Shown one piece after another: positions 1 through 64,000 of a stretch of 64,000 nucleotides of DNA. Both the position numbers and the translations under genes were made by a program. The notes under the pieces were generated by a model, which had not been told where the DNA came from, did no database searches, and saw only the letters and a program-made list of their open reading frames with translations. The number at the start of each line of letters is the position of its first letter. Position 1 is the stretch's first letter. Source of the DNA: an uncultured Candidatus Saccharibacteria bacterium (GTDB lineage: Bacteria > Patescibacteriota > Minisyncoccia > Phycocordibacterales > UBA9973); NCBI GenBank assembly GCA_964440545.1, contig CAYTSO010000001.1, positions 63,827 through 127,826 of the forward strand, read 5' to 3'.

Positions 1-270
1 ACTCATGAGTTTAAGGTTGGAGAAGTTTTAAAAGGGGAAGTTGTAAAAATAGCCGATTTCGGTGTTTTTGTTGAATTAAATCCGTTTACCGATGGTATGG
101 TGCATATTTCCGAGATAGCGCCATTTCGCGTAGAGAGAATTAGCGATATAATAAAAGAAGGCATGATTGTGCCAGTTAAAATCATAAGAATTGATCCAGA
201 AAGAGAAAAAATCAGTTTGTCTATTAAAGAAGCGGATAAAGATTTTTTCAAAAATAATGGAACCCATTAG
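1..270 (+). CDS. pnp: Polynucleotide phosphorylase, C-terminal S1 domain (5'-truncated by window edge)
   Basis: Frame-1 translation GEVLKGEVVKIADFGVFVELNPFTDGMVHISEIAPFRVERISD...KISLSIK is a canonical S1 RNA-binding domain closely resembling the PNPase C-terminus; stop TAG at 268-270. Confidence 0.7.
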   Translation, partial: THEFKVGEVLKGEVVKIADFGVFVELNPFTDGMVHISEIAPFRVERISDIIKEGMIVPVKIIRIDPEREKISLSIKEADKDFFKNNGTH

Positions 271-1168
271 GGATGAAGAAAACAGAATAAAGCCGGCAAG
301 AACAGAAGCAAAAGGCCCAGTTGTCGTAGAAACTTATGCCAATGACATGGCGGAGGTGCTTGAGCATGACACCGAAGGTCTGGTTAAAAAAATAATTCAC
401 GGGGAGGAACAGCACGAGGCAGAAAAAAAGAACCTTTCCCCCCAATCAAGAAAAAATAAACTTTTTATGCTTCTTGGTTTGTTGATGATTGTGTCGGCGG
501 TTGCAGTTTTAGCTTTTCTATTTTTAAACAGAGGGATAAACACGGTTCCAGTAGAAAAACAATTTACCCCTCTGATTTTTAATGATTTGATTTCCTATCA
601 AGAGATAACAGGACTTACTAAAGAAGAGATCATGCAAGCAGTTTTAAATGAAGTAAACAACACCCCGGTAAAGATTGGGGGAGTAGAGGGTATTTATTTA
701 AGAGAAAACAATAGAACAATAGGTCTTCGACGTTTCATTTCTGCAATTGAGGGCAATTTTACTCCCAACCGTGACCCATTTTTTGTCAGTGATAATTTTT
801 TGATGGGGGTGGTGAACGTGAACAAGAATGATAAACCCAGAACTCCCGGTGAAGGTTTTTTTCTTTTATTAAAAGTTCGTGAAACGGCTGATATCTTTAA
901 TGACTTACGAAATTGGGAAAGAAAAATGTTTTTGGACCTCCACAATTTTATCGGAGTCAGCTTGTCTGCCGATACAAAGTATCTTTTGACTAAAGATTTT
1001 GAAGAAGGAGTTGTAGACAACCGGAGCGCGCGAGTCCTTTATGACAATAATGACAATATTGTTTTAACTTATGTTTTTGCCGATGAGAATTCTGTGGTAA
1101 TTACAAATTCCGCAGATGCTTTACACGAAATTGTGCTCCGCCTCGCTTCCGCTTCACAGAAGCAGTAG
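257..1168 (+). CDS. Hypothetical single-pass membrane protein (cytoplasmic N-term, TM helix LFMLLGLLMIVSAVAVLAFLFL, large extracytoplasmic domain)
   Basis: ORF track 191..1168; likely real start ATG 257 overlapping pnp stop; one hydrophobic helix; no recognisable catalytic motif. Confidence 0.5.
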   Translation: MEPIRDEENRIKPARTEAKGPVVVETYANDMAEVLEHDTEGLVKKIIHGEEQHEAEKKNLSPQSRKNKLFMLLGLLMIVSAVAVLAFLFLNRGINTVPVEKQFTPLIFNDLISYQEITGLTKEEIMQAVLNEVNNTPVKIGGVEGIYLRENNRTIGLRRFISAIEGNFTPNRDPFFVSDNFLMGVVNVNKNDKPRTPGEGFFLLLKVRETADIFNDLRNWERKMFLDLHNFIGVSLSADTKYLLTKDFEEGVVDNRSARVLYDNNDNIVLTYVFADENSVVITNSADALHEIVLRLASASQKQ

Positions 1169-1169
1169 A

Positions 1170-2798
1170 CTATTTTTCTGAAATAGGTAGTTCAATATAA
1201 AACTGTGAGCCTTTGTTTGGGCCTTCGGATTCGCCCCAGACCTTGCCTTTGTGCGCGTCCACTATCAGCTTCACGGTGAAGAGACCGTAGCCGGTCGAGT
1301 CCACGTTTATCTCTACAGATTTTGCGCCTCTTCCGCCCTCCATGAATAGGTGTTTTTTGTCTTCTTCATTTATGCCGACACCCGTATCTTTAACGGAGAA
1401 TAGTATTTTATTATCGTGTTTAGTAAGCCCAACCATGATTTTTCCTTCTTTGGTGTATCTGATTGAATTGTCTATTAAATTATTTATTGCTTCCTTAAGC
1501 CAGAAAGGATCACCAGTCATATTGTAGTTATCATCTATTATTTCTACTTCTAACCCTAATCCCTTTTCCTCGGCCGGATTTTTCTTTTCAGAGGCAACTT
1601 CTTCCACTAAATCCTTAAAATTAGTATTTTTCATGTCGTATTTAACGAGTCCACTTTGCATATTATCGACATTCAATACCAGATTAACAGTTTGAATTCC
1701 ATTATTGTCAAAACTAAGACCTTTTTCCGCCATTTTTTTTGCTTCAGGAGATATTTCACCAAAAGTTCCAACCAGCATTTCAGAAAAAATAGCTTTTGTG
1801 CGGGCAAAAGATCCTTTCACCTTGTGGGTAATAAGATGCACCAAGCTTGCTCTTTGTTTCAAGAGAGTTGCCAACTGCTCCTTCTGTTCTATTTCTTTTT
1901 TAACGGATTTGATTAAATTTTGTCCTAAAATAATCGCTGCTAAAAATCCAATTCCGTTCAGAATAAAGTTTGTTTTTTCTTTAATAAAGAAGAACTGAGA
2001 GGCAATTAAAATTGCAAGCCCCCAAATTAATGCTTGAGTGGCAATGAGTTTTATATTGAAAGCCCTAAAACGAACAATGAGAATACTAATATAAATAATA
2101 AATATTACTATGCCAAATAAGCCATAATACTCAAGACGTGAGTCAGGAAGCACGCCTGTCTTAGTAAGATATGCCGCCAAAAATGTTACCGTAAAAAACA
2201 AAAAAAGAAATGATTCTATCCCTATACCCATAAGAACTATTTGTTTTTTAAAGTTAGACTCCGAAACGTGATATTTGCGAATGAGTAGTGCTAAAATCCA
2301 AAACATTGCTATTATTCCAAAAGCAATACGATAAAATTGAAACAGCAATCCCTCGAATGCAAATGCGTCGCAGTTGATTAAGCTAAACCCAGTTAAGTTT
2401 ATGTAAGTTGGTGCAAGGGCTATAACAGGGACTATCATTGCGAGAAAAATACCCTTGAGCAGGAGGGAGATGTCTTTCTTTTCAAGAAAGACATAAACAA
2501 AATATATGGAAAATATTGAGATGAGAGAAGAAAGCACTCGAAGAAAGGACCAAACAAAGAGCATGAAATCACTGTGTATATTAGTCCATAATATAAGATT
2601 TGAAAACAACCAAAGAGAAAAACAGACAGAAATGGCGAATAATAGCCAATTAAGTAGCGATCGGCGATCATTCCAAACAACAAATACACCAACAAGAATT
2701 GCAATTATCCCTGTTGGTATGTGTGAATAATAAAGGAGGCCTGGGGCATCAGGGGAAAAAAGAAAATAAAAAGGTTCCGAGAATAAATAGCAAATCAT
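1170..2798 (-). CDS. Sensor histidine kinase (multi-TM N-terminal sensor, HisKA + HATPase_c)
   Basis: H-box ASLVHLITHKVKGS; ATP-binding N/G boxes NLIDNSIRYT...VKDTGVGI...GYGLFTVKLIV; about 7 N-terminal TM segments; no response regulator in window. Confidence 0.85.
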   Translation of the reverse strand: MICYLFSEPFYFLFSPDAPGLLYYSHIPTGIIAILVGVFVVWNDRRSLLNWLLFAISVCFSLWLFSNLILWTNIHSDFMLFVWSFLRVLSSLISIFSIYFVYVFLEKKDISLLLKGIFLAMIVPVIALAPTYINLTGFSLINCDAFAFEGLLFQFYRIAFGIIAMFWILALLIRKYHVSESNFKKQIVLMGIGIESFLFLFFTVTFLAAYLTKTGVLPDSRLEYYGLFGIVIFIIYISILIVRFRAFNIKLIATQALIWGLAILIASQFFFIKEKTNFILNGIGFLAAIILGQNLIKSVKKEIEQKEQLATLLKQRASLVHLITHKVKGSFARTKAIFSEMLVGTFGEISPEAKKMAEKGLSFDNNGIQTVNLVLNVDNMQSGLVKYDMKNTNFKDLVEEVASEKKNPAEEKGLGLEVEIIDDNYNMTGDPFWLKEAINNLIDNSIRYTKEGKIMVGLTKHDNKILFSVKDTGVGINEEDKKHLFMEGGRGAKSVEINVDSTGYGLFTVKLIVDAHKGKVWGESEGPNKGSQFYIELPISEK

Positions 2799-3232
2799 AT
2801 ATTTATATCATTATTTACTGGTAAAGACTCATCTTCGGTTAGATCAATTTGGTAGAGGTCTTCTTCATTCATTTCCTCCAATACCGCGCAAGCGCCCCCG
2901 TCAATTTCTGGATCACAATAGGTGATTGAACATTCTCTGTCGGTTGGGAGGCAGATATTCGCTGCTTCGCAATCCGTTATGTTAATACCACATTCTTTTT
3001 CTAAATCAGGCGCGTATTTAATTATTTCAGTATAGTAATATTCACTTGTGCACTCATCATCTTCGCACCCAACGAAACAACTTTCTGTGGTTGGGTCACA
3101 ATTGCCCTCGTAGCTTACAAGGTAATCATTCAAAACTATAAAACGATAAAAAGACATAACGGCCGATACTACTATTACAAGCGCAACAAAATAGAAAAAA
3201 ACATGGCCTACAAATTTTTTTTTAATATTCAT
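2795..3232 (-). CDS. Small membrane-anchored Cys-rich secreted protein (13 Cys in about 115 extracytoplasmic residues), translationally coupled to the histidine kinase
   Basis: N-terminal TM FVGHVFFYFVALVIVVSAVMSF; CxxC/CDP/CEDDEC-type spacing; stop overlaps HK start (ATGA at 2795-2798). Confidence 0.55.
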   Translation of the reverse strand: MNIKKKFVGHVFFYFVALVIVVSAVMSFYRFIVLNDYLVSYEGNCDPTTESCFVGCEDDECTSEYYYTEIIKYAPDLEKECGINITDCEAANICLPTDRECSITYCDPEIDGGACAVLEEMNEEDLYQIDLTEDESLPVNNDINI

Positions 3233-3299
3233 GAATTAATTGTTATTTTTATATTATAACTAATACTAAATAATTTTCCAAGGAAATTGCAAACATATG

Positions 3300-4295
3300 T
3301 TAGCGTGAAGATATCGCGAACCTTTGTATACTCTGTGCCTTTTTTCTAATTTTACCATTAACTAATGAAATTGTGTGTTTTTTGAGAAAAGCAACAGGAC
3401 GATATCCCATTTTTGTTTCCCTTAATCTTTCCAGTCCTAAATCTTGTTGCCAGTTCCAGTGTGTTATACCAAGTGTCATTAAGTGCTGGGCCAATTCTCT
3501 GTTAAGAAATTCGTATATACCCTTAAAAGAATTATTTGCCTTAATAAAATGAGCCATAACATTTTTCCTAGGCAATAGTTCATCGATACTAAAACCAATC
3601 ATTACGCCACTAGAAAAAAGGCAAGATAAAATTATCTGATGATTAGCCTCCGTCTTAAGTAAACGGTTAATGGCTTTTTCTTCAAAGCTCAGGTCGTATT
3701 TCTTGTTTTGTATTTTTTTTTGGGCCTCCCACTGTCGCAATACTGAGTGTATTTCTTTTTGCATTGATATGTCGTGTAAATTCTTTAACTGGAGAGTAAC
3801 ATCCGGATATTCGATCGAGAATTTAGAAGCCAAATGCCTTAATTCATTAAATTTTTTACCCTTAAGTTCAGCCAGCTCCTTGATAGAAAACATGTAATCA
3901 AAGTTGTTACGGTCTTCCTCTATCTTTAATTTATTGGAGCGCAGGTGCTGGGTAGATTCTTCTGTTATAAAACGAAGTTCGGGAAGTATTTTATTTTTTT
4001 CTGCATAATGTAAGAGTTGAAGTGCCGTGTCCTTACACTTGCTTGTGCCCAAGAAAGATAAAAATGGTTCTTTTGTGTTGTAGTCGGTAAAAAGAAAAAC
4101 CAAGTTTCCGTTTAGTTTTGTCACCTTGCGGTCGTTTCTTGTATTCCATGCCCAAAGATTTATGAAATTAAAAGTGGAATAGAAGGGAAATTTAGAAGCG
4201 AATTTTTCGATTTCTTCTTTGTCAGATAGCTCAAGTTTTTTAAAAACCGGAAACTTAGGAATTGATGGACGATTTTTTTTACCTATTTCGGGCAT
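3300..4295 (-). CDS. DUF2156 / phosphatidylglycerol lysyltransferase (MprF) C-terminal-domain-like protein (standalone)
   Basis: ORF 3300..4313; probable start ATG 4295 (MPEIGKK) with extended -10 TGtTATATT 6 nt upstream; motif GKKFNELRHLASKFSIEY resembles the MprF C-domain G-K-x-x-K-x-x-R-x-x-x-N-K-F region; soluble about 330 aa. Confidence 0.35.
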   Translation of the reverse strand: MPEIGKKNRPSIPKFPVFKKLELSDKEEIEKFASKFPFYSTFNFINLWAWNTRNDRKVTKLNGNLVFLFTDYNTKEPFLSFLGTSKCKDTALQLLHYAEKNKILPELRFITEESTQHLRSNKLKIEEDRNNFDYMFSIKELAELKGKKFNELRHLASKFSIEYPDVTLQLKNLHDISMQKEIHSVLRQWEAQKKIQNKKYDLSFEEKAINRLLKTEANHQIILSCLFSSGVMIGFSIDELLPRKNVMAHFIKANNSFKGIYEFLNRELAQHLMTLGITHWNWQQDLGLERLRETKMGYRPVAFLKKHTISLVNGKIRKKAQSIQRFAISSR

Positions 4296-4366
4296 TTTGG
4301 TAATATAACACACTTGTTGTGTTTATAAAAGATCCAAATTGTTTTTACGAAGCCACCATCTGGTTG

Positions 4367-5284
4367 TTATTTCATAAAGAGTAGGTATGTTCCAATCACG
4401 GTCAGGCAAATTGCGATTATCTTTGGCCAGAGGTGCCTCGCATGAATTTTTTCTACAGTTATTTTTGGAAAAAAGATGGTTAAAAATATACCAATAGCTA
4501 AAACAAAAATTGGCTGAAACGATTCTGCGAGCAGCACCAGCGCAATAGGAGCGAGCATATAGGCAAAAGCAAAGGTTACATTTCCAAAAATGTAAAGTGA
4601 TTCATTTAAAACATTAAGAGAAAGAATTGCTTTTGAATTTTCACGTATTGCTGAAAGAAAGTGGGTTCGATAGGAGCGCATAAAGGTAAAGATAATTATG
4701 CCCGCTATGACAAGCATTAAGTGCTGCCAAAAAAGTGAACGCCAAACGTTTTCTTCTAGTGCGACTGCTTTGAATATAACTGATCCAAGTGCCCAAAAAA
4801 AGGCAGCAGCGAGCATGTACAGCACTGTTTTTTTACGGAGTTTAAATTTGTTTTCTTCGTCTATTTCAAAGGAAATAATTGTTGTGCCAAATATTATTGT
4901 GGCCATTGCGATGATTTGTATTCGAGTTAAGGTTTCACCAAGAATAAAATAACCAAGTATGCCTCCCAAAACCGGCACAAGTTGGTAGAACACAACTGTA
5001 ACTGAAGCTTCTTCGTTTTTAAGTGCCATTAAATAGCACCACAAGACAGCAGTACTTAGGGTGCCAACTACTGCAAGGGTTAAAATTGCTGTACCACTAA
5101 CGTCCAATATCGTTCTGTCTATTAAAAACAAAAATGGCAACGCTAGTGCGGAAAGAAAAGAGGAAAAAAGAACGAGTGTGCCGACACCACCCGCTTTAAA
5201 ATATTTTTCTAAAAGAATTTTATCTATGTGGTTCGTTAAGGCATACATAAACGGACCAATAAGAGCAATGAAAAACCAAGCCAT
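4367..5284 (-). CDS. EamA/DMT-family 10-TM transporter
   Basis: 305 aa, two repeated 5-TM halves, typical size and hydropathy of EamA drug/metabolite exporters; TATAAT 7 nt upstream of ATG. Confidence 0.6.
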   Translation of the reverse strand: MAWFFIALIGPFMYALTNHIDKILLEKYFKAGGVGTLVLFSSFLSALALPFLFLIDRTILDVSGTAILTLAVVGTLSTAVLWCYLMALKNEEASVTVVFYQLVPVLGGILGYFILGETLTRIQIIAMATIIFGTTIISFEIDEENKFKLRKKTVLYMLAAAFFWALGSVIFKAVALEENVWRSLFWQHLMLVIAGIIIFTFMRSYRTHFLSAIRENSKAILSLNVLNESLYIFGNVTFAFAYMLAPIALVLLAESFQPIFVLAIGIFLTIFFPKITVEKIHARHLWPKIIAICLTVIGTYLLFMK

Positions 5285-5355
5285 AGATATTATTATAATG
5301 CAAAACTAAACTTTTTTCTTGTTGTAATTTTTTATTTATGTGATATAATAAAAAT

Positions 5356-5496
5356 ATGAAGTCTTCAGCCAGAACATGGGTGAAAGATCAAAATAAACTC
5401 TTTTTGAGATTGCCAGCCCTCGCGCTGGTTTTTTTGTTGGTTTTTTGTCTACCAACTTTATTATTTGCTGAAGTGACGCAGGAATAATCCTTGCGT
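5356..5496 (+). CDS. Possible small membrane peptide (46 aa: MKSSARTWVKDQNKLFLRLPALALVFLLVFCLPTLLFAEVTQE)
   Basis: Short ORF below the ORF-track cutoff in the 5285-5511 gap; one hydrophobic helix; no other support. Confidence 0.2.
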
Positions 5497-5511
5497 GGCT
5501 GGGGTGAGACA

Positions 5512-6021
5512 TTACTTGGTTCTTTGTTTTCTTCTTTCTTCGAGAGTATTGTGATCTTCTATGATTTCATCTCTAATCTCTTCCCAAGAATCAACTTCTA
5601 ATTTCTTTTTATGATCAGGTGAAATGGTGCCATTTTTTTCTGTTAAATCATATTCGGTCCATAGATCCTTGTCAGGATCATAAATAGAAATCCAGGCATG
5701 GTCCACCGATTTTTTATTTTCTCCATGAATTAATTTTACTTTGAATCCAAGATGTCGAAGCATGGCTACAGAGATATTAGTAATTGCTCCACAACTTGTC
5801 ATTCCTTTTTCAAAAGCCTCTTCTGCCGGAGTGAACCTGGATTCGAGGATGCTTTTGGGTTTGTATTGTTTAGGCAAGCTACGGGCGCGATCCTTAATAA
5901 ATTTACCAATTGCCAAGACGAGTTCTTTTGTATTTTTATTTTCTCTCCGCAAGAATTCGGCTGTTTTGTACATAAAAATTTTTAATTTATCTTCTGGTAT
6001 GCAAAGTCGAACTTTGCACAT
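5512..6021 (-). CDS. Transglutaminase-like cysteine protease superfamily protein
   Basis: Cys-His-Asp core: GMTSCGAITNISVAMLRHLGFKVKLIHG ... VDHAWISIYD matches transglutaminase-like domain signatures; 6 nt downstream of the CYTH gene (operon). Confidence 0.6.
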   Translation of the reverse strand: MCKVRLCIPEDKLKIFMYKTAEFLRRENKNTKELVLAIGKFIKDRARSLPKQYKPKSILESRFTPAEEAFEKGMTSCGAITNISVAMLRHLGFKVKLIHGENKKSVDHAWISIYDPDKDLWTEYDLTEKNGTISPDHKKKLEVDSWEEIRDEIIEDHNTLEERRKQRTK

Positions 6022-6027
6022 TTATAT

Positions 6028-6612
6028 TTAGTCATTTTTCAAAAACGGATTCTGCATATCAAAAACAATCTTGGGGGTTTGGTGGTTCACTTGTTCTTCG
6101 GTTATTCCATATTTTTCAGCATATAGGGTTCCGACAGCGCAAAATTTTGCTTGACCCCAACCAAAGCCAATTTTTTGAGAAACGTTTTTTACTTCTTCTT
6201 CTGAGTGCCCCTCCACTTCAACGTATGGCTCTAAAAATGGCCACTCATCAATAGTTATTTCTACGTTATTCAGTTTCCAAAGTTCTCGTTTGCTCTCTTG
6301 GTATGATTTTGGTTCACACCCGACCAGTTCAAGAAGTTTCACAGCGTCATCGAAATTGTTTACATCAAGACATAATTCTTTTTGGTTTTCAATCTTATCA
6401 CCGTCAACGATTTTTAGGCTCAAGGTAATTCTATTTCCCTCGTCGTGGACCCGAAGCCAAGAGCTTTCGGAATTTTTTCTTCCTGGTAAATAAAAAGGAA
6501 CACGCTTTTGTAAATACTCCGGGCGCACAAGGATTGCGCCTTCTTTTTTCAAGCGTTCGCGTATTTCATCTTTATTTATGTTTGGAAAAGTCGCTTCGTA
6601 TTCTGTTTGCAT
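6028..6612 (-). CDS. CYTH-domain protein (CyaB/thiamine-triphosphatase-like triphosphate tunnel)
   Basis: N-terminal MQTEYEATF (ExEx motif), about 190 aa size, alternating charged beta-strand pattern typical of CYTH; extended -10 TGaTATAAT 6 nt upstream of ATG. Confidence 0.5.
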   Translation of the reverse strand: MQTEYEATFPNINKDEIRERLKKEGAILVRPEYLQKRVPFYLPGRKNSESSWLRVHDEGNRITLSLKIVDGDKIENQKELCLDVNNFDDAVKLLELVGCEPKSYQESKRELWKLNNVEITIDEWPFLEPYVEVEGHSEEEVKNVSQKIGFGWGQAKFCAVGTLYAEKYGITEEQVNHQTPKIVFDMQNPFLKND

Positions 6613-6677
6613 TTGGCCATTATATCACAAAGGTATTGGGGGCTTGCCTTCACATTGTAAAATGCTATTATTTGCGT

Positions 6678-7034
6678 ATGTTAGATAAAAAGAAAATTAA
6701 AGAAAAACTAGAGAAAGAAAGAGACGAATTGCTCGAGCAGTTGAAGGATATGGGTAAATTTAACGCTGAAACAAACGACTGGGAAGCTATTCCAGAAGAG
6801 CTGGAATACCCAGATGTTGATGATGGCGATAAAGCTGATCGCTCTGAAGATTTTGAGGCAAGAAGCTCTATCGTGGAAACACTGGAGCCTAGGTTAAAAA
6901 CTATTTTAGAGGCGCTTAAAAATTTAAACAAGGCATCTTTTGGAAAGTGCGAAGTTTGCAAGAAGGCGATCGAAGAAACTCGGCTTGAAGTAAATCCGTC
7001 TGCTCGAACCTGCAAAGAACACATAAAGGGGTAA
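6678..7034 (+). CDS. TraR/DksA-family C4-type zinc-finger protein
   Basis: C-terminal CEVCKK-x17-CKEH zinc finger after acidic coiled-coil; start ATG 6678 in frame with ORF 6534..7034; extended -10 TGTAAAAT at 6656-6663. Confidence 0.6.
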   Translation: MLDKKKIKEKLEKERDELLEQLKDMGKFNAETNDWEAIPEELEYPDVDDGDKADRSEDFEARSSIVETLEPRLKTILEALKNLNKASFGKCEVCKKAIEETRLEVNPSARTCKEHIKG

Positions 7035-7042
7035 AATAAATT

Positions 7043-8647
7043 ATGAGTTTCGCTAAGGTTTATTCCGCACAAGTTAATTTGCTTAGTGGGGTAATCGTGA
7101 CGATTGAGGTAGACTTGTCGCGTGGATTACATGCTTTCAGCGTGGTCGGTCTTCCAGATAAGGCGGTAGACGAATCCAAAGACAGGGTAAGTAGCGCGAT
7201 AAAAAATTCCGGTTTTCAATCTCCAAAAGCAAAAAATCAAAAAATAATTGTTTCACTTTCACCGGCCGACTTGAAAAAAGAGGGGCCGTTTTTTGATTTA
7301 GCTATTGCGCTTTCCTATTTGCTTGCCACGGGCGATGCGAAATTTAATTCGGAGAAAAAAATTTTTCTTGGAGAACTTGGATTGGACGGAACTCTGCGCA
7401 AAATTCGGGGTGCTTTACCTCTTGCCCAAGAAGCGAAGAGAAAGGGTTTTGAAGAAATATATTTGCCGAAGGAAAATGCAAAAGAGGCGGCCTTGGTTGA
7501 GGGTATAAAAGTTTTTGGAGCAAGTAATTTGAAAGAGGTGGTGGGGCACTTGAGCTTCGACGAGCTTAGTAAAATTTCTTCGGGTCCTCGGTTTGGGGCC
7601 AGACCAACTCAGAAATTTTCTGAGCTCGCCGAAGTAGCAAGACTAATTCCCGCTCAGCCAAAAACAGAAATAAATTATAAAAAAGAAATGAAGGGTTCAG
7701 ATTTTTCAGATATTCGCGGACAGGAGGGCGCTAAACGAGGATTGGAAATCGCGGCTGCCGGCGGGCACAATATTGCTATGTACGGCCCGCCCGGCACAGG
7801 GAAGACAATGCTGGCGAGAGCTTTTTCTCAGCTTTTGCCAGATTTAGATATTGAGGAGGTTTTGGAATTAACCGGGATACATTCTGTGGCGGGGAACTTA
7901 CAAGGGGAACTTGTTTGTTTTCCTCCTTTTCGCGCCCCGCATCACACTTCTTCCTACGTCTCTATTATTGGTGGAGGAGCTTATCCCAAGCCCGGAGAAG
8001 TTACGCTTGCGCACAAGGGAGTTTTGTTTCTGGATGAATTTCCGGAATTTGAAAAAAGAGTTATTGAGTCGCTTCGTCAACCGCTTGAAGATAACATTGT
8101 TTCTATCTCTCGTGCCAAAGGCTCGGCTATTTTCCCCTCCAATTTTATTTTGGTAGCAGCGATGAACCCTTGCCCGTGCGGAAATACCGGGAATAAACAA
8201 AAAGCCTGCATTTGTAAACCGTCCGATTTAGATAGGTACAAAAGAAAACTGTCCGGACCGATAGTTGACCGCATTGATCTTTGGGTTTCTGTTGGAAACG
8301 TGGATTATAAAAAACTAGGCGGAGAAGGGAGTGGAGAAAAGAGTGAAAAAATAAAAGAAAGAATTATTCGCGCCAGAGAAATACAAAAAGAAAGGTTTAA
8401 AAAATTTGGCAAAAAAATCACCATGAATAGTGAGATGAACGTAAAAGACCTTGGGGAAATGGTGGCGTTAAGTGGCAAGGTGAGAGATATGCTAGACGAC
8501 AGCGCGGAGCGACTTAGCCTCTCGGCGCGTGCATACCATCGGGTAATAAAAATCGCTCGTACTATCGCAGATTTGGAAAATTCGCCAAGTGTCGAAGAAA
8601 ATCATATTTTGGAGGCGATCCAATACCGGCCGAAAGTAAATGCTTGA
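7043..8647 (+). CDS. comM: Mg-chelatase-like AAA+ protein YifB/ComM
   Basis: N-terminal Lon-like domain (VIVTIEVDLSRGLHAFSVVGLPD), Walker A GPPGTGKTM, C-terminal ComM region; SD AAGGGG 11 nt upstream. Confidence 0.9.
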   Translation: MSFAKVYSAQVNLLSGVIVTIEVDLSRGLHAFSVVGLPDKAVDESKDRVSSAIKNSGFQSPKAKNQKIIVSLSPADLKKEGPFFDLAIALSYLLATGDAKFNSEKKIFLGELGLDGTLRKIRGALPLAQEAKRKGFEEIYLPKENAKEAALVEGIKVFGASNLKEVVGHLSFDELSKISSGPRFGARPTQKFSELAEVARLIPAQPKTEINYKKEMKGSDFSDIRGQEGAKRGLEIAAAGGHNIAMYGPPGTGKTMLARAFSQLLPDLDIEEVLELTGIHSVAGNLQGELVCFPPFRAPHHTSSYVSIIGGGAYPKPGEVTLAHKGVLFLDEFPEFEKRVIESLRQPLEDNIVSISRAKGSAIFPSNFILVAAMNPCPCGNTGNKQKACICKPSDLDRYKRKLSGPIVDRIDLWVSVGNVDYKKLGGEGSGEKSEKIKERIIRAREIQKERFKKFGKKITMNSEMNVKDLGEMVALSGKVRDMLDDSAERLSLSARAYHRVIKIARTIADLENSPSVEENHILEAIQYRPKVNA

Positions 8648-8727
8648 TACTTTACAAAATAAATTATTATTTGTATAATATTTGTATTAAAAATCTTTAT
8701 AAAAGTTTTAAGTGATATAATATAAAT

Positions 8728-9705
8728 ATGGAAAAAGGACCAGGCCAACAGTCAAAATACAATGGTTTTGCGGAAATAACCAAAGACACCAACCCAGCAA
8801 ACCGAGCTCTTTTTAAACAGCTGGTTATAGACGCAAAAAATGAAGAGGAATTATCAAAATATATCACCGAAGGAGGAAGGGAGGGTGTGCATGTTCTTTT
8901 AGATAGGTTGAGTCCGGAATTCCTAATTTTATTATTCGAAAAAACACCACTTGCTACACTAAAAAAAGTTTTTAGCGAAATGAATAATATTGAAAGAAGC
9001 GGGCTTGATAAAAAGATGGCTACTATCGAAGGCGGGACGGAAAGATTAACCGACCTGAGGCTAAAAGTGGAGGAGCCAGAACTTGGAGTTACAGAAGAGG
9101 ATCTCAATATTAAAACGGAAAAAGAAAATATTGAAACAATCGAAATGCCAATTGTTACTCTGGAAGAAGGGCAATCAATTTCAGGGGAAGAGTCCATTCC
9201 TATTATAAGGGAGCTTAAAAAAGCCCTAGAGCTCATCGAAGAAATAAAAGAAGAAGGGTATATTGTTCATCCGAGCGCGCTTGAAAGAAAATCTTATCAA
9301 GATTGCACCGTCGAAAAACTTGAGGAGATCGTTGGGGACCTGAAAAAACTAAAAGGAATTATTAAAGATGTTAAGTCTGGAAAATTAAATTTTGACAACA
9401 CTCAAGTTGCCGGGGGGGAATATCCTATTTTGAGTGATACGGTTGAGAACGGGGATTATAGCCTGACACCTGTCTGGGATTATCCAGAGAACAGAAAAGA
9501 ATTTCCGCTCGAACAATATTCGAAAACTCAACAAGAAAAATTAGAGGATCTAGAAGACGCTTTTCGTGAAATACAACAAAACGGTAGCGGGGAAAAACAA
9601 GAAGAAAAAGATCCGGTTAAAGATGAACTAAAGGGGAAACAACGATTTAAGGTTGCTTTTTTCTTCGGCAGACATCTTGCGAGCAAGCAACAAAATAAAA
9701 AGTGA
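8728..9705 (+). CDS. Hypothetical acidic soluble protein
   Basis: 325 aa, Glu/Lys-rich, no TM, no recognisable motifs; TATAAT at 8716-8721 only 6 nt before ATG. Confidence 0.4.
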   Translation: MEKGPGQQSKYNGFAEITKDTNPANRALFKQLVIDAKNEEELSKYITEGGREGVHVLLDRLSPEFLILLFEKTPLATLKKVFSEMNNIERSGLDKKMATIEGGTERLTDLRLKVEEPELGVTEEDLNIKTEKENIETIEMPIVTLEEGQSISGEESIPIIRELKKALELIEEIKEEGYIVHPSALERKSYQDCTVEKLEEIVGDLKKLKGIIKDVKSGKLNFDNTQVAGGEYPILSDTVENGDYSLTPVWDYPENRKEFPLEQYSKTQQEKLEDLEDAFREIQQNGSGEKQEEKDPVKDELKGKQRFKVAFFFGRHLASKQQNKK

Positions 9706-9715
9706 TTGTTCTAAT

Positions 9716-9746
9716 AAAAAACCGCCTTAAATAGGGCGGTTTTTTG
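9716..9746 (+). terminator. Rho-independent terminator (ACCGCC-loop-GGCGGT + T-run)
   Basis: aaaaaccgccttaaatagggcggttttttg. Confidence 0.7.
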
Positions 9747-9772
9747 ATATTTGGGTTATCCACAGTTTTGGA

Positions 9773-9802
9773 TTGACAGGTGAACGTTCGTTCACTTATA
9801 CT
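9773..9802 (+). promoter_or_regulatory. Sigma70-like promoter (TTGACA-17-TATACT) with Cheo-type LexA/SOS box GAACgttcGTTC (9783-9794) in the spacer
   Basis: ttgacaggTGAACGTTCGTTCActtatact; GAAC-N4-GTTC core of the Gram-positive/Cheo LexA operator; lies upstream of the small ORF + lexA. Confidence 0.6.
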
Positions 9803-9857
9803 ATCTGTATTACAAACTAATAAGCTAGTTAGCCAATAGCTATCAGCTTTTAAAAAC

Positions 9858-10058
9858 ATGTCACAAAATCAATATTTAAAAATGTTAGAAAGAGAGATAG
9901 CAAAAATTAATAAAAAGATTGACCTAAAGATTTTACAAGGTCAGGCGTACAGAAAGGAGGCGAGAGAACATAAGTTGCTCTTGAAAAAAGTCCGCTATCA
10001 CACCAGAAGAAGTTTCTTTTCTAGATTTTTTCCAAGATTTTTTAAATTTCAATTCTAA
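9858..10058 (+). CDS. Small basic hypothetical protein (66 aa) co-transcribed with lexA
   Basis: Stop TAA 10056-10058 abuts lexA ATG 10059; coiled-coil N-half, Arg/Phe-rich basic tail (RRSFFSRFFPRFFKFQF). Confidence 0.4.
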   Translation: MSQNQYLKMLEREIAKINKKIDLKILQGQAYRKEAREHKLLLKKVRYHTRRSFFSRFFPRFFKFQF

Positions 10059-10625
10059 ATGAACAATATTTATCAGGCAAAACTGGAATCATTTTATCAG
10101 GACAACAAAAGAATGCCCTCTTATTCGGAGATGCTGAAGCTTTTTAATTTTAAATCTAAGAATGCGGTCTTTCGGGTGGTGGAGAAACTTCTCAACGCGG
10201 GGATTGTTGCCAAGGATCATTTAGGCAGATTAATTCCAGCGGAAACTTTTGGTGAAGTTCCCTTGCTTGGTTTTGTGACAGCTGGTTTCCCAGCGACAGT
10301 GGAGGAGGAACTTACTGACACTGTTAAGTTAGACGATCTTTTAATAAAAAATAAACCGTTTACCTATATGCTTGAGGTGGACGGAGATTCTATGATTGAT
10401 GCGCACATCGCGAAAGGGGATATGGTTCTCGTGGAGAAGACCAATCAAGCTAAAGACGGAGACATAATTATTGCTGAAGTAGACGGAGAGTTCACCATGA
10501 AATATTTTAAAAAGAGGGGAAATAAAGTTTGGCTGGAACCGGCAAATAAAAATTACAAACCTATTTATCCAGAACACTCTTTTAATATTAATGCAGTTGT
10601 AAAAGCGGTAATTAGAAAATACTAA
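10059..10625 (+). CDS. lexA: LexA repressor (S24 peptidase)
   Basis: N-terminal wHTH (SYSEMLKLFNFKSKNAVFRVVEKL), cleavage-site region GFPATVEE, S24 catalytic EVDGDSM ... KGDMVLV; 188 aa. Confidence 0.85.
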   Translation: MNNIYQAKLESFYQDNKRMPSYSEMLKLFNFKSKNAVFRVVEKLLNAGIVAKDHLGRLIPAETFGEVPLLGFVTAGFPATVEEELTDTVKLDDLLIKNKPFTYMLEVDGDSMIDAHIAKGDMVLVEKTNQAKDGDIIIAEVDGEFTMKYFKKRGNKVWLEPANKNYKPIYPEHSFNINAVVKAVIRKY

Positions 10626-10630
10626 AAATA

Positions 10631-10652
10631 AAAAATCCCCAAGAGGGGATTT
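10631..10652 (+). terminator. Rho-independent terminator (ATCCCC-aaga-GGGGAT + T-run), followed by a second hairpin serving the convergent hup gene
   Basis: aaaaaatccccaagaggggattttttatttt then cctgcctgcgcagacagg. Confidence 0.65.
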
Positions 10653-10692
10653 TTTATTTTGTCTCGAGACCTGCCTGCGCAGACAGGCGAAA

Positions 10693-10965
10693 CTAGGCAA
10701 CCATATCCTTCAAACCTTTTGCAGGTCGGAATTTTGGAACTTTTTTTGCTGCTACTTTAACTTGCTCTCCAGTTTTTGGATTGCGAGCCATTCGAGCTGC
10801 ACGTCCTTTTACAGAAAAGATTCCGAAGCCGGCGATTGAAACTTCCTCACCTTTTTTCATGGTTTGGATGATTTCATTAAACATTCCGTCTACGATTTCT
10901 TCTGCTTGGACCTTTGTGCCTCCAAGCTTTCCATGTACCCATTCAGCTAATCCTTGTTTATTCAT
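10693..10965 (-). CDS. hup: HU/IHF-family DNA-binding protein
   Basis: 90 aa; GFGIFSVKGRAARMARNPKTGEQVKVAAKKVPKFRPAKGLKD is the classical HU arm. Confidence 0.9.
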   Translation of the reverse strand: MNKQGLAEWVHGKLGGTKVQAEEIVDGMFNEIIQTMKKGEEVSIAGFGIFSVKGRAARMARNPKTGEQVKVAAKKVPKFRPAKGLKDMVA

Positions 10966-11076
10966 ATATTTTTAAAGTTATTTTTATAATCCTTTCGACC
11001 ATTTAGCCTTATAATTGCTATATATACATTATATAACAAGGGTTTTTTAAGGCAAGAGTTATGCTTAAAAGATTTT

Positions 11077-12609
11077 TTATCTAGCATACTCGATAATTCT
11101 AGTCTCTCGGATTACGGTAACCTTGATTTCACCAGGATATTTGAGCTCCTGCTCTATTTTCATGGCAATATCGCGAGCCATAAGCTTGGCTTCAGTGTCT
11201 GAAATCTTTTCTGGGGTAACAAAAATACGAATTTCTCGTCCGGCTTGTAGGGCATAAGATTTTTCTACTGCGGGGAAGTTGTTTACCAATGCCTCTAGTT
11301 CCTGTAGGCGCTTTAGATAGTTTTCTACCGAATCTCGACGTGCCCCTGGTCGCCCACCGGAAATAGCGTCGGATGCTTGGACAATTATTGCTTCCAAGGA
11401 TTCATAAGGAGAATCTTCATGATGGCTCTTCATAGCCGTTATGATTTTTTCGTCTGCGCCAAATTTTTGCAAAATACGAATACCAATTTCCACATGAGTG
11501 CCTTGAACTTCGTGGTCTAAGGCCTTGCCAATGTCATGTACCAGGGCGCCAGCTTTTGCTATGGCCACATCGGCGCCTAGTTCCTCTGCCAACATCCCGG
11601 CAATATGCGACATCTCAATGGAGTGCTGGAGGACATTTTGTCCATAGCTGGTGCGGAAATATAATCGGCCAAGAATCGCAACAATCCGAGGGTCAAAATT
11701 AAAGACGCCACATTCGTAAACCGCCTGTTCTCCTTTTTCTTTTATTATTTTATTTATTTCTTCTTTTGCTTTTTCCACCAATTCTTCAATTTTAGCTGGC
11801 TGAATACGTCCATCTAAAATCAAATTTTCTAAAGCCAAACGAGCAACTTGCCTGCGAATCGGATCAAAAGAAGAAATAACAATAGAGCCTGGAGTATCGT
11901 CTACAATAAGTTCTACTCCAGCCGCTCTTTCAAAAGCCCTGATGTTTCTGCCCTCTTTTCCGATGATTTTTCCCTTTATTTCATTGTTTGGAATAGTGAC
12001 AACGGTTGTCATTAACTCAGAAGCGGTAGAAGAAGCTAGCCGTTGAATTGAAGTAGCTAAAATATCTTTCGCTCGTCTGTCTAATTGTTCCTCACTATTG
12101 TTTTCAAGTTTTTGAATTCTAACCAGGATGTCTTCTTCGTACTTTTTTTCTATATCCTTTAAGAGTTCATCTTTTGCCTCTTCCTCGGTTAATTTTGCCA
12201 CTCTCTCCAGGCCTGCAATCTTTTCTTGTTCTATGGCTATTACTTTTTCTTGGATTTTTTTTATTTCTTCAATTTTTGTTTTTATGCCTTCTGCCTCTTT
12301 ATTTACTTCGACTTGTCGGGCATCCAAAAATTCGTCTTTTTTAACAAGACGTGCGTCCTTTTCTTTCCACTCTTGTTCCTTCTTCTTCTCTTCCTCTTTA
12401 AGATTAGCGAGTTTTTCTTCCGATTTCTTTTTTGCCTCGTCGATGATTTCTTGGGCCTCTTCTTTTGCCCCAACCAACATTTGCTTGATGTCAATTTCAA
12501 TGGACCTTCTCTTACCCAGGGCGACAATTACACGGAGATAGTAGCCTATCCCCATGCCCAAAAGGAGTATGATTACTCCAATGATGATTATTGTTAATTT
12601 TATACTCAT
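11077..12609 (-). CDS. rny: Ribonuclease Y
   Basis: N-terminal TM, long coiled coil, KH domain (IKGKIIGKEGRNIRAFERAAGVELIVDD), HD domain (LQHSIEMSHIAGMLAEELG...HDIGKA). Confidence 0.9.
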   Translation of the reverse strand: MSIKLTIIIIGVIILLLGMGIGYYLRVIVALGKRRSIEIDIKQMLVGAKEEAQEIIDEAKKKSEEKLANLKEEEKKKEQEWKEKDARLVKKDEFLDARQVEVNKEAEGIKTKIEEIKKIQEKVIAIEQEKIAGLERVAKLTEEEAKDELLKDIEKKYEEDILVRIQKLENNSEEQLDRRAKDILATSIQRLASSTASELMTTVVTIPNNEIKGKIIGKEGRNIRAFERAAGVELIVDDTPGSIVISSFDPIRRQVARLALENLILDGRIQPAKIEELVEKAKEEINKIIKEKGEQAVYECGVFNFDPRIVAILGRLYFRTSYGQNVLQHSIEMSHIAGMLAEELGADVAIAKAGALVHDIGKALDHEVQGTHVEIGIRILQKFGADEKIITAMKSHHEDSPYESLEAIIVQASDAISGGRPGARRDSVENYLKRLQELEALVNNFPAVEKSYALQAGREIRIFVTPEKISDTEAKLMARDIAMKIEQELKYPGEIKVTVIRETRIIEYAR

Positions 12610-12845
12610 AAGCCTGTGTTGGCTTACAAGAATAAACCATTATATTTATGGTCTTATTTCCTTAAAGGTAAAGATTTTATTGATTACACTCCAGAGCGAA
12701 ATTTTTCTCTTTAAATACTTCATAAAATACGGGTTATTCTTGCGAACCAAGCGAAAATAAATTTTTAAAATTCAACAAATTTAGTATAACAAACAAATAG
12801 AAAAATGTCTACTTGCGAGATTTTTAGAAAAAAAAGAATGGAGTT

Positions 12846-13445
12846 TTATTTATTAGAAACAGGGATCTTGGATTTGGTGACAATTTCGTCTACAATACCG
12901 TATTTTTTAGCCTCCTCTGCGTCCATAAAAAAATCTCGCTCCACGTCTTTTTCTATTTGTTGAAGCGTCTTTCCAGTATTTTTTGCCAAAAGTTTATTTA
13001 AATTATCCCTAGTTTTCAAAATATGTTTGGCGGTGATAGCGATATCTGTCGCTTGTCCTTCTACCCCACCCATCGGCTGGTGAATCATTACTTCCGCATT
13101 TGGTAGAATAAAGCGCTTGCCTTTTTTGCCAGCAGAGAGAATGATTGCCCCACCTGAGGCAGCGAGTCCGACACAGAAAGTAGAAATATCCGGACGTACA
13201 TGGTTCATGGTATCCACGATGGCCATGGTGGAAGTAACAGAGCCACCAGGGGAATTGATGTAAAGATAAATATCTTTTTTTGCGTCTTCGGATTCTAGAA
13301 AAAGAAGCTGGGCAATGACAATATTTGCCGTATGGTCATCTATCGGTCCGCCCAAAAAAATAATTCGCTCACGCAAAAGGCGAGAATAGATATCATAAGC
13401 TCTTTCTCCAAATTGTGATTTTTCGATTACAGTCGGGATTAACAT
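12846..13445 (-). CDS. clpP: ATP-dependent Clp protease proteolytic subunit
   Basis: [23 protein letters not shown]..., catalytic [11 protein letters not shown] / MIHQP; ORF track start 13493 but homology start is MLIPTV at 13445 with TATACT 6 nt upstream. Confidence 0.9.
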
Positions 13446-13519
13446 GAGGGCAGTATATCCCGATTTTATAAATTTTTCAAGTACAAAAAACAATGTTATC
13501 GATATGGTATTATTAAAAT

Positions 13520-13930
13520 ATGCAAAAAGTTCGAGCTACTGCCTTGGTTGTAAAAAATGAAAAAATATTATTAATGCATCGTTTTCGAGACGGTGAAGAA
13601 TATTATGTGTTGCCCGGTGGCACTCAAGAAGAAGGGGAAAAAATTGAGGATGCAGTTTTGCGGGAACTTAAAGAAGAGACAAGCGTTGAAGGCAACGGGT
13701 TGGAAGAGGTTTTAGATTATACCGACGATGTGTGTAGAAATAGAATTTTTTTGGTAAAAAACATCAAGGACGACACCCTAAAGATGGAAGAAAATTCTCC
13801 CGAGAGAAAACACCAAAACGAAAACAATAAATTTAATCCTGAGTGGGTTCCAATAAATGAGCTTTTATTTCTGACCATTTGGCCAATGCAAACGCGAGAA
13901 TTTCTATTTAAGTATTTTAAACTAGTTTAG
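13520..13930 (+). CDS. NUDIX hydrolase
   Basis: Nudix box [24 protein letters not shown]. Confidence 0.75.
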
Positions 13931-15000
13931 TTTTGCGACTCCAGAAACTGAAAAATTTTTTCGTTGGTGAGGACGTTCTCGGCATGCATTTGAGCTCGTT
14001 CTGGATCTGCTTCTTTGTAGTGTTCCAGAATCATTGCTACTTCTTTCGCGACCTCCTCCGGGTCAGCAGTTATTTTCTCAGTTTTACCTATTTCATTTAT
14101 AACGAGAGCAAATTTTGCTTTCTTCTCTCCGTCAGCGCGGAAGTCTTTGCGTAGATCTTCAACCTTTTTATTAATGTGTTTTAGATAATCTTCAAACTTG
14201 AGTCCCATTTGTGCAATGTCAGACTCCATGCGGTACAAAATTTTATCTGTTTCCGCTTCGATCAATACTTCCGGTAAATCCATTTTACTTTCTTCGATTA
14301 TTTTCTCAATAATTTTCAAACGAGTTTTTTCTTTTAACTTGTTTTCCTTCTCTAATTTAATGTTTTCCTTTAATTTATTTTTAAAATCCTCTACGTCTTT
14401 GAAGGGCCCGAGTGCTTTCACAAATTCGTCATTAAATTCCGGCAATTCTGGTTCCTTATTCTCGTGTTCGCATTTTTCTCCTTCTTTGTGCTCGTGTGCT
14501 TCTGCCATATGTACTTTTGGCGCACGGGACCTACGAATATCCATTATCGTGTCTTCCATTTCTTTATCAGTGACTTCGGTATTTTTCTCTTCTGGAGTAA
14601 TTTCGGAAATTATTTTTTTAGCTATTGATTTATAATCAGGAAGTTTTATCTCAGGCAGTATGGCGGTTTTTATTTTAAAACCGAGCGGATTTTTGCGCGC
14701 GAGTTTTACAATAGAAATTTCTGGACGACTGATAGCGTCTATTTTATTTTCTTCCAAAATTTTTGGGTAATATTCAGCGAGAGCGAGCTCTGCCATCTCT
14801 TCCAAAATACGAGCTTCTGGAATTTTTGCAAGCAAAACATTTTCTGGCACTTTTCCCTTGCGGAAACCGTCAATTTCAAGGTTTTCCCCGATTTTTTTTA
14901 CTGCCTTTGAAAAATATGATTCAAATTTTTCTGCTTCTAATTCTCCTTCAATTTCTACTTCGCTTTTTGGCAATTTATTTACTTTGATTTTTATACTCAT
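13927..15000 (-). CDS. tig: Trigger factor lacking the FKBP-type PPIase domain
   Basis: N-terminal ribosome-binding domain with GFRKGKVP signature; C-terminal TF arm domain; no FKBP module; His/Glu-rich insert; ORF extends to 15036 but that Met abuts a terminator, so MSIKIK at 15000 is preferred; tig-clpP synteny. Confidence 0.75.
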   Translation of the reverse strand: MSIKIKVNKLPKSEVEIEGELEAEKFESYFSKAVKKIGENLEIDGFRKGKVPENVLLAKIPEARILEEMAELALAEYYPKILEENKIDAISRPEISIVKLARKNPLGFKIKTAILPEIKLPDYKSIAKKIISEITPEEKNTEVTDKEMEDTIMDIRRSRAPKVHMAEAHEHKEGEKCEHENKEPELPEFNDEFVKALGPFKDVEDFKNKLKENIKLEKENKLKEKTRLKIIEKIIEESKMDLPEVLIEAETDKILYRMESDIAQMGLKFEDYLKHINKKVEDLRKDFRADGEKKAKFALVINEIGKTEKITADPEEVAKEVAMILEHYKEADPERAQMHAENVLTNEKIFQFLESQN

Positions 15001-15034
15001 GGCCTTCAGTCTATATTTATTTAAGTTTTTTGTC

Positions 15035-15071
15035 AAAAAAAATCCCCCGACCTAAAGCCGGGGGATTTTTT
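15035..15071. terminator. Bidirectional rho-independent terminator (TCCCCCG-loop-CGGGGGA flanked by A- and T-runs)
   Basis: aaaaaaaatcccccgacctaaagccgggggattttttaag between convergent tig and the small membrane protein gene. Confidence 0.75.
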
Positions 15072-15079
15072 AAGTTTTT

Positions 15080-15307
15080 CTACTCCAAGCTGTCTACATC
15101 AACATCAATATTTACATCTGTTGTGTTCAGGTCTTGTTCAAGGGTGTCCAGAGCGCTAGCGTCCTGTTCTGTAACCCCTACCGACTGCGGATTTTCTATA
15201 ATTGCATTTTTATTTGTTTGCCAAACGTAGATTCCGCCGATAACGAGAATGATTATTATTATCACTAACCCCACAAGCGCCCCACCTGATTTTTTTTCTG
15301 ATTCCAT
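15080..15307 (-). CDS. Small single-TM hypothetical protein (75 aa)
   Basis: GALVGLVIIIIILVIGGIYVW helix, acidic C-tail. Confidence 0.4.
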   Translation of the reverse strand: MESEKKSGGALVGLVIIIIILVIGGIYVWQTNKNAIIENPQSVGVTEQDASALDTLEQDLNTTDVNIDVDVDSLE

Positions 15308-15374
15308 TGTTTTTCTTTTAGTTAACCCCGACGCTTTTGGGTCGGAGTCCCGATTTTACATCGGGATTAATAAT

Positions 15375-16061
15375 TTATTGATCGGCGTTCTCTGTTTCTG
15401 CTTCTACGTCTCCGATTTTGGCCTCGATTCTAGCTTTTACACCATCTTTTAATGACTTAACTGCGTCGATTAAAGCAAGGTGAGATTCTCTGACGAGACT
15501 TTGTATCTCTTGGGCCAAGGTTCTTAGCTGTGTTTTATTTTCTAAAGTTAATTCGTTAATTGAAGCAGCTAAAAGTTCGTGAATTTCTGCGATTTTATCT
15601 TCTGCTTCCTCCAATTTTGTTTCAGCTGTGGCCAAAAATCCTTCCGCAACTGACACATCAACTTCTTTTTCTTTAAGGTCTGCTATTTTTGAATCAACTT
15701 TCTTTATTAAAGCGTTAATTCTTTCTACGGCTAAATCAAACCTCTCTAAAGCCTTTTCTCTTCCAACCACCCTCATTTCTTGCATTTTAGCTCTCACTTC
15801 ATCGCTTTCGTTTTTTATGCCTTCTCTAAGGGCTTCCATTTTTTGCTGTGCTTCCTCTCTTCTTGTTTCTATTTGTTGCCTTACTTCTTCTCTTTTTTGC
15901 TCCATTTCTCCGCGCATTTCTCCCAAGGTGTTTCGGATTTCCGCTCTTACTTGTTCTCCTCCTGCGTTTGTCTCAACACCACTATTTTGTGCGCGCGACA
16001 TCGAAGTACTTAATAAAAAGGCCACAACTAAAACCAAAAACAAAGTGAAATATTTTTTCAT
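15375..16061 (-). CDS. Secreted coiled-coil hypothetical protein
   Basis: Signal peptide MKKYFTLFLVLVVAFLLSTSMSRA, then Glu/Arg/Lys-rich heptad-like sequence. Confidence 0.45.
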   Translation of the reverse strand: MKKYFTLFLVLVVAFLLSTSMSRAQNSGVETNAGGEQVRAEIRNTLGEMRGEMEQKREEVRQQIETRREEAQQKMEALREGIKNESDEVRAKMQEMRVVGREKALERFDLAVERINALIKKVDSKIADLKEKEVDVSVAEGFLATAETKLEEAEDKIAEIHELLAASINELTLENKTQLRTLAQEIQSLVRESHLALIDAVKSLKDGVKARIEAKIGDVEAETENADQ

Positions 16062-16120
16062 AGTTATTTTTTATTAATTTATAATTCTCCCATTAAAATT
16101 TTTAACGGGATTCATGATTA

Positions 16121-18133
16121 TTATATCAAGAAAGCAACCAGAAGCAATGCAACAATATTTAGTATTTTTATCATCGGATTGATGGCAGGACCGGCGGTGT
16201 CTTTGTACGGATCTCCAACGGTATCTCCAGTAACAGCTGCCTTATGGGCCTCGCTTCCTTTTCCGCCGTGACTGCCTTGTTCGATGTGTTTTTTGGCATT
16301 ATCCCAAGCCCCCCCTCCTGAAGTCATTGAGATGGCGACAAAAAGTCCGGTAACGATAGAACCAACCAGAAGTCCTCCCAAGACCACGAAACCTTTTTCT
16401 TTTCCAAAAAGGAGAATTACTAAAATTGGAGACAAGACAGGGATCAGAGCTGGCAAAATCATTTGTTTGATGGCCGCGCCAGTAATAATAGAAACTGCTT
16501 TCGCGTAATCAGGCTTTCCTGTACCCTCCATAATTCCTTTTATTTCTCTGAACTGTCGGCGAATTTCTTCTACCACTTTTCCGGCTGTTTTTCCCACTGC
16601 CTCCATGCAAAGCGCGCCGAAATAGTAGGGAAGAAGACCGCCCAAGAAAAGTCCCACAATTATATACGGATTGCTTAAGTCAAAGGTCAGCTCTTTTCCT
16701 GCCTTTACTATTTCTTCAGTATAGGAGGCAAACAAAACAAGAGCGGCTAGGCCAGCTGAGCCGATAGCATAACCTTTTGTGACGGCCTTAGTAGTGTTTC
16801 CTACTGCATCCAAGGGATCGGTAACATTTCGAACTGACTCAGGAAGTTCTGCCATTTCAGCAATTCCTCCAGCATTGTCGGTAATTGGTCCGTAAGCGTC
16901 GATGGCCACAATAATCCCGGTCATGGAAAGCATAGACATTGCGGCGATGGCGATACCATAAAGCCCGCCATAATGATAACTAGTTAATATTCCCAAAACG
17001 ATTGTAATTAATGGCCAGGCTGTGGCTTTCATGGAAATAGCGAGACCTTGAATAACATTGGTACCATGGCCAGAGACAGAAGCGAGAGCGATTGACTTCA
17101 CTGGAGAGTATTTGGTAGAGGTAAAGTATTCTGTGATGAGAACGAGAGCTCCGGTGACAAAAAGACCAACCAAAGAGCAAATAAACAAATCCATTACTTC
17201 ATATTGCCCATTTTCTGCCATAAGCAGTTTAGTAACAGGGTAAAAACTAATTGCAGCGATAATCCCAGATGCGATAAGTCCTTTATACAAGGCACCCATT
17301 ATATTTTTTCCTTTTCCTAAGCGGACAAACCAGGTGCCGATGATGGAGGCAAAAATTGCCATTCCTCCAATTACTAACGGATAAGTAACCGCATTTTCAA
17401 AATCAATAAAAAGTAAAGAACCTAAAAGCATTGCGGCGACAGAAGTGACAGCATAAGTTTCAAATAAGTCCGCTGCCATCCCGGCGCAATCTCCTACATT
17501 ATCCCCGACATTATCTGCGATAACCCCAGGATTTCTAGGATCATCTTCTGGAATTCCGGCTTCAATTTTTCCGACAAGGTCAGCCCCTACGTCGGCTGCT
17601 TTAGTAAAAATTCCTCCACCCAATCTTGCAAAAACAGAAATTAGAGAAGCTCCGAAGCCAAGGCCGACAAGAGCAGTGATGTCTTTAGTAATAACATAAA
17701 ACAAAGTTACCCCGAGCAGAGCAAGGCCGACAACCAAGAGTCCAGTGACGGTACCTCCTCGAAAAGCGAGTTTCAGCGCCTCGTTTATTCCATTCCTGGC
17801 TGCTTCTGTGGTTCGAACGTTCGCTCTTACGGAAACATTCATCCCAATGTAGCCAGCTAAGGCAGAAAAAATAGCTCCAGTTAAAAAACCAAAAGCCATG
17901 GTCCAGCCGAGTTTTTCAATAAAACCGATAATAAAAAAAAGGATTACCGCAATTACGCCAATGGTTTTGTATTGTTTATTTAAATACGCGCTAGCCCCTT
18001 CTTGAATTGCCTTAGCAATTTCTTGCATTCGTGCATTTCCGGCATTCTTTTTTAAAATCAGCCTAGCCAAAAGCAAGCCATAAATAATAGCGACAATTGA
18101 ACTTATAATTGCAAACAATAAAAATTGGTTCAT
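16121..18133 (-). CDS. hppA: Membrane-bound proton/sodium-translocating pyrophosphatase
   Basis: [19 protein letters not shown]...[31 protein letters not shown]; 670 aa, about 16 TM. Confidence 0.95.
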
Positions 18134-18179
18134 GTTTTTTTCTCGCTCAGCGAGATAAATTAATGATTAATAATAATTT

Positions 18180-19334
18180 TTATTCTTTTTCAACCCCTTC
18201 TTTTTCTTCAGCAACTTCTTCCTCCTCGTCTGAGGTGACGATTTTTCCATCGCCCTTGATATCTATTCTCCAACCAGTAAGCTTGGCCGCCAGGCGTACG
18301 TTTTGTCCACCCTTGCCGATAGCAAGAGACAGTTGATCATTGCCCACTTCTACTATTGCTTTATGTTCCTTCTCATCAGTTTCGATAGAAACAACTTTGG
18401 CAGGGGAAAGAGCGTTGGTAACAAATACCTTTGGGTCCTCAGACCATGGGATTATATCAATTTTTTCTCCAGAAAGTTCAGTGGTAATAGTATTTACTCG
18501 AGTTCCTTTTTGTCCAACGCAGGAACCAACGGCATCAATGTGCTCGTCGTTCGAATGCACTGCAATTTTCGAACGCGCACCAGCTTCTCGGGCGACAGAT
18601 TTTATTTCCACCACCCCGTTTTCTATTTCTGGTGCTTCCATTTCAAAAAGTCTTTCTAAAAATTTTGGATGAGCGCGAGACAAACGCAAATTAATGCCTC
18701 TCGGTGTATCTTCTACGCTGTAAAGATAAGCGCGAATTCTTCGGCTACGTTCCCAATATTCTCCGGGAATCTGTTCTTCCGTTGGTAAAATGCCGGTGGC
18801 CCTATTAAAGTCAACATAAATGTTTCCGCGCTCTACTTTTTGCACAATACCGGAAATAACTTCTCCTTCTTTGGTGCCGTATTCGTCCATAATAGAAGTG
18901 CGTTCCGCTTCACGAATTTTTTGAATAATAACTTGTTTGGCGGTTTGAGCGGCAATACGTCCGTAGTCGTCTTTTCCCTCCAAAGGAAAAACAATTTCAT
19001 CATTAAGTTCTGCGCTTTTCTTTATTTTTTTAGCGTCCTCCAGAAGAATGTGATGTTCAGGATTAAAACGTACGCGCTCGTCGCCTTCTTCCATTTCTTC
19101 GTCTTCGTCCATGACGGCGATACTTTCATCCACCACAATTTTTATTTGAGAAAAATCAGTTTTTCCACTTTCCATATCAAACTTGGCTCGGATGATTTGT
19201 CCTTTTTTGCCGTAATCTTTTTTGTAGGCGGCAGCCATTGCTTGCTCTATAGCTTCTAGTATTTTTTCCTTAGGAATCTTCCTTTCTTCCTCCAATTGCT
19301 CCAATGCTGACTTGAATGTTTTTATGTCTAACAT
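18180..19334 (-). CDS. nusA: Transcription termination/antitermination factor NusA
   Basis: N-terminal NusA domain, S1, two KH domains (VGQKGTRVNTITTELSGEKIDII; AIGKGGQNVRLAAKLTGWRIDI). Confidence 0.9.
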   Translation of the reverse strand: MLDIKTFKSALEQLEEERKIPKEKILEAIEQAMAAAYKKDYGKKGQIIRAKFDMESGKTDFSQIKIVVDESIAVMDEDEEMEEGDERVRFNPEHHILLEDAKKIKKSAELNDEIVFPLEGKDDYGRIAAQTAKQVIIQKIREAERTSIMDEYGTKEGEVISGIVQKVERGNIYVDFNRATGILPTEEQIPGEYWERSRRIRAYLYSVEDTPRGINLRLSRAHPKFLERLFEMEAPEIENGVVEIKSVAREAGARSKIAVHSNDEHIDAVGSCVGQKGTRVNTITTELSGEKIDIIPWSEDPKVFVTNALSPAKVVSIETDEKEHKAIVEVGNDQLSLAIGKGGQNVRLAAKLTGWRIDIKGDGKIVTSDEEEEVAEEKEGVEKE

Positions 19335-19455
19335 AGTGTTTTTTTATTAAATTTTATTAAAAAAAGCCCCGCTTTGACAGGACTCATATGAGAGCAGTGT
19401 AGCACAATCCACACCCTAACGCAAATTGTTTTTATTAGTATAGTATAATTATTCC

Positions 19456-22400
19456 ATGAAAAAGAATTTTCACTCCAAGTTTTTTGTGTTAGCAATTTTA
19501 TTAATAATTATTATCAGCGGGCTTTATTTTAGTCTACGTAACGCAACAGCGGATAGTGTTATGGTTGAGTATGGGGAAGATGATGTGATGGAAAATACCA
19601 CTGTGTCCATTGCTACACGCGATGAAACTTCTTCTCCTTGGCGCAAGTCGCCCATAACTTACAACCGCACTCTAAACGGTTCGATAAATGATTCGTTGCA
19701 AATAGACCAACAGCCAATGCGATACAAGACAACGGATGAAGGAATTTATAAACCAGCGAAAGCTTCTTTTACAATACCAACAGCATATAGCACAAAGAGT
19801 TTTTCTCTAAAAAAGTGTTTTACCCCAACGACAGGCATTACTCGCCCTCTGTTTTGGTCGCTTAACGTATATGGAACCACGTTAAATTATTCAGCCAACC
19901 AAAATATTTATCTAGATACTTTTTCCGTCTCAGGGTCTTCTCCTGCTAGCTCCGCTGTCGTTGACTCGACGACATATGGTTGTCCAGACCCGATAAAGAG
20001 CAAACCACCAATGCCTTACACCTATGGTTCAACATGGTACGGTTCTCCTTGGTATAGTTCTACCGGACTTTCAAGTATCACTGCCAATTTTTGCTCTGAC
20101 GGTACATTAAATATTCAAACCTACTTGAATGGGGTTCCATACACAGCGACCTGGTCTTTGCCAAGCAGTCTCACAATTAGTGGTCCCGATTTGACAAAAA
20201 ATAATTGGATAATTAATGGGAGTCTTGTTCCTACCGATTTAGCCCCGTCTTCTCTGATAAATGCGACTAAGACCATATCCTCTGGCACATCATTTACTTC
20301 TGGTGTATACAGCATCAATACTGCAAGAAAAGGAGGAGCTTATACAGCTTCTTATTCTGGAGCAGGGCCAAATAACTCGACACTTGGTTCAATAACGTAT
20401 TCGAGTGGCGGTAGTAGTGTTTCCTTTACTTGTTCCGCGAACCAGAATAAATATATTACATTAAATTTTTGGTCAAATGTCGATTTGACAGGTGATCCGG
20501 ATTCTTCTATTCAATTACTAGATCCTTCCACGAACAATCCTTTAACAAATATTACTACCACAACCAGTAACATAAAACTTTCTGGTAAGGTAAAAAATAT
20601 TGGTACAGTTTCTACTGGTACTGGTGAATCAAGCTACTTCCAAAATTTTTTTGAAATCGACTATCAAAAAGACCCGCCAGTTCTTGGTATAGAAGCTGTG
20701 GCAAGTAATGTTAATACTCCATTAGCGGCTAACGCGACAGCAACAACTACTGTTACCTCTAGCGGGACTATTTATTTTCCTTACGCTGGCACAAGTAGGG
20801 TAAGAGTTTGTGCAGACAAAACCAGTATAAGTAGTGGTGGACGTATTTCTGAGTCAAACAACATTACACCTCCTAACCCTCCGGGAGGTCCTGTCCCTCC
20901 TGGAACAGGAGAGCAGAATAATTGTGGTCCATGGACGACAGTGAATGTAACTAGTGGAGCATCAGCAATAAGCGTGGATTTAACTGCGAGCCCAATCAGC
21001 ATGACCCTGCCAACAAACTCAACTACTCTAGCTTGGACAACCACCGGAACACCAGATAGTTGTACTGCTTCGGGTTCTTGGAGCGGAGCAAAAACTGTAA
21101 GTGGGGGGACTGAGAATAAAACTGGATTAGTCGCAGGCACTTATACTTATACGATTACTTGCTCAAAAACTGGGGTAACAGACGCCACAGATAGTGTGAG
21201 TGTTGTTGTATCTGCCGGTGCGGTTCCTATTGTTACTATTTCAGCAAACCCGACCTCAGGAACAGTTGGTAGTGTTAGCCCGACGATTACTTATAGCGCA
21301 ACTAATAATCCAACTTCTTGTACCGCAACGGGTGATTGGGTGAATCTTTCTCCGCCGACAGCAACTGGAACAAGTCAGACTCAAGCCCAAGGGGTATTGA
21401 GTACCATTAAAACATATACATACACTTTGACTTGTACAAATTCCTACGGAACCGGGAGCCCAGCAAGTGCGACAGTAAATGTAACGGCAGAAAGTTCTGT
21501 GCCTATTTTAACAGATACCAGCATAACCAATATTACTTCAGCAAATGCTACTCTTGGTGGAACTGTTTTCTCTTGGGGTACCCCAGCGCAAGGAAAAAGA
21601 GGAACCTGCTGGTCGGCATCAGACATTCCTACTCCACTTACTTTTACTACAATGCCCGCTGGCTGTGCCCTTAAAGACACTGTTAATACAGGTTCCACTG
21701 GAAATTTTAGTCACGTTAGAACAATCTCACCTACACGTCCACTTTACGTTCGTGCTTTTGCTGGAAATGATTCTGGCATAGGTTGGGGGCCTCAAAAAGC
21801 AATTGCCGCGGATCTTACAGCAGGGGCGGTTGATGTCTCAGGAGAAATTGTGTCTGGTGTTGATAGAACATATACGGCAACAATTTCCAATATTGGGAAT
21901 TTTACCACTGGTAGTTCTTTCCACAATTTCTTTCAAAAAGCAACTGTTTCGGCAGCCGTAGCTCCAACTCTTCCACAGGGCGACAGCAGGATTACTGATC
22001 TTCCTTATACTTCAACTTCCCCAGAACCCTTATCAGCGTTAAATAGCGGCGGGACTGCTACGGTAACTTCTCCCAGTGTTGCTTTTTCTTCAAGTGGCTC
22101 AATCCGAGTTTGTGCAGATAAAACAACAAGCTCAGGAGGAAGTTCAATAAACGAAGCAAATGATAGTGGGACAGGGGAGGACAACAACTGTGGTCCGTGG
22201 ACGGACGTAGAAGTTGACACCACTGGAGCTCTCTCAGCCTCTTCCCCTTGTGAAATCAACGTAAATAATGAATGTACCACAACCTTAACTTGGAATATAC
22301 CAAATCCTCTACCGGATGTTGAGACAGCTGTCACGACCCCAGATCACGTTACTGTTCCAGGGACAAGCGCAGTATCTGGCATGACGACCTACACGTTTAT

Positions 22401-22899
22401 TGTTGATGGTCCATCAGGTAATCCAAATAGCAGAATGTTTTATCTTTATCATGACGAACTTGAGCTGGCAAATGCGCAAGTTCGGCCACAGTGCCCTGCC
22501 GGTGAATATTGGAATGGTTCAACTTGCGCTCTGGCGGTAGCTGATTATTGGACATACGATGATGTCACCTGTGGTTCCGATTGTAAAAAAATAGCTGAAT
22601 GCAGAGATGGCACCGACGAAGGCGAGGACGAAAATTGTATACCATGTAGCCCAGAACAAGCTGGGGTTTGCGAAGGGGGAATTCCAGTTCAATCATGCGC
22701 ACCTGGAGAAGGGGCATGTCCCCTTAATGGACCGCTTTGTTCATCTCCACCAAATCACCTAAGTCCTTGTATTCCAGGAAGCACTTCAAGTGCAATAAGC
22801 AGTTCTACTTCTAAATGGACATGGACTTGTACTCCTGCCGTGGGTGATGTTTCTTCCTGCACAGAGTGGAAAAAGCAGCCAATCATTATTGAAGACTAG
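19456..22899 (+). CDS. Giant secreted/surface protein 1 (1147 aa): N-terminal signal/anchor, Thr/Ser/Asn-rich, two CARDB-like modules, two paired-Cys Ig-like repeats, C-terminal Cys-rich module with KKQPIIIED tail
   Basis: Signal MKKNFHSKFFVLAILLIIIISG; CARDB-like ends ...RVCADKTSISSGGRISESNN...GEQNNCGPW and ...IRVCADKTTSSGGSSINEANDSGTGEDNNCGPW (E-x-N-E-x-NN signature); repeats NPTSCTA(S/T)G.W...TYTYT(I/L)TC at about 20962-21213 and 21223-21489; 20 Cys in the last 140 aa; TATAAT 6 nt before ATG. Confidence 0.7.
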   Translation: MKKNFHSKFFVLAILLIIIISGLYFSLRNATADSVMVEYGEDDVMENTTVSIATRDETSSPWRKSPITYNRTLNGSINDSLQIDQQPMRYKTTDEGIYKPAKASFTIPTAYSTKSFSLKKCFTPTTGITRPLFWSLNVYGTTLNYSANQNIYLDTFSVSGSSPASSAVVDSTTYGCPDPIKSKPPMPYTYGSTWYGSPWYSSTGLSSITANFCSDGTLNIQTYLNGVPYTATWSLPSSLTISGPDLTKNNWIINGSLVPTDLAPSSLINATKTISSGTSFTSGVYSINTARKGGAYTASYSGAGPNNSTLGSITYSSGGSSVSFTCSANQNKYITLNFWSNVDLTGDPDSSIQLLDPSTNNPLTNITTTTSNIKLSGKVKNIGTVSTGTGESSYFQNFFEIDYQKDPPVLGIEAVASNVNTPLAANATATTTVTSSGTIYFPYAGTSRVRVCADKTSISSGGRISESNNITPPNPPGGPVPPGTGEQNNCGPWTTVNVTSGASAISVDLTASPISMTLPTNSTTLAWTTTGTPDSCTASGSWSGAKTVSGGTENKTGLVAGTYTYTITCSKTGVTDATDSVSVVVSAGAVPIVTISANPTSGTVGSVSPTITYSATNNPTSCTATGDWVNLSPPTATGTSQTQAQGVLSTIKTYTYTLTCTNSYGTGSPASATVNVTAESSVPILTDTSITNITSANATLGGTVFSWGTPAQGKRGTCWSASDIPTPLTFTTMPAGCALKDTVNTGSTGNFSHVRTISPTRPLYVRAFAGNDSGIGWGPQKAIAADLTAGAVDVSGEIVSGVDRTYTATISNIGNFTTGSSFHNFFQKATVSAAVAPTLPQGDSRITDLPYTSTSPEPLSALNSGGTATVTSPSVAFSSSGSIRVCADKTTSSGGSSINEANDSGTGEDNNCGPWTDVEVDTTGALSASSPCEINVNNECTTTLTWNIPNPLPDVETAVTTPDHVTVPGTSAVSGMTTYTFIVDGPSGNPNSRMFYLYHDELELANAQVRPQCPAGEYWNGSTCALAVADYWTYDDVTCGSDCKKIAECRDGTDEGEDENCIPCSPEQAGVCEGGIPVQSCAPGEGACPLNGPLCSSPPNHLSPCIPGSTSSAISSSTSKWTWTCTPAVGDVSSCTEWKKQPIIIED

Positions 22900-22908
22900 T
22901 AAGTTAGT

Positions 22909-22945
22909 AAAAAATCCCCTTGATCTCAATCAGGGGGATTTTTGG
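22909..22945 (+). terminator. Rho-independent terminator (ATCCCCT-loop-AGGGGAT + T-run)
   Basis: aaaaaatccccttgatctcaatcagggggatttttgg. Confidence 0.7.
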
Positions 22946-23060
22946 GTTGTTGTGGATTACTTTATAAATATTTTTTTATTTCTTGTTATAATAGATCTAC
23001 TAATTCCATTAAAATATAATATATGGAGTAAAGTTTTGATTATTAATTAATTATTAAAAA

Positions 23061-26000
23061 ATGAAAAAATATTTTCAATTCAAACTCGTTTTGTTTTTTG
23101 TTCTCTCGTTATTAATCACTGGTGCTTTTTATTTTAATTCATCAGACAGTGTACGGGCTGCGTGTAACGAAGGAACGACTCGAACTGGGGTAGTTGACTC
23201 GATTACAGCCTCGGCTTCTGGCACAACAGTAAGTGGAATTGTAACACTTGCTCCTATGCCAGCAACCTGCAGTGGGGGGTATTATGAAGAAGATGGAACC
23301 GTTAAATTAAAGTTGGTTGATTTAAACGAGAATCCAATAAGTGGATATGAAGACTCTCTCGAGGGGCTAAATGGAGTATTCCATGATGGTGATAATTCAT
23401 ACTCAATGAGCATCTCCGGGTTGCCTGCTGGTTCGTACAAAATGAAAGCCGTACCATGCAATCCAATAACCACTTGCGGTGCAGCGAAATTTTCTGATCC
23501 CTTCACCTATACTCCGCCACCTGCTACTTACACGGTAACTGGGACCGCCGGATCTGGGGGCACAATTTCCCCTTCCTCAAGAACAGTGAATTCCGGTCAA
23601 ACAACGACATTTACCGTTACTCCAAATTCTGGGTATACCGCTTCTGCTTCTGGTTGCGGTGGTTCTCTTTCTGGCACGACCTATACTACTGGAGCAATAA
23701 CATCAAATTGTACAGTAACTGCAACCTTTACTGCGGCCTCCGTTCCTCCAACTCCTACCAATCTGACTGCTACTCCTGGTGCTTGCGGAACGGGAACCAT
23801 AAACGTTTCTTGGACTGCTTCGAGCGGAGCAACTGGTTATATTCTTTTAGATAACGGAAATACTATTTACACAGGAGCTAATACTTCTTATTCCCATACT
23901 GGGTTGAGCGCAGGATCATCTCATGCATATAATGTTGCGGCGACAAATGCCAATGGCACATCAGGAAATACAAGTACAGTTTCTGCTTTTGCCCCATCAG
24001 CTTGTAGTGCTCCCGTCGTCACTCTTTCCGCTAAAATAATTCTTTCCAACGGTGCGGAGTTTAGTCGTGCTTGGCAAAAAATGCCGGTTACCTTTAAAAA
24101 TTCTACAGATAAAATTAGGCTAACCTGGAACGCAACCAATTCCCCGACTTCTTGTACTGCCGATGGAGATTGGTCTGGAACAAAAACATCTAGCGGGACA
24201 GAAGACATTCCTCCATCTACTCCGAAAATTTATAATTTTACTTTGACTTGTACTGGCGCTGGTGGGTCTGACTCTGAAACCGTGCAAGTAGAAGCAGTTC
24301 CGGATACTAGTATGCCAAATCTTGTTCCCGATTTTGCCAGTGTAAACATACCAGATACCATTACCATAGGTGTTCCGGTGACATTAACTGCTAAAGTTAA
24401 AAATACTGGTAGCTCAGCAACGAGCGCGTCTCCTGGTTGGGGAAATAGCAATCTAGGTTCTTATTCTCGCGGTTCTTTTATTAGCGCCTTCTTTATGGCT
24501 ACTCCCTTAAGTGGAGGTACGCAAGCAAACGGAGGGCAATATTTAAGCGATGGGGATCCTGCATTCAAATACAATGTTCCTCCTAATTATCCAAACGAAT
24601 GGTGGTATAATCCTGGAACTTCTCCTTATGGATATGGTATTGCTGGATTACCTTGGGGCAATACGGCTTATCGACTCATGACTTCTCCTATTGCTGCTGG
24701 CGGAACATCTGAAACAGTTTCTACAACTTTTACTTTACCACCAGAGAACCAGCCACCTTTTATTGATTTTTCCGGAACACAAGCAATAACATTTTGTGCA
24801 GATACGGATCAACTTTCTGCGCCTATTGGCGACAACCCAATAGGTATTTTTGAGATTGCTAAACACTATGCTACCGACCCAATTTATCCAACTAGTTCTC
24901 ATACAGAAGTAGATAATTGTACTCCTTGGAAAATTGTGAATGTAACTGGTGGAGTTACTACTTATAGTGTTACCCCAAGTGCGGGAGCAAACGGAACCAT
25001 TTCCCCAAACACACCACAGACAGTTAATTCAGGTGCGACAGCAATCTTTACTGTTACTCCAAATGCCGGATATACAGCTAGTGTCGAAGGAACTTGTGGT
25101 GGATTTTTGGCTGGAACTACTTACACTACTAATCCTGTCCTCGCAAGCTGTACGGTAATTGCCAACTTTACAGCATCACCAAATCCTGATCTGACGGTTC
25201 AATATGACCCAACAACGATAAAAATTCCTGCGAATACCTCGCACACTTTTTCTGCCACAGTACAAAATATAGGGAGTGTTACCACAGGAAGTGCCTTTAA
25301 TAACATGTTTCAGACAGCAACCGGCTTTACTTTAAAGCAAGATGGCACTCCTAATTATGATCTTCCGATTAACCGGCAGGATTATGATGTTGGAACCACC
25401 GCTAGCGCACTAGCGGGCGGTGCCACCCTGGAGATTACAAAAAGCCTTTCATTTTCTCCAGGTACTTACTACGTTAGGGCTTGTGCAGACTTACCTCCAT
25501 ATGATTACGGGGTAGTCCTCAATGAAAATGAAGAAAATAACTGTAACGCTGGTGGTGCCCTTGCCTGGCAGGCAATAGAGGTGGGCCCGGATTTGACAGC
25601 GAGTGCTCCCGTAGCAGACAACTCAGGTCCTTACTTAGCTGGTGACTCAATATCTTTTAGCTCAACAATCGCGAACAGTGGAGTAGGTGATGTTGCTGGT
25701 ACCGTTACTCATATTTTCCAATATGACTATGATATAAACCACGAAAATAACAATGAAGGATTTATTGAAGTAAACACTACCAATGGAATTGTTGAAGGTG
25801 ACAACAAGGATGTTTCAGCGCAAATTCCTACTCAAAGTGATACAATACTTCTTTACATTCGAGTTTGCGCTGACAATGACGCTAACTGGAGCGACTTAGT
25901 GGATGAATCAAATGAGGGCAATAACTGTAGTGTTGCCATTAACGGAGGGTGGACAGTTTTAAACATAACTAGTTCTGTTTCTTGTGGTATTGCAGGAGAT

Positions 26001-26240
26001 CTTTGCCCAATTATTGGCAGTGAATGTGGACAAATCGGAGAATGTCAACCTGATGGTATCTGTGGCGGAACACTTGATCCCGTAACTTGTCCAGTTAATA
26101 ATTGTACAAAAGTTCCCGACACGTGTTCTGGTGGAATTACCCCAGAGTCACTTCCAGACAGCACAGCTAAATTTATTTGGAAATGCGGGGGGTACACCTG
26201 TGAGGTAGAAAAAAAGCAGCCGATTATTATTGAAGACTAA
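23061..26240 (+). CDS. Giant secreted/surface protein 2 (1059 aa): signal peptide, two divergent InlB-B-repeat-like modules, FN3-like module, paired-Cys Ig-like repeat, three CARDB-like modules, C-terminal Cys-rich module with KKQPIIIED tail
   Basis: InlB-B-like: TYTVTGTAGSGGTISPSSRTVNSGQTTTFTVTPNSGYTASASGCGG...CTVTATFTA (about 23523-23735) and TYSVTPSAGANGTISPNTPQTVNSGATAIFTVTPNAGYTASVEGTCGG...CTVIANFTA (about 24960-25175); FN3-like PTNLTATPG...INVSWTASSGATGYIL...YSHTGLSAGSSHAYNVAA (about 23748-23999); CARDB-like ends YVRACADLPPYDYGVVLNENEENNCN, IRVCADNDANWSDLVDESNEGNNCS. Confidence 0.7.
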   Translation: MKKYFQFKLVLFFVLSLLITGAFYFNSSDSVRAACNEGTTRTGVVDSITASASGTTVSGIVTLAPMPATCSGGYYEEDGTVKLKLVDLNENPISGYEDSLEGLNGVFHDGDNSYSMSISGLPAGSYKMKAVPCNPITTCGAAKFSDPFTYTPPPATYTVTGTAGSGGTISPSSRTVNSGQTTTFTVTPNSGYTASASGCGGSLSGTTYTTGAITSNCTVTATFTAASVPPTPTNLTATPGACGTGTINVSWTASSGATGYILLDNGNTIYTGANTSYSHTGLSAGSSHAYNVAATNANGTSGNTSTVSAFAPSACSAPVVTLSAKIILSNGAEFSRAWQKMPVTFKNSTDKIRLTWNATNSPTSCTADGDWSGTKTSSGTEDIPPSTPKIYNFTLTCTGAGGSDSETVQVEAVPDTSMPNLVPDFASVNIPDTITIGVPVTLTAKVKNTGSSATSASPGWGNSNLGSYSRGSFISAFFMATPLSGGTQANGGQYLSDGDPAFKYNVPPNYPNEWWYNPGTSPYGYGIAGLPWGNTAYRLMTSPIAAGGTSETVSTTFTLPPENQPPFIDFSGTQAITFCADTDQLSAPIGDNPIGIFEIAKHYATDPIYPTSSHTEVDNCTPWKIVNVTGGVTTYSVTPSAGANGTISPNTPQTVNSGATAIFTVTPNAGYTASVEGTCGGFLAGTTYTTNPVLASCTVIANFTASPNPDLTVQYDPTTIKIPANTSHTFSATVQNIGSVTTGSAFNNMFQTATGFTLKQDGTPNYDLPINRQDYDVGTTASALAGGATLEITKSLSFSPGTYYVRACADLPPYDYGVVLNENEENNCNAGGALAWQAIEVGPDLTASAPVADNSGPYLAGDSISFSSTIANSGVGDVAGTVTHIFQYDYDINHENNNEGFIEVNTTNGIVEGDNKDVSAQIPTQSDTILLYIRVCADNDANWSDLVDESNEGNNCSVAINGGWTVLNITSSVSCGIAGDLCPIIGSECGQIGECQPDGICGGTLDPVTCPVNNCTKVPDTCSGGITPESLPDSTAKFIWKCGGYTCEVEKKQPIIIED

Positions 26241-26297
26241 TTCTTCGATAAGCTTGGGACAATATTCTTCTGTAGGTTTAGTACGAATTAAAACAAA

Positions 26298-26325
26298 AAA
26301 ATCTCCCTTGTGGGGGATTTTTTTG
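26298..26325 (+). terminator. Rho-independent terminator (ATCTCCC-ttgt-GGGGGAT with one G-U, + T-run)
   Basis: aaaaaaatctcccttgtgggggatttttttg. Confidence 0.65.
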
Positions 26326-26339
26326 TTATACTATATAGG

Positions 26340-28109
26340 ATGGTAATCAACGAAGAACAGTTTAAAAAATCTATTTTAGATTCAGGACTTATTTCGCGTT
26401 CTGAATTTGAGGAAATAGTTAAAAAATCAGAAGCAAGTGATCAGAAAATTGGCGATATTTTGCTTTCTGAAGGAAAAATATCAGAAACTGACCTGAAACG
26501 AATAGAGGCCTTTGTGTTAAGCATACCGTTTGTTGATTTAAATAATCAAAAAATAGAGTCCTCCGTCCTTTTACTTATTCCAGAACCTATCGCTAGAAAT
26601 TACAATATTGTTGCCTATAAAAAAACCGAAAAAACTTTAGAGGTGGCGATGTTGGATGTGGATGATTTGCCGGTAATCGATTTCATCAAAAAACGCTCCG
26701 GACTAAAAATCCTTCCTCGACTTACTGATACTGTTTCCATGAGGTCTGCGCTCGTTCAATATCGGCAAAGCCTGAAGAAAGAATTTCAGGACATTATTGA
26801 AAAAGAGTGTGACGCTATCTCTTGTAAAGATGAAGGGGCGTGGAAATTAAACGGAAAATCTAGTGAGAAATCTGAATCCGAATTGAAACAAATGGCAGAA
26901 GAACTGCCGATTGTAAAAATTGTTGACTCTCTAATTTTTCACGCGATTCTGCAAAACGCTTCTGACATCCACATTGAGCCTGGAGAAAAGAACCTCACTG
27001 TGCGTTATCGAATAGATGGTATTTTGCACGACGCAATGACCCTAGACAAAAATGCCACACTGGGCATAACTGCTCGCGTAAAGGTGTTGGCAAATTTAAA
27101 ACTGGACGAAAAAAGGTTGCCTCAGGACGGAAGATTTAAAACAGAACAAAATGGAGAAAAAGTTTCCTTTCGTGTTTCTACTCTGCCAACTTTTTACGGA
27201 GAAAAAACCGTTATTCGAATTTTGAAGGAAAACATGCACGGGTTTTCTCTGGAGACACTTGGTTTTCACGGAGAAGGGCTAGAAAGAATTCACGAGGCCT
27301 TAAAACAAAAAACAGGAATGATTTTGGCTACGGGTCCAACCGGAAGCGGAAAAACAACCACTCTTTACACGATGCTCGATATTTTGAACAAACCGGAAGT
27401 AAACATTTCCACCGTAGAAGATCCTATTGAGTATCAAATGCCAAGAGTTAACCAGACGCAGGTAAAACCCGAGATTGGCTTAACTTTTGCCAATGGTCTT
27501 CGCTCTTTACTTCGGCAAGATCCAGACATTGTGATGGTGGGGGAAATTCGGGACGGAGAAACTGCCGGTTTGGCGATTAATGCTTCTCTTACTGGACACT
27601 TGGTTTTATCTACCGTGCACACTAATTCCGCTGCTGGCTCGATTCCAAGACTTATTGATATGGGAGCCGAGCCCTTTTTGATAACGGCTACCGTAAAGAC
27701 CATTATTGCTCAGAGGCTGGTGCGTAGACTCGCTCTCAATAAGGAAAAATATTTTTTATCGCCTGATGAAATAAAAAATCTTGCCAAGATTGTTGATTTG
27801 GATAGGGTACTTAATTTTCTCAGAGAAGAAAAAATTGTAGATGAGAAAAGTACTTGGGATAAAATTCCTTTTTACAAAGCAGTAAAGAGCTCAGACTCCG
27901 AAGATGGCTATGGCGGGCGTATCGGCATACATGAAGTATTGGCGGTAACCCAAACAATCAGAGAAATGATTTTGAAGAGTGGTTCGCAAGACGATATAGA
28001 AGCCCAGGCAAAAAAAGAAGGAATGATGACAATGATAGAGGACGGAGTTTTTCAAGCAGTGCTTGGAATGACTTCGTTAGAGGAAGTGTTCAGGGTGGTT
28101 TCTGAATAA
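26340..28109 (+). CDS. pilB: Type IV pilus / type II secretion assembly ATPase (PilB/GspE family)
   Basis: N-terminal T2SSE_N-like domain, Walker A GPTGSGKTTT, Asp box, Walker B DPDIVMVGEIRD, His box LVLSTVHTNSAAGS; ORF-track GTG 26310 lies inside the upstream terminator, so ATG 26340 is preferred (extended -10 TGtTATACT 7 nt upstream). Confidence 0.9.
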   Translation: MVINEEQFKKSILDSGLISRSEFEEIVKKSEASDQKIGDILLSEGKISETDLKRIEAFVLSIPFVDLNNQKIESSVLLLIPEPIARNYNIVAYKKTEKTLEVAMLDVDDLPVIDFIKKRSGLKILPRLTDTVSMRSALVQYRQSLKKEFQDIIEKECDAISCKDEGAWKLNGKSSEKSESELKQMAEELPIVKIVDSLIFHAILQNASDIHIEPGEKNLTVRYRIDGILHDAMTLDKNATLGITARVKVLANLKLDEKRLPQDGRFKTEQNGEKVSFRVSTLPTFYGEKTVIRILKENMHGFSLETLGFHGEGLERIHEALKQKTGMILATGPTGSGKTTTLYTMLDILNKPEVNISTVEDPIEYQMPRVNQTQVKPEIGLTFANGLRSLLRQDPDIVMVGEIRDGETAGLAINASLTGHLVLSTVHTNSAAGSIPRLIDMGAEPFLITATVKTIIAQRLVRRLALNKEKYFLSPDEIKNLAKIVDLDRVLNFLREEKIVDEKSTWDKIPFYKAVKSSDSEDGYGGRIGIHEVLAVTQTIREMILKSGSQDDIEAQAKKEGMMTMIEDGVFQAVLGMTSLEEVFRVVSE

Positions 28110-28135
28110 CCCAGCGTTCCCACTTAAATAATTAA

Positions 28136-29353
28136 ATGTTTTTTACTTATATCGCAAAAACAAAAACAGGGGAAGAAATTGAAGGCGTGATAAATGCTGC
28201 AGATCGTTATGTTGCTGCCCAGGAAATAAAATCTCGTGGCCTAATGCCACTATCTGTTAAAGAAAAGAGAGAAGTTTTTTGGAATATTTCTTCAAAGTTC
28301 TCTAATATTTTTTCTAGAATAAGTGTTAACGAAAAAATTATTTTTACAAAAAATTTGAGCGGAATGCTTCGAGCAGGGCTTTCTCTTTATCGAGCGCTGT
28401 CGGTTTTGGAAAAACAGACTAAAAATCCTAAGTTTAATAAAATTTTATTATCTCTAGCAACTGATATAAATGCCGGTCAGTCTTTTTTTTATGCTCTTTC
28501 AAAATTTCCCGAAGTATTTTCTGGCCTTTTTCTTTCGATGACGAAAGCCGGAGAAGAGTCCGGAAATCTTTCTGGGGCTCTGTCTGATATTGGTTTAAAT
28601 TTAGAAAAGGCCCACTCCTTAACAAAAAAAATAAGAGGAGCGCTTATTTATCCTGGCATCATTCTTTCTGCGATGGTCGTCATTGGTGTTTTAATGTTTG
28701 CTTTTGTGGTTCCAACCCTGGCGAGCACATTCAAAGAGCTTGGGGTCGTTCTGCCTCTTTCTACCAGGATTCTTATTTTCTTTGGTAATTTTTTCTCTAA
28801 TCATTTGATTTTAAGTTTTACTATTATTATTGGCGTTGGTTTTGGTTTATATATGATGCTTCGAGCCAAGTTTATAAGACCTTTTATTGATTTTTTTGTT
28901 ATCAAAATTCCAGTTGTCAGTACTTTAACCAAAGAATTAAACACTGCCCGCACCGCCCGAACAATTTCTTCTCTTTTGCTTGCTGGAGTTTCCCTCGGAA
29001 GAGCCTTGGAAATAACAGAAGATGTGGTCCAAAATATTTATTACAAAAAAGTTCTGGAGAAAGCTAAAGATGAGATAGAAAAAGGCGTTCCGCTTTCTCA
29101 GGCTTTTAAAACAAATATCAAACTTTATCCGATCATGATGGGAGAAATGGTAGAAGTTGGAGAAGAGACAGGCAGACTTTCTGACATGTTGCTGGACATT
29201 TCTTCTTTTTATGAAGAAGAGGTTGAAAGCAAGACAAAGAATCTTTCCACCATTATCGAGCCTTTGCTGATGATTGTTATTGGGTCGGGGGTTGGATTTT
29301 TTGCTATTTCAATGATTTCTCCGCTTTATTCAATTTTAGGAAGCATAGAATAA
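28136..29353 (+). CDS. pilC: Type IV pilus / T2SS inner-membrane platform protein (PilC/GspF family)
   Basis: 405 aa, duplicated T2SSF domains, 3-4 TM helices, conserved GxxL.ALS..F region. Confidence 0.85.
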   Translation: MFFTYIAKTKTGEEIEGVINAADRYVAAQEIKSRGLMPLSVKEKREVFWNISSKFSNIFSRISVNEKIIFTKNLSGMLRAGLSLYRALSVLEKQTKNPKFNKILLSLATDINAGQSFFYALSKFPEVFSGLFLSMTKAGEESGNLSGALSDIGLNLEKAHSLTKKIRGALIYPGIILSAMVVIGVLMFAFVVPTLASTFKELGVVLPLSTRILIFFGNFFSNHLILSFTIIIGVGFGLYMMLRAKFIRPFIDFFVIKIPVVSTLTKELNTARTARTISSLLLAGVSLGRALEITEDVVQNIYYKKVLEKAKDEIEKGVPLSQAFKTNIKLYPIMMGEMVEVGEETGRLSDMLLDISSFYEEEVESKTKNLSTIIEPLLMIVIGSGVGFFAISMISPLYSILGSIE

Positions 29354-29357
29354 TTTT

Positions 29358-29825
29358 ATGAAAAATAATTTTAGAAAAGGAATAAGTGTTATAGAAATTT
29401 TAATTGTAATTGTCGTCCTTGGCATTATATTTTCAATTGTCTTTTCGCAATTTTCTAAAATTAGGGAAAATCAAGTATTGAAAACAGCCGTGAGTGATAT
29501 TTTGTCTAGTTTAAATAAAGCGCAAACGCAAACCTTAGCATCTCTAGACTCTTCTTCTTACGGGGTGCATTTTCAAGCTGACAAGGTTGTAATTTTTAAA
29601 GGCACGATCTTTTCAGAAAGCGATGTTGATAATGAAGAAATAAATATTTTGGCACCTGCAACCATCTCAGACGTAACTTTGTCCGAAGTGAGCGGAAGTA
29701 CCGGCGATATTTACTTTAATCGTCTTTCTGGAATGCCAAATCAGGCTGGTGTTATAACTATCTCTACAGATTCTTTTTCTAAAATTATTACAATTTCAGC
29801 TACAGGCACTGCTAGTGCGAACTAA
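29358..29825 (+). CDS. Prepilin-type (class III signal) pilin/pseudopilin, probable major subunit
   Basis: MKNNFRKG|ISVIEILIVIVVLGII: G-1, Glu+5, hydrophobic N-terminal helix. Confidence 0.75.
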   Translation: MKNNFRKGISVIEILIVIVVLGIIFSIVFSQFSKIRENQVLKTAVSDILSSLNKAQTQTLASLDSSSYGVHFQADKVVIFKGTIFSESDVDNEEINILAPATISDVTLSEVSGSTGDIYFNRLSGMPNQAGVITISTDSFSKIITISATGTASAN

Positions 29826-29877
29826 AAAATGTTCTATTCAATGAATTAACCAAAGCCACGATAAACAAACTTGAATC

Positions 29878-30300
29878 ATGAAAAAGCAAACTACAAACAA
29901 AGGTTTTATGGCTGTCGAAATATTAATTGCGGTTTCAATTATTGTTATTTTTGTTTTGGTTGCCATGACTGTTGCTCAAAAATCTATTTATATTTCTCGT
30001 CAGGCCCTACATGCGACTCAAGCGGCCTTTTTACTAGAGGAAGGGGCAGAAAATACCAGAATTATTCGGGACAATAATTGGGAAGATCTTGTCGCCCTGA
30101 ATACTTCGGAGCAAATAGGAATTTTTAACAGATCGGTTGTTGTTTCTGAAGTAAGCAGAAATGAAATAACTGGAGATATTGGTTCTGGTGTGGTAGACCC
30201 TAGAACAAAACTGATAACAGTTACAGTTTCCTGGCCTGAAGGAGGGCAAACTATAAGCAAAACTTTACAATTTTATGTAGCGGATATTTTTTCAGAATGA
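29878..30300 (+). CDS. Prepilin-type minor pilin/pseudopilin
   Basis: MKKQTTNKG|FMAVEILIAVSIIV: G-1, Glu+5. Confidence 0.7.
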   Translation: MKKQTTNKGFMAVEILIAVSIIVIFVLVAMTVAQKSIYISRQALHATQAAFLLEEGAENTRIIRDNNWEDLVALNTSEQIGIFNRSVVVSEVSRNEITGDIGSGVVDPRTKLITVTVSWPEGGQTISKTLQFYVADIFSE

Positions 30301-30821
30301 AAATTTTTAATAAAAAAGTGAATAGAAAAAAAAGTCCGTCTGCGTTTGGAGGTTACGCTGTTTTAGAATTAATCTTTTACATTACTTTTTTTGCCATTCT
30401 TTCAATTGTTCTCGTCAACGCGATGATAACCATGGCAAAATCATTCAAAGAAACTTCTATTCAAGCAGAGTTGGTTCAAAGCGGAATGATGATGGAGAAA
30501 ATATCTCGGGAGCTTAGACAGGCCGACGATTTTTCTTTTGCTTCAAATATTCTTATTATCAATACAAGAGACGATTTTGACAATTCAAAAACAATAACCT
30601 ACGCCTTTTTTGATTCAAGTGCGCAAATAGAAGATAGTCTTCTTGGAGATTTAGGAAATTTAAATACTCCCAATATTGCAATTATAGATTTTAATTTTAC
30701 GCCAGTCATCACCGCTAAAGGAAAAGCGGCAGTTGTAACGTTAACCGTTAGGTCTAACAACGACACCAGCGAGAGAACAATCACTTTTAACAATACTGTT
30801 GTCCTCCGGGGAAGTTATTAA
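30297..30821 (+). CDS. Prepilin-type minor pilin/pseudopilin
   Basis: ...SAFGG|YAVLELIFYITFF: G-1, Glu+5; start overlaps previous stop (ATGA). Confidence 0.6.
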   Translation: MKIFNKKVNRKKSPSAFGGYAVLELIFYITFFAILSIVLVNAMITMAKSFKETSIQAELVQSGMMMEKISRELRQADDFSFASNILIINTRDDFDNSKTITYAFFDSSAQIEDSLLGDLGNLNTPNIAIIDFNFTPVITAKGKAAVVTLTVRSNNDTSERTITFNNTVVLRGSY

Positions 30822-30832
30822 AAATAAAAATT

Positions 30833-32575
30833 ATGTCAGGATCTAGAAAAATAAAAAAAATTAATTATCAAGCCGGTGCAGCAATGCTTGTTTCCGTGAT
30901 TTTCTTTCTTTTTATTTCCCTGGCTATTATCTTTGGTCTTGTTTCTCCAACGGTGCGAGAATTTAAAATAGCGAATGATTTAATAAAATCCAAGCAAAGT
31001 TTCTTTTTGTCCGAATCTGGAGCAGAGGATATATTTTTTAGATTAAAAAACGCAAAACCAACAAATTCCCCTTCCTTTATTGAGCTTAATGGTAGTACTG
31101 CTACGACCACCATTGCTGATTCTGGTTACAATGAGAAAACGATAACCGCCCTAGGGGATGTCTTTTCCAGACAAAGAGTAAACGAGCTTCTTTTGGGCAC
31201 TGGTACGGGGATTGCTTTCGGCTACGGAGTGCAAGTTGGAACCGGCGGTTTTACCATGGGAAACGGGTCCTCTGTTCAAGGAAGCGTGTATTCAAACGGC
31301 ACAATTGTTGGAGCCGGATCAATTACTGGCACTGCCGTGTCGGCAAACTCTGCCGCTCTTTCCGCCGATCAAGTAAATGGCTCTGGTACTCCTGCATATG
31401 ATATTACATTTGGAAACGCAGACAGCACACAGGATTTTGCCCAAAGTTTTACTGTGAGCACAACAGGGGTGGTTAGTAAGGTTGAATTATATTTTAAAAA
31501 AGTCAGCATACCCTCAAATTTAACCGTTCGAATTGTTTCTGACGACGGAGGGAGCCCGGGTACGACCACTCTTGCTTCTAGTGTTGTTTCTGCCTCTTTA
31601 ATTTCTACTAATTATGGTTGGGTAAACGTGCCTTTTTCTTCTAACCCGGAATTAATATCCGGCACAAATTATTGGATTGTTATTGACGCAGCTACAAATT
31701 CTTCTCGCTATTATGCTATAGGTGCAAATGACAACGGCTACGGAAGTGGAGTTGGCAAAATTGGTAAGTATGGTAACAACTGGAATACCACAAGTCCAGC
31801 TGGATTAGACGGATACTTTAAGTTATATTTGGGCGGGCTAACAGGCCTCATTGACGGGATTATCGTTGGCACAGAGGGCGAGGGTAATGCTTATGCACAC
31901 ACCGTAAACAATTCAAACATTGCGGGCACAAATTATTGTCAGGAAGGAAATAATAATAATAAATCTTGCGATACAAGCTTGCCGGATCCAACGCAGGTCG
32001 CTATGCCAATTTCTGAGCAAAATATCTTAGATTGGAAAAACGAGGCAGCAGAAGGAGGAACACATTTTGGAGACATTACCATCGATGGAATTTCTACTTC
32101 CTTGGGTCCTAAAAGAATTACAGGCAATCTTATTGTCACCAACAATGCCCATCTCACCATGACAGGAAATATTTGGGTTGAGGGGGATATGGATATTAGC
32201 AACAACGCAGTCGTTAGTCTTTCTCCAAGTTATGGCACCTCTGATGGTACCATGATTGTTGATGGCATTATTGATATATCAAACAACGCTATCTTTAACG
32301 GTTCCGGCTCTGAGGGCAGTTATATTATGGCTCTTTCAACCTCAACTTCAACCTTGGCCATTACCTTGGCAAACAACGGTGGAGCTGTAACTCTTTACGC
32401 AGCCAATGGTACGGTAAACCTGGCGAATAATTCTACCGCCAAGGCGCTAAACGGGAAGTATATCAATTTAAATAATAATGCTGTGGTAATTTATGATGAA
32501 GGATTGGCAAACTCCAACTTTGTAAATGGGCCATCCGGTGGATGGAATATCAGATCGTGGAAAGAGGTTAAATAA
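30833..32575 (+). CDS. Large (580 aa) Glu5-less pilin-like protein (GspK/PilX-like candidate tip or adhesin subunit) with beta-helix-like Asn-rich repeats
   Basis: N-term ...INYQAG|AAMLVSVIFFLF: prepilin-like hydrophobic helix but Val at +5; C-terminal repeats NNAHLTMTGNIWVEGDMDISNNAVVSL / IDISNNAIFNGSG / ANNGGAVTLYAANGTVNLANNSTA. Confidence 0.45.
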   Translation: MSGSRKIKKINYQAGAAMLVSVIFFLFISLAIIFGLVSPTVREFKIANDLIKSKQSFFLSESGAEDIFFRLKNAKPTNSPSFIELNGSTATTTIADSGYNEKTITALGDVFSRQRVNELLLGTGTGIAFGYGVQVGTGGFTMGNGSSVQGSVYSNGTIVGAGSITGTAVSANSAALSADQVNGSGTPAYDITFGNADSTQDFAQSFTVSTTGVVSKVELYFKKVSIPSNLTVRIVSDDGGSPGTTTLASSVVSASLISTNYGWVNVPFSSNPELISGTNYWIVIDAATNSSRYYAIGANDNGYGSGVGKIGKYGNNWNTTSPAGLDGYFKLYLGGLTGLIDGIIVGTEGEGNAYAHTVNNSNIAGTNYCQEGNNNNKSCDTSLPDPTQVAMPISEQNILDWKNEAAEGGTHFGDITIDGISTSLGPKRITGNLIVTNNAHLTMTGNIWVEGDMDISNNAVVSLSPSYGTSDGTMIVDGIIDISNNAIFNGSGSEGSYIMALSTSTSTLAITLANNGGAVTLYAANGTVNLANNSTAKALNGKYINLNNNAVVIYDEGLANSNFVNGPSGGWNIRSWKEVK

Positions 32576-32579
32576 GCTG

Positions 32580-32594
32580 TGTTATACTAAAAGT
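32580..32594 (+). promoter_or_regulatory. Extended -10 promoter (TGtTATACT) 6 nt upstream of tpiA ATG; leaderless-type
   Basis: ctgTGtTATACTaaaagtATG. Confidence 0.5.
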
Positions 32595-33362
32595 ATGCGA
32601 AAAAATTTAATTATTGGAAACTGGAAAATGAACCCTCTTACCTTAAGGGAGGCAGAAAGATTGTTTTCTGGCGTGGCGAAGGAGGTTTCTCGTGTTAAAA
32701 ACACAGAGGTAATAATTTGCCCACCTTTTATATTTTTAGATAAACTGAGCAAGATTCGAACCAGTAAAATTAAGCTTGGTGCCCAGAACTCTTTTATTGG
32801 AGACACTGGCGCTTTTACCGGAGAAATTTCAGGAGAGATGCTTTATGAGATAGGAGCAAAATTCGTAATTTTGGGTCATTCAGAAAGGCGAGAACTGGGA
32901 GAAAGCAATGCGGACATTAATCAAAAAATAAAAGCAGCGCTTGTCGCTGGACTTCGTCCGATATTGTGTGTTGGAGAAAATGAACGGGATCAAAATCACG
33001 GTTATTTTAATTTAGTTAAAGTTCAACTAGAGGAATGTCTTGCTGGTGTTTCCAAAAATTCAATTTCTAAAATAACAATTGCCTACGAGCCAGTCTGGGC
33101 TATTTCCAGCACCCCAAATCGCAAAGATGCCTCGGCGGACGATTCTAGGGAGATGAGTATTTTTATTCGGAAGGTGCTCTCAGATAAATTTGGAAAGGAT
33201 GCATCTCGTATAAAAATTATTTATGGCGGTTCAGTAAATGAAAAAGACGCTCAAGAATTTTTGGAAGATGGAGGCATAGACGGATTGCTCGTCGGTCATG
33301 CCAGTTTGGATATGAAAAAGTTTTCAGAAATTATAAAAATATGCGAAACATTAGGCAGATAA
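32595..33362 (+). CDS. tpiA: Triosephosphate isomerase
   Basis: MRKNLIIGNWKMN..., active-site region ILGHSERR, AYEPVWAI; ORF-track start 32526 is upstream of the homology start. Confidence 0.9.
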   Translation: MRKNLIIGNWKMNPLTLREAERLFSGVAKEVSRVKNTEVIICPPFIFLDKLSKIRTSKIKLGAQNSFIGDTGAFTGEISGEMLYEIGAKFVILGHSERRELGESNADINQKIKAALVAGLRPILCVGENERDQNHGYFNLVKVQLEECLAGVSKNSISKITIAYEPVWAISSTPNRKDASADDSREMSIFIRKVLSDKFGKDASRIKIIYGGSVNEKDAQEFLEDGGIDGLLVGHASLDMKKFSEIIKICETLGR

Positions 33363-34408
33363 AAAACTTAAAAGGAAAAACTGTGCTTTTGCGGGTGGAT
33401 TTCAATGTGCCGATTAAAAATGGCAAGGTGGTGGATGATTTCAAAATTGTAAAAGCATTGCCTACAATAAATTTTCTTCTTAAAAAAGGTGCAAAAGTAA
33501 TTTTGATCACGCACCTCGGAAAAGATGGCACAAAAAGCTTAATGCCCGTAATAAAGAAATTTTTTGATATTTCGAAAATCAATAAAGACAAAATAGTCTT
33601 TTTTGAAAATATTAGAAAGTTTCCAGGAGAAAAGAAGAATGATCAAGCTTTTGCAAAAGGACTTGCAATGTTGGGCAATATTTACGTAAATGATGCTTTT
33701 TCAGTTTGTCACAGAGAGCACGCCTCAGTAGTTTCGTTGCCGAAATATCTACCGAGTTATGCAGGTTTTCAGCTCGAGCAGGAAGTAAAAAATCTTTCAC
33801 ATGCCTTGCGAAACCCCAAGCACCCCTTCCTTTTTATTTTGGGCGGGGCGAAGTTTGAAACAAAAGTACCACTGATTCAAAAATATTTAAAATTAGCAAG
33901 TCACGTATTTATTGGGGGTGCGCTTGCTAATGATTTCTTAAAATACAAAGGCTATGAAATAGGCAAATCGCTGGTAAGTGAAAAAAATTTTGGTATTGGA
34001 AAAATTATAAAAAATAAAAAATTGATTTTGCCTATCGACGTCCTTGTGAAGTCCGGGAATAGATTTATAGACAAAAAAGTGGATGCAGTAAAAAAGGATG
34101 AAATAATTTTGGATGTCGGTAAGGACACGACAAGAATGCTGGCTCCTTTAATTAGGGAATCCAAACTAGTTCTCTGGAATGGACCCTTGGGCAAGTATGA
34201 GGATGTCCACGTTGGAAAGGTTGATGAAAAAATCTTGAAACTGGTTGCAGACTCAAAAGCTGAAAGTATCATCGGAGGAGGTGATACCGTAGCTCAGGTT
34301 TCTAAAATGAAAATGAGAAATAAATTTTCCTTTCTTTCTACTGGCGGTGGCGCTACGCTTGATTTTCTCGCTCACGGAACCCTGCCTGGGATTAAAGCTC
34401 TAAAATAA
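33341..34408 (+). CDS. pgk: Phosphoglycerate kinase (compact, 355 aa)
   Basis: RVDFNVP, ALPTI, C-terminal STGGGATLDFLAHGTLPGIKAL; overlaps tpiA end by 22 nt. Confidence 0.85.
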   Translation: MRNIRQIKNLKGKTVLLRVDFNVPIKNGKVVDDFKIVKALPTINFLLKKGAKVILITHLGKDGTKSLMPVIKKFFDISKINKDKIVFFENIRKFPGEKKNDQAFAKGLAMLGNIYVNDAFSVCHREHASVVSLPKYLPSYAGFQLEQEVKNLSHALRNPKHPFLFILGGAKFETKVPLIQKYLKLASHVFIGGALANDFLKYKGYEIGKSLVSEKNFGIGKIIKNKKLILPIDVLVKSGNRFIDKKVDAVKKDEIILDVGKDTTRMLAPLIRESKLVLWNGPLGKYEDVHVGKVDEKILKLVADSKAESIIGGGDTVAQVSKMKMRNKFSFLSTGGGATLDFLAHGTLPGIKALK

Positions 34409-34799
34409 TTTTTTGCGCTAGATTTTTAGCTTCATCCGCTGGATGTTCTCTTCCTCCCCAGTGTTTATGTCCGTCATTTTCAAATCTTGGAATTATGTGA
34501 AAATGTGCGTGAAAAACGAGTTGTCCCGCTGCTTCGTCGTTATTCATGCCGAGATTTATTCCGTCTGCGTTTGTGCCCTTTTTGACCGCGACAGCTAGTT
34601 TTTTTATTACTGGTCCAGTTTTTGAAATTAATTCTTCTGGAAATTCATAAAGATTTTTGACGTGTGTTTTGGGTATGAGAAGAGCATGCCCGAGATTTAC
34701 CGGTTTAATATCGAGAAAAGCAAAAAAATCTGCGTCCTCATAGATTTTATCGCTTGGTATTTCTCCTTTTGCAATTTTACAAAAAATGCAATCGTTCAT
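34392..34799 (-). CDS. HIT-family (histidine triad) nucleotide hydrolase
   Basis: CIFCKI..., HFHIIPR histidine triad; 17-nt convergent overlap with pgk 3' end. Confidence 0.9.
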   Translation of the reverse strand: MNDCIFCKIAKGEIPSDKIYEDADFFAFLDIKPVNLGHALLIPKTHVKNLYEFPEELISKTGPVIKKLAVAVKKGTNADGINLGMNNDEAAGQLVFHAHFHIIPRFENDGHKHWGGREHPADEAKNLAQKIILEL

Positions 34800-34827
34800 A
34801 TGCGTATTATATGTTAAAATCTGCTAT

Positions 34828-36570
34828 ATGCAAAGATATGGAGAATTACTGAGGACACTTTTGGAAAAAAGAGGGATTGTCAATCCGGCGGAAGCCGAGA
34901 TTTTTTTGAATCCGGATTATGAGCGTGATTTTCACGACCCCTTTCTAATGAGGGACATGGAGAAAGCTTGTGTCAGGCTTTTTGAGGCCGTGGAGGCAGA
35001 AGAAAAAATAGTAATTTATGCCGATTATGATTCTGATGGTATCCCCGGAGCAGTGATTTTGACCGATTTGTTCAAATTAATAGGGTATGAAAATTATGAT
35101 GTCTATATTCCGCAGAGAAATTCCGAAGGATATGGTTTAAATCTTGACGCCATAAAAGAATTTGCGAAATCCAGCGTGAAACTTTTAATTACCGTGGATT
35201 TGGGTATTACAGCAGTGGCGGAAATAGTCCAGGCGGAAGTAGGTGGCATTGATGTAATAATTACTGATCACCACATACCTAAACAAGAAATTCAAACCGA
35301 GAAAAATTCTCCTGCCCTCGCCCTTGGAGACAAAAAGGCAGGGAACCCGCGGCTCCTTAATTTTTCTAAGTTTAAATTTCTATTACCTCGGGCTTATGCA
35401 ATTCTAAATCCAAAGATAGATAATTATCCAGAAAAAATGCTATGTGGTGCAGGTGTTGTTTTTAAACTAGCGCAAGGATTTATAAAAAAATATGGTGAGT
35501 ATTTTAAAATTAAAGAAGGAAAAGAAAAGTGGATGCTAGATATGGCGGGTCTGGCGACCCTTTCTGACATGGTTCCTTTGCTGGGGGAAAACAGAGCGAT
35601 GGCGTATTTCGGAATGAAAGTTTTGCGCAAGTCTCCGCGCCCAGGACTGCAAAAACTTCTAGCTAAAATGAACATTGATCAGAAATATTTATCTGAAGAC
35701 GATATTGGTTTTATGGTTACGCCACGGTTGAACGCTGCATCACGCATGGACGATCCAATGAGGGCTTATGAATTACTTGCTACAAATGACGAGGTGGAGG
35801 CTGGCATTCTTGCGAACCATTTAACAAAAATAAATGACGAAAGAAAAACGATCGTGACTTCCATTATGCGGGAGGTTCATAAAAAACTGGAAAAGTATGA
35901 GCACAGAGAGGTATTGGTTATAGGTAATCCGAAATGGAAAGTGGGGGTTTTAGGGTTAGTGGCTGGAAAAATATCAGATGAATACAACAAGCCCGTTTTT
36001 GTCTGGGGAAAGGATGAAAATGATTGTATTAAAGGTTCCTGTCGAAGCGATGGTTCAGTGTCCACTATGGAACTCATGGCACAAGCATGTGAATCATTTC
36101 TTGAATTTGGGGGTCATGAGCTAGCGGGAGGTTTTACGGTACATAGTGATAAAATCCACTTTTTAGAGGAGACATTGTCAGCGTCCTTTCACAAAGTGAA
36201 AAAGGAGAAAGCAGAAGACGAAACGAAATACGATATTAGAACTGATTTGAGTGTCGTAAACATGAAAAACTGGAAAGAAATAGAAAAAATGTCTCCCTTT
36301 GGGTTTGGAAATCCGAAACCAATTTTTCTTCTTGAAAATGTTCAGGTTGAAAAAATAAAAAAGTTCGGAAAAAATGGATCTGGGGAACATTTAGAAATTA
36401 CTTTTTCTGACCAGGGCGACAAAGCAAAAGCAGTTTCTTTTTTTACCAAAGTAGATTCTTTTAAAAAATCCTTAACGGAAGGAGTAAGAGTGAATTTATT
36501 AGCCAATTTTGACCTTTCTAGGTTTGCGGGAAAAACTACGTTAAGATTAAGGATAGTTGATATCCGGTAA
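34828..36570 (+). CDS. recJ: Single-stranded-DNA-specific exonuclease RecJ (DHH/DHHA1)
   Basis: IYADYDSDGIPGAVIL (DHH motif I), ITDHH (motif III), DHHA1 C-terminal region GGHELAGG; preferred start MQRYGELL at 34828 with extended -10 TGtTAAAAT 7 nt upstream. Confidence 0.85.
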   Translation: MQRYGELLRTLLEKRGIVNPAEAEIFLNPDYERDFHDPFLMRDMEKACVRLFEAVEAEEKIVIYADYDSDGIPGAVILTDLFKLIGYENYDVYIPQRNSEGYGLNLDAIKEFAKSSVKLLITVDLGITAVAEIVQAEVGGIDVIITDHHIPKQEIQTEKNSPALALGDKKAGNPRLLNFSKFKFLLPRAYAILNPKIDNYPEKMLCGAGVVFKLAQGFIKKYGEYFKIKEGKEKWMLDMAGLATLSDMVPLLGENRAMAYFGMKVLRKSPRPGLQKLLAKMNIDQKYLSEDDIGFMVTPRLNAASRMDDPMRAYELLATNDEVEAGILANHLTKINDERKTIVTSIMREVHKKLEKYEHREVLVIGNPKWKVGVLGLVAGKISDEYNKPVFVWGKDENDCIKGSCRSDGSVSTMELMAQACESFLEFGGHELAGGFTVHSDKIHFLEETLSASFHKVKKEKAEDETKYDIRTDLSVVNMKNWKEIEKMSPFGFGNPKPIFLLENVQVEKIKKFGKNGSGEHLEITFSDQGDKAKAVSFFTKVDSFKKSLTEGVRVNLLANFDLSRFAGKTTLRLRIVDIR

Positions 36571-36624
36571 ATTATGGCAAAAGATAAAGTAACTATTTAT
36601 CCGCACACTAATTTTTGTTAAGTT

Positions 36625-36891
36625 ATGTTCTATGTTTATATGCTAAAAAGTAATTCCCATGACGAATTGTATGTTGGCTCCACAAATGATCTAAGGAAAC
36701 GGGTTTTAGAACATAACAACGGAAAAGTATATTCGACTAGAAACAAGAAACCATATATGTTAATTTATTATGAAGCGTATCGCGTAGAAGCAGATGCGCG
36801 AAGAAGAGAGAAAATGTTGAAGCTTAGAGGCCAAGCTAGACACCAATTAATTACAAGACTAAAAGATTCACTTGGAAAAAACAAAAATTAG
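36625..36891 (+). CDS. GIY-YIG nuclease-domain protein (YhbQ-like, standalone)
   Basis: FYVYMLKSNSHDELYVGSTNDLRKRVLEHN; 88 aa. Confidence 0.8.
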   Translation: MFYVYMLKSNSHDELYVGSTNDLRKRVLEHNNGKVYSTRNKKPYMLIYYEAYRVEADARRREKMLKLRGQARHQLITRLKDSLGKNKN

Positions 36892-37342
36892 TGTGCGGAT
36901 TTATACTGACGGGGCGGCGAGAGGGAATCCTGGTAAGGCGGGGTGGGGAGCCATTTTGTTTTTGGGAGAGAAAATAGTTGAACTCGGTGGTAGGAAAGAT
37001 CATGCGACTAATAACCAAATGGAATTAACTGCGCCGATTGAGGCCCTTAAGTATGTAAAAAAATACAAAACTGGCAATGAAATAGAGATTGTTTCTGATT
37101 CAAAATATGTGATTTTGGGAATTACCGAGTGGATTTTTAATTGGCAGAAAAATAATTGGCGCAACGCGGCGAAAAAACCGGTTTTGAACCGTGAACTTTG
37201 GGAGGAGTTATATAAATTGGCGGAAGAATTAAAACCAAAATGGACTTACGTAAAAGGGCACAATGAAAATAAATGGAACGACCGAGCGGACGAAATCGCC
37301 ACCAGTTTTGCGGACGGCGTGCCAGTAAAATTGAAAAAATAA
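36872..37342 (+). CDS. rnhA: Ribonuclease HI
   Basis: IYTDGAARGNPGKAGWGAIL...NNQMELTA...VSDSKYV...NDRADEIA (DEDD catalytic residues); TTG/GTG start overlapping the GIY-YIG gene end. Confidence 0.8.
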   Translation: MEKTKISVRIYTDGAARGNPGKAGWGAILFLGEKIVELGGRKDHATNNQMELTAPIEALKYVKKYKTGNEIEIVSDSKYVILGITEWIFNWQKNNWRNAAKKPVLNRELWEELYKLAEELKPKWTYVKGHNENKWNDRADEIATSFADGVPVKLKK

Positions 37343-37353
37343 TTGCATTTCAA

Positions 37354-38856
37354 ATGCGGGACAAAATTTTTTACATAGTTTGCTTCGGGTTTTTATTCGG
37401 AATTTTTTTGCGCTCTTTTATTTTTGTAGATATATATTTGGTCTTTTTGTTTGGAGTAATTGCTTTTGCCTTATTTTTATTTTATTTCTTAATTTCTCTC
37501 GGCCATAGACCTATGGGCGAGGCAAAAAATAATTTAGGAATTTTAATTTCAATTTTCATTCTCGCATTTTCTTTTGGAATCCTTAGATTTCATCTTGTTG
37601 ATGTCCCAGCACCAAGTATTTTTGAGTCAGTCGTAGGACAAAAAATTTCGTTCTTTGGAGAGATTATTGATGAGCCAAATATCAAGGAAAATAATCAGCA
37701 ATTAATTGTTGAAACACAGGAAGAAAATAACAAAACAAAAATTTTAATAACCACAGGTTTAGATACAGACTATAAATATGGCGATGAAATAAATTTTTCC
37801 GGAAAATTAGAAAAACTAGAGAATTTTATTACGGATACCGGGAAGGAATTTGATTACATAAACTATCTTAGGAAGGATGGGATTTTATATGTGATGGGTT
37901 ATCCGAAAATCGAAATTGTCTCGCGTGGAAATGGTAATTTTATAAAAAGTGCACTGTTTAGTGTAAAAGAAAAATTTTTAGAAAAAATGAATTTTGCGAT
38001 AAATGCCCCAGAGAATTTGCTGATGGGTGGGCTAATTTTAGGGGAAAAATCTGCTTTTGATGAATCTATGCGACAAAGTTTTGTGGACACGGGCACAATT
38101 CACATCGTCGCTCTTTCTGGCTACAACGTGACGATTGTGGCGGAATGGATTATGAAACTTTTTAGCTTTCTTCCGCGAAATTTTGGTTTTGGTTTGGGAA
38201 TTTTGGCGATCTTTTTATTTGTGATTATGTCTGGTGGAAGTTCTACAGCTATTCGCGCGGGGATAATGGCGATCTTGGCTCTCATCGCACGGGCGACTGG
38301 GAGAAATTATGATGTAGGGAGGGCTTTAATTCTTGCTGGAGTCTTTATGATATTACTTAATCCATTTTTACTTGTATTTGATGTTTCTTTCCAGCTTTCT
38401 TTTATGGCGACCGTGGCAGTCATATTTTTAGCCCCAAGATTTGAAAAATATTTTATGTGGGTGACGAAAAAATTTGAATTGCGAGACATCGTTTCTGTCA
38501 CTTGCGCCGCTTATGTTTTTGTTTTCCCTTTTATTCTTTACAAAATGGGAAATCTTTCACTGGTTGCTTTGCCGGCCAATGTTTTGATTCTTCCATTTAT
38601 TCCTTTTACCATGATGCTTGGTTTTATCACAGGTTTTGCCGGGCTAATTTGGTATGTTTTTGCTGTGCCGTTTGGTCTTATTTCTTATTTATTTTTACAT
38701 TACGAGCTTGCAGTAGTCAGTTTTTTCTCCCACTTACCTTTTGCGGCATTCTCTTTTCCCAATTTTCCGCTTTGGCTCACGCTAATTATCTACACTTATT
38801 TTATTTATAGATTGTTTGGCAGAAATATAAAAGAATTTTTTATTGTGCGTTTTTAA
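37354..38856 (+). CDS. comEC: ComEC/Rec2 DNA-uptake channel, N-terminal (DUF4131 + competence) portion only
   Basis: Multi-TM; competence-domain signature HIVALSGYNVTIVAEWIM; no MBL domain in this ORF; start ATG 37354 follows rnhA stop. Confidence 0.75.
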   Translation: MRDKIFYIVCFGFLFGIFLRSFIFVDIYLVFLFGVIAFALFLFYFLISLGHRPMGEAKNNLGILISIFILAFSFGILRFHLVDVPAPSIFESVVGQKISFFGEIIDEPNIKENNQQLIVETQEENNKTKILITTGLDTDYKYGDEINFSGKLEKLENFITDTGKEFDYINYLRKDGILYVMGYPKIEIVSRGNGNFIKSALFSVKEKFLEKMNFAINAPENLLMGGLILGEKSAFDESMRQSFVDTGTIHIVALSGYNVTIVAEWIMKLFSFLPRNFGFGLGILAIFLFVIMSGGSSTAIRAGIMAILALIARATGRNYDVGRALILAGVFMILLNPFLLVFDVSFQLSFMATVAVIFLAPRFEKYFMWVTKKFELRDIVSVTCAAYVFVFPFILYKMGNLSLVALPANVLILPFIPFTMMLGFITGFAGLIWYVFAVPFGLISYLFLHYELAVVSFFSHLPFAAFSFPNFPLWLTLIIYTYFIYRLFGRNIKEFFIVRF

Positions 38857-38941
38857 GCCCAGGCACTTATTTAAGTGCCTGGGTAAAATTTTCTTCTATT
38901 GCTTCCTCCTCCTTCGCTAAAGCTTCGGACGGACAAGCAGT

Positions 38942-39535
38942 TTAGGATGTGGCTTCAATAAAGTTTCTCTCAATAATTTCCCAATTGATGTTTTTGAAGA
39001 ATGCGTCAACATATTTTTTCTTTTCGGAAGTTGGATAATCGTAGACGAAAGCGTGTTCCCACATATCAATGCCCAGAATCCACGAAAGCCCGTTTAATTG
39101 TCCCATATGGTGCTCGTCCACCCAGGTGGAGATGAATTGTTTTGTTTGTTTATCCCAATAAAGCACTGCCCAGCCAGGGCCGCGGGTCATTGCGAGTGTT
39201 TTGAAATTGACCAACCATTTTTCAAACGACAGGTCTTTTTCTATTTCTTTTTTAAATTCAGAATTTTCCGGCAATAGTTTGGTTCCACCCTCTATTGATT
39301 TGAAAAAATACTCATGATTACGCATACCATTAAACTCAAAACCGAATCTTCTTTGTAGTTCTCCAATTACATAAGCATTTTTTTCTGGATCAACCATTAA
39401 CTCGGCAATCTTTTCTGAGATTAGGTTCGTGGACTTCACGTATCCTGTGTAGAGTTTTAGGTGTTCCTCAATGTTTTTCTTTGAGATTTCCTTTAGCTCT
39501 CCTATATTAAATTTTATTTCTTCAAATTTTGGCAT
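38942..39535 (-). CDS. sodA: Fe/Mn superoxide dismutase
   Basis: MPKFEEIKF..HLKLYTGYV...; C-terminal metal ligands DMWEHAFVYDY; extended -10 TGtTATAAT 6 nt upstream of ATG 39535. Confidence 0.9.
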   Translation of the reverse strand: MPKFEEIKFNIGELKEISKKNIEEHLKLYTGYVKSTNLISEKIAELMVDPEKNAYVIGELQRRFGFEFNGMRNHEYFFKSIEGGTKLLPENSEFKKEIEKDLSFEKWLVNFKTLAMTRGPGWAVLYWDKQTKQFISTWVDEHHMGQLNGLSWILGIDMWEHAFVYDYPTSEKKKYVDAFFKNINWEIIERNFIEATS

Positions 39536-40419
39536 GGTACTATTATAACATGCCAGAAAAGCAAATATCATCAGGCAAACATCTTTTTATTTTTCTTCTA
39601 TTTCTTTTAGCAGTGGATGTTTCCCTTTTTTATTTTGACTGGCAAGATTCTCATCGGGGTTTTACTTTTGTGATGCTGGACGTTGGCCAAGGCGACGCGT
39701 TTTTTATTGAATCTCCAACAGGCACGCAAGTTATGTTTGACGGAGGTCCGCCACGCAAAGTTTTAGGACCACTGCAAAAAGTGATTTCTCCTTTTGATAA
39801 AAGCATCGATGCTTTAATTATTACCAACCCGGATGCCGATCATATCGGTGGATTTTTGGATATTTTAAAGAATTACAAAGTGGGCGCGGTCTTTGAGTCA
39901 GGAACTTTGACTGATTCAAAAACTTATCAAAGCTTACGGGAAGAAATGAAAAGACAAAACGTTCCAGATATTTTGGCAAAAAGGGGAATGAAGATGGATC
40001 TAGGTGGAGGGGTGTTGATTGATATTTTATTTCCAGATCGTGACGTCGCTGCTTGGGCAACGAACGATGGCTCCGTCGTGGCGCGCTTGAGTTATGGGAA
40101 TACCTCCATAATGCTTACGGGGGATGCTGGAGAAACGGCAGAAAAAATTATCCTTTCGGAAAATTCCCCAGAGCAACTTCAAAGCACTATTTTGAAGGTC
40201 GGGCATCACGGCTCGCGCACTTCTACTATTTCCCAATTCGCAAAAGCCGTTTCCCCAGCTTATTCGTTTATTTCCGTCGGCAAAGATAATAATTATGGCC
40301 ATCCGCACCCAGATGTTGTAAACAGATTGGAACAATTTGGGGCCAAAATTTTCAGAACAGACCTTCTCGGGAGCATAATTTATAAATGTGCTACAATGAA
40401 CAAATGCACGATAAATTAG
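39529..40419 (+). CDS. Membrane-anchored metallo-beta-lactamase-fold protein, ComEC C-terminal-domain-like
   Basis: TM helix then LDVGQGDAFFIESPTGTQVMFDGG...ITNPDADHIGG...KVGHHGSRTS...NNYGHPH (ComEC-type MBL motifs); alternative start ATG 39551. Confidence 0.75.
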   Translation: MAWYYYNMPEKQISSGKHLFIFLLFLLAVDVSLFYFDWQDSHRGFTFVMLDVGQGDAFFIESPTGTQVMFDGGPPRKVLGPLQKVISPFDKSIDALIITNPDADHIGGFLDILKNYKVGAVFESGTLTDSKTYQSLREEMKRQNVPDILAKRGMKMDLGGGVLIDILFPDRDVAAWATNDGSVVARLSYGNTSIMLTGDAGETAEKIILSENSPEQLQSTILKVGHHGSRTSTISQFAKAVSPAYSFISVGKDNNYGHPHPDVVNRLEQFGAKIFRTDLLGSIIYKCATMNKCTIN

Positions 40420-41648
40420 TCGAAAAACTTATCAAAGCGGAAGAAAAAAGACAAAAAGAAGGGTTAGAATTAATTCCTTCGGAAAATTATGTTTCCGAAG
40501 ATGTACTGAAAGCCAATGGTTCTGTTTTTACTAATAAATACTCGGAAGGCTATCCGGGCAGGCGTTATTATGGGGGGCAGGATTTTACTGATGCGGTAGA
40601 ACGTTTAGCCATTGAGCGCGCTTGTAAACTTTTTAAATGTAAATTTGCCAATGTTCAACCGCACTCTGGCGCTCCGGCAAATTTGGCCGTTTATGCGTCG
40701 CTTCTTGAGCCGGGAGACACAGTGCTTGGCATGGACCTTTCGCACGGTGGACACCTGACGCACGGGCATCCATTGACCCTGCCGGCGAAAATTTACAATT
40801 TCGTTCGCTATAAAATGAAGGACACAAAAACTGGTGAAATTGATTATGCCGATCTGCGAAAAGTGGCGCTTGAGAAAAAGCCGAAAATAATCTTAGCAGG
40901 ATTTTCTGCTTATTCACGCACGCTTGATTACAAAAAGTTTGTGAAAATCGCGCGTGAAGTGGGGGCGATAACGGTGGCGGATATGGCGCATATTGCTGGA
41001 CTTATCGCGGCGGGAGTTTTGCATAATCCTTTTGATGATGGTTTCGATATTATCACTTCCACCACACACAAAACCTTGCGCGGTCCGCGCGGAGGAATAA
41101 TTTTGGTACGCGAAAATGAAGAAATCGCGAAGAAAATAGATAAAACCGTTTTTCCGGGAATTCAAGGTGGTCCACATATGCATACCATTGCCGCCAAGGC
41201 CGTGGCTTTTGGCGAAGCATTGAAACCAGCTTTCAAAAAATACGCCAAGCAAATTCTCAAAAACGCGAAAGCGATGGAAAAAGTGTTTCATAAAAATAAT
41301 ATTCGCATGATTGGCGGGGGCACGGATAACCATCTCATCTTAGCTGACGTTTTTGGTTCCTTGGGTGTCACAGGCAAGGAAGCTCAAACGGTGCTCGACG
41401 AAGTAGGAATTACTTTAAATATGAACATGATTGCTGATGATATACGAAAACCGCTTGATCCATCAGGTATTCGCTTCGGCACACCGGCTATCACTACGCG
41501 TGGTTTTAAGGAAAAGGAATGCAAACATGTCGCTGAACTTATGATTAAGGTTTTGAAAAATAAGGATAATAAAAAAATAAAAGAATTTGTGCATAAAGAA
41601 ATTAAAAAATTAGCCAAAAAGTTTCCAATACCAAAAAAATTTGTGTAA
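40404..41648 (+). CDS. glyA: Serine hydroxymethyltransferase
   Basis: ELIPSENYVS, PLP-lysine motif STTHKTLRGPRGG; start MHDKLVEK at 40404 with extended -10 TGcTACAAT 6 nt upstream. Confidence 0.95.
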   Translation: MHDKLVEKLIKAEEKRQKEGLELIPSENYVSEDVLKANGSVFTNKYSEGYPGRRYYGGQDFTDAVERLAIERACKLFKCKFANVQPHSGAPANLAVYASLLEPGDTVLGMDLSHGGHLTHGHPLTLPAKIYNFVRYKMKDTKTGEIDYADLRKVALEKKPKIILAGFSAYSRTLDYKKFVKIAREVGAITVADMAHIAGLIAAGVLHNPFDDGFDIITSTTHKTLRGPRGGIILVRENEEIAKKIDKTVFPGIQGGPHMHTIAAKAVAFGEALKPAFKKYAKQILKNAKAMEKVFHKNNIRMIGGGTDNHLILADVFGSLGVTGKEAQTVLDEVGITLNMNMIADDIRKPLDPSGIRFGTPAITTRGFKEKECKHVAELMIKVLKNKDNKKIKEFVHKEIKKLAKKFPIPKKFV

Positions 41649-41657
41649 AATAAATTT

Positions 41658-42338
41658 ATGAATTTAAAAAATAAAGTTGTAGTTATTACCGGATCATCAA
41701 GAGGACTTGGAAAAGCCCTATCCTCCCAATTTGTAAAGGAAGGATCCAGGGTTGTTATTAGTGATATATCAAAAATAGATCTCAAAAAAACAAGCAAAGA
41801 AATAGGGATAATTAGTTGTCTTGGTGACGTGACAAAAGAGAAAGATATGCAAAAACTTGCTAATTTTACTGTGAAGAAATTTGGAAGAATAGACATCTGG
41901 ATAAATAATGCAGGTGTTGGAGCGGGGCATTTGCCAATTGAAAAAATTAATACCCAACAAGCCCACAAAACCATGGAAGTTAATTTTTTTGGAACTTTTT
42001 TTGGTTCTCGCGCGGCGATGAAGCACATGAAAAAACAAAGGAGCGGAACTATAATAAATATTATATCCATAAGATCTCTTATCCCGAATCCTCTCTCTGC
42101 TGTTTATTCATCCACAAAATGGGCAGTGCGAGGACTAACTGAAGCGCTTCGCATGATTTTAAAATCTCAGCATGTTTCTGTTGTTGCGGTGCATCCAGCA
42201 GCGATGAAGACAAACTTTTTTGGAAAAGTTAAGCCAAAAGGATATAAAAATTACTTGGAGCCAGAGTTTGTAGCAAAAAAAATAATTCAAAATTTGAAAT
42301 TACAAAAACCAAAAGAAGAAATAATAATAAAAAAATAG
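41658..42338 (+). CDS. Short-chain dehydrogenase/reductase (SDR)
   Basis: TGSSRGLGKA Rossmann motif, NNAG, Y-x3-K (YSSTKWAVRG). Confidence 0.8.
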   Translation: MNLKNKVVVITGSSRGLGKALSSQFVKEGSRVVISDISKIDLKKTSKEIGIISCLGDVTKEKDMQKLANFTVKKFGRIDIWINNAGVGAGHLPIEKINTQQAHKTMEVNFFGTFFGSRAAMKHMKKQRSGTIINIISIRSLIPNPLSAVYSSTKWAVRGLTEALRMILKSQHVSVVAVHPAAMKTNFFGKVKPKGYKNYLEPEFVAKKIIQNLKLQKPKEEIIIKK

Positions 42339-42339
42339 T

Positions 42340-43032
42340 ATGGCTAAACGCGGTAAACTCATCGTAATAGACGGGGTAGATGGAAGCGGAAAAAATACTC
42401 AGGCGGATTTACTCATTAAACACCTGCGCCGAGACGGCAAGAAGGTAAAAATATTGGATTTCCCGCGCTACCAGGATAATTTTTTTGGAAAATTCATTGG
42501 TCATTGTCTTTCAGAGCAATATTATAACTGGACACATATTCATCCAAAGATTGCCTCAATAGTTTATGCAGCGGACAGGTGGGAATCGAAAGAACAAATA
42601 GAAAAGTGGCTTAGCGAAGGATATATTGTAATTTTGGATAGATATATTTCTTCTAATCAAATACACCAAGGTGGAAAAATTGTTAATGTAAAAAAACGCG
42701 AAGCCTTTATGAAATGGCTCGCTGAGATGGAATATAAGGTCTTTAAAATACCGATGCCTGATCTAACAATATATTTATCTTTACCAATTGAAGTGGTCTT
42801 GAAATTAATCAAAGAGAGAAATAAAGAAAAGAGCAGGGTTTATCTAAAGGGTAAAAAAGATGCTCACGAGAAAGATAAAAAATTTTTGGAAAATTCTATT
42901 AAAAGTGCGCTGTGGCTCGCGAAGACACAAAAGGGATGGCTCCGAATAAATTGTGAAAACAATAACGAAATACGAACTCGCAAGGATATCCACGAAGAAA
43001 TTTATCATAAACTTAAAAAAGTTTTAAAATAA
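42340..43032 (+). CDS. tmk: Thymidylate-kinase-family (d)NMP kinase
   Basis: P-loop VIDGVDGSGKNTQ, DRY motif (DRYISSNQIHQGG). Confidence 0.6.
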   Translation: MAKRGKLIVIDGVDGSGKNTQADLLIKHLRRDGKKVKILDFPRYQDNFFGKFIGHCLSEQYYNWTHIHPKIASIVYAADRWESKEQIEKWLSEGYIVILDRYISSNQIHQGGKIVNVKKREAFMKWLAEMEYKVFKIPMPDLTIYLSLPIEVVLKLIKERNKEKSRVYLKGKKDAHEKDKKFLENSIKSALWLAKTQKGWLRINCENNNEIRTRKDIHEEIYHKLKKVLK

Positions 43033-43036
43033 AAAT

Positions 43037-43366
43037 ATGGACTTCAAGGAATATCAGAAGAAAGCATTAACCACGGCACTTTACCCGAGAAGGCACAAGG
43101 TTATTTATCCAGCACTTGGGCTTGGTAATGAAGCGGGAGAAGTGTTGGGAAAAATAAAAAAATGGCTTCGCGACGAGGGTGGACGCAGGATGAGTAAAGA
43201 GCGAAAGGAAAAAATAAAAGATGAGCTGGGAGACGTTCTCTGGTATTTAGCGGCGCTCTCGCAAGATCTGGGACTAGAAATGGAGAACATTGCCAAGTTG
43301 AATTTGGATAAATTGAGATCGCGAAAGATTCGAGGAAAATTAAAAGGTGATGGGAATAAAAGATAG
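43037..43366 (+). CDS. MazG-like nucleotide pyrophosphohydrolase domain protein
   Basis: EAGE...ELGDVLWYLAAL all-alpha NTP-PPase signature; 109 aa. Confidence 0.75.
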   Translation: MDFKEYQKKALTTALYPRRHKVIYPALGLGNEAGEVLGKIKKWLRDEGGRRMSKERKEKIKDELGDVLWYLAALSQDLGLEMENIAKLNLDKLRSRKIRGKLKGDGNKR

Positions 43367-45075
43367 TGAAAGAAAAAATAAAAAATTTAATAAAGGATGC
43401 GTTGGATAAACTTGGTGTCGAGGAAGTTGATTTTATTATTGAGCATCCTGATGATTTAAAAAATGGAGATTTCTCTTCGAATGCTGCTATGGTTTGCGCG
43501 AAAAATGCGAAAGCTAATCCAAATGAATTAGCAGAAAAAATTAAATTAGAAGTAGAAAAAAATTTACCTGAGGAAATCAAAAAAGTAGAAGCAGTAGCGG
43601 GTTTTTTGAATTTTTACTTATCACGCAAATATTTTAAGAATAGTATCGAAGAAATATTAAATAAAGGAAAAGAATACGGTAAAAACGAATTGCTCTCTGG
43701 TAAAAAGATAATGGTGGAATATACGGACCCGAATCCTTTTAAGCCTTTTCATATAGGGCATTTAATGACGAATGCTATTGGCGAATCAATAGCGAGAATA
43801 TTAGAACATTCTGGCGCAGAGGTTGCTCGGGCGAATTATCAGGGGGATATTGGATTGCATGTGGCGAAAGCTATTTACGGACTTCTGGATAATGAAAAAT
43901 TGCAAAGCAAAGCAGGGTCTATAAGTTTACAGGCCAGCAATATCGGGCGAGCTTATATGCGAGGCGCTGAGCTTTATGAGACAGACGAAAAAGCAAAAAA
44001 GGAAATTGATGAAATAAATAAAAAACTTTATGCGAGAGACGATGAAAAGATAAATGAAATTTATAAATGGGGCTTCGATGTGACAATGGAAGCATTCGAA
44101 GATATATATAAAATTCTCGGTACGAAATTTGATTTTTATTTCTTGGAGAGCGCGATGGCGGATATTGGAAAAGAAATTGTTGAGGTAAATAAAGACAAGG
44201 TATTTGAAGAATCTGACGGTGCGGTCATTTTTAAAGCCGAAAAGCATGACCCGAAGCTTCATACTCGTGTTTTTGTTACTTCGCAGGGATTGCCGACATA
44301 TGAAGCGAAGGAGCTTGGCTTGGCGGTGGAAAAATTTAGGACCGAGCCAAAAATGGATTTATCCATTACTATTACCGCGAACGAACAAGCGGACTACATG
44401 AAAGTTGTCGGGAAAGCTCTTTCTCTTATTCATCCTGAATTTGAAAATAAAATGAAACACATCACGCATGGCATGATGCGTTTTGTGGGAGGGAAAATGA
44501 GTTCAAGAAAAGGAAATGTGATTACTGGTGAATCACTCATGAACGATGTGCAAGATATGGTTTTAGAAAAAATGACCGATCGGGATTTTCAGCCGGAAGA
44601 ACAAGAAAAAATTGCTAACGAAGTCGGTGTGGCAGCAATAAAATATTCCATATTGAAACAATCAACGGGTGGGGACATTATTTATGATTTTGAAAAATCT
44701 ATTTCTTTTGAGGGCGACTCCGGACCATATCTGCAATATGCTTATACTCGAGCAAATTCTGTCTTAGAAAAAGCGCAGAAGGAAAATATTTTACCAGATT
44801 TTGAAAACGTAACGGAGGAAATTTTTGAATTGGAAAAATTGTTATACAAATTTCCAAAAATTGTGGCTCGCTCTGCTTTTGAATACGAGCCACATCATAT
44901 TGCGAATTATTTGATAGAAATTGCCCGCTCGTTTAATAGTTTTTATGGAAATACTGTTATTGTAAATAAAGACGATCAAAATTCTTCATACAAGGTTGCC
45001 TTAACTTACGCTTTCTCTTTTGTAATGAAAACTGGCTTGCACTTACTTGGCATCGAAGCACCAAGGAAGATGTAA
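43366..45075 (+). CDS. argS: Arginyl-tRNA synthetase
   Basis: N-terminal Arg-tRNA-synt N domain, HIGHLMT (HIGH), KMSSRKGNV, C-terminal DALR anticodon-binding domain. Confidence 0.85.
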   Translation: MKEKIKNLIKDALDKLGVEEVDFIIEHPDDLKNGDFSSNAAMVCAKNAKANPNELAEKIKLEVEKNLPEEIKKVEAVAGFLNFYLSRKYFKNSIEEILNKGKEYGKNELLSGKKIMVEYTDPNPFKPFHIGHLMTNAIGESIARILEHSGAEVARANYQGDIGLHVAKAIYGLLDNEKLQSKAGSISLQASNIGRAYMRGAELYETDEKAKKEIDEINKKLYARDDEKINEIYKWGFDVTMEAFEDIYKILGTKFDFYFLESAMADIGKEIVEVNKDKVFEESDGAVIFKAEKHDPKLHTRVFVTSQGLPTYEAKELGLAVEKFRTEPKMDLSITITANEQADYMKVVGKALSLIHPEFENKMKHITHGMMRFVGGKMSSRKGNVITGESLMNDVQDMVLEKMTDRDFQPEEQEKIANEVGVAAIKYSILKQSTGGDIIYDFEKSISFEGDSGPYLQYAYTRANSVLEKAQKENILPDFENVTEEIFELEKLLYKFPKIVARSAFEYEPHHIANYLIEIARSFNSFYGNTVIVNKDDQNSSYKVALTYAFSFVMKTGLHLLGIEAPRKM

Positions 45076-45094
45076 AATAAATTAAATTTTACTT

Positions 45095-45490
45095 ATGAAA
45101 ATTTTTATAACAGCTAATTTCAAAAATGGAGAGAACAAAGAAGAAATTGAAAATCTTTGCGGGCTTGTAAGGACAGCTGGTTTTGAGGATTTTTGTTTTA
45201 TTCGGGACGTTGAAAATTATCAGAAAATGTTTGATAGTTCCAAGGAGTTAATGCAAAGAGCAAAGGATGAAATCGAAAAATCAGATGCATTATTGGTTGA
45301 TATGACCAATAAACCCACAGGCAGAGCCATTGAGGCCGGAGTTGCTTTTGCGTTGGATAAGAAAATAATTGTTATAGCAAAAAAGGGAACACAAATAAAA
45401 GATACGACCAGGGGAATCGCTGATTTGGTAATAGAATATGATGTAATTAATGATATTGTTCCAGTATTACAAAACTGGTCCCAAAATTGA
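45095..45490 (+). CDS. Nucleoside 2-deoxyribosyltransferase-like fold protein
   Basis: MKIFITANF ... ALLVDMTNKPTGRAIEAGVAFALDKKIIVI resembles the NDT/YtoQ flavodoxin-like family pattern. Confidence 0.4.
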   Translation: MKIFITANFKNGENKEEIENLCGLVRTAGFEDFCFIRDVENYQKMFDSSKELMQRAKDEIEKSDALLVDMTNKPTGRAIEAGVAFALDKKIIVIAKKGTQIKDTTRGIADLVIEYDVINDIVPVLQNWSQN

Positions 45491-45536
45491 TTTTTATTTG
45501 TAAATTCTTAATATTCTATGTTAAAATCAGTCAATT

Positions 45537-48500
45537 ATGGCTGAAAAGGAAAATCAAAGTACAAAATCAGAAACAGCGCTACGCGAAGAGCGAGTTTTGG
45601 AATTTTGGAAAGAAAATAAAATTTTTGAGAAATCGCTAGAACAATCAGAAGGGAAAAAAGAATTTATTTTTTACGAAGGCCCGCCGACGGCGAATGGCAA
45701 GCCGGGCATTCATCATTTAGAAGCACGGGCATTTAAAGACGTAATTCCAAGGTACAAAACAATGCGAGGGTATCACGTGCGTCGAAAAGGCGGATGGGAT
45801 ACGCATGGTTTGCCCGTAGAACTTCAGGTAGAGAAAAAATTAGGACTAAATTCTAAAAAAGGAATTGAAGAATACGGTATAGCAAAATTCAATCAAGAAT
45901 GTAAAGAAAGCGTATGGGAATATTTGGAAATTTGGAATAAATTTACCAAACGTATCGGGTATTGGGTGGATCAAGAGAATCCATACGTCACTTATCATAA
46001 TGAATATATTGAGTCCGTTTGGAACATTGTTAAAAAAATAAACGAGCAGAATTTACTTTATAAAGACTATAAAGTTGTGCCCTGGTGCCCGCGTTGTGGC
46101 ACGGCGCTTTCTTCGCATGAATTAGCTCAAGGTTATGAGGATGTGAAGGATTTATCCGTGACGGTAAAGTTTAAAATCAAAGGTCAAGACAACACCTATA
46201 TTCTTGCCTGGACAACGACACCGTGGACACTGCCTGGAAATGTAGCTCTGGCGGTCGGGGAAAAAATCGATTATATAAAAATAAAATGGCAGAATGAATT
46301 CTTGATTTTAGCAAAAGAACGACTTCCTTATATTGTTACCGAGGGCGCATATGAGGTTGTCGAAAATTTAAAAGGGAGCGATTTAGTTAATTCTGAATAT
46401 GAACCGCTCTATCCATTTCTCACAAATATTATTTATGAGAATGAAAAACCAAAACTAGAAAAAGCATATAAAGTTTATCCTGCAGATTTTGTTACGACCG
46501 AAGATGGCACCGGGGTTGTTCATACGGCGGTAATGTATGGGCAAGACGACTTTGCTTTGGGAAATGAAATTGGTCTGCCAAAACAACACCTGGTCGGGCT
46601 AGATGGCAAGTTCCTGTCTGGCACCGGGATTTTTGAAGGCAGATTTGTGCGAGACGAAGACGTGGCCGTTGATGTAATCAGGGATTTGGCGCAACGCGGG
46701 TTTCTGCTTAAAAAAGAAAAATATGAGCACTCGTATCCGCACTGTTGGCGATGTCATACGGCGCTTATTTATTACGCTCGAGATTCCTGGTATATCAGAG
46801 TTACAGACCCGAAAATAAAAGAAAGAATGATTACCGAAAATAAGGAAATAAAATGGGAACCAGCGCATCTTCGCGAGGGACGCTTCGGGGAATGGTTGCG
46901 AGAAATAAAAGACTGGGCAATTTCCCGCGAGCGCTACTGGGGAACGCCGCTTCCGGTTTGGCATTGTGAAAAATGTAAAAAAATTGAAGTTATTGGAAGT
47001 TTAAAGGATTTAGAAAAAAAAGCTGTTAAAAATAAAAATAAATATTTTATTGTTCGCCACGGGGAGGCAGAGAATAATACTAAATTTATTGTTGACTCCG
47101 GAGAGAGGGAATTTCATTTAACAGAAGCTGGTCGTGAAAAAATAGCATCCGTTGCTGAAAATTTAAAAAGCCAGAATATTGATGTAATTATTTCTTCAGA
47201 CATACTCAGAACGAAAGAAACAGCTGAGTTAATTTCAAAACCTCTTGGTCTCGAGGCAAAGTTAGATTCTAGATTAAGAGAACTTCATTTTGGGGTTTTT
47301 GCAGGCAAAACAGACAAGGAGTGGAGAGAATTTTCTAAAGACTATTCTGCTATTTGGGATAAAAAACATGCCGACACTGAAACCTTAAGAGAAATGCGTA
47401 ATCGACTATGGGGTTTTGTTGAAGAATTAGAAAAAACATACAAAAATAAAAATATTCTTTTAATAACACACGAATATGGCGCGTGGTTTTTGAAGGCAGC
47501 CCTAGAGGGGTGGAATAAAGAAAAAATAATCAGAGAAAAAATAGCTAGCGGCCAAGATTTTGTAGGACGGGGAGAAATATTTTCAGGATATTTTAAAAAT
47601 GTTCCAAGAAATTCTGAAGGAGAGATCGATCTGCACCGCCCTTATATTGATGACTTGCCACTTGTTTGTGGGTGTGGAGGAAAACTAAATCGAGTTAAGG
47701 AAGTGATGGATGTATGGTTTGATTCTGGCGCCATGCCTTTTGCCCAGGACCACTATCCATTTGAAAATAAAGATTGGGTGGACGGCGAAGGTTATCCAGC
47801 AGATTTTATTTCTGAGGCGATAGACCAAACTCGTGGATGGTTTTATACTTTACATGCTGTAGGAGCTTTAATGGGGCGAGGCAAGGCCTACAAAAACGTG
47901 ATTTGTCTTGGGCATCTTCTTGATGCAAAAGGAAAGAAAATGTCTAAGTCTATTGGAAATGTTGTAGATCCATGGGAAGCAATGGACAAATATGGAGTAG
48001 ATACTCTAAGGCTTTGGATGTATTCGGTAAACCAACCAGGAGAATCAAAAAACTTTGACGAAAGAACTGTTTCCTTGCTCCAGCAACAAGTTTTTGGATT
48101 GCTGTATAATGTTTTTGCGTTTTATGAACTTTATCGAGATAAAGAATTAGAAAAAGATGATAGACCTAAATCAAACAATATTTTGGATATTTGGATTTTG
48201 GCGCGACTAGACGAGTTGATAAATCTCACAACAAAAAGTCTTGATAATTATAAGTTGCTTGAACCGACGAGAGCACTTCGCGATTTTATTGGAGATCTTT
48301 CCACTTGGTATTTGCGTCGTTCTAGAGAAAGAATTAAGGAGGGAGATAGTAAGGCGAAGCGAACGCTATATTTTATATTGAAAACTCTTGCGAAATTGAT
48401 GGCTCCATTTGCACCGCTGGCTGCAGAAGATGTTTGGTTAAAACTCAAAAACGAGAAAGATGAGGAAAGCGTACATTTAGCAGAATGGCCAACCCAACCA

Positions 48501-49037
48501 TTCAAACTTTTTCTTTTTGGTAAGTCAAAGGTTATAGAAAAAATGGAAACAGCAAGAAAAATTGTTACCCTTGGACTTGAGGCGAGGCAAAAGGCTGGAA
48601 TCAAAGTTCGTCAGCCACTTGCTAAATTGGAAGTTAAAAATTTGGACCTAGAAAATGATTTTATTGATTTGATAAAAGATGAAATCAACGTGAAAGAGGT
48701 TGCAGAGAACAAGAATGTCGAAACAGAAGTAGCTCTCGATATAAATATTACCGAAGAACTAAAACAAGAAGGGGACTATCGCGAGCTTGCTCGTGCGTTG
48801 CAAGAAATGCGCAAAAAAATGGGATTAACCCCAAGCGATGTTGTTACGCTCACTTTCGAAACAGACGAGGTGGGTAAAAAATTAATTCAAAAATTTGAAT
48901 CTGAAATGAAAAAAACGGTTCTTGCCTCTAAAATTAAATTTTCCGCCCGAGGCGGATCCGCCTTTGACGGAAAAAATACCGAGGGTGAGGAAATCAAAAT
49001 AAACGAACTAATATTTAAGGTGAAAATCGATAAATAA
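45537..49037 (+). CDS. ileS: Isoleucyl-tRNA synthetase with an in-frame insertion of a histidine-phosphatase (PGAM-like) domain
   Basis: GWDTHGLPVE, WCPRCGTALS, KMSKSIGNVVDP, anticodon-binding C-term; insertion (protein 498-672, nt about 47028-47552) contains FIVRHGEAENN ... LTEAGREKIASVAENL...IISSDILRTKETAELI ... LLITHEYG (RHG and second-His motifs). Confidence 0.85.
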   Translation: MAEKENQSTKSETALREERVLEFWKENKIFEKSLEQSEGKKEFIFYEGPPTANGKPGIHHLEARAFKDVIPRYKTMRGYHVRRKGGWDTHGLPVELQVEKKLGLNSKKGIEEYGIAKFNQECKESVWEYLEIWNKFTKRIGYWVDQENPYVTYHNEYIESVWNIVKKINEQNLLYKDYKVVPWCPRCGTALSSHELAQGYEDVKDLSVTVKFKIKGQDNTYILAWTTTPWTLPGNVALAVGEKIDYIKIKWQNEFLILAKERLPYIVTEGAYEVVENLKGSDLVNSEYEPLYPFLTNIIYENEKPKLEKAYKVYPADFVTTEDGTGVVHTAVMYGQDDFALGNEIGLPKQHLVGLDGKFLSGTGIFEGRFVRDEDVAVDVIRDLAQRGFLLKKEKYEHSYPHCWRCHTALIYYARDSWYIRVTDPKIKERMITENKEIKWEPAHLREGRFGEWLREIKDWAISRERYWGTPLPVWHCEKCKKIEVIGSLKDLEKKAVKNKNKYFIVRHGEAENNTKFIVDSGEREFHLTEAGREKIASVAENLKSQNIDVIISSDILRTKETAELISKPLGLEAKLDSRLRELHFGVFAGKTDKEWREFSKDYSAIWDKKHADTETLREMRNRLWGFVEELEKTYKNKNILLITHEYGAWFLKAALEGWNKEKIIREKIASGQDFVGRGEIFSGYFKNVPRNSEGEIDLHRPYIDDLPLVCGCGGKLNRVKEVMDVWFDSGAMPFAQDHYPFENKDWVDGEGYPADFISEAIDQTRGWFYTLHAVGALMGRGKAYKNVICLGHLLDAKGKKMSKSIGNVVDPWEAMDKYGVDTLRLWMYSVNQPGESKNFDERTVSLLQQQVFGLLYNVFAFYELYRDKELEKDDRPKSNNILDIWILARLDELINLTTKSLDNYKLLEPTRALRDFIGDLSTWYLRRSRERIKEGDSKAKRTLYFILKTLAKLMAPFAPLAAEDVWLKLKNEKDEESVHLAEWPTQPFKLFLFGKSKVIEKMETARKIVTLGLEARQKAGIKVRQPLAKLEVKNLDLENDFIDLIKDEINVKEVAENKNVETEVALDINITEELKQEGDYRELARALQEMRKKMGLTPSDVVTLTFETDEVGKKLIQKFESEMKKTVLASKIKFSARGGSAFDGKNTEGEEIKINELIFKVKIDK

Positions 49038-49040
49038 AAA

Positions 49041-49622
49041 GTGCACCACATCTATCACACAGAGGGAATAATTCTAGGAAGCAAAAATTTTGGGGAAACC
49101 GAAAGATATTATTCGATTTTTACTCGGGATTTGGGGATGGTCTATGCTTCTGCCCAAGGGGTTCGCAAAATGTCCTCCAAGTTACGTTTTGTTTTGCAGG
49201 ATTTCGCTTATGTAAAAATTGACTTAGTACAAGGTAGAGATTTCTGGCGAGTAACCAGTGCGGGAAAAACCGGCAAGCTAGAAAACCTATGTAAAAAACC
49301 TGAAACCTTTGAAATTATTTCCAATATCGCCAGTCTCTTAAAAAGATTACTGGCCGGGATTGAAAAAAATGAAATACTTTTTAATGACTTAGTAAACGGA
49401 CTGTCAGTTTTGGAAAAAGCAGAAAAAAAAGAAAACCTGTCTAATATTGAAGCAGTTGTCGTTTTACGCATTCTTGATAATTTGGGGTATATCGGTAGCA
49501 ACGAGACAGTACAAAATCTTATTAAGTCCCCGTTTGAAGAGAATTTAATATTTGAGACAGCCAAATCAAGATTGCAAGTTTTGCGCCAAATAAACAAAGC
49601 CTTAAAAGAAACACATTTATAA
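49041..49622 (+). CDS. recO: DNA repair protein RecO (compact)
   Basis: N-terminal OB-fold pattern GIILGSKNFGETERYYSIFTRDLGMVYASAQGVRK. Confidence 0.7.
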   Translation: MHHIYHTEGIILGSKNFGETERYYSIFTRDLGMVYASAQGVRKMSSKLRFVLQDFAYVKIDLVQGRDFWRVTSAGKTGKLENLCKKPETFEIISNIASLLKRLLAGIEKNEILFNDLVNGLSVLEKAEKKENLSNIEAVVVLRILDNLGYIGSNETVQNLIKSPFEENLIFETAKSRLQVLRQINKALKETHL

Positions 49623-49662
49623 AGCCATATTTTCCTATAAATTTTATAAATTTCGTCCGAGG

Positions 49663-49677
49663 TGGTATAATTCACTC
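49663..49677 (+). promoter_or_regulatory. Extended -10 promoter (TGgTATAAT) 6 nt upstream of ATG 49678; leaderless-type
   Basis: ggTGgTATAATtcactcATG. Confidence 0.5.
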
Positions 49678-51612
49678 ATGTCAGATGATAATGGAAATAA
49701 AATTAACAGGCTTGAGGAGCTCAAAAGCAAGCTTTTTAGAAAAAATTATCAAACCAAAATAGAACATCGAGATGTTTATTCACATCCTCACAAAAAAGAG
49801 GCGATAGATTCCTGGGAAGAAAACGAAAAAAGGGGGAATGATATTAATGAGGAATTTTTTATGAAAACTTCAGTATTTAAAAAATTTTTTATTTTTTCAA
49901 TTGTTTTTTTTACTCTAACTTTAATTTATGGTGTTTATACTTTTTTTGCTGGAGGCCATACCGTCTCTAACGACAATATAGAAATCTCTGTTTTGGGAAA
50001 TAATTTTACGGCCGGGGGAGAAGAACTTCCTCTTGTCATTGGGGTTACCAACAAGAACACTGCTCCTTTAGAATTGGTGGATCTTGTCGTTGAATACCCC
50101 AAGGGTGGATCTGTGGATTCAGCTTCTGATGTCGAGCGCCTCCGTGTTTCCCTGGGGACAATCGATTCTGGAGAAGTTCACAATGAAAACATGAAAGTGG
50201 TATTATTTGGCGAGCAGGGAAGCACTCGCTCCATAAAAATTTCTATTGAGTATCGTGTTTCAGGTTCCAACGCTATTTTTGTAAAAGAAAAGCTTTTTGA
50301 GGTTAACATAAGCTCAACTCCAATAAATCTTTCTGTTGATGCTCCTCTCACCGTTACCCCAAATCAAGACATTGTTCTTAATATAAAAGAAACACTCAAT
50401 GCCACCGAGGGAACCAAGGGTGTGCTTCTTGCGGTTGATTATCCGGTTGGTTTTTCTTTTATTAAAGCGGTTCCAGCTCCCTCTTATGGCAACAACGTGT
50501 GGAGTTTGGGTGATTTAGCCCCCGGTGTGGAACATAGTGTTGTGATTTCTGGAAAAATGATTGATGTTTTTGATGGGGAAGAAAAAACTTTTAACATCTC
50601 AACTGGTTCGCAGTCTGACAAGGACAAGTCTTTGATTGGGGTTGTTTTTAATTCCATAAAAAATACCATAATGATAAAAAAACCATTTGTTGAAGCAAAT
50701 CTTTTTATCAATGGGGTATCTCAAAGAGAGTACGCCATAGATACTAAAACATCTGCGGCCATTGAAATTCGTTATTTAAATAATTTAGAAACTAAAATTA
50801 ACGATTTGCAAATAGAAGCAAAAATTTCTGGAAATGCTTTTGATCGCAAAACGATAAAGGCTCAACGGGGTTTTTACGATTCATCTACCGACATAATAAC
50901 TTGGAACCAAAATTCCGAAGACAAATTAAAGGAAGTGAATCCGGGAGAATCAGGGGCCGTTTCATTTTCTCTTCTCCCCCTTCCTTTATTTAGCGCTGAA
51001 AGTGAAATAATCTCTGATCCTGTTATTAATATAGAAATAGATATTTCTGGAAAACAAGCATCTGGAGGCTTTGCGATTAATCAGATAGAAAATTCTTCTT
51101 CAGCAATTATTCGGGTAATTTCCGACCTAAATCTTGCCACCAAAGCTCTTTACTATTCCGGACCCTTTTCTAACACCGGTCCAATTCCACCGATAGCAGA
51201 TCAGGAAACGACTTATACAGTTGTTTGGACACTTTCCAATACTTCCAACAGCATTTCCAGCGTGCAAGTAAATTCCGTGCTTCCTCCCTGGACAACCTTT
51301 TTGGGAAAAATCTCTCCTGCCAGCGAGAATTTAAATTACAATTCCTCCACCAGGGGTCTTTCTTGGAAAATAGACAGAGTTTCCAGAGGGACAGGTATTA
51401 CCGGAGAATCACGAAGCGTTTCCTTTCAGGTTTCGTCTAAGTTTTCAATTTCTCAAGTCGGAACCACCCCAATTATTATAAATGATGCAGTTTTGACTGG
51501 CCATGATGATTTTGCTAATGTGGATGTGAAAGCAAGCAGAGCAGGATTGAATACAAGATTAAATAGCGATCCGGTTTTCCCGGTTAATGGGGCCGAAGTT
51601 GTGGCTGAATAA
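49678..51612 (+). CDS. Hypothetical type-II membrane protein with large beta-rich extracytoplasmic domain (644 aa)
   Basis: Cytoplasmic N-term about 70 aa, TM IFSIVFFTLTLIYGVYTFFAG, then about 550 aa Ser/Thr/Val-rich domain. Confidence 0.45.
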   Translation: MSDDNGNKINRLEELKSKLFRKNYQTKIEHRDVYSHPHKKEAIDSWEENEKRGNDINEEFFMKTSVFKKFFIFSIVFFTLTLIYGVYTFFAGGHTVSNDNIEISVLGNNFTAGGEELPLVIGVTNKNTAPLELVDLVVEYPKGGSVDSASDVERLRVSLGTIDSGEVHNENMKVVLFGEQGSTRSIKISIEYRVSGSNAIFVKEKLFEVNISSTPINLSVDAPLTVTPNQDIVLNIKETLNATEGTKGVLLAVDYPVGFSFIKAVPAPSYGNNVWSLGDLAPGVEHSVVISGKMIDVFDGEEKTFNISTGSQSDKDKSLIGVVFNSIKNTIMIKKPFVEANLFINGVSQREYAIDTKTSAAIEIRYLNNLETKINDLQIEAKISGNAFDRKTIKAQRGFYDSSTDIITWNQNSEDKLKEVNPGESGAVSFSLLPLPLFSAESEIISDPVINIEIDISGKQASGGFAINQIENSSSAIIRVISDLNLATKALYYSGPFSNTGPIPPIADQETTYTVVWTLSNTSNSISSVQVNSVLPPWTTFLGKISPASENLNYNSSTRGLSWKIDRVSRGTGITGESRSVSFQVSSKFSISQVGTTPIIINDAVLTGHDDFANVDVKASRAGLNTRLNSDPVFPVNGAEVVAE

Positions 51613-51613
51613 C

Positions 51614-53014
51614 ATGTCTGAAAAAAATAAAAAAGAGAATAATGATTTAATGGAAAAAATTGTTTCCCTTTGCAAAAGGCGTGGGTTTGTATATCCGAGT
51701 TCAGAAATTTATGGCGGGTTTGCTGGAGTTTATGATTTTGGTCCAACGGGGGTTGAATTAGAAAATAATTTGAAAGCACATTGGTGGAAATGGATGGTGC
51801 ACAAAAGGCAGGATATCGTCGGACTTGATTCAGGTATTTTTATGAATCCAAAAATTTGGGAAGCCTCTGGTCACACGAAGGGTTTTTCGGATCCAATGGC
51901 GGAATGCAAAGAGTGTAATGTGCGCATTCGAGTAGACAAAGTTTTAGATGAGATAGGAATTACTGCGGATGAAAAAATGTCTGAAGAGGAGATAAATAAA
52001 CTTTTTGATGAGCATAAAGAAGAAATTAAGTGCCCGAATTGTAAAAAACAGAATTTTACAAAAGTTAGAAAATTTAATTTGTTGGTGAAGTCCAACCTTG
52101 GTGACTTTACCGAATCAAACTCTTCCCCGTCGTATTTGAGAGGGGAAACCTGTCAGGGGATTTATGTAAATTTTAAAAATGTTCTAGACTCACAACACAT
52201 GAAATTGCCTTTTGGTATTGCTCAAATAGGTAAGGCTTTCAGAAATGAAATTTCTCCAAGACAATTTCTTTTTCGAGTTCGTGAGTTTGAACAAATGGAG
52301 ATGCAGTATTTTACAAAACCGCACGAGGAAATGAATGAATATGAAAAGCTAAAAGGTTACAGATGGAAGGCCCTTTTAGATTTAGGAATTAAACCGGAAA
52401 ACCTGAAGTGGAAAAAACACGAAAACCTAGTTTTTTATGCTAAGGAAGCTTATGACATAGAATATAATTTTCCATGGGGATTTGATGAGCTGGAAGGAAT
52501 TCATGCAAGGGGAAGTTATGATTTAACCCAGCACTCAGAAGGTTCCGGGAAAGAATTAGTTTATCAAGAGGGGGAAACTAATGAGACGTTTATTCCACAC
52601 ATAGTGGAATCATCTGGAGGCGTAAGCAGGTTGGTTTTCGCAATTCTTTGTGATGCTTATACCGAAGATGAGATGGGCGGCGAAACTCGAGTTTATTTAA
52701 AATTAAAACCAAGTCTTGCGCCGATCAAAGCAGCAGTTTTTCCATTATTGAAAAATAAGCCCGAACTTGTAAAAAAGGCCAGAGAAGTTTTCGAAATGTT
52801 AAACGAAGAAATATATCCAATGATTTTTGACGACAATGGCAACATCGGCAAACGCTATCGCAGACAAGACGAAATTGGCACGCCGTTTTGTATCGTGATT
52901 GATTTTGATACGCTTTCGAATGACACAGTGACAGTTCGCGATAGAGATACGGGCGAACAAGAGAGGGTAAAAGTTTCAGATTTAAAAAATTACATCAAAG
53001 AAAGAATAAAATAA
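51614..53014 (+). CDS. glyQS: Glycyl-tRNA synthetase (alpha2 dimeric type)
   Basis: RRGFVYPSSEIYGGFAGVYDFGPTGVELENNL; class II motifs; start ATG 51614 follows upstream stop. Confidence 0.9.
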   Translation: MSEKNKKENNDLMEKIVSLCKRRGFVYPSSEIYGGFAGVYDFGPTGVELENNLKAHWWKWMVHKRQDIVGLDSGIFMNPKIWEASGHTKGFSDPMAECKECNVRIRVDKVLDEIGITADEKMSEEEINKLFDEHKEEIKCPNCKKQNFTKVRKFNLLVKSNLGDFTESNSSPSYLRGETCQGIYVNFKNVLDSQHMKLPFGIAQIGKAFRNEISPRQFLFRVREFEQMEMQYFTKPHEEMNEYEKLKGYRWKALLDLGIKPENLKWKKHENLVFYAKEAYDIEYNFPWGFDELEGIHARGSYDLTQHSEGSGKELVYQEGETNETFIPHIVESSGGVSRLVFAILCDAYTEDEMGGETRVYLKLKPSLAPIKAAVFPLLKNKPELVKKAREVFEMLNEEIYPMIFDDNGNIGKRYRRQDEIGTPFCIVIDFDTLSNDTVTVRDRDTGEQERVKVSDLKNYIKERIK

Positions 53015-54282
53015 TGCGATTTTCTAAAAAAATTTTAAAGAATGGCTTACGGGTGATTACCGTGCCGATGAAAGATAACCCTACCGTAACCGTGCTGGTG
53101 CTGGTGGAGGCTGGGTCTAAATATGAGGAAAAAAAAGTGAATGGAATTTCGCACTTTTTGGAGCATATGTGTTTTAAGGGAACGGTGAAAAGGCCCAAGG
53201 CAATAGATATTTCAAAAGAACTGGATGCGCTTGGTTCTCAGTATAATGCTATTACCGCTCAAGAATATACAGGATATTATGCAAAATCTGACGCAAAACA
53301 TTTTCGAAAAATTTTTAATATAATTTCCGATATTTATTTAAATTCAACCTTCCCGGAAGCCGAAATAGAAAAGGAAAAAGGAGTAATTATCGAAGAGATT
53401 AATATGTATGAAGATTTGCCGAATCAACACGTGCAGGATTTAATAATGAAGCTTCTATATGGTGATCAGCCAGCAGGCTGGAATATCGCTGGCGAAAAGA
53501 AAAATATTTTAAGAATGAAACGCGAAGATTTTTTAAACTATAAGAAACAACATTACTTGCCAGAGTCAACTATTCTTGTAGTGGCCGGGTTTGTAACAGA
53601 AAAGGAAGTTATGGAAGAAGCAAAAAGAGTTTTTGGAAAATTGTCACGAGGTAGTAAAAAGAATAAGGCAAAGGTAAGGGAGGACCAAAAAAAGCCAGCA
53701 GTACTTTTGAAATTCAAAAAAACGGACCAAACACACTTTGTCTTGGGAGTTCGTACCTATGGTTTACTTGATAAAAAAAATGCTGTGCTTACAGTCTTGG
53801 GCGGGGTGCTTGGCGGGGGAATGAGTTCTAGACTTTTTCAAAAGCTTCGTGAAGAAATGGGGGTCGGCTATTATGTTCGTGCTTACAACGACGCCTATAC
53901 TGACCATGGCTTCTTTCAAGTTTCAGCGGGAGTAGACAATAAGAGAATAGAAGAAGTGATTAAAGCTGTTTTAGATGAATGTAACAAGTTAAAAACTCAT
54001 AGAATTTCTGAGGAGGAGCTATCTAAAGTAAAAGAATATCTAATAGGCAACATGAAGCTTTCCTTGGAATCAAGCGACGATATCGCAAATTTCCATGGTG
54101 GACAAGAATTGTTGAAGCGCGAGATAAAAAGTGCACAAGAAAGAGCCCTAGAGGTACGCAAGGTTACAGCAGGAGAAATACAAAAACTAGCTAAGGATAT
54201 TTTTAAAAACGGCAAACTCAATTTAGCCCTTATTGGTCCATTTAAAGATAAAAACAAGTTTCTGAAAATTCTTAAATTTTAG
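53014..54282 (+). CDS. M16-family (insulinase-like) zinc peptidase
   Basis: Inverted zinc motif HFLEHMCFKGT ... E. Confidence 0.85.
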   Translation: MRFSKKILKNGLRVITVPMKDNPTVTVLVLVEAGSKYEEKKVNGISHFLEHMCFKGTVKRPKAIDISKELDALGSQYNAITAQEYTGYYAKSDAKHFRKIFNIISDIYLNSTFPEAEIEKEKGVIIEEINMYEDLPNQHVQDLIMKLLYGDQPAGWNIAGEKKNILRMKREDFLNYKKQHYLPESTILVVAGFVTEKEVMEEAKRVFGKLSRGSKKNKAKVREDQKKPAVLLKFKKTDQTHFVLGVRTYGLLDKKNAVLTVLGGVLGGGMSSRLFQKLREEMGVGYYVRAYNDAYTDHGFFQVSAGVDNKRIEEVIKAVLDECNKLKTHRISEEELSKVKEYLIGNMKLSLESSDDIANFHGGQELLKREIKSAQERALEVRKVTAGEIQKLAKDIFKNGKLNLALIGPFKDKNKFLKILKF

Positions 54283-54320
54283 CTTTTCTAATTTAAGATT
54301 TTTTATGCTATCATATCTCC

Positions 54321-55394
54321 ATGGCTGAGGACAAAGATATTAGTAGTGTCTCTATTTCTACCGGCACCATGGTTCGGGCAATTTTAGTTGTCTTGTTCAT
54401 TATTGTAGCCTGGATTTTGCGAGATTTATTACTAGTGATTTTTACTGCTATTGTGGTGGCTTCCTTCATTGATTTATCAATTCCCCGTTTGCAGAAACTC
54501 GGAATTAATAGAATTTTTGGTATTGTTATTTTTTATGTTTTTTCGCTTTCAATTTTGTCCGGGATGTTTTATCTTTTTGCCCCTTTGCTTATAACTGAAA
54601 TTTATAATTTCTCTACTTTCCTTGCTTCTTATGTACCCAATGCGCCTTTTTTAAATTATTTCCAAAACGAGGCCTTTTCTGGCGCCAAGGAAGTGGTAGG
54701 CACCCTAACTGGCGACCTTTCTATTTCCTCGCTTTTGTCTATTTCCAAGAGTTTTGTTGCTAACCTTTCCGGGGGATTCATTCAGGTTGCCTCTGTTGCC
54801 TTTGGTGGAATTTTCAATTTTATTTTGATAATTATTTTGTCTTTTTATTTTTCCATTCAAGAAAAGGGCATAGAAAACTTTTTGAAGATTATTGTCCCGC
54901 TTAAATATGACGATTATATTGCAGACTTATGGTCCCGCTCAAGCTACAAAATAGGACTTTGGGTAAGGGGACAAATGCTGGTGGCACTAGTAGTTGCTGT
55001 ATTAATTTATCTTCTACTTTCTCTTTTAGGAATACAATATGCGCTTCTTTTGGCTATTATCGCCGGAATAACTGAAATGATTCCCTATGGTATTTGGGTG
55101 GCCCTTATTCCGGCCTTTGCCTTTTCTTATGTTTCAGAAGGAATGGCCAGTGCTTTTATGGTGGCAGGATCCTACATTATCATGCACCAATTTGAGGTTT
55201 TTCTATTTACTCCGCTCATTATAAAAAAAGTTGTGGGACTTTCTCCCGTTGTTATTATCCTTTCCATTTTAATTGGTTTTGAGCTGGCTAGTTTTTGGGG
55301 AGCAATTTTGGCTATTCCAGTGGCGGTTATCGTTATGGAATTTATTAATGATTTAGAAAAAAATAAAACCTTAGCGCACGCGAAACATGGGTAA
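54321..55394 (+). CDS. AI-2E family (PerM/YhhT-like) transporter
   Basis: 357 aa, about 8 TM, typical AI-2E hydropathy and size. Confidence 0.6.
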   Translation: MAEDKDISSVSISTGTMVRAILVVLFIIVAWILRDLLLVIFTAIVVASFIDLSIPRLQKLGINRIFGIVIFYVFSLSILSGMFYLFAPLLITEIYNFSTFLASYVPNAPFLNYFQNEAFSGAKEVVGTLTGDLSISSLLSISKSFVANLSGGFIQVASVAFGGIFNFILIIILSFYFSIQEKGIENFLKIIVPLKYDDYIADLWSRSSYKIGLWVRGQMLVALVVAVLIYLLLSLLGIQYALLLAIIAGITEMIPYGIWVALIPAFAFSYVSEGMASAFMVAGSYIIMHQFEVFLFTPLIIKKVVGLSPVVIILSILIGFELASFWGAILAIPVAVIVMEFINDLEKNKTLAHAKHG

Positions 55395-56829
55395 AAACTA
55401 TTTTTATATTACCACCACCCTTCCTTACGTAAATGCCCCCCTGCACATGGGGCATGCGCTTGAATTTGTGCGAGCTGATACTATTGCTCGCTATAAAAAA
55501 TTAATCGGTTTTGATGTATTTTTCAACACAGGAACAGATGAGCATGGGATGAAAATATATGAAAAAGCGAAGGAAAAAAATATTTCCCCACAGGATTTTG
55601 TCGACCAAGGATTCGGAGTTTTTCAGGAACAATTAAAAATGTTTGGTATTAGTGAGGATGTTCATTTTATCAGAACTACGGAAAAACACCACGAAAAAGC
55701 TGCCCAGGAGTTTTGGAAAAAAGTTCGAGACAACGGCTATATCTACAAGAAAAAGTATCAAGCGAAGTATTGTGTTGGTTGCGAGGTAGAGAAAACTGAC
55801 TCAGAGTTAGACGAAAATGGAGAATGTTATTTGCATCCTGGCAGAAAACCTGAGTTAATTGACGAAGAAAATTATTTCTTTAAATTTTCGGAGTTCGGTG
55901 ATAAGTTATTAAAATTTTATGAGAAAAATCCAGATTTTGTAGTACCGGATTTTCGCCTGAATGAAATGAAGAATTTCATCAAAAATGGCCTGCAAGATTT
56001 TTCTATTTCCCGGCTGAAAGAAAAAATGCCGTGGGGTATTCCAGTGCCAGAAGATGACGCGCAGGTAATGTATGTTTGGTTTGATGCGCTGACGAATTAT
56101 ATTTCTACGCTCAGCTGGCCCGAGGACGCTGAAAATTTTGAAAAATACTGGGTAAATGGAGTCCCGACACAGTATTGTGGAAAAGATAATACTCGTTTTC
56201 AGGCAGTGATGTGGCAAGCGATGCTTCTGGCCGCGAACCTTCCGAATTCGCACCAGATAGTGGTAAATGGTTTCATTACTGGAGAAGGTGGAATAAGAAT
56301 GTCTAAAACTATCGGTAACGTTGTGGATCCGCGAGATGTTGTAAAAGAGTACGGCACCGATGCCCTTCGATATTTTCTTTTGCGTGAAATTTCTTCTTTT
56401 GAAGACAGCCCGTTTACGATAGAACGTTTTAAAGAAGCATATAATTCAGGATTAGCAAATGGATTGGGGAATTTAACCTCAAGAATTTTGACACTCTCCG
56501 AAAAATATTTGGAAAAGTGTCCGGAGATAAAGGAGGACAATTTCACAGAATACTTTGGTTTTTTTGAAAAGTTTGATATTCAAAAAGCTACTAACTATGT
56601 TTGGAACGAAATAGGAGATTTGGATAAATTTATTCAGGAGACAGAGCCGTTCAAGGTGGTAAAAGTGGACGAAAAGAAAGGGAAAGAATTAATTTCCAAT
56701 ATGATTGTTCGTTTGTATAAAATAGCTAGGATGTTGAAACCATTAATGCCCGAGACTAGTAATACCATAAAAAATCTAATTAAAGAAAACAAAAAACCCG
56801 TTAAACCATTGTTTTCAAGAAAAGAATAG
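55387..56829 (+). CDS. metG: Methionyl-tRNA synthetase (minimal, no C-terminal tRNA-binding domain)
   Basis: HMGHAL (HIGH), KMSKTIGNVVDP, Cys-containing knuckle CVGCEVE. Confidence 0.9.
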   Translation: MGKNYFYITTTLPYVNAPLHMGHALEFVRADTIARYKKLIGFDVFFNTGTDEHGMKIYEKAKEKNISPQDFVDQGFGVFQEQLKMFGISEDVHFIRTTEKHHEKAAQEFWKKVRDNGYIYKKKYQAKYCVGCEVEKTDSELDENGECYLHPGRKPELIDEENYFFKFSEFGDKLLKFYEKNPDFVVPDFRLNEMKNFIKNGLQDFSISRLKEKMPWGIPVPEDDAQVMYVWFDALTNYISTLSWPEDAENFEKYWVNGVPTQYCGKDNTRFQAVMWQAMLLAANLPNSHQIVVNGFITGEGGIRMSKTIGNVVDPRDVVKEYGTDALRYFLLREISSFEDSPFTIERFKEAYNSGLANGLGNLTSRILTLSEKYLEKCPEIKEDNFTEYFGFFEKFDIQKATNYVWNEIGDLDKFIQETEPFKVVKVDEKKGKELISNMIVRLYKIARMLKPLMPETSNTIKNLIKENKKPVKPLFSRKE

Positions 56830-56836
56830 AAAATTA

Positions 56837-57427
56837 ATGCGGCTAGAAACTAAAAGATTAATATTAAGGACGCCACAAATAAAAGACATAAAAGATGTTG
56901 TTGAGGGTGCTGGTAATTTAAATGTTTCGAAATGGTTGGTAAGTGTGCCTTATCCGTATAAGAAAAAAGACGCAGAGATATTTATTAAATGGAACATAAA
57001 AATATCAAAAAAGAAAAAACCAGAAAACTACCACTTTATGATTGAGCTAAAGTCAGAAAAAAAAGTGATTGGTACCGTTGGGATTTATAGAATTAATTAT
57101 TTTAATGGGGTAGGAACAACTGGTTCGTGGATAAACAAGAAATACTGGAAAAACGGATATATTACCGAGGCGAAAATTGCCGTGAATGATTTTGCCTTTA
57201 ATAAACTTAAACTAAGAAGATTAAATACCGAAGTTTTCGTTAACAATAAGGCATCTAACGCGACCCAATTAAAAATGGGTTATAAACTTGAAGGAATGAG
57301 AATGAGGATAGTTAGAAGCAAGGCCACCGGAAAAATTCATGATGAATATGTATATGGCTTATTAAAGGAGGACTGGCAGAAAGCAAGAAAAAGACTAATA
57401 AAAAAATATGGGAAAGTGGAAAATTAG
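56837..57427 (+). CDS. GNAT-family N-acetyltransferase (RimJ/RimL-like)
   Basis: RLILRTPQIKDIKDV... acetyl-CoA-binding core. Confidence 0.7.
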   Translation: MRLETKRLILRTPQIKDIKDVVEGAGNLNVSKWLVSVPYPYKKKDAEIFIKWNIKISKKKKPENYHFMIELKSEKKVIGTVGIYRINYFNGVGTTGSWINKKYWKNGYITEAKIAVNDFAFNKLKLRRLNTEVFVNNKASNATQLKMGYKLEGMRMRIVRSKATGKIHDEYVYGLLKEDWQKARKRLIKKYGKVEN

Positions 57428-57929
57428 CAAATCGCAGAAAAAACTTCTCGACAACCTTTTTGAGGGAGTTGAAATAAAAAAAGTAAAGAAAGTGCTTGAT
57501 ATGGGCGCGGGGAGGACCAGCGTTCATTATCTAGCAAACAAGTTTAAAAGTTCGAACATTGAAGCAGTGGTTTATCCAGGAGACACGAGGAAAATTAAGC
57601 CGATTTTGGAATGCGTGCCAGAGAGAAATTATGAAATTATAGAAAGTGACATTAAAAATTTCAAAAATAAAGAATACGATTTAATTTTAGCGCACATGTT
57701 TCTTGGCGAGGCAGATAAATTTGGAAATAATAAGTTTAAGAAAATCCTCGAATTTCTTTTTGCAATAAAAACAAAATATCTAGTTATTGTTAATATTTCT
57801 TACGATAATATAGATTATTTTTCTTTACTAAAAAAAGCCAAAGAAAATGGCGAGATTATAAATATGACATCAATCCTAACCGAAAGCGGAAGCACTTGTC
57901 TGGGGTTAACAATAAAAAAATATAAGTAA
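57408..57929 (+). CDS. Putative class I SAM-dependent methyltransferase-like protein
   Basis: Motif I VLDMGAGRTSV; DLILAHMFL; otherwise unassigned. Confidence 0.4.
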   Translation: MGKWKISKSQKKLLDNLFEGVEIKKVKKVLDMGAGRTSVHYLANKFKSSNIEAVVYPGDTRKIKPILECVPERNYEIIESDIKNFKNKEYDLILAHMFLGEADKFGNNKFKKILEFLFAIKTKYLVIVNISYDNIDYFSLLKKAKENGEIINMTSILTESGSTCLGLTIKKYK

Positions 57930-57930
57930 T

Positions 57931-58722
57931 ATGCTCAAATATATAGATATACATTGCCATTTAGATTCTAGGTTTTTTAAGGAGAATCTGGAGGAGGTAA
58001 TTGATCGAATGGTTCAAAACAGCATTGGTGCCATAACGATTGGGGTTGATTATGAAACTTCCAAAGAGGCGGTGGCAATGGCAGAAAAACACGACTTTAT
58101 CTGGGCTGGAATTGGACTACACCCAGCAGACAACCAAAAAGAGGTATTTAGTTTTGATAAATACTTAGAGTTAGCAAAAAATCCTAAAGTTGTTTGTATT
58201 GGCGAATGCGGTTTGGATTATTTTAGAGACGAAAGTGAAGAAACTAAAAACAAGCAAAAAGAAATTTTTAAAAAACATATTGAAATCGCCATCTTGGTAA
58301 ACAAGCCTCTCATGATGCACATTCGTCCATCGAAAGGTACCATGGATGCCTACCTCGATGCGTTTTCTGTTTTAGAGAATTTTAGACACAAGGGCGGTAA
58401 AATACCAAGGGGCAATTTTCATTTTTTTGCTGGAGATCTTTCTGTTGCAAAAAAGGCACTGGAGATGGGTTATACTATGTCTTTTGATGGTCCGATAACT
58501 TTTTCCAGTGATTATGATGAAGTAATTAAATTCTTACCACTGGCGTCAATTATGGCGGAAACAGATGCTCCTTTCGCCGCTCCGGCGCCTTATCGTGGAA
58601 AGACCGGTGAACCTTTTATGGTGACAGAAGTTGTAAAAAAAATTGCGAAAATTAAGAACTTGTCCGAGGAGGAAGTGCGACAAGCTATTTTTGCTCATAC
58701 TAAAAGATTTTTTAGTATATAG
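57931..58722 (+). CDS. tatD: TatD-family metal-dependent DNase/hydrolase
   Basis: IDIHCHLD ..., GECGLDY, MHIR, ETDAP. Confidence 0.85.
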   Translation: MLKYIDIHCHLDSRFFKENLEEVIDRMVQNSIGAITIGVDYETSKEAVAMAEKHDFIWAGIGLHPADNQKEVFSFDKYLELAKNPKVVCIGECGLDYFRDESEETKNKQKEIFKKHIEIAILVNKPLMMHIRPSKGTMDAYLDAFSVLENFRHKGGKIPRGNFHFFAGDLSVAKKALEMGYTMSFDGPITFSSDYDEVIKFLPLASIMAETDAPFAAPAPYRGKTGEPFMVTEVVKKIAKIKNLSEEEVRQAIFAHTKRFFSI

Positions 58723-58800
58723 AATCTTACTTCTACGCTTATTTACCCAAAATATGCATGGGGGTTTACATTTAAAGGTCTTTTTGTTAGTATGAAATTC

Positions 58801-59304
58801 ATGTCAGAGGAAGAAGTCAAAAAAGAAAACGAAGAAAAAACAGAAACAAACTCCAGGGTTTACGAGCTCGGGTATATTTTGGTACCTACTCTTGAGGAGG
58901 CCAATGTCCCAACTGTTTATGGCGATCTAAAGGAATTAATTTCTTCTCTTGATGGCGTATTTATTTCTGAGGAAATGCCCAAAATGATTACTCTTGCTTA
59001 TGTGATGACCAAGGTTATAGATAACGTAAAAAATAAATTCAATACCGGCTACTTTGGTTGGACTAAATTTACCATGGAGGCAGACAAGGTCTTAAAGTTA
59101 AAAAAGAAACTTGATTTTGACAAAAACATTATTCGATTTCTAATATTAAAAACAGTTAAAGAAAATACTATCGCTGCAAAAAGATTTACGCGCGGTGACG
59201 TGCGAAGAAAATCATCAGTAAGAAAGATTGAAAGCACCGAACCGGCTATTCCTATAAACAAAGAAGAAATCGATAAGGAAATCGATGCATTAATAGAAGC
59301 CTAA
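58801..59304 (+). CDS. rpsF: 30S ribosomal protein S6 (with acidic N-terminal and basic C-terminal extensions)
   Basis: YELGYILVPTLEE...LAYVM...; rpsF-ssb-rpsR synteny; ORF-track start 58792 overlaps the -10 (TGtTAGTAT 58785-58793), so ATG 58801 is preferred. Confidence 0.75.
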   Translation: MSEEEVKKENEEKTETNSRVYELGYILVPTLEEANVPTVYGDLKELISSLDGVFISEEMPKMITLAYVMTKVIDNVKNKFNTGYFGWTKFTMEADKVLKLKKKLDFDKNIIRFLILKTVKENTIAAKRFTRGDVRRKSSVRKIESTEPAIPINKEEIDKEIDALIEA

Positions 59305-59314
59305 TTTTTTAAAT

Positions 59315-59761
59315 ATGTATTTAAATAAAGCAATTGTTATAGGAAACCTTACTCGTGATCCAGAGCTTCGCTCCCTTCCGTCTGGTATAAAAGTTTGTAC
59401 TTTCTCTTTGGCCACTAATCGTGTTTGGAAAGATAAAAACGGAGCACGACAGGAGTCAGCTGATTATCACAATATTGTAGTTTTTGGACGTCAAGCAGAA
59501 ACCGTTGCTCAGTATATGAAGAAAGGAAGTTCTATCTTAGTTGAGGGGAGAATGCAGACAAGAAGCTGGGAAGACAAAACTAGTGGAGAGAAAAAATATC
59601 GTACAGAAATCGTGGCAGATCGTACCCAGTTTGGCCCAAAGGGGAACAACGGGGGTGTGAGCACAACAAGCGCAGGATCCAAGGTTCCGGCTGCAGAAGG
59701 CGAAGTGGATACCATCGAATATCCAGAAGAAGACATTAATCCCGAGGATATCCCATTTTAA
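59315..59761 (+). CDS. ssb: Single-stranded DNA-binding protein
   Basis: MYLNKAIVIGNLTRDPELR... OB fold, Gly-rich linker, acidic tail ending DIPF. Confidence 0.9.
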   Translation: MYLNKAIVIGNLTRDPELRSLPSGIKVCTFSLATNRVWKDKNGARQESADYHNIVVFGRQAETVAQYMKKGSSILVEGRMQTRSWEDKTSGEKKYRTEIVADRTQFGPKGNNGGVSTTSAGSKVPAAEGEVDTIEYPEEDINPEDIPF

Positions 59762-59771
59762 TTAAAAAAAC

Positions 59772-59972
59772 ATGAAACAAGATTATTTTTCTGCCAACAA
59801 TATTAAATATATAGACTATAAGGATGTAGAAATTTTAAAAAAATTTTTAAATCCCAATGGTAAAATAATAAGCCACAAGCGGACAGGTATAACCTCAAAA
59901 AATCAACGAGCTCTGGCCTCGGCGGTTAAGCACGCGCGTTTTATGGGTTTGTTGCCTTTTGTTGTTAAATAA
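59772..59972 (+). CDS. rpsR: 30S ribosomal protein S18
   Basis: IDYKDVEILKKFLNPNGKIISHKRTGITSKNQRALASAVKHARFMGLLPF. Confidence 0.9.
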   Translation: MKQDYFSANNIKYIDYKDVEILKKFLNPNGKIISHKRTGITSKNQRALASAVKHARFMGLLPFVVK

Positions 59973-59992
59973 GTTTCCGATGATTTTACGAA

Positions 59993-60021
59993 GGTGTTTG
60001 CCTTCGCTTTTTTGATTTATA
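59993..60021 (+). terminator. Rho-independent terminator (CGAAGG-tgtttg-CCTTCG + T-run)
   Basis: cgaaggtgtttgccttcgcttttttg. Confidence 0.65.
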
Positions 60022-60039
60022 AGTTTTTTAATTAAATTT

Positions 60040-60618
60040 ATGTCACAACTTCAATACAACGAAATACGTGAGAAGAAAATAATTATTTACAATGATGAGC
60101 CATGTGAAGTGGTGGAATCTCATGTTGCACGTACTCAACAAAGAAAGCCGCAAAACCAGGTAAAATTAAGGAGTTTAATATCTGGAAAAGTTTTTCCTGC
60201 CACTTTTCACGTTTCTGAATCAGCGGAGGAAGCAGATATCTCAAAAAAAGAGATTACTTTTTTATATGAAAATAGAGGAGAGTATTGGTTTTGTGACCCA
60301 GAAGATAAAAGCGACAGGTTTAAACTTGACCAAACGCTAATTGGAAATGCGGGAAAGTTTTTGAAACAAAACGCGAATGTAACTGCCCTGGTTTGGGATA
60401 ACGACGGAGAGGAAATTATTATTAAATTATCCCTTCCTATTAAAATGGAATTTAAAGTGAAGGAAGCTCCTCCAGCGGTTCGGGGTGATACTTCCAAGGC
60501 GGGGAATAAAATTATTACTTTAGAAAACGGAGCAACTTTAAACGTCCCAATGTTTATCAGCGAAGGGGATACTGTTCGAGTGAATACGGAAACCGGATTA
60601 TACGTAGAAAGGGCTTAA
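60040..60618 (+). CDS. efp: Elongation factor P
   Basis: 192 aa, three OB/KOW-like domains, conserved loop region ...KPQNQVKLRSLISGK. Confidence 0.8.
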   Translation: MSQLQYNEIREKKIIIYNDEPCEVVESHVARTQQRKPQNQVKLRSLISGKVFPATFHVSESAEEADISKKEITFLYENRGEYWFCDPEDKSDRFKLDQTLIGNAGKFLKQNANVTALVWDNDGEEIIIKLSLPIKMEFKVKEAPPAVRGDTSKAGNKIITLENGATLNVPMFISEGDTVRVNTETGLYVERA

Positions 60619-60624
60619 GGAAAC

Positions 60625-61170
60625 CTATTTTTCTATTATCATCATTTTCCTCCAAAATTGGATGAAATTTTCAACAGATACGTAGCGATAAGCCCCTTTC
60701 TCAAAACCCGTTGCCGCCGAGTCATGGTAAAAAAATCCCAAAATAGACTTTTTGGAATTAAGTCTTATTCCTACGAGAAGAATGATATGAAAAATAGTTT
60801 GTTCCAGGCAAAATTTATTAACTGAAGCAATAACCGGTTTTTTAGCAAGGATGCTTTCTTTTATTTGCTCCAGGGAATCTTTGATTTGGCAATTTTCAAG
60901 CTGGGTATAAGATAACCCGTTTTCTTTTAATTTTTTTACCAAATAACTGTGAACCCATCCATTCGGAGTATATCCATTGTTTTTGTGTCCATCCTCTATA
61001 AATTTTTTTGTGTTTATGGGAATTTTATGCGATGACAAAATCATACACACCGCGCAGGCACCACAGGAGGTGAAAGTTTTAACAAAATCAAGACCGGTGA
61101 CATTGCCGTACCCGATATAAGGTGTTTCAATGATGTAATCTTTGACAACCTCCTCTGTTCCTTCAATCAT
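60625..61170 (-). CDS. Papain-like cysteine peptidase, C39-like domain protein
   Basis: SCGACAVCMILS resembles the C39 catalytic Cys motif; later His/Asp candidates; 4 nt downstream of recA. Confidence 0.45.
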   Translation of the reverse strand: MIEGTEEVVKDYIIETPYIGYGNVTGLDFVKTFTSCGACAVCMILSSHKIPINTKKFIEDGHKNNGYTPNGWVHSYLVKKLKENGLSYTQLENCQIKDSLEQIKESILAKKPVIASVNKFCLEQTIFHIILLVGIRLNSKKSILGFFYHDSAATGFEKGAYRYVSVENFIQFWRKMMIIEK

Positions 61171-61173
61171 ATT

Positions 61174-62205
61174 TTAATTTGCCTTAGCAAAATCCTTTCT
61201 AATTTCCTTTAATATCTGATTTGATATTTTTCCGTTCTCTTTTAGGAATTTTCGAGTAGCGTCATAACCTACGCCTAATTTTATTTTTTCCTCCTTTTCG
61301 GACTCTGGCTTGTAAAAGTAAGAATTTCCACTTTTCTCTACTATTTTTAATTTTTCCCCCAGAGCCATAATTTCTCCCTCCCTGGAGATTCCCTCATTGT
61401 AAATAATATCAAACTCTGTTTGCTTAAAAGGAGCTGCAACCTTGTTCTTTACCACTTTTACTCGAGTTCGGCTACCAACAACCTCTTCTCCTTTTTTAAT
61501 TTGTGCGATCTTGCGAATATCAAGTCGAACAGAAGTATAAAATTTCAAAGCTTTGCCTCCTGGGGTTGTTTCTGGATTGCCAAACATCACTCCGATCTGC
61601 ATACGAATTTGATTAATAAAAATGACAACAGTTTTTGATCTAGCCACAATGGCTGTTAATTTACGGAGTGCTTGAGACATTAGCCGTGCTTGTTTGCCGA
61701 CGTGGTAAGCCCCCATGTCTCCTTCTATTTCATCCTTTGGGGTTAGGGCTGCCACAGAATCAACTACAATCACGTCAATTTTACCTGTGCGCACCAAACT
61801 TTCTACGATTTCTAGTGCCTGTTCGCCGTTGTCGGGCTGAGAAATAAGCAATTCATTTATATTTACTCCCAACTTTTTTGTATAATCAGGATCCATGGCA
61901 TGTTCTGCGTCTATGTATGCGCAGACCCCGCCAAGTTTTTGTGCCTCAGCCACTATGTGCAAAGAAAGAGTAGTTTTTCCAGAAGATTCTGGCCCGAAAA
62001 TTTCAACAATTCTTCCTCTCGGAATTCCTCCAACCCCCAAGGCCATATCTAATCCAACGGATCCAGTTGGTATTGCGTTTACACTTACCTTTGGCGTGTC
62101 TCCAAATTTTATTATAGAACCTTCTCCGAATTTCGTCTGAATTGCTTTTAGGGTATTATCAAGCACTGTTCCGTCTGTTGTTTTATCTTCTTTTTTCTTT
62201 GCCAT
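61174..62205 (-). CDS. recA: Recombinase RecA
   Basis: [32 protein letters not shown] (Walker A), L1/L2 loops, AYIDAEHA. Confidence 0.95.
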
Positions 62206-62206
62206 A

Positions 62207-62557
62207 TTATTTTTTATATATTAATTTATAATTTTTTTCATCTGTTTGCCCAAACTTATCCTGAGCCCTAAGGCTGATTATATTATATCCCGAAAGAAGA
62301 GCAATTGTTTCCTCAAAGTCACCCTCCTCATTTATAGAAATTTCTCGGCCGTTTAAAGTTAAACTTATTGCATTTCTCGCATTTCCGTTTATTTTAATTA
62401 CACTTTCTGAAAAAGTAGAACCGTCTACCAGATTTACGTCCTTGATTTTTACTCCTAGAAGTAGATCCCTAGAAACAAAGATGGCATAGGAAACAATTAG
62501 AACAAAAAAAATAGAAAATCCCACAAGCTTAATTATTTTTTTTGCATTACTGGTCAT
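62207..62557 (-). CDS. Hypothetical small membrane-anchored protein
   Basis: N-terminal [20 protein letters not shown]; tightly packed between ftsK and recA. Confidence 0.4.
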
Positions 62558-62560
62558 ATT

Positions 62561-64000
62561 TTAGATTACATTTTCTCCAGTTTCTGTGCGTTCTATTTTT
62601 TCTAGCACTTCTCTTGGCTTGGCGCCATCTCCCGGACCAATTACTCCGCGTTCTTCCAGCCTGTCCATTAAACGTGCTGCCCTAGCATATCCTAATTTTA
62701 ATTTTCTTTGCAAATAGGAAGTGGAAGCTTTGCCTGCCTCTATTACACAGGCCCGAGCCTCCTCATACATTTCGTCGTCATCTTCTTCTTCGTCTTCCAG
62801 AGAGCTTTCAAAAATACTCTTATCCGCTCCGATAGATCCAGCAGATAAACTTATTTCTTCGGAGATTTCGTCTCGATAGGCGTCTGCTAAATATTTTACA
62901 ACTTTTTTAACTTCTGGCTCAGAGATAAATGCACTCTGCAGGCGTTCTGGTTGGGCCTCTCCAGACGAATAAAGCATGTCGCCAGCACCCAAAAGTTTTT
63001 CTGCTCCACCGGCGTCCAAAATAGTGCGAGAATCAATTTGTGAAGATACTTTTAAAGCTACTCGAGCTGGGATATTTGCCTTAATTAAACCCGTAATAAC
63101 GTTTACTTCTGGTCTCTGGGTAGAAAGGATGAGGTGGATACCGACAGCCCTAGACATTTGGGCAAGACGTACAATGGCAGCTTCTAGCTCTCTTGGGTAG
63201 GAACTCATTATGTCCGCTAGCTCATCTATAATAATGACGATGTAGGGCAATCGATCCGCGTCAACCTCCTCTTCTGTCCCGTCCCCATTTATTCTGGTCT
63301 TTTTTGGATTTTTATTAAAGACATTATTGTGATAGGATTCTATGTCTCTCACTGATTCTGCTTCTAAAATGTCGTAACGGCGATCCATTTCCTTGGCTGC
63401 CCATTTTAGGGCCAAGATTGTTTTTTTAGCATCAGTAATAACCGGAGTAAGTAAATGCGGAATATTATTGTAAAGGGTAAGCTCTACTCGCTTCGGATCA
63501 ATCAAAATAAATTTTAAATCATCCGGTCCGTTTTTGTAGAGCAGGGAAGTAATCATAGAATGAATAGTCACAGATTTTCCAGATCCGGTTGTTCCGGCAA
63601 CCAAAATGTGTGGCATTTTAGCTAAATTGCCAAAAACGGCTTTTCCGGAAATATTTCGTCCCAGGGCGGTAGTAAGCGGTTTGGCAGAATTAGTAAATTT
63701 ATCATCTGACAGAAGAGTGGCTAGGCCAACAATCGATTTTGATTTGTTTGGAATCTCAATTCCCACTAAAGATTTTCCTGGAATTGGTGCTTCGATGCGA
63801 ATAGGGTGGGCGGCCAAGGAAAGGGCCAAATCATTTTGCAGGCCCACAATCCGAGAAAGTTTTACTCCTTCGGCGGGCTTGAGAGCATAACGAGTGACGG
63901 TTGGTCCGATAGTTATTTCATCCATCTCTACTTCAATGCCAAAGTTTGCTAGGGTACGTTTTATAATATTTGCGTTGGCCTTGATGTCGCCAGTATTCGG
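62561..64000 (-). CDS. ftsK: DNA translocase FtsK/SpoIIIE (C-terminal alpha-beta-gamma motor; N-terminus beyond window)
   Basis: Walker A VAGTTGSGKSV, Walker B IVIIIDELAD, gamma winged-helix LQRKLKLGYARAARLMDRLEERGVI; reading frame stays open past Met 63925 to the window edge. Confidence 0.9.
   Translation of the reverse strand, partial: PNTGDIKANANIIKRTLANFGIEVEMDEITIGPTVTRYALKPAEGVKLSRIVGLQNDLALSLAAHPIRIEAPIPGKSLVGIEIPNKSKSIVGLATLLSDDKFTNSAKPLTTALGRNISGKAVFGNLAKMPHILVAGTTGSGKSVTIHSMITSLLYKNGPDDLKFILIDPKRVELTLYNNIPHLLTPVITDAKKTILALKWAAKEMDRRYDILEAESVRDIESYHNNVFNKNPKKTRINGDGTEEEVDADRLPYIVIIIDELADIMSSYPRELEAAIVRLAQMSRAVGIHLILSTQRPEVNVITGLIKANIPARVALKVSSQIDSRTILDAGGAEKLLGAGDMLYSSGEAQPERLQSAFISEPEVKKVVKYLADAYRDEISEEISLSAGSIGADKSIFESSLEDEEEDDDEMYEEARACVIEAGKASTSYLQRKLKLGYARAARLMDRLEERGVIGPGDGAKPREVLEKIERTETGENVI

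What the first reader, a model, noticed from the sequence alone, without database searches (positions are those of the whole stretch)
19456..26240. Tandem pair of giant modular surface proteins (CARDB-like + InlB-B-repeat-like + FN3 + paired-Cys Ig-like) immediately upstream of a pseudopilus operon
Two same-strand genes encode Thr/Ser/Asn-rich proteins of 1147 and 1059 aa. Each has its own leaderless-type promoter and terminator, and each starts with a signal/anchor helix. Both are mosaics of beta-sandwich adhesion-type modules. CARDB-like units end in the E-x-N-E-x-NNC signature. Two divergent InlB B-repeat-like units (GSGGTISP...TFTVTPNSGYTAS...CTVTATFTA) flank an FN3-like unit. Paired-Cys repeats (NPTSCTA(S/T)G.W ... 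TYTYT(L/I)TC) are shared by both proteins. Module order differs between the paralogs, suggesting domain shuffling. In a reduced genome otherwise filled with housekeeping genes, the two genes take up 6.6 kb, over 10% of the window. Their position next to a T2SS/ComG-like machinery argues for a host- or partner-cell attachment function, possibly an episymbiont adhesin. The combination with the shared C-terminal tag (next finding) is not an architecture I recognise.
Basis: partly seen in the sequence, partly recalled or inferred. Interest (0 to 1): 0.8.

Follow-up and report, generated by a model that had tools for sequence, protein, structure and literature searches.

The report
Tagged modular adhesins beside pilus operon
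Two large secreted bead-on-a-string surface proteins of a Nomurabacteria-like (CPR) bacterium end in a 9-residue tag that, in dozens of related genomes, marks hypervariable proteins encoded just upstream of the type IV pilus genes, so they are probably interchangeable adhesins mounted on the pilus tip.

Summary
Both ORFs are real: 19456-22899 (1147 aa) and 23061-26240 (1059 aa). An independent assembly reproduces them at 100% identity. Each has one N-terminal signal peptide and no other anchor. Pfam confirms two InlB-B repeats, one fn3 and two CARDB units in B. A has two CARDB-like and two PKD-like units by homology to B.

The shared tail KKQPIIIED is one variant of a conserved extreme C-terminal tag, roughly [KR]KK-P-x-[FYI]-[IK]-E-[ND]. 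In the closest relatives, the variable giant ORF directly upstream of pilB carries it in 8 of 9 loci. A blind DNA scan of metagenomes for the tag alone found 42 long-ORF ends. Of these, 36 have pilB downstream and none shows a different context. Synonymous sites in the tag vary freely.

The downstream operon is pilB-pilC plus core minor pilins H-I-J-K. The E5-less K-type pilin ends in a similar aromatic-x-Glu tail.

The best reading is non-homologous analogues of PilC/PilY1/MshQ, meaning Sec-exported adhesins that dock on the minor-pilin tip complex by C-terminal beta-strand addition. Docking itself is inferred, not shown. I rate it a new variant of a known kind.

The parts
19444..19449 (+). 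TATAAT -10-like box 6 nt before the ATG of gene A (leaderless-type layout)
   Evidence: Read directly from the sequence. The consensus scan lists no full sigma-70 site here.
19456..22899 (+). Gene A, 1147 aa, secreted modular protein
   Evidence: ORF. Singleton cluster present in NCBI and Logan. Identical in an independent assembly.
19456..19554 (+). A signal peptide (aa 1-33, site NATA|DS)
   Evidence: It is the only hydrophobic segment in A. The cleavage site was read by eye.
19555..20475 (+). A N-terminal region (aa 34-340), no known family; candidate distal or binding end
   Evidence: No Pfam match. The only relative found in 1.84e9 representatives is P0132 (44% identity over aa 1-323), which also ends in a tag..TPIFIEI.
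20488..20856 (+). A CARDB-like unit 1 (aa 345-467)
   Evidence: phmmer with B's Pfam-certified CARDB unit gives i-E 4e-6. Pfam itself gives no match.
20968..21510 (+). A, two paired-Cys PKD-like units (aa 505-595 and 597-685)
   Evidence: K319L-like PKD at E 0.0096 and 0.013, below the cut-off. Homologous to the B unit at 9e-12 and 3e-10. This is the region matched by most of the 2958 relatives.
21517..21825 (+). A fn3-like unit (aa 688-790)
   Evidence: The few word-index hits to A carry fn3-type Pfam domains. Which part of A they cover was not tabulated. No direct Pfam match.
21829..22176 (+). A CARDB-like unit 2 (aa 792-907)
   Evidence: phmmer with B's CARDB unit gives 3.4e-13.
22213..22485 (+). 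A module aa 920-1010, no family; recurs in tagged proteins of L003, L005, L006 and L007
   Evidence: blastp. No Pfam match.
22492..22869 (+). A Cys-rich C-terminal region ending in the mini-module CS.PP.H..C..G...SKWTWTC....C
   Evidence: The last 54 aa are 43% identical to the C-terminus of P0037. The same motif occurs in L010. No family match.
22870..22896 (+). A C-terminal tag KKQPIIIED
22910..22943 (+). Intrinsic-terminator-like hairpin (15 pairs) plus T-run after gene A
23061..26240 (+). Gene B, 1059 aa, secreted modular protein
   Evidence: ORF. P0001 is a singleton.
23061..23159 (+). B signal peptide (aa 1-33, site VRA|AC)
   Evidence: The cleavage site was read by eye.
23160..23528 (+). 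B N-terminal domain (aa 34-156), no family
   Evidence: Only a chance-level ComP_DUS match, E 0.16.
23529..23738 (+). B divergent InlB B-repeat 1 (PF18998)
   Evidence: 32.3 bits against a cut-off of 23.6.
23751..23978 (+). B fn3 (PF00041)
   Evidence: 25.7 bits against a cut-off of 25. PDB DCC fn3 matches at E 0.029.
24012..24275 (+). B paired-Cys PKD-like unit (aa 318-405)
   Evidence: No Pfam match. Homologous to the two A units.
24288..24935 (+). B long CARDB-like unit with an insertion (aa 410-625)
   Evidence: CARDB matches only at its start, E 0.044. Its end matches A 420-499 at 1.5e-4.
24963..25175 (+). B divergent InlB B-repeat 2
   Evidence: 29.3 bits.
25182..25547 (+). B CARDB unit (aa 708-829)
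   Evidence: 29.5 bits against a cut-off of 22.7.
25587..25931 (+). B CARDB unit (aa 843-957)
   Evidence: 28.5 bits.
25938..26210 (+). B Cys-rich C-terminal region
   Evidence: No family match. Not significantly similar to A's C-terminal region (E = 1).
26211..26237 (+). B C-terminal tag KKQPIIIED
   Evidence: Identical in protein to A's tag. It differs from A's at 2 synonymous sites out of 27 nt.
26302..26317 (+). Terminator-like hairpin abutting the TGTTATACT -10 box of pilB
   Evidence: The same layout recurs in related loci.
26340..28109 (+). pilB (T2SSE plus MshEN extension ATPase). The start is more likely ATG 26340 than GTG 26310.
   Evidence: PF00437 at 5e-123 and TIGR02538 at 1e-153.
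28136..29353 (+). pilC / GspF platform protein
   Evidence: PF00482 at 1e-52.
29358..30821 (+). Three small prepilins in H-I-J order (GspH-like 155 aa, PilV/ComGE-like 140 aa, ComGF-like 174 aa), all with G|xxxxE
30833..32575 (+). Large prepilin-like protein lacking Glu5 (K-type, PilK/PilX/GspK position), ending ..GGWNIRSWKEVK; candidate docking partner
   Evidence: N-terminus QAG|AAMLVSV. The C-terminal W-[KR]-E tail is conserved in about 47 loci. NF041539 domain at aa 190-314.

Best explanation
A and B are Sec-exported, non-pilin surface proteins built from shuffled beta-sandwich modules (CARDB, PKD-like, fn3, InlB-B). Their unique N-terminal domains would be the binding ends. Their last ~9 residues (KKQPIIIED) would act as a portable docking tag. 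After export, the tag would add as a beta-strand to the tip-initiation complex formed by the four core minor pilins encoded just downstream (H-I-J-K). The most likely site is at or next to the E5-less K-type pilin. The adhesin would then ride on the tip of the type IV filament.

This is how PilC/PilY1 and MshQ work, but without their beta-propeller domain. The two tandem genes, and the extreme variability of the orthologous locus, would provide alternative adhesins for one conserved machine. They are plausibly used for attachment to host or partner cells.

Shown: the genes, the signal peptides, the modules, the tag and its protein-level conservation, and its linkage to pilB.
Inferred: docking, tip location and any role in host adhesion.
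For: 1. In the 9 closest species (PilB 75-81% identical), the ORF directly upstream of pilB on the same strand is 390-2296 aa long and highly variable. In 8 of the 9 it ends in a related tag..KKPSFIEN..RKKPTFIEG..KKKPILLEN..SKPGFIEK..KSPGYIEN and others.
2. A scan of JGI metagenome contigs for KKPxFIE[ND]-stop, with no reference to pilB, gave 82 matches. Of these, 42 are in-frame ends of long ORFs. pilB lies downstream on the same strand in 36 of the 42, and within about 200 bp in 34. The other 6 run out of sequence, start another signal-peptide modular gene (tandem, like A then B), or carry an inserted TA pair.
3. Four further tagged proteins found by domain similarity (P0076, P0110, P0037, P0271) also sit directly before T2SSE-T2SSF-pilins.
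4. Selection acts on the peptide, not the DNA. Among 30 distinct 3' ends the Pro codon is CCG 12, CCA 9, CCT 6, CCC 3, and the Lys and Glu codons are mixed. A and B share 9 of 9 residues with 2 synonymous differences, while their preceding C-terminal regions are not significantly similar (E = 1).
5. The tag is portable. It follows either a PKD-like last strand (..VTVTVKKKP.FIEN) or a Cys mini-module (..C.ELKKKP.FIEN).
6. By a strict pattern, 35 of the 149 best relatives of A in 1.84e9 representatives end in the motif. In an earlier, looser scan of 1355 ORFs in the same loci only 3 such tails lay outside the proteins upstream of pilB, a background of about 0.2%.
7. In 1252 ORFs from 80 loci, a C-terminal [FYW][KRIQE]E.{1,3} tail occurs 63 times. 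About 47 are the K-type E5-less pilin, about 11 are the tagged giants and about 5 are others. The tag therefore resembles the pilin's own terminal strand.
8. Precedent. The last ~10 residues of PilC/PilY1 (and, by modelling, MshQ) complete the PilK beta-sheet in trans. GspK and CpaL do the same in cis with their own extreme C-terminus (PMC13533445).
9. A and B have signal peptides and no other anchoring signal.
Against: - No structural or experimental test of docking was possible. The single-sequence AF2 model of the K-type pilin was unusable (mean pLDDT 39).
- The K-type pilin keeps its own conserved C-terminal strand in loci with and without tagged genes. The slot used by PilY1 may therefore already be filled in cis.
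- The tagged genes are separate transcription units, with a terminator before pilB.
- Two relatives with looser tags lie upstream of the tuf-S10 operon, not pilB: P0276 (..SPIIIEN) and P0098 (..SIKEQ).
- Gene order in these genomes is conserved even between unrelated genes (nusA, tpiA and pgk flank the pilus operon). Adjacency alone is therefore weak functional evidence.
- The tagged genes are one mosaic family that may simply have stayed at one locus.
Confidence: 0.5

Rival explanations
1. The proteins are secreted cargo rather than tip-resident adhesins. The tag is a pilus-dependent secretion signal that docks transiently on the minor-pilin tip, so that filament extension pushes the protein through the wall or S-layer. 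The protein is then released, as with TcpF/CofJ of type IVb pili.
For: The linkage and tag evidence is the same as for the main explanation. There is precedent for a short terminal peptide binding a tip minor pilin in a species-specific way (PMC9565799; PMC10120004). The operon has H-I-J-K pseudopilin-like genes and no major pilin in the window, which is T2SS-like.
Against: The known T4bP signals are N-terminal and act in diderm bacteria with a secretin. Proteins of more than 1000 aa made of repeated Ig-like spacers look like stalks for a cell- or filament-bound adhesin, not soluble effectors. Nothing here distinguishes release from retention.
Confidence: 0.15
2. The proteins are ordinary surface or S-layer-associated proteins. 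Their tag serves a pilus-independent purpose, such as binding a wall or S-layer component or recognition by an unknown processing enzyme. They sit next to pilB only because this is a long-lived variable locus downstream of nusA.
For: In more distant genomes nusA abuts pilB directly, so the giants look inserted at that junction. P0276 and P0098 keep the nusA side or lie by tuf without pilB. Synteny is conserved among unrelated genes here. There is a terminator between B and pilB.
Against: A general sorting signal would be expected on many proteins at many loci. All informative strict-tag hits are at the pilB locus, and the 64-kb window has only these two. In L101 and L104 the upstream neighbours differ while pilB, or a further modular gene, still follows. 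The tag resembles the K-type pilin C-terminus. No known sorting signal lacks a TM segment and is this short, and NCBIfam has no match.
Confidence: 0.22
3. The conserved tail is a regulatory element, not a protein-protein tag. It would be either a nascent arrest peptide coupling export of the giant protein to pilB expression, or a DNA/RNA signal for pilB that overlaps the 3' end.
For: The tail always lies just before a terminator-promoter junction that precedes pilB. It is conserved right up to the stop codon.
Against: Synonymous positions vary freely, so it is not a nucleic-acid element. The stop-to-hairpin distance ranges from about 2 to more than 60 nt. pilB has its own leaderless-type promoter, so read-through would not give a translatable start. 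A carries the tag although B, not pilB, follows it.
Confidence: 0.04
4. Nothing special: the tail is just the last beta-strand of a shared terminal domain inherited by descent.
For: In many members the tag directly continues a PKD-like strand, VTVTV.
Against: The tag follows two unrelated terminal modules. It is preceded by a strand-breaking KKKP. It is 9/9 identical in A and B while their flanking C-terminal regions are not detectably similar.
Confidence: 0.05

Closest known systems
[quoted passage not shown]
   Same: Large Sec-exported non-pilin proteins encoded beside the core minor pilins, with a variable N-terminal part and a short conserved extreme C-terminus. Neisseria also has two paralogous copies. 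The E5-less K-type pilin is the likely partner.
   Different: No PilY1/PilC beta-propeller domain is detectable. The genes lie upstream of pilB rather than after pilX. The organism is a CPR bacterium, presumed monoderm (general knowledge of the group, not tested here). The K-type pilin here retains its own cis strand. Docking is untested.
TcpF/CofJ type IVb pilus secretion signal (Oki et al., Sci Adv 2022, PMC9565799)
   Same: A short linear terminal peptide of a Sec-exported, operon-linked protein binds the tip minor pilin. Recognition is species-specific, with a key aromatic residue.
   Different: That signal is N-terminal, the proteins are small soluble colonisation factors, and the partner is a TcpB/CofB trimer in a diderm T4bP.
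GspK / CpaL / ComGG-type tip pilins with a cis C-terminal strand (PMC13533445)
   Same: The window's 580-aa E5-less pilin has a conserved N-terminal pilin part, a variable middle (orthologues span 433-609 aa) and a conserved extreme C-terminus. The tags share its aromatic-x-Glu signature.
   Different: A and B are not pilins, having neither a class III signal nor Glu5.
Large accessory-domain minor pilins PilX1/PilX2 of Saccharibacteria TM7x (PMC11623550) and modular pilins of Streptococcus sanguinis (PMC8179133)
   Same: CPR and monoderm type IV pili that carry adhesive modules for host binding.
   Different: There the adhesive module is fused to a pilin. Here it is a separate protein with a Sec signal and a C-terminal tag.
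Generic multi-domain CARDB/PKD/fn3/InlB-B surface proteins
   Same: Same module families, strung together.
   Different: Full-length architecture has no counterpart, since both proteins form singleton clusters. The tag and the pilB linkage define a narrower group.

Membership tests
CARDB (PF07705) | Match to the Pfam model above the gathering score (22.7 bits) | tested here: met
   B aa 708-829 scores 29.5 bits and aa 843-957 scores 28.5 bits. A has no direct Pfam match, but A 792-907 and A 345-467 are homologous to B's unit at 3e-13 and 4e-6.
Divergent InlB B-repeat (PF18998, Flg_new_2) | Match above the gathering score (23.6 bits) | tested here: met
   B aa 157-226 scores 32.3 bits and aa 635-705 scores 29.3 bits. 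A has none.
Fibronectin type III (PF00041) | Match above the gathering score (25 bits) | tested here: met
   B aa 231-306 scores 25.7 bits when scanned alone, which is borderline, and 18.4 bits in the whole protein. A 688-790 is supported only indirectly, through fn3-bearing hits.
PKD (K319L-like PKD, PF22352) | Match above the gathering score (27 bits) | tested here: inconclusive
   A's two paired-Cys units score 16.3 and 15.9 bits (E about 0.01). B's unit has no match.
PilC/PilY1 tip adhesins | Conserved C-terminal beta-propeller domain (Neisseria_PilC/PilY1 type) | tested here: not met
   No such Pfam or NCBIfam match in A or B, whole or in segments.
PilC/PilY1 tip adhesins | Last ~10 residues add a beta-strand to the PilK-family minor pilin | not testable with these tools
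   No multimer modelling is available. The single-sequence model of the K-type pilin has pLDDT 39. The only indirect support is the similarity of the tag to the pilin's own tail.
PilC/PilY1 tip adhesins | Sec signal peptide, and encoded with the core minor pilins | tested here: met
   N-terminal signal peptides are present. The genes are adjacent to pilB-pilC-H-I-J-K, though upstream and separately transcribed.
Type IV (modular) pilins | Class III signal: G|(F/x)xxxE followed by a hydrophobic helix | tested here: not met
   No such motif occurs in the first 60 aa of A or B. It is present in the three small downstream genes.
Sortase substrates and TM-type C-terminal sorting signals (LPXTG, PEP-CTERM, GlyGly-CTERM and others) | A motif followed by a C-terminal hydrophobic helix and a basic tail | tested here: not met
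   There is no C-terminal hydrophobic segment and no terminal LPXTG. NCBIfam has no match.
T4bP secretion-signal proteins (TcpF/CofJ) | A flexible N-terminal peptide of the mature protein that binds the tip minor-pilin trimer | not tested
   The conserved element here is C-terminal. The N-termini of tagged proteins are not conserved.

The most novel reading that the evidence does not exclude
Paceibacteria may use a plug-in system. A portable 8-9-residue C-terminal tag ([KR]KK-P-x-Phi-Phi-E-x-COOH) would load interchangeable, rapidly shuffled giant adhesins onto one conserved type IV filament tip. The tag would mimic or extend the terminal strand of the K-type minor pilin, giving PilY1-like function without any PilY1 homology. 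The hypervariable locus upstream of pilB would then be the host-range determinant of these episymbionts. The tag would also be a simple sequence handle for finding pilus-tip adhesins across uncultured CPR lineages.
Probability: 0.4. Interest if true: 0.8.

Novelty: new variant of a known kind. Interest (0 to 1): 0.62.

Why it matters
How CPR/Patescibacteria recognise and hold on to partner cells is largely unknown outside cultivated Saccharibacteria, where pilin-fused modules are the candidates. A short conserved tag would name concrete adhesin candidates in Nomurabacteria-like genomes if it ties hypervariable giant proteins to the pilus tip complex. It would also explain why about 10% of this stretch of a reduced genome is spent on them. 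It would extend the recently described C-terminal beta-strand licensing principle of type IV filaments to a CPR bacterium and to proteins with no PilY1 domain. Finally, it would give a search key for such proteins in metagenomes: the tag together with pilB adjacency.

Tried and rejected
Searches and models that gave nothing:
- The word-index protein search with the aligned C-termini of A and B found nothing, not even the proteins themselves, so this is a weak negative.
- The genome-collection scan with the same alignment found 54 pattern matches and no relative. The window's own genome is not among the species representatives.
- NCBIfam has no match for A or B.
- The PDB sequence search gave nothing for A and only a marginal fn3 match for B.
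Depth is 0-5 over the N- and C-terminal parts.
- AF2 single-sequence on the K-type pilin gave mean pLDDT 39. It was not used further, and I did not spend the second job or any fold search.

Ideas considered and rejected or left open:
- The tail as a DNA-level promoter or regulatory element: rejected, because synonymous sites vary.
- The tail as an arrest peptide: rejected, because the spacing varies and A's tag is not followed by pilB.
- The tail as a prepilin-leader mimic (KKG|FTLIE versus KKKP-IFIE): the Glu register differs by one and no hydrophobic helix follows. I leave it as an unexplained resemblance.
- Assembly chimera: rejected, given the independent assembly and the absence of long repeats.
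- Covariation between tag variants and the pilin tails was looked at by eye across about 12 loci. No pattern emerged, and there are too few independent lineages.

Full report
OBSERVATION. The window holds two same-strand ORFs exactly as described. Gene A is 19456-22899 (1147 aa) and gene B is 23061-26240 (1059 aa). Both are rich in Thr, Ser, Gly and Asn, with 30 and 28 cysteines. Each has a single hydrophobic segment at its N-terminus followed by an AxA-type signal-peptidase site. Neither has a prepilin motif, a C-terminal membrane helix or an LPXTG signal. Terminator-like hairpins follow both genes, at 22910-22943 and 26302-26317. A TATAAT box lies 6 nt before A's ATG. For B I could not confirm a leaderless arrangement.

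The sequence is not an assembly artefact. A separate Logan assembly of run SRR14492172 gives an 8981-bp contig that is 100% identical to window 17580-26560. The only DNA-level self-similarities inside the region are three short stretches, one of which is the tag.

MODULES.
- InlB B-repeat (PF18998), aa 157-226, 32.3 bits
- fn3, aa 231-306, 25.7 bits (just above threshold)
- InlB B-repeat, aa 635-705, 29.3 bits
- CARDB, aa 708-829, 29.5 bits
- CARDB, aa 843-957, 28.5 bits

A is much less well covered. Pfam gives only sub-threshold PKD-like matches for its two paired-Cys units. NCBIfam gives nothing and PDB sequences give nothing. Homology to B fills part of the gap. B's CARDB unit matches A 792-907 (3e-13) and A 345-467 (4e-6). 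B's paired-Cys unit matches A 508-577 and A 608-668. A 685-790 attracts fn3-type proteins. A 34-340, A 920-1010, B 34-156 and both Cys-rich C-terminal regions remain unassigned. The two InlB-B units in B are separated by fn3, a PKD-like unit and a long CARDB-like unit, so 'flank an FN3-like unit' is loose.

ORGANISM AND NEIGHBOURHOOD. PilB of the window is 80-81% identical to PilB of MAGs labelled Candidatus Nomurabacteria, Paceibacterota or Minisyncoccia. Upstream, on the other strand, lie nusA and an H+-pyrophosphatase. Downstream lie pilB (T2SSE plus MshEN) and pilC (T2SSF). Three small prepilins follow, with G|xxxxE signals: GspH-like, PilV/ComGE-like and ComGF-like. Next is a 580-aa prepilin-like protein that lacks Glu5, then tpiA and pgk. 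This is the canonical H-I-J-K order of core minor pilins. No major pilin is visible in the window.

THE KEY FINDING: A CONSERVED TAG LINKED TO pilB. A and B both end in KKQPIIIED, and no other ORF in the window does. I fetched 80 loci around PilB homologues from species-representative genomes. In the nine closest (PilB at least 75% identical), the ORF immediately upstream of pilB on the same strand is 390-2296 aa long, has a signal peptide, and shares shuffled modules with A and B. In eight of the nine it ends in a related tail..QKKPSFIEN..RKKPTFIEG..KKKPILLEN..SKPGFIEK..KSPGYIEN..KKKPLFQEQ..KEKAGFKEN and ..KIPGYKEN. In more distant genomes nusA abuts pilB directly.

I then scanned the JGI metagenome contigs for the DNA pattern encoding KKPxFIE[ND]-stop, using no information about pilB.
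- Of 82 matches, 42 are the in-frame end of a long ORF, with tails such as ..YTVTC....VTVTVKKKPIFIEN or ..C.ELKKKPIFIEN.
- pilB (71-85% identical to the window's) lies downstream on the same strand in 36 of the 42, and within about 200 bp in 34.
- The remaining six do not contradict this. One has 19 bp of downstream sequence. Four start another signal-peptide modular gene (a tandem arrangement like A then B). One has a toxin-antitoxin pair inserted.
- Four more tagged proteins found through domain similarity (P0076, P0110, P0037, P0271) are also directly followed by T2SSE-T2SSF-pilins.

There are exceptions. P0276 (..SPIIIEN) and the pair around P0098 (..NIKES and ..SIKEQ) sit before the tuf-S10 operon.

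THE TAG IS SELECTED AS A PEPTIDE AND IS PORTABLE. Among 30 distinct metagenomic 3' ends, the Pro codon is CCG 12, CCA 9, CCT 6 and CCC 3, and the Lys, Glu and Ile codons also vary. Positions outside the search pattern are conserved too, as V-T-V-[KR] before KKP. A and B differ at two synonymous sites within the tag, yet their preceding C-terminal regions are not significantly similar (E = 1). The tag follows two unrelated terminal modules: a PKD-like last strand, or a small Cys module (CS.PP.H..C..G...KWTWTC...C) that A shares with P0037 and L010.

An exhaustive phmmer search with A against 1.84 billion representatives found 2958 relatives, nearly all through the PKD-like pair. By a strict pattern, 35 of the best 149 end in the motif. 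These include a second flavour, [DN]P.[YF][KQ]EF. The general form is P-x-[FYWI]-[IKQR]-E-x-COOH, usually preceded by basic residues.

RESEMBLANCE TO THE K-TYPE PILIN TAIL. Across the 80 loci, the E5-less large pilin ends in a conserved ..SGGW.I.SW[KR]E[VI]x. In 1252 non-overlapping ORFs, a C-terminal [FYW][KRIQE]E.{1,3} tail occurs 63 times. About 47 are this pilin, about 11 are the tagged giants and about 5 are others.

MECHANISM. Ellison et al. (PMC13533445) show that the last ~10 residues of PilC/PilY1 adhesins add a beta-strand in trans to the PilK-family (E5-less) minor pilin. This licenses and anchors the tip complex. MshQ is predicted to do the same. GspK, ComGG-type pilins and CpaL supply that strand in cis from their own extreme C-terminus.

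The present system fits this logic in four ways: Sec-exported giant proteins, a variable body, a short conserved extreme C-terminus, and adjacency to H-I-J-K with an E5-less K-type pilin. I therefore propose that A and B are non-homologous functional analogues of PilC/PilY1/MshQ, mounted on the filament tip through the tag. The two paralogues, and the hypervariable orthologous locus, would provide alternative binding specificities.

A closely related alternative is transient docking for pilus-driven export, as for TcpF/CofJ (PMC9565799).

Several facts weigh against the model:
- The K-type pilin keeps its own cis strand whether or not a tagged gene is present.
- A terminator separates B from pilB.
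- The exceptions next to tuf exist.
- Gene order in these genomes is conserved even among unrelated genes.

Docking could not be modelled.

COMPARISON AND NOVELTY. A and B are members of the CARDB, InlB-B and fn3 domain families at the module level. They are not PilC/PilY1 family members (no propeller), not pilins and not sortase substrates. Work on type IV pili of Saccharibacteria points to pilin-fused modules (PilX1/PilX2) as adhesins (PMC11623550). My searches found no description of tagged non-pilin proteins linked to pilB in Patescibacteria. I therefore rate this a new variant of a known kind. The principle (C-terminal strand docking of a tip adhesin) is known. The tag, the protein family and the CPR host lineage are not.

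VERDICT. Interest is 0.62. The modules themselves are ordinary. The conserved tag and its tight linkage to the pilus operon are a concrete, testable lead on how Paceibacteria attach to partner cells.

Noticed in passing
window 26302-26345; also L082-L160 downstream of tagged genes: pilB probably starts at ATG 26340, not GTG 26310. A conserved layout recurs in about 30 loci: stop codon, GC-rich hairpin with T-run, TG(y)TATA(M)T, 6-8 nt, then the ATG of pilB. This is a terminator abutting a leaderless-type promoter.
   Followed up: partly
window 30833-32575 and orthologues in L003-L081: The E5-less large prepilin has a conserved pilin-like N-terminus, a variable middle (orthologues span 433-609 aa; a choice-of-anchor R domain, NF041539, at aa 190-314 here) and a strongly conserved extreme C-terminus, ..SGGW.I.SW[KR]E[VI]x. 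This looks like a GspK/CpaL-type cis strand.
   Followed up: partly
window 29358-30821 and orthologues: The three small prepilins also have conserved extreme C-termini across loci: ..ATG..S.N, ..FYI.DIFS and ..TVVLRG.Y.
   Followed up: no
L164 6877-12908; L168 424-4488 and 9447-10124: In two more distant genomes, giants with looser tags lie before the tuf-S10 operon instead of pilB. In L168 a prepilin gene (N_methyl plus Lcl_C) is inserted between rplB and rpsS.
   Followed up: no
L086, about 90-730 nt downstream of the tagged gene's stop: Two small ORFs directly after a tagged gene look by eye like a HigB/HigA-type toxin-antitoxin pair, which suggests the locus accepts insertions.
   Followed up: no
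L084 1038-7851 versus L124 4539-11429 and L003 3066-9956: The same 2296-aa tagged gene is split into two ORFs in one metagenome contig, by a repeat-bounded deletion of about 75 nt plus an indel. This could be natural variation (on/off switching) or an assembly error.
   Followed up: partly
window 20001-26000: GC is 0.43-0.44 across A and B against about 0.35-0.40 in the flanks. This is plausibly an amino-acid composition effect (T, S, G, A and P codons) rather than foreign origin.
   Followed up: no
tags versus prepilin leaders (window 22870-22896, 26211-26237; 29358-30400): The tag (KKKP-IFIE-N or KKQP-IIIE-D) resembles a prepilin cleavage region (KKG|FTLIE). Both have basic residues, a small or turn residue, three hydrophobic residues and a Glu. 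The Glu register differs by one and no helix follows. Unexplained.
   Followed up: no
L010 8762-9934; L018 4581-6038: The shorter tagged or near-tagged proteins begin with a ..SGYAWSSNIGW(I/L)S(F/M)N motif after the signal peptide. A and B lack this module, and its family is unknown.
   Followed up: no

What the first reader, a model, noticed from the sequence alone, without database searches (positions are those of the whole stretch)
22483..26240. Both giant proteins end in a Cys-rich module plus an identical KKQPIIIED tail conserved even at nucleotide level: candidate novel C-terminal sorting/anchoring signal
Protein 1 ends ...SKWTWTCTPAVGDVSSCTEWKKQPIIIED, after about 20 Cys in its last 140 aa (nt 22483-22896). 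Protein 2 ends ...AKFIWKCGGYTCEVEKKQPIIIED, after about 17 Cys in its last 90 aa (nt 25968-26237). The last 9 codons are identical in amino-acid sequence and differ at only 2 synonymous third positions (aaaaagcagccAatCattattgaagac versus aaaaagcagccGatTattattgaagac). The rest of the two proteins has diverged freely. The tail is neither LPXTG, PEP-CTERM, a T9SS CTD, GPI-like nor a pilin motif. A short, strictly conserved, charged-hydrophobic-acidic C-terminus preceded by a W-x-C-x(4-10)-C element looks like a recognition tag. It could be recognised by a dedicated protease, a transpeptidase, or the adjacent pseudopilus machinery. Alternatively it is a hotspot of gene conversion between the paralogs.
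Basis: seen in the sequence. Interest (0 to 1): 0.75.

Follow-up and report, generated by a model that had tools for sequence, protein, structure and literature searches.

The report
Conserved pilus-linked C-terminal tail tag
Two giant secreted surface proteins of an ultra-small (CPR) bacterium end in the same 9-residue tail, and that tail turns out to be a portable tag shared by very different surface proteins encoded right next to the type IV pilus motor gene in dozens of related genomes, most likely the peg that plugs them onto the pilus.

Summary
Both ORFs (19456-22899 and 23061-26240) end in KKQPIIIED, with 25 of 27 tail bases identical and the two differences synonymous. Identity falls to background just upstream.

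The tail is not private to this genome. 44 non-redundant ORFs from Nomurabacteria/Paceibacteria-type contigs end in K-K-x-P-x-[FIY]-I-E-[DN]-COOH. Their synonymous codons vary freely. The bodies range from 270 to 1750 aa and are hypervariable, and every full-length member has a Sec-type signal peptide. The tail follows at least three unrelated kinds of domain. Where enough downstream sequence exists, pilB follows in 36 of 40 cases. No hydrophobic anchor follows the tail, no sortase-like gene lies nearby, and each genome has one such locus.

The best reading is inferred, not shown: a docking peptide that attaches interchangeable adhesins to the type IV pilus tip. This would parallel the 12-residue C-terminal "plug" of Neisseria PilC1/PilC2, which binds minor pilin PilK by beta-strand augmentation (bioRxiv 2026). 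These proteins lack the PilY1 propeller and come from a lineage thought to have no such proteins. I class it as a new variant of a known kind. Binding was not tested.

The parts
19456..22899 (+). P1: 1147-aa secreted giant surface protein carrying the tail
   Evidence: ORF and translation. No Pfam or NCBIfam family. Identical protein on an NCBI 160-kb contig and in Logan SRR14492172.
19456..19551 (+). P1 N-terminal Sec-type signal peptide (MKKNFHSKFFVLAILLIIIISGLYFSLRNATA); the cleavage site is inferred
   Evidence: Read from the sequence. Every full-length family member shows the same kind of N-terminus. No signal-peptide predictor was run.
22738..22869 (+). P1 terminal 4-Cys module (C1095, C1105, KWTWTC1125, C1135)
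   Evidence: Aligns with the family module and with tandem-repeat units of other proteins. The AF2 model has low confidence, pLDDT 54.6.
22870..22896 (+). P1 tail KKQPIIIED, the last 9 codons; the stop codon is 22897-22899
22910..22943 (+). Terminator-like hairpin after P1
   Evidence: 15-bp stem followed by a T run.
23061..26240 (+). P2: 1059-aa secreted giant surface protein carrying the tail
   Evidence: ORF and translation. Pfam CARDB, InlB B-repeat-like domain and a weak fn3.
23061..23159 (+). P2 N-terminal Sec-type signal peptide (MKKYFQFKLVLFFVLSLLITGAFYFNSSDSVRA); the cleavage site is inferred
   Evidence: Read from the sequence; compare.
26103..26210 (+). P2 terminal 4-Cys module (C1015, C1022, KFIWKC1042, C1047)
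   Evidence: Alignments A1 and A4 and the representatives search.
26211..26237 (+). P2 tail KKQPIIIED; the stop codon is 26238-26240
26302..26326 (+). Terminator-like hairpin and T run after P2. It is followed by TATACTATA and the probable pilB start codon ATG at 26340
   Evidence: and the sequence. The same arrangement occurs in L005 and L011.
26340..28109 (+). pilB (T2SSE plus MshEN assembly ATPase). The start is taken as MVINEEQFKK by comparison with orthologues; the mechanical ORF list starts it at GTG 26310
   Evidence: Pfam 5e-123. Orthologues are 77-86% identical and lie directly downstream of tail genes.
28136..29353 (+). pilC platform protein (T2SSF)
   Evidence: synteny.
29358..29825 (+). 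Minor pilin mp155 (N_methyl motif, weak GspH match; GISVIE)
29878..30300 (+). Minor pilin mp140 (KGFMAVE)
   Evidence: conserved synteny.
30297..30821 (+). Minor pilin-like mp174 (GGYAVLE)
30833..32575 (+). big580: large pilin-like protein with an N-terminal hydrophobic segment lacking Glu5, and a conserved C-terminus ...GPSGGWNIRSWKEVK. It is a candidate tip subunit and receptor; this is inferred
   Evidence: No Pfam or PDB match.

Best explanation
The 9-residue tail is a portable peptide tag that must sit at the exact C-terminus. Its family consensus is K-K-x-P-x-[F/I/Y]-I-E-[D/N]-COOH. It marks Sec-exported, hypervariable surface proteins encoded at the head of the type IV pilus gene cluster in Nomurabacteria/Paceibacteria-type CPR bacteria.

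Shown: the tail is conserved at protein level across many genomes; it is independent of the domain that precedes it; it is confined to one pilB-linked locus per genome.

Inferred: after export and signal-peptide removal, the otherwise unstructured tail docks the protein onto the pilus. The most likely partner is the minor-pilin complex that primes and caps the filament (mp155, mp140, mp174, big580). The tail would add a beta-strand to an edge strand of one of these subunits, with its KK(K) and E-D/N charges forming salt bridges. This is the mechanism reported for the 12-residue C-terminal plug of Neisseria PilC1/PilC2 on PilK. The variable body (CARDB, Ig-like, fn3, dockerin, TSP1 and Cys-repeat domains) would then be displayed at the pilus tip as an exchangeable adhesin for host or surface recognition. 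P1 and P2 would be two alternative cargos for the same socket.
For: 1. Family. Homology and position, with no pattern imposed, found tails in P0003 (KGKKPGYIEN), P0008 (SPIIIEN), P0033 (KKKPIFIEN), P0034 (KSPGYIEN), P0037 and P0038. Adjacent genes end KAPVVIEP and KKKPIYKEN.

2. Unbiased location test. A whole-collection scan of 185,579 species genomes for C-x3-KK-x-P-x-[IFYV]-I-E-[DN]-stop gave 18 loci. Fifteen are real, each in a different CPR assembly. I estimate about 5 hits by chance, and 3 were seen. A metagenome scan without the Cys requirement gave 82 loci, about 40 of them real.

3. pilB linkage. Of 40 non-redundant tail genes with at least 400 nt of downstream sequence, pilB starts within 260 nt in 31 and after one further gene in 5. 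Two of the remaining four are the first gene of a tandem pair. The order NusA / tail gene(s) / pilB / pilC / four pilin-like genes / TIM / PGK recurs.

4. Protein-level selection. Lys, Pro, Ile, Phe, Glu and Asp/Asn codons vary freely among members.

5. Portability. The tail follows the 4-Cys WxWxC module (28 members), an Ig-like domain (10) or other Cys-rich ends (6). In P0008 it occupies the position of the inter-domain linker. There it is modelled as coil beyond a confidently predicted beta-sandwich: pLDDT 90 for the domain and about 70 for the last residues.

6. Arrays of the Cys module in other proteins end without the tail, so the tail is not needed to cap the fold.

7. Every full-length member has a Sec-type signal peptide and no other anchor motif.

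8. Precedent. In N. meningitidis, PilC1 and PilC2 have divergent N-termini and an identical 12-residue tail. That tail is disordered alone and binds PilK by beta-strand augmentation. It is necessary and sufficient for tip localisation (bioRxiv 10.64898/2026.09.18.752573).
Against: No binding or complex prediction could be run, so the receptor is unknown. All four pilin-like proteins have conserved C-terminal strands, and none stands out.

The AF2 model of the P1 module plus tail is low confidence (pLDDT 54.6). It says nothing firm about the window's own proteins.

A terminator-like hairpin separates each tail gene from the next gene, so linkage to pilB is positional and not shown to be transcriptional.

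Three variant-tail loci are not next to pilB: L003 (SPIIIEN), L010 (KKPPKYIEN) and L107 (LNPx[VL]IEQ, twice).

PilC/PilY1 plugs are reported to differ in sequence between systems. This tail is nearly invariant across contigs whose minor pilins are only 44-64% identical to the window's. That could point to a more conserved receptor than a minor pilin.

The K-K-(K)-P and I-E-[DN] positions of most collected members were imposed by the search patterns.
Confidence: 0.5

Rival explanations
1. The tail is a cargo-loading or secretion signal rather than a display anchor. It binds the pilus or pseudopilus tip only transiently, and the protein is pushed through the envelope or S-layer and released. This is how the N-terminal T4bP secretion signal of TcpF and CofJ works on minor pilins TcpB and CofB.
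For: The genetic logic is the same as for TcpF and CofJ: a Sec-exported non-pilin protein encoded with the pilus genes, carrying a short terminal peptide while the body diverges (PMC9565799; PMC10120004). pilB linkage is shown. No other retention motif appears in the proteins.
Against: The signal is C-terminal, not N-terminal, and has no sequence resemblance. No TcpB/CofB-like trimeric lectin-domain minor pilin was identified. The bodies are built of adhesin-type repeat domains (CARDB, Ig-like, dockerin), which fits display better than release. With these data this rival cannot be separated from the best explanation.
Confidence: 0.17
2. The tail is a general C-terminal sorting or anchoring signal. 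A dedicated protease, transpeptidase or cross-linking enzyme reads it and fixes the protein to the cell wall or S-layer, independently of the pilus.
For: The motif is strictly terminal with invariant P, I and E and a basic cluster. Three variant-tail loci are not adjacent to pilB. A small transglutaminase-core protein (5512-6021) and a C39-like peptidase (60625-61170) lie elsewhere in the window.
Against: No hydrophobic helix or trailing basic cluster follows the motif, so it is not tripartite. Each genome has one locus with 1-2 substrates, not a scattered substrate set. The conserved neighbours are NusA and pilB/pilC, not an enzyme. NCBIfam, which holds the known sorting-signal models, gives no hit. 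The two enzymes named above are 13 and 34 kb away and are not part of the conserved synteny.
Confidence: 0.12
3. The tail is only the structural end-piece of the last domain, a cap or leftover inter-repeat linker of the 4-Cys repeat. It is conserved for folding, not recognition.
For: In tandem arrays each 4-Cys unit is followed by x-x-[AK]-K-P-[IV]-N-G. The K-K-x-P-[IV] part of the tail therefore resembles the inter-repeat linker.
Against: The same tail follows Ig-like domains and other Cys-rich ends. Arrays of the repeat in other proteins end a few residues after the last Cys, without [FI]-I-E-[DN]. In P0008 the tail lies beyond the last strand of a confidently modelled beta-sandwich. The tail is more conserved than the non-Cys positions of the module.
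Confidence: 0.07
4. The identity is a product of gene conversion or recent duplication between the paralogues and has no function of its own.
For: In L011 the two tandem paralogues share 146 nt of 3' coding sequence plus 57 nt of downstream DNA at 100% identity. This is a true conversion or duplication tract.
Against: In the window the identical block is only 27 nt, contains 2 synonymous differences, and ends sharply; the flanks differ. The same peptide is encoded with different codons in more than 40 unrelated contigs.
Confidence: 0.03
5. The tail acts in cis as a nascent peptide, in the manner of the SecM, MifM or VemP arrest peptides. It would tune expression of the downstream pilB in response to export.
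For: The ORF is secreted and lies directly upstream of a machinery gene. It has a conserved C-terminal peptide that includes a Lys run and a Pro.
Against: A terminator-like hairpin and 50-200 nt separate the stop codon from pilB. P1 carries the tail but is followed by P2, not pilB. The tail persists where no pilB follows. The ORFs are 270-1750 aa multi-domain adhesin-like proteins, not short leader peptides. The conserved unit ends exactly at the stop codon and is only 9 residues long.
Confidence: 0.03

Closest known systems
[quoted passage not shown]
   Same: Both are very large non-pilin proteins exported with a signal peptide. Two paralogues have divergent N-terminal regions but an identical short C-terminal tail of about 1% of the protein. 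In the preprint the tail is unstructured alone. The proteins are associated with a set of four minor pilins. In the preprint the tail carries opposite charges needed for binding, and here the tail has KK(K) and E-D/N.
   Different: No IPR008707/PF05567 beta-propeller is present. The tail is 9 residues with an unrelated sequence. It is nearly invariant across many genera, whereas PilC/PilY1 plugs are reported to differ between systems. The host is a CPR bacterium, and the preprint states that monoderm T4aP lack PilC/PilY1. The genes lie upstream of pilB rather than within the minor-pilin operon. Binding was not tested here.
T4bP secretion signal of TcpF and CofJ, bound by minor pilins TcpB and CofB (PMC9565799; PMC10120004)
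   Same: A short flexible terminal peptide on a Sec-exported protein encoded with the pilus genes. A lineage-specific consensus motif sits on otherwise divergent proteins.
   Different: That signal is N-terminal, centred on an aromatic residue, and bound in the cleft of a homotrimeric modular minor pilin of diderm T4bP. Its purpose is secretion, not display. No TcpB/CofB-like protein was seen here.
Tripartite C-terminal sorting signals (LPXTG/sortase, PEP-CTERM/exosortase, GlyGly-CTERM/rhombosortase, PGF-CTERM/archaeosortase)
   Same: A conserved short motif at the C-terminus of secreted surface proteins with variable bodies.
   Different: No transmembrane helix or basic tail follows the motif. 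Each genome has one locus rather than many scattered substrates. No sortase-type gene is in the neighbourhood. NCBIfam and Pfam give no hit.
Modular minor pilins that functionalise the pilus tip in monoderms, and Saccharibacteria PilX1/PilX2 (PMC11623550)
   Same: Both solve the same problem, presenting diverse ligand-binding domains on a type IV pilus of a monoderm-like or CPR cell. big580 in this window resembles that class: it is pilin-like, has a non-canonical N-terminus and carries a large extra domain.
   Different: In those proteins the adhesive module is fused covalently to a pilin. P1 and P2 have ordinary signal peptides and no pilin N-terminus.
Unnamed 4-Cys tandem repeat (C-x3-9-C-x15-25-[WY]-x-W-x-C-x4-12-C, often ...THYxWxCxGxNGGxTAxxC-x-K-A-K-P-[IV]-N-G)
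   Same: The module just before the tail in P1 and P2 is one copy of this repeat.
   Different: In other proteins it forms arrays of 7-23 units without the [FI]-I-E-[DN] ending. It has no Pfam or NCBIfam model.

Membership tests
PilC/PilY1 pilus-tip adhesins with C-terminal plug | Large non-pilin protein exported by a type I signal peptide, with a variable N-terminal region | tested here: met
   P1 is 1147 aa and P2 is 1059 aa. Both have Sec-type N-termini and no prepilin motif. The bodies are hypervariable: the best outside hit covers 14-21% of P1. The signal peptide was judged by eye, not with a predictor.
PilC/PilY1 pilus-tip adhesins with C-terminal plug | Conserved C-terminal beta-propeller domain (IPR008707 / Pfam PF05567) | tested here: not met
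   Pfam scans of P1, P2, P0003, P0008, P0033 and P0034 show no such domain.
PilC/PilY1 pilus-tip adhesins with C-terminal plug | Short extreme C-terminal tail, identical between paralogues and unstructured when modelled alone | tested here: met
   The 9-aa tail is identical in P1 and P2. It is coil in both AF2 models. The P0008 model is confident for the domain (pLDDT 90) and lower for the tail (about 70). The P1 model is low confidence throughout.
PilC/PilY1 pilus-tip adhesins with C-terminal plug | Tail binds the tip minor pilin (PilK) by beta-strand augmentation | not testable with these tools
   Only single-chain prediction of window sequences is allowed, so no complex prediction or binding assay was possible. 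Four pilin-like genes are present and all have conserved C-terminal strands.
PilC/PilY1 pilus-tip adhesins with C-terminal plug | Genetic association with type IV pilus genes and minor pilins | tested here: met
   pilB follows the tail gene in 36 of 40 informative contigs. The order pilB-pilC-four pilin-like genes recurs in the window, L002, L006, L009, L012, L013 and L019.
Sortase/exosortase-type tripartite C-terminal sorting signals | Signature motif followed by a hydrophobic transmembrane segment and a basic cluster | tested here: not met
   The protein ends 3 residues after the short hydrophobic triplet. The basic cluster precedes the motif rather than following it.
Sortase/exosortase-type tripartite C-terminal sorting signals | Multiple substrates scattered through each genome | tested here: not met
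   The whole-genome pattern scan hit one locus in each of 15 assemblies, and one of those loci has two adjacent genes. Only P1 and P2 carry the tail in the 64-kb window. Caveat: the pattern was strict, so divergent tails elsewhere would be missed.
Sortase/exosortase-type tripartite C-terminal sorting signals | Dedicated sorting enzyme encoded in the genome, often nearby | tested here: inconclusive
   Pfam annotation of about 50 ORFs of the window found no sortase, exosortase, rhombosortase or PDZ-protease. The rest of the genome was not available.
T4bP secretion signal (TcpF/CofJ type) | Flexible N-terminal peptide of the mature cargo, with a critical aromatic residue | tested here: not met
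   The conserved peptide is at the C-terminus. The mature N-termini are not conserved between P1, P2 and relatives.
T4bP secretion signal (TcpF/CofJ type) | Cargo gene encoded with the pilus genes | tested here: met
T4bP secretion signal (TcpF/CofJ type) | Receptor is a homotrimeric modular minor pilin (TcpB/CofB) | not tested
   Pfam and PDB sequence searches of the four pilin-like proteins gave no recognisable TcpB/CofB relative. Their folds were not compared.
T9SS C-terminal domain | A beta-sandwich CTD of about 80-100 aa matching the TIGR04183-type models | tested here: not met
   No NCBIfam or Pfam hit. The conserved unit is 9 aa and the preceding domain varies.
4-Cys tandem repeat (unnamed) | C-x(3-9)-C-x(15-25)-[WYF]-x-[WYF]-x-C-x(4-14)-C unit detectable by profile | tested here: met
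   A profile built from the P1 and P2 ends hits 7-23 units per protein in P0022-P0031 and P0035. This concerns the module before the tail, not the tail itself.
Translational arrest peptides (SecM/MifM/VemP) | A short upstream ORF whose stalled ribosome opens the ribosome-binding site of the adjacent downstream gene | tested here: not met
   The ORFs are 270-1750 aa. A terminator-like hairpin lies between the stop codon and the next gene. P1 is not followed by pilB. The tail persists without a downstream pilB.

The most novel reading that the evidence does not exclude
Patescibacteria of the Nomurabacteria/Paceibacteria type may use a sequence-defined 9-residue C-terminal tag, conserved across genera (KKxPx[FIY]IE[DN]-COOH), to load interchangeable, fast-evolving adhesins onto their type IV pilus. 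This would be a PilY1-propeller-independent plug system in a lineage where non-pilin tip proteins are thought to be absent. The tag would then identify the host-recognition proteins of these uncultured episymbionts directly from sequence. It would also be a ready-made handle for displaying cargo on their pili.
Probability: 0.4. Interest if true: 0.8.

Novelty: new variant of a known kind. Interest (0 to 1): 0.62.

Why it matters
How CPR/Patescibacteria recognise and attach to hosts is largely unknown. Their type IV pili are the best-supported attachment device. Current work places the adhesive function on modular minor pilins (PMC11623550).

A short, portable, pilus-linked C-terminal tag would do three things. 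First, it would pick out from sequence alone the hypervariable proteins most likely to be displayed on the pilus in a large uncultured clade. Second, it would extend the newly described plug principle (beta-strand augmentation of a tip pilin by the last residues of a giant adhesin) beyond diderm PilC/PilY1 proteins and beyond the propeller domain. Third, it would give an unusually clean experimental handle: a 9-mer that is nearly invariant across genera.

If the tail instead proves to be read by an enzyme or another receptor, it would be a new kind of C-terminal signal.

Tried and rejected
- A word-index protein search with the two C-terminal modules (A1) found only 2 candidates, and none scored. 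With a 7-sequence alignment (A2) it returned only short fragments. This tool was poorly suited to a short terminal motif.
- A strict DNA pattern for [KR][KR]QP[IV]3E[DE]-stop found nothing in genome contigs or metagenome contigs. The exact KKQPIIIED variant is therefore private to this genome in those collections. Relaxed patterns were needed.
- AF2 of the last 60 aa of P1 with a 48-row alignment gave pLDDT 54.6 and is not interpretable.
- PDB sequence searches did not assign the four pilin-like proteins to the H, I, J or K classes.
- Conservation of the minor-pilin C-termini did not single out a receptor.
- Rfam found no RNA family in the window, so there is no sign of an RNA element behind the nucleotide identity.
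- Considered and rejected as the main explanation: gene conversion, repeat cap, arrest peptide, sortase-type signal, T9SS CTD. The reasons are given under the rivals and the membership tests.

Full report
OBSERVATION. The window holds two adjacent + strand ORFs. P1 spans 19456-22899 (1147 aa) and P2 spans 23061-26240 (1059 aa). Both end in KKQPIIIED. The tail-coding 27 nt lie at 22870-22896 and 26211-26237 and are identical at 25 of 27 positions; both differences are synonymous. In the same register the two preceding 27-nt blocks match at 9/27 and 5/27. The 29-nt pattern occurs twice in the window, against 0.00 expected from shuffles. No other ORF in the window has the tail. Elsewhere the two proteins are about 26% identical where they align at all. 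Each gene is followed by its own terminator-like hairpin. The window has no Rfam match.

CONTEXT. The window is a low-GC (about 0.38) stretch of mostly housekeeping genes, consistent with a CPR/Patescibacteria genome. P1 and P2 lie between NusA on the minus strand and a type IV pilus block. That block contains pilB (T2SSE plus MshEN), pilC (T2SSF), three small pilin-like genes (GISVIE, GFMAVE and GYAVLE N-termini) and a 580-aa pilin-like protein. TIM, PGK, RecJ and ComEC follow. P1 and P2 begin with ordinary Sec-type signal peptides, not prepilin leaders. P2 contains CARDB, InlB-B-repeat-like and weak fn3 domains, and P1 matches no Pfam or NCBIfam family. Identical proteins exist on a 160-kb NCBI contig and in a Logan assembly. 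The source genome is not among the GTDB species representatives searched: the exact tail was absent from that collection.

THE TAIL IS A FAMILY TRAIT. Homology searches imposed no tail pattern, yet they recovered proteins with related endings:
- P0003 (1745 aa): ...WTWDC...CSANKGKKPGYIEN
- P0008 (1635 aa): ...TVRVISPIIIEN
- P0033 (486 aa): ...WTWTC...CTELKKKPIFIEN
- P0034 (310 aa): ...CSENKSPGYIEN
- P0037: ...KKKPIFIED
- P0038: ...KKKPVIIED
Their contigs show the same neighbourhood as the window: NusA upstream and/or pilB-pilC-pilins-TIM-PGK downstream. Genes adjacent to these end in KAPVVIEP and KKKPIYKEN.

I then scanned 185,579 species genomes for C-x3-K-K-x-P-x-[IFYV]-I-E-[DN]-stop. This gave 18 loci. 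Three are chance hits (Photobacterium, Anaerolineae, Enterococcus; tiny or interrupted ORFs). I estimate about 5 chance hits from uniform base composition. The other 15 are long ORFs in 15 different Nomurabacteria, Paceibacterota, Minisyncoccia or 'Patescibacteria' MAGs, one locus per assembly. A metagenome scan for KKKPx[IFYV]IE[DN]-stop, without the Cys requirement, gave 82 loci, about half of them real.

After removing redundancy there are 44 tail-bearing ORFs. Their Lys, Pro, Ile, Phe, Glu and Asp/Asn codons vary freely, so selection acts on the peptide and not on the DNA. One caveat applies: the K-K-(K)-P and I-E-[DN] positions of the pattern-derived members were imposed by the search. 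The members found by homology and by adjacency show the natural spread. P at -6 and E at -2 are invariant, -3 is I in all but one (K in KKKPIYKEN), and -8 is K except in P0008. A more distant pair in locus L107 ends CILNPTVIEQ and CVLNPNLIEQ.

THE TAIL IS PORTABLE AND STRICTLY TERMINAL. In 28 members it follows a 4-Cys module (C...H-Y/L..C....S.WTW.C.G..GG...C.E.), as in P1 and P2. In 10 it follows the last strand of an Ig-like domain (...TTTYT[IV].C....[VT]V.VKKKP[FI]FIEN). In 6 it follows other Cys-rich ends.

The 4-Cys module is a widespread repeat. It forms arrays of 7-23 units in unrelated proteins and has no Pfam model. In those arrays each unit is followed by x-x-[AK]-K-P-[IV]-N-G. The K-K-x-P-[IV] part of the tail therefore resembles an inter-repeat linker. 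However, the arrays end without [FI]-I-E-[DN], so the tail is not a folding cap.

In P0008 the tail aligns with the inter-domain linkers of internal copies of the Ig-like domain. In a confident AF2 model (pLDDT 90.3) it is coil beyond the last strand, with lower confidence. The AF2 model of P1's last 60 residues is too poor to use (pLDDT 54.6).

LINKAGE TO THE PILUS GENES. The pattern scans were blind to genomic location. Even so, of the 40 non-redundant tail genes with at least 400 nt of downstream sequence, pilB starts within 260 nt in 31 and after one intervening gene in 5. Two of the other four are simply the first gene of a tandem pair (window P1 and the first L011 gene). The last two have short downstream sequence. 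There are exceptions. L010 keeps a tail gene (KKPPKYIEN) after NusA but lacks the pilB-pilC-pilin block at that site. L003 and L107, both with variant tails, lie next to ribosomal-protein genes.

WHAT IT IS NOT.
- It is not a tripartite sortase- or exosortase-type signal. Nothing follows the motif, each genome has one locus, no sorting enzyme lies in the window or in the conserved synteny, and there is no NCBIfam hit.
- It is not a T9SS CTD.
- It is not explained by gene conversion here. Conversion does occur elsewhere: in L011 the two paralogues share 146 nt of 3' coding sequence plus 57 nt of downstream DNA at 100% identity.
- It is unlikely to be an arrest peptide. The ORFs are long adhesin-like proteins, a terminator lies between each and the next gene, and P1 is followed by P2 rather than pilB.

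MOST LIKELY MECHANISM (INFERRED). The closest precedent is a 2026 preprint on Neisseria meningitidis PilC1 and PilC2 (10.64898/2026.09.18.752573). These two large signal-peptide-bearing paralogues have divergent N-termini and end in an identical 12-residue tail. The tail is disordered alone and binds the tip minor pilin PilK by antiparallel beta-strand augmentation with salt bridges. It is necessary and sufficient for tip localisation and piliation.

The present locus reproduces that logic point by point. There are two giant secreted paralogues, an identical short charged-hydrophobic-charged C-terminal tail, and a neighbouring set of four pilin-like genes. The difference is that these proteins lack the PilY1 beta-propeller, and the tail is attached to whatever domain happens to be last.

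I therefore propose that the tail docks these interchangeable adhesins onto the pilus tip complex. A related possibility is transient docking for export, as with the N-terminal T4bP secretion signal of TcpF and CofJ (PMC9565799). The receptor is unknown. All four pilin-like proteins have conserved C-terminal strands, and no complex prediction was possible with the tools available.

One feature fits the plug model less well. This tail is nearly invariant across contigs whose minor pilins are only 44-64% identical to the window's, whereas PilC/PilY1 plugs are reported to vary between systems.

NOVELTY AND VERDICT. The phenomenon is real: a pilB-linked, portable C-terminal tag in Nomurabacteria-type CPR. 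I found no description of it. Pfam and NCBIfam have no model, and the literature searches found no report. Current CPR work attributes tip adhesion to modular minor pilins (PMC11623550), and the plug preprint states that monoderm T4aP lack PilC/PilY1. By mechanism the tail is best classed as a new variant of a known kind (plug-type tip docking). It fails the defining domain test for membership of the PilC/PilY1 family.

My confidence that the tail is a conserved, pilus-locus-specific terminal motif is high. My confidence in the docking mechanism is about 0.5.

Noticed in passing
window 45537-49037 (+): The class I aminoacyl-tRNA synthetase (IleRS-like: tRNA-synt_1, Anticodon_1, DUF5915) has a complete histidine-phosphatase domain (His_Phos_1, residues 504-667, E 7e-35) inserted in the middle of its catalytic domain. 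This is an unusual domain insertion.
   Followed up: no
L011 (JBAZYS010000002.1), genes 4087-7155 and 1305-3989 on the minus strand: Two tandem tail-bearing paralogues share 146 nt of 3' coding sequence and 57 nt downstream, including the terminator, at 100% identity. Upstream they are unrelated. This is a clear gene-conversion or duplication tract covering the C-terminal module.
   Followed up: yes
L107 (GCA_964402215.1, CAYOAT010000003.1) 1-1092 and 1224-4811: Two adjacent secreted proteins end in CILNPTVIEQ and CVLNPNLIEQ. This is a second, divergent 'P-x-hydrophobic-I-E-x' terminal tail shared by tandem paralogues, and here the genes lie next to ribosomal-protein genes, not pilB.
   Followed up: partly
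window 30833-32575 (+) and orthologues in L002, L006, L012, L027, L106: The 580-aa pilin-like protein has an N-terminal hydrophobic segment without Glu5, a long G/N/S-rich repetitive body whose length varies between genomes (about 420-590 aa), and a conserved end ...GL.N.NF.SGPSG.W.[IV]..W.E... It has no Pfam or PDB match. It is a candidate tip subunit.
   Followed up: partly
P0022-P0031, P0035, P0039, P0040 (proteins): A 4-Cys repeat of about 50 aa (...NGxC..S..N.C..GT.ND.A.ADT.THY.W.C.G.NGG.TA..C.KAKP[IV]) forms arrays of up to 23 units in large proteins from many metagenomes. Pfam and NCBIfam do not model it.
   Followed up: partly
window 26302-26340; also L005 and L011: The terminator of the tail gene is followed immediately by TTGTTATACTATA(AT) and then the pilB start codon. 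The T run of the terminator appears to overlap a -10-like element for pilB. The mechanical ORF list starts pilB at GTG 26310, inside the hairpin; ATG 26340 (MVINEEQFKK) matches the orthologues.
   Followed up: partly
L010 (JBAYHR010000002.1) 2409-5584: A relative keeps the NusA / tail gene (KKPPKYIEN) / TIM / PGK order but lacks the whole pilB-pilC-pilin block at this site; a 381-aa secreted protein sits there instead. This genome is a useful test of whether the tail needs the pilus.
   Followed up: no
window 15375-16061 (-): A 228-aa coiled-coil protein with only weak apolipoprotein- and flagellin-like Pfam noise lies between the H+-pyrophosphatase and trigger factor genes. It is conserved at the same place in L004 (46% identity). 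Its function is unknown.
   Followed up: no
window 5512-6021 (-) and 60625-61170 (-): A small transglutaminase-core protein (168 aa) and a C39-like peptidase (180 aa) are the only enzymes in the window that could conceivably process or cross-link a peptide tail. They are 13 and 34 kb from the locus and are not part of its conserved synteny.
   Followed up: no
L015 and L019 (CAZXCD01, CAZPJV01): Two TPA assemblies labelled 'uncultured Candidatus Saccharibacteria' carry the tail locus, with PilB 77-83% identical to the window's. The label may be a misclassification of Paceibacteria-type bins.
   Followed up: no

What the first reader, a model, noticed from the sequence alone, without database searches (positions are those of the whole stretch)
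26340..32575. Secretin-less T2SS/ComG-like pseudopilus operon with complete E-F-G/H/I/J-K-like order
The gene order is ATPase (PilB/GspE), platform (PilC/GspF), three prepilins with G-1/Glu+5 (155, 140, 174 aa), and then a 580-aa pilin-like protein lacking Glu5. This matches the GspE-F-G-H-I-J-K / ComGA-GG logic, with the Glu5-less large subunit at the end as in GspK. No secretin, PilM/N/O, PilT or prepilin peptidase lies in the window, which is consistent with a monoderm envelope. The 4-nt overlaps and 5-12 nt spacers indicate one transcript. Two functions are plausible: DNA uptake (comEC and comM are nearby) and/or export or display of the two giant proteins encoded directly upstream.
Basis: partly seen in the sequence, partly recalled or inferred. 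Interest (0 to 1): 0.6.

Follow-up and report, generated by a model that had tools for sequence, protein, structure and literature searches.

The report
Pilus motor plus tip-complex operon
This is a type IV pilus operon of an ultrasmall Patescibacteria (CPR) bacterium, ordinary for its lineage: it encodes the assembly motor and the four "starter" pilins that sit at the filament tip, the last a large lectin-like cap protein, but not the main filament subunit.

Summary
The six genes are real and lie at the stated coordinates. They are a PilB-type ATPase, a PilC/GspF platform, three prepilins with a conserved Gly-1/Glu+5 signal, and a 580-aa pilin-like protein without Glu5. The same six-gene unit occurs in about 60 of 79 Paceibacteria species genomes. 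The set is not a complete E-F-G-H-I-J-K system. The pilins resemble GspH/FimU, GspI/PilV/ComGE, GspJ/PilW/ComGF and a K/PilX/ComZ-type tip subunit. This match is sub-threshold but consistent across orthologs. No major pilin (G/ComGC/PilA), prepilin peptidase, PilT or PilM/N/O is in the 64 kb window. The 580-aa protein is predicted to have a pilin helix and sheet, followed by a beta-helix carrying a jelly-roll ("choice-of-anchor R") domain. That domain resembles phage tail and receptor-binding modules. The two giant upstream genes sit in a variable island (148 bp to 7 kb between nusA and pilB). Each ends in a terminator and has a Sec signal, so they are not pseudopilus cargo. Secretin-less type IV pili, split ComEC and large Glu5-less tip pilins are already described for CPR bacteria, Thermus (ComZ) and cyanobacteria (PilX). 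This is a new member of a known kind, of modest interest.

The parts
26302..26317 (+). Terminator-like hairpin plus T-run between the giant gene 23061..26240 and pilB. It marks the upstream boundary of the unit.
   Evidence: (stem TCTCCC/GGGGGA, then TTTTTTT) and the sequence. A stronger 15-pair hairpin at 22910-22943 follows the first giant gene.
26340..28109 (+). PilB-type assembly ATPase (589 aa) with an N-terminal MshEN domain and a T2SSE AAA+ core. The C-terminal tetracysteine motif is absent.
   Evidence: Pfam T2SSE 5e-123 and MshEN 1e-10. NCBIfam PilB 513 bits, GspE 503, ComGA 256, all below their cut-offs. The closest solved relative is Geobacter PilB, 383 bits over the full length, against Vibrio GspE at 327 bits over the C-terminal part only. 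There are no Cys in the last 200 aa in 44/57 orthologs.
28136..29353 (+). PilC/GspF-type polytopic platform protein (405 aa).
   Evidence: Pfam T2SSF 1e-52 with two repeats. NCBIfam GspF 309 bits and PilC 267 bits, both below cut-offs.
29358..29825 (+). Prepilin 1 (155 aa, G8|ISVIE): a GspH/FimU/FimT-family minor pilin.
   Evidence: N_methyl, TIGR02532 and TIGR01708 gspH at 6e-7. The Pfam GspH globular domain is hit in 15/37 orthologs (best 1.7e-6) and N_methyl in 33/37. A profile search matches the pilin alpha-1 helices of solved pilins.
29878..30300 (+). Prepilin 2 (140 aa, G9|FMAVE): a GspI/PilV/ComGE-like minor pilin.
   Evidence: Orthologs hit ComGE in 22/40, PilV in 21/40 and GspI in 11/40, all sub-threshold. 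N_methyl is hit in 20/40.
30297..30821 (+). Prepilin 3 (174 aa, G19|YAVLE): a GspJ/PilW/ComGF-like minor pilin. Its start overlaps the previous gene by 4 nt.
   Evidence: Orthologs hit ComGF in 15/41, GspJ in 9/41 and Verru_Chthon cassette protein C in 11/41, all sub-threshold. AlphaFold2 (pLDDT 84) gives a 58-residue N-terminal helix plus eight beta-strands. Foldseek against PDB found nothing significant.
30833..32575 (+). Glu5-less modular tip pilin (580 aa, G15|AAMLV). It has a pilin helix and 4-strand sheet (aa 14-123), then a beta-helix with an inserted jelly-roll 'choice-of-anchor R' domain (about aa 190-315), then more beta-helix and a conserved C-terminal strand.
   Evidence: NF041539 at 2.6e-9. 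AlphaFold2 pLDDT 82.5. hhalign of aa 4-123 against the prepilin-2 family gives probability 90% and E 1.4e-6. G15 and A17 are invariant. Foldseek: phage baseplate and tail proteins at E 3e-7 to 2e-9 over about 150-300 columns, and ComZ only at E 0.02. The family has 966 50%-identity clusters at E<=1e-30.

Best explanation
The operon encodes the cytoplasmic-membrane core of a secretin-less type IV pilus of a Paceibacteria (CPR/Patescibacteria) cell, together with its filament-initiating tip complex.

Proposed mechanism:
1. PilB (a hexameric ATPase) docks on the PilC platform.
2. The four pilin-like proteins are inserted into the membrane.
3. The three with Gly-1/Glu+5 are processed by a prepilin peptidase encoded elsewhere.
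4. The four assemble, through their N-terminal helices, into a GspH-I-J-K / FimU-PilV-W-X-type priming complex.
5. The Glu5-less 580-aa subunit sits on top because it needs no salt bridge to a preceding subunit and is too bulky to fit in the shaft.
6. A major pilin encoded elsewhere is then polymerised underneath, so the beta-helix/jelly-roll module ends up at the distal tip, where it caps the filament and binds a ligand.

I consider a glycan or cell-surface ligand the most likely target (about 0.4), DNA capture the next (about 0.35), and a purely structural 'plug' the remainder.

Shown: gene identities, class III signals and their conservation, the predicted pilin fold of the 580-aa protein, its homology to the neighbouring pilin family, conserved six-gene synteny, and absence of other pilus genes from the window.

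Inferred: H/I/J/K subunit equivalence, tip location, existence of a separate major pilin and peptidase, and the ligand.
For: - Domain and family hits.
- PilB is nearest to solved T4aP PilB/PilF proteins.
- Gly-1/Glu+5 is conserved in all three pilin families across more than 70 species, and an invariant Gly without Glu5 is conserved in the 580-aa family.
- The AlphaFold2 model shows a 59-residue alpha-1 helix and a 4-strand sheet, then beta-helix and jelly roll.
- hhalign links its residues 4-123 to the prepilin-2 family.
- pilB and pilC lie co-oriented upstream of the 580-aa gene in 57 and 58 of 61 loci with enough flank. All six genes are found in 57 loci, with median gaps of 0-18 nt.
- In rearranged loci the pilins and the tip gene stay together (L056, L063, L083).
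- The jelly roll resembles phage minor-tail, virion-associated and CenC-like carbohydrate-binding modules, with 53 viral hits at E<=1e-3 and phi812 baseplate proteins in PDB.
- Some genomes carry tandem alternative tip paralogs (L017), and family members exist without the jelly roll. This fits a swappable ligand-binding head.
- Literature: secretin-less T4P with PilB/C/M/N/O/T/D is widespread in CPR (PMC6744442, PMC8672522). Large tip pilins lacking a PilD signal and carrying accessory domains occur in Saccharibacteria (PMC11623550). ComZ (PMC6561018) and cyanobacterial PilX (10.64898/2026.02.12.705559) are beta-solenoid tip pilins.
Against: - No major pilin, prepilin peptidase, PilT or PilM/N/O was seen. 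The rest of the genome could not be read, so 'encoded elsewhere' is an assumption.
- The I- and J-like assignments rest on sub-threshold hits that mostly cover the N-terminal helix. Foldseek of the prepilin-3 model found no solved pilin.
- The ComZ structural match is weak (E 0.02, rmsd 23 A), and a profile search of PDB sequences found nothing.
- Whether the C-terminal strand rejoins the pilin sheet, as in ComZ, could not be checked because no coordinates were available.
- The tip protein is more conserved (median 57% identity) than the three small pilins (32-42%). That is unusual for a host-specific adhesin and fits a universal ligand such as DNA.
- The tip protein is acidic (pI 4.8), which does not favour DNA binding.
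Confidence: 0.78

Rival explanations
1. It is a dedicated competence (ComG/ComZ-like) pseudopilus. The filament exists mainly to capture extracellular DNA. The 580-aa tip pilin is the DNA receptor, replacing ComEA, which is often missing in CPR. DNA is handed to the ComEC channel encoded 5 kb downstream, and RecJ and RNase H process it.
For: - recJ, rnhA and comEC(N) lie downstream in 45-46 of 53 loci with enough flank.
- comM, recO, ssb and recA are also in the window.
- The tip protein is as conserved as housekeeping genes, as expected for a universal ligand.
- ComZ is a precedent for a beta-solenoid tip pilin that binds DNA without positive patches (PMC6561018).
- CPR bacteria lack nucleotide synthesis, and ComEA is found in only 31% of CPR genomes (PMC6744442).
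Against: - The ATPase is a full-length PilB type, not ComGA (256 bits against a cut-off of 300, core only).
- There is no ComGC-like major pilin.
- The conserved block also holds tpiA, pgk, HIT and sod, so the linkage may be plain synteny. It is lost in several lineages that keep the pilus unit (L037, L044, L054, L056).
- The tip protein is acidic (pI 4.8, net charge about -12).
- Its head resembles carbohydrate-binding and phage receptor-binding modules.
- In Saccharibacteria, deleting the non-essential T4P-2 genes did not reduce competence (PMC11623550).
Confidence: 0.3
2. It is a self-contained minimal pseudopilus. No separate major pilin exists. Prepilin 1, the first pilin gene after the platform gene (the position of GspG/ComGC), is the repeating subunit of a short stub that only displays the 580-aa head at the cell surface, without PilM/N/O or PilT.
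For: - The gene position of prepilin 1 matches gspG/comGC.
- No other class III ORF lies within 10 kb of the tip gene in about 60 related loci, or anywhere in the 64 kb window.
- Prepilin 1 has the highest Gly+Ala+Ser+Thr (GAST) content of the three (34.8%), a trait linked in the literature to surface-exposed pilins (PMC11623550).
Against: - Prepilin 1 carries a GspH/FimU-type globular domain (15/37 orthologs), which marks minor, not major, subunits in known systems.
- Related groundwater Paceibacteria-type genomes are reported to encode PilM and PilO (PMC8672522).
- CPR genomes commonly hold many pilin genes (PMC6744442).
Confidence: 0.15
3. It is a type II secretion-like pseudopilus that exports or displays the two giant proteins encoded directly upstream.
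For: Only adjacency and co-orientation in the window. Homologs of the giant proteins sit upstream of pilB in about 19 close relatives.
Against: - There is no secretin, GspC/L/M or GspG.
- CPR cells lack an outer membrane (PMC6744442).
- Each giant gene has its own terminator-like hairpin and a Sec-type signal peptide.
- The nusA-pilB island ranges from 148 bp to 7 kb and holds unrelated genes (DsbB, DUF4430 and others) in other species.
Confidence: 0.03

Closest known systems
Core minor-pilin / minor-pseudopilin priming complexes (T2SS GspH-I-J-K; T4aP FimU-PilV-PilW-PilX)
   Same: There are four consecutive pilin genes in H-I-J-K order. The first three have Gly-1/Glu+5, and the last is the largest and lacks Glu5. 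Family-level hits go to GspH, to GspI/PilV/ComGE and to GspJ/ComGF.
   Different: All hits are below curated cut-offs. There is no adjacent major subunit and no PilY1. The K-position subunit carries a beta-helix plus jelly roll instead of GspK's alpha-helical insert.
Thermus thermophilus ComZ and cyanobacterial PilX (beta-solenoid tip pilins)
   Same: Each is a pilin helix and sheet joined to a bulky beta-solenoid. Each has a non-canonical (Glu5-less, not PilFind-like) N-terminus, is encoded last or near last in a minor-pilin cluster, and is too large for the shaft (PMC6561018; 10.64898/2026.02.12.705559).
   Different: There is no detectable sequence similarity and only a weak Foldseek match (E 0.02). 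An extra jelly-roll 'choice-of-anchor R' domain is present. The insertion topology is unverified and DNA binding is untested.
Saccharibacteria (TM7x) type IV pili T4P-1/T4P-2 with PilX1/PilX2
   Same: They belong to the same phylum-level group and the pilus is secretin-less. The largest minor pilin lacks a PilD-type signal and carries a jelly-roll (PilX1) or propeller (PilX2) head proposed to be lectin-like. The pilus genes lie next to recombination genes (PMC11623550).
   Different: The TM7x loci include PilM/N/O, PilT, PilD and a major pilin next to PilB/C, and this operon has none of these. The tip family here is a different, Paceibacteria-wide family.
ComG competence pseudopilus operon (comGA-GG) of Firmicutes
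   Same: Both belong to monoderm-type cells. The gene order is ATPase, platform, then pilins, with the last pilin-like gene lacking Glu5. There are no PilM/N/O in the operon. The small pilins hit the ComGD/E/F models weakly.
   Different: The ATPase is a 589-aa PilB type with an MshEN domain, not the short ComGA. There are four rather than five pilin-like genes, and there is no ComGC-type major pilin.

Membership tests
Type IV pilus (T4aP-like) machinery | PilB-type assembly ATPase (T2SSE core plus N-terminal domain) | tested here: met
   T2SSE 5e-123 and MshEN. Full-length match to Geobacter PilB at 383 bits. It falls below the NCBIfam equivalog cut-off (513 against 676).
Type IV pilus (T4aP-like) machinery | PilC/GspF platform protein | tested here: met
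   T2SSF 1e-52, two repeats.
Type IV pilus (T4aP-like) machinery | Pilins with a class III signal (Gly-1, Glu+5, hydrophobic alpha-1 helix) | tested here: met
   Three ORFs carry the motif. It is conserved in all 72-75 orthologs recovered.
Type IV pilus (T4aP-like) machinery | Major pilin, prepilin peptidase (Peptidase_A24), PilM/N/O, PilT | tested here: not met
   None is in the 64 kb window or within 10 kb in the related loci. The rest of the genome could not be read. The literature reports these genes in CPR and Paceibacteria-type genomes (PMC6744442, PMC8672522).
Type II secretion system | Secretin GspD, GspC/L/M and major pseudopilin GspG | tested here: not met
   There are no such domains in the window, and no pilin with a GspG-level hit (the first pilin scores 22.8 bits against a cut-off of 88.9).
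ComG competence pseudopilus | ComGA-type ATPase and ComGC major pilin | tested here: not met
   ComGA model scores 256 bits against a cut-off of 300 and covers only residues 207-472. ComGB scores 140 against 240. ComGC is hit by only 3/41 orthologs of prepilin 3.
Core minor pilin set (H-I-J-K type) | Four clustered pilin genes: H-, I- and J-like with Glu5, and a K-like largest subunit without Glu5 | tested here: inconclusive
   The order, sizes and Glu5 pattern are met. The H-like domain is found in 15/37 orthologs. The I- and J-like hits are consistent but sub-threshold. The fold search of the J-like model was negative.
Core minor pilin set (H-I-J-K type) | Physical assembly into a tip complex that primes polymerisation | not testable with these tools
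   This needs multimer modelling or experiment.
ComZ / PilX-type beta-solenoid tip pilins | Pilin fold fused to a bulky beta-solenoid | tested here: met
   AlphaFold2 model: helix 14-72, strands 81-123, then beta-helix, jelly roll and beta-helix. The N-domain is homologous to the neighbouring pilin family.
ComZ / PilX-type beta-solenoid tip pilins | [quoted passage not shown] | tested here: inconclusive
   Foldseek against ComZ gives E 0.02 and probability 0.44. There is no sequence hit. Topology and DNA binding could not be tested.
Tad / archaeal-type filament systems | TadA/FlaI-type ATPase and TadB/C platform | tested here: not met
   TadA family 51.5 bits and FlaI 57.7 bits, against PilB 513 bits.

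The most novel reading that the evidence does not exclude
The 580-aa tip pilin family, which is highly conserved (median 57% identity, 966 clusters at E<=1e-30), may be the missing extracellular DNA receptor of Paceibacteria. It would substitute for ComEA, which most CPR genomes lack. It would be displayed by a minimal PilB-PilC-four-pilin pseudopilus that works without a major pilin, PilM/N/O or PilT and feeds the split ComEC encoded 5 kb downstream. That would be a streamlined nucleotide-scavenging machine specific to ultrasmall bacteria.
Probability: 0.12. Interest if true: 0.65.

Novelty: new member of a known kind. Interest (0 to 1): 0.3.

Why it matters
Type IV pili are thought to be central to how ultrasmall CPR bacteria attach to partners and scavenge DNA. 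Experiments exist only for Saccharibacteria. This locus defines the conserved Paceibacteria version: motor, platform, a four-pilin priming set and a well-conserved lectin-like tip protein. It gives a concrete, expressible candidate (residues about 40-580) for the ligand-binding head. It does not change the current picture of these systems, and it removes the more exotic idea of a secretion system for the neighbouring giant proteins.

Tried and rejected
- Exact look-up of the 580-aa protein in the contig index found nothing, although an identical NCBI sequence exists (P0001).
- Profile searches of the three small pilin families against PDB sequences matched only the N-terminal helix of pilins, so they gave no H/I/J discrimination.
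- Foldseek of the prepilin-3 model against PDB gave no hit below E 0.07.
- A profile of the tip family against PDB sequences gave zero hits.
A second homolog search was needed.
- Rfam found no RNA family in the window.
- The T2SS reading was rejected: no secretin, GspC, GspL, GspM or GspG.
- The Tad/archaeal reading was rejected on ATPase scores.
- The ComG reading was rejected as membership because the ATPase type is wrong and there is no ComGC.
- 'Giant proteins as cargo' was rejected on terminators, Sec signals and the variable island.
- I could not test whether pilD, pilT, pilM/N/O and a major pilin exist elsewhere in the genome.


Full report
**Observation**

The + strand between 26340 and 32575 carries six tightly packed ORFs.
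- The first (ATG at 26340, 589 aa) has a T2SSE ATPase core (E 5e-123) and an MshEN N-domain. The ORF formally opens at a GTG at 26310, which lies inside a hairpin.
- The second (28136..29353) is a two-repeat T2SSF platform protein.
- Next come three small ORFs of 155, 140 and 174 aa. Their N-termini read RKG|ISVIE, NKG|FMAVE and FGG|YAVLE, each followed by about 20 hydrophobic residues.
- The last is a 580-aa ORF reading YQAG|AAMLV..., with no Glu at +5.

A regular-expression scan of every possible start in all six frames found no other class III-like ORF in the 64 kb window.

The spacers are 26, 4, 52, -4 and 11 nt.

**Organism and conservation**

The 580-aa protein has 763 detectable relatives in the 90%-clustered protein collection. 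The named ones come from Candidatus Nomurabacteria, Paceibacterota and Minisyncoccia, that is, CPR/Patescibacteria. A scan of species-representative genomes returned 79 loci.

ORF calling and BLAST against the window proteins gave these results:
- pilB and pilC lie co-oriented upstream of the 580-aa gene in 57 and 58 of 61 loci with enough flank.
- All six genes are present in 57 loci, with median gaps of 0-18 nt.
- The wider block nusA(-) / pilB pilC pilin1 pilin2 pilin3 tip / tpiA pgk HIT(-) recJ rnhA comEC-N sod(-) comEC-C is conserved. Here HIT is a HIT-family gene.
- Gly-1/Glu+5 is retained in each small pilin family in all 72-75 orthologs.
- In the 580-aa family, Gly15 and Ala17 are invariant and position +5 is always hydrophobic.

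**Which subunits are encoded**

- Prepilin 1: its orthologs hit the Pfam GspH globular domain in 15 of 37 cases and N_methyl in 33 of 37.
- Prepilin 2: its orthologs hit ComGE (22/40), PilV (21/40) and GspI (11/40).
- Prepilin 3: its orthologs hit ComGF (15/41), GspJ (9/41) and Verru_Chthon cassette protein C (11/41).

These hits are below curated cut-offs and mostly cover the N-terminal half. Their pattern is nevertheless the H-I-J order, followed by a large Glu5-less protein in the GspK/PilX/ComGG/ComZ position.

The operon therefore encodes the four 'core minor pilins' but no major subunit.

Pfam annotation of essentially all other genes in the window shows no prepilin peptidase, PilT, PilM/N/O or secretin. 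No further pilin genes lie within 10 kb in the roughly 60 closer relatives.

**The ATPase**

- NCBIfam scores are PilB 513 bits, GspE 503, ComGA 256 (core only), TadA-family 52 and FlaI 58. None reaches an equivalog cut-off.
- Among solved structures the best full-length matches are Geobacter and Myxococcus PilB and Thermus PilF (369-383 bits). Vibrio GspE matches only over the C-terminal 400 residues (327 bits).
- It is a PilB-type extension ATPase, not ComGA, and not Tad or archaeal.
- Unlike the GspE/PilB proteins I recall, it has no cysteines in the C-terminal domain. The same holds in 44 of 57 orthologs. The tetracysteine comparison rests on memory.

**The 580-aa protein**

- AlphaFold2 with a 29-sequence alignment (pLDDT 82.5) predicts a 59-residue N-terminal helix (14-72) and a four-stranded antiparallel sheet (81-123). 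This is a pilin 'lollipop'. It is followed by beta-helix, a beta-sandwich (about 190-315, the NCBIfam 'choice-of-anchor R' domain, E 2.6e-9), more beta-helix, and a conserved C-terminal strand.
- hhalign aligns residues 4-123 with the whole prepilin-2 family (probability 90%, E 1.4e-6). The alignment includes a shared SxQ..L.E.G.E motif, so the N-domain is a true pilin paralog.
- Foldseek against PDB gives phage phi812 baseplate and mycobacteriophage central-fibre proteins (E 3e-7 to 4e-5 over about 190 columns). It also gives CBM6 and PHR-type sandwiches, and only a weak match to Thermus ComZ (E 0.02).
- Against predicted viral structures there are 53 hits at E<=1e-3. These are mostly phage minor tail, virion-associated and CenC-like carbohydrate-binding proteins, at 17-25% identity over 150-190 residues.
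- The family is large: 966 50%-identity clusters at E<=1e-30. It is also modular. Versions of about 420 aa lack residues about 178-333, and others are longer.
- One genome (L017) has three tandem paralogs, and another (L079) has a second pilin set.
- The protein is acidic (pI 4.8) and is 40% Gly+Ala+Ser+Thr (GAST), a composition linked to surface-exposed pilins (PMC11623550). It is better conserved (median 57% identity) than the small pilins (32-42%).

**The giant proteins**

- Both have Sec-type signal peptides and are Cys-rich, with 30 and 28 Cys.
- Each gene is followed by a terminator-like hairpin, at 22910-22943 (15 pairs) and at 26302-26317 plus a T-run.
- The nusA-pilB interval is a variable island ranging from 148 bp to the window's 7,006 bp, the largest seen.
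- In other species the island holds DsbB, DUF4430 and other genes.
- They are lineage-specific surface-protein cargo, not substrates of a T2SS-like machine. Such a machine would in any case have no outer membrane to cross in CPR cells (PMC6744442).

**Mechanism**

The best-supported reading is that PilB and PilC, with a peptidase and major pilin encoded elsewhere, assemble a secretin-less type IV pilus. The H-I-J-K-type complex encoded here primes and caps that pilus. The 580-aa subunit forms the distal cap and ligand-binding head.

- The phage-tail-like jelly roll, the modular family architecture and the tandem alternative tips favour a glycan or cell-surface ligand.
- The high conservation, the ComZ precedent and the downstream recJ-rnhA-comEC block keep DNA capture as a serious alternative.
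- The comEC linkage is embedded in a block that also carries glycolytic and other housekeeping genes. It is lost in several lineages that keep the pilus unit, so it is weak evidence.

**Comparison with the literature**

- Secretin-less T4P (PilB, PilC, PilM/N/O, PilT, PilD), ComEC without its beta-lactamase fusion, and disulfide-bond enzymes near pilins are all described as CPR hallmarks (PMC6744442). PilB/C/M/O, ComEC and SOD are reported for groundwater Paceibacteria-type genomes (PMC8672522).
- In Saccharibacteria TM7x, the largest minor pilins (PilX1 with a jelly roll, PilX2 with a propeller) lack a PilD signal and are proposed to be lectin-like tip proteins (PMC11623550).
- ComZ (PMC6561018) and cyanobacterial PilX (10.64898/2026.02.12.705559) are GspK-like pilins with a beta-solenoid, proposed to be tip caps.
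- The present locus is therefore a new, uncharacterised member of a known kind.

**Verdict**

This is an ordinary system for its lineage, with one useful specific: a conserved, expressible candidate tip adhesin or receptor for Paceibacteria. Interest is 0.3.

Noticed in passing
window 45537..49037 (+): The isoleucyl-tRNA synthetase (1166 aa) carries a histidine-phosphatase domain (PF00300, E 7e-35) at residues 504-667, between the two stretches of the class I catalytic domain. This is an unusual insertion.
   Followed up: no
window 37273..38856 (+), 38942..39571 (-), 39529..40419 (+): ComEC is split into a DUF4131+Competence gene and a separate metallo-beta-lactamase gene, with an Fe/Mn superoxide dismutase on the opposite strand between them. 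The arrangement is conserved in most related loci. The unfused ComEC is already reported as typical of CPR (PMC6744442).
   Followed up: partly
window 19334..26340 (island between nusA and pilB): This is a variable insertion hot spot. In the window it holds two Cys-rich (30 and 28 Cys) secreted giant proteins of 1147 and 1059 aa, each with its own terminator. In relatives the interval is 148 bp to 5 kb and holds divergent giant homologs or DsbB/DUF4430 genes.
   Followed up: partly
window 32575..34408 (tpiA, probable start 32595; pgk): Triosephosphate isomerase and phosphoglycerate kinase follow the tip-pilin gene. They are co-oriented, with no terminator and a gap of about 19 nt (median 33 nt across 51 loci). 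Glycolytic genes may therefore be co-transcribed with the pilus operon.
   Followed up: partly
window 26340..28109 (PilB C-terminal domain): The window protein has no cysteines where GspE/PilB ATPases normally have a zinc-binding tetracysteine motif (comparison from memory). 44 of 57 orthologs have no Cys in the last 200 residues. The MshEN c-di-GMP motif model scores below its cut-off (24.7 against 38 bits).
   Followed up: partly
L017:9383-14244; L079:7051-12744: One relative has three tandem paralogs of the tip pilin (445, 579 and 603 aa, 42-46% identical, the shortest lacking the jelly roll). Another has a second set of large pilins after the first. This suggests interchangeable tips.
   Followed up: partly
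window 7043..8647, 10059..10625, 49041..49622, 59315..59761, 61174..62205: The window is dense in DNA-processing genes: comM (Mg-chelatase-like), a LexA-like S24 peptidase, recO, ssb and recA, besides recJ, rnhA and comEC. This is probably just the gene content of a small genome.
   Followed up: no
window 49678..51612 (+), 191..1168 (+), 8728..9705 (+): Three sizeable ORFs (644, 325 and 325 aa) have no Pfam hit at E<=1e-5. The 644-aa ORF has an N-terminal membrane anchor.
   Followed up: no
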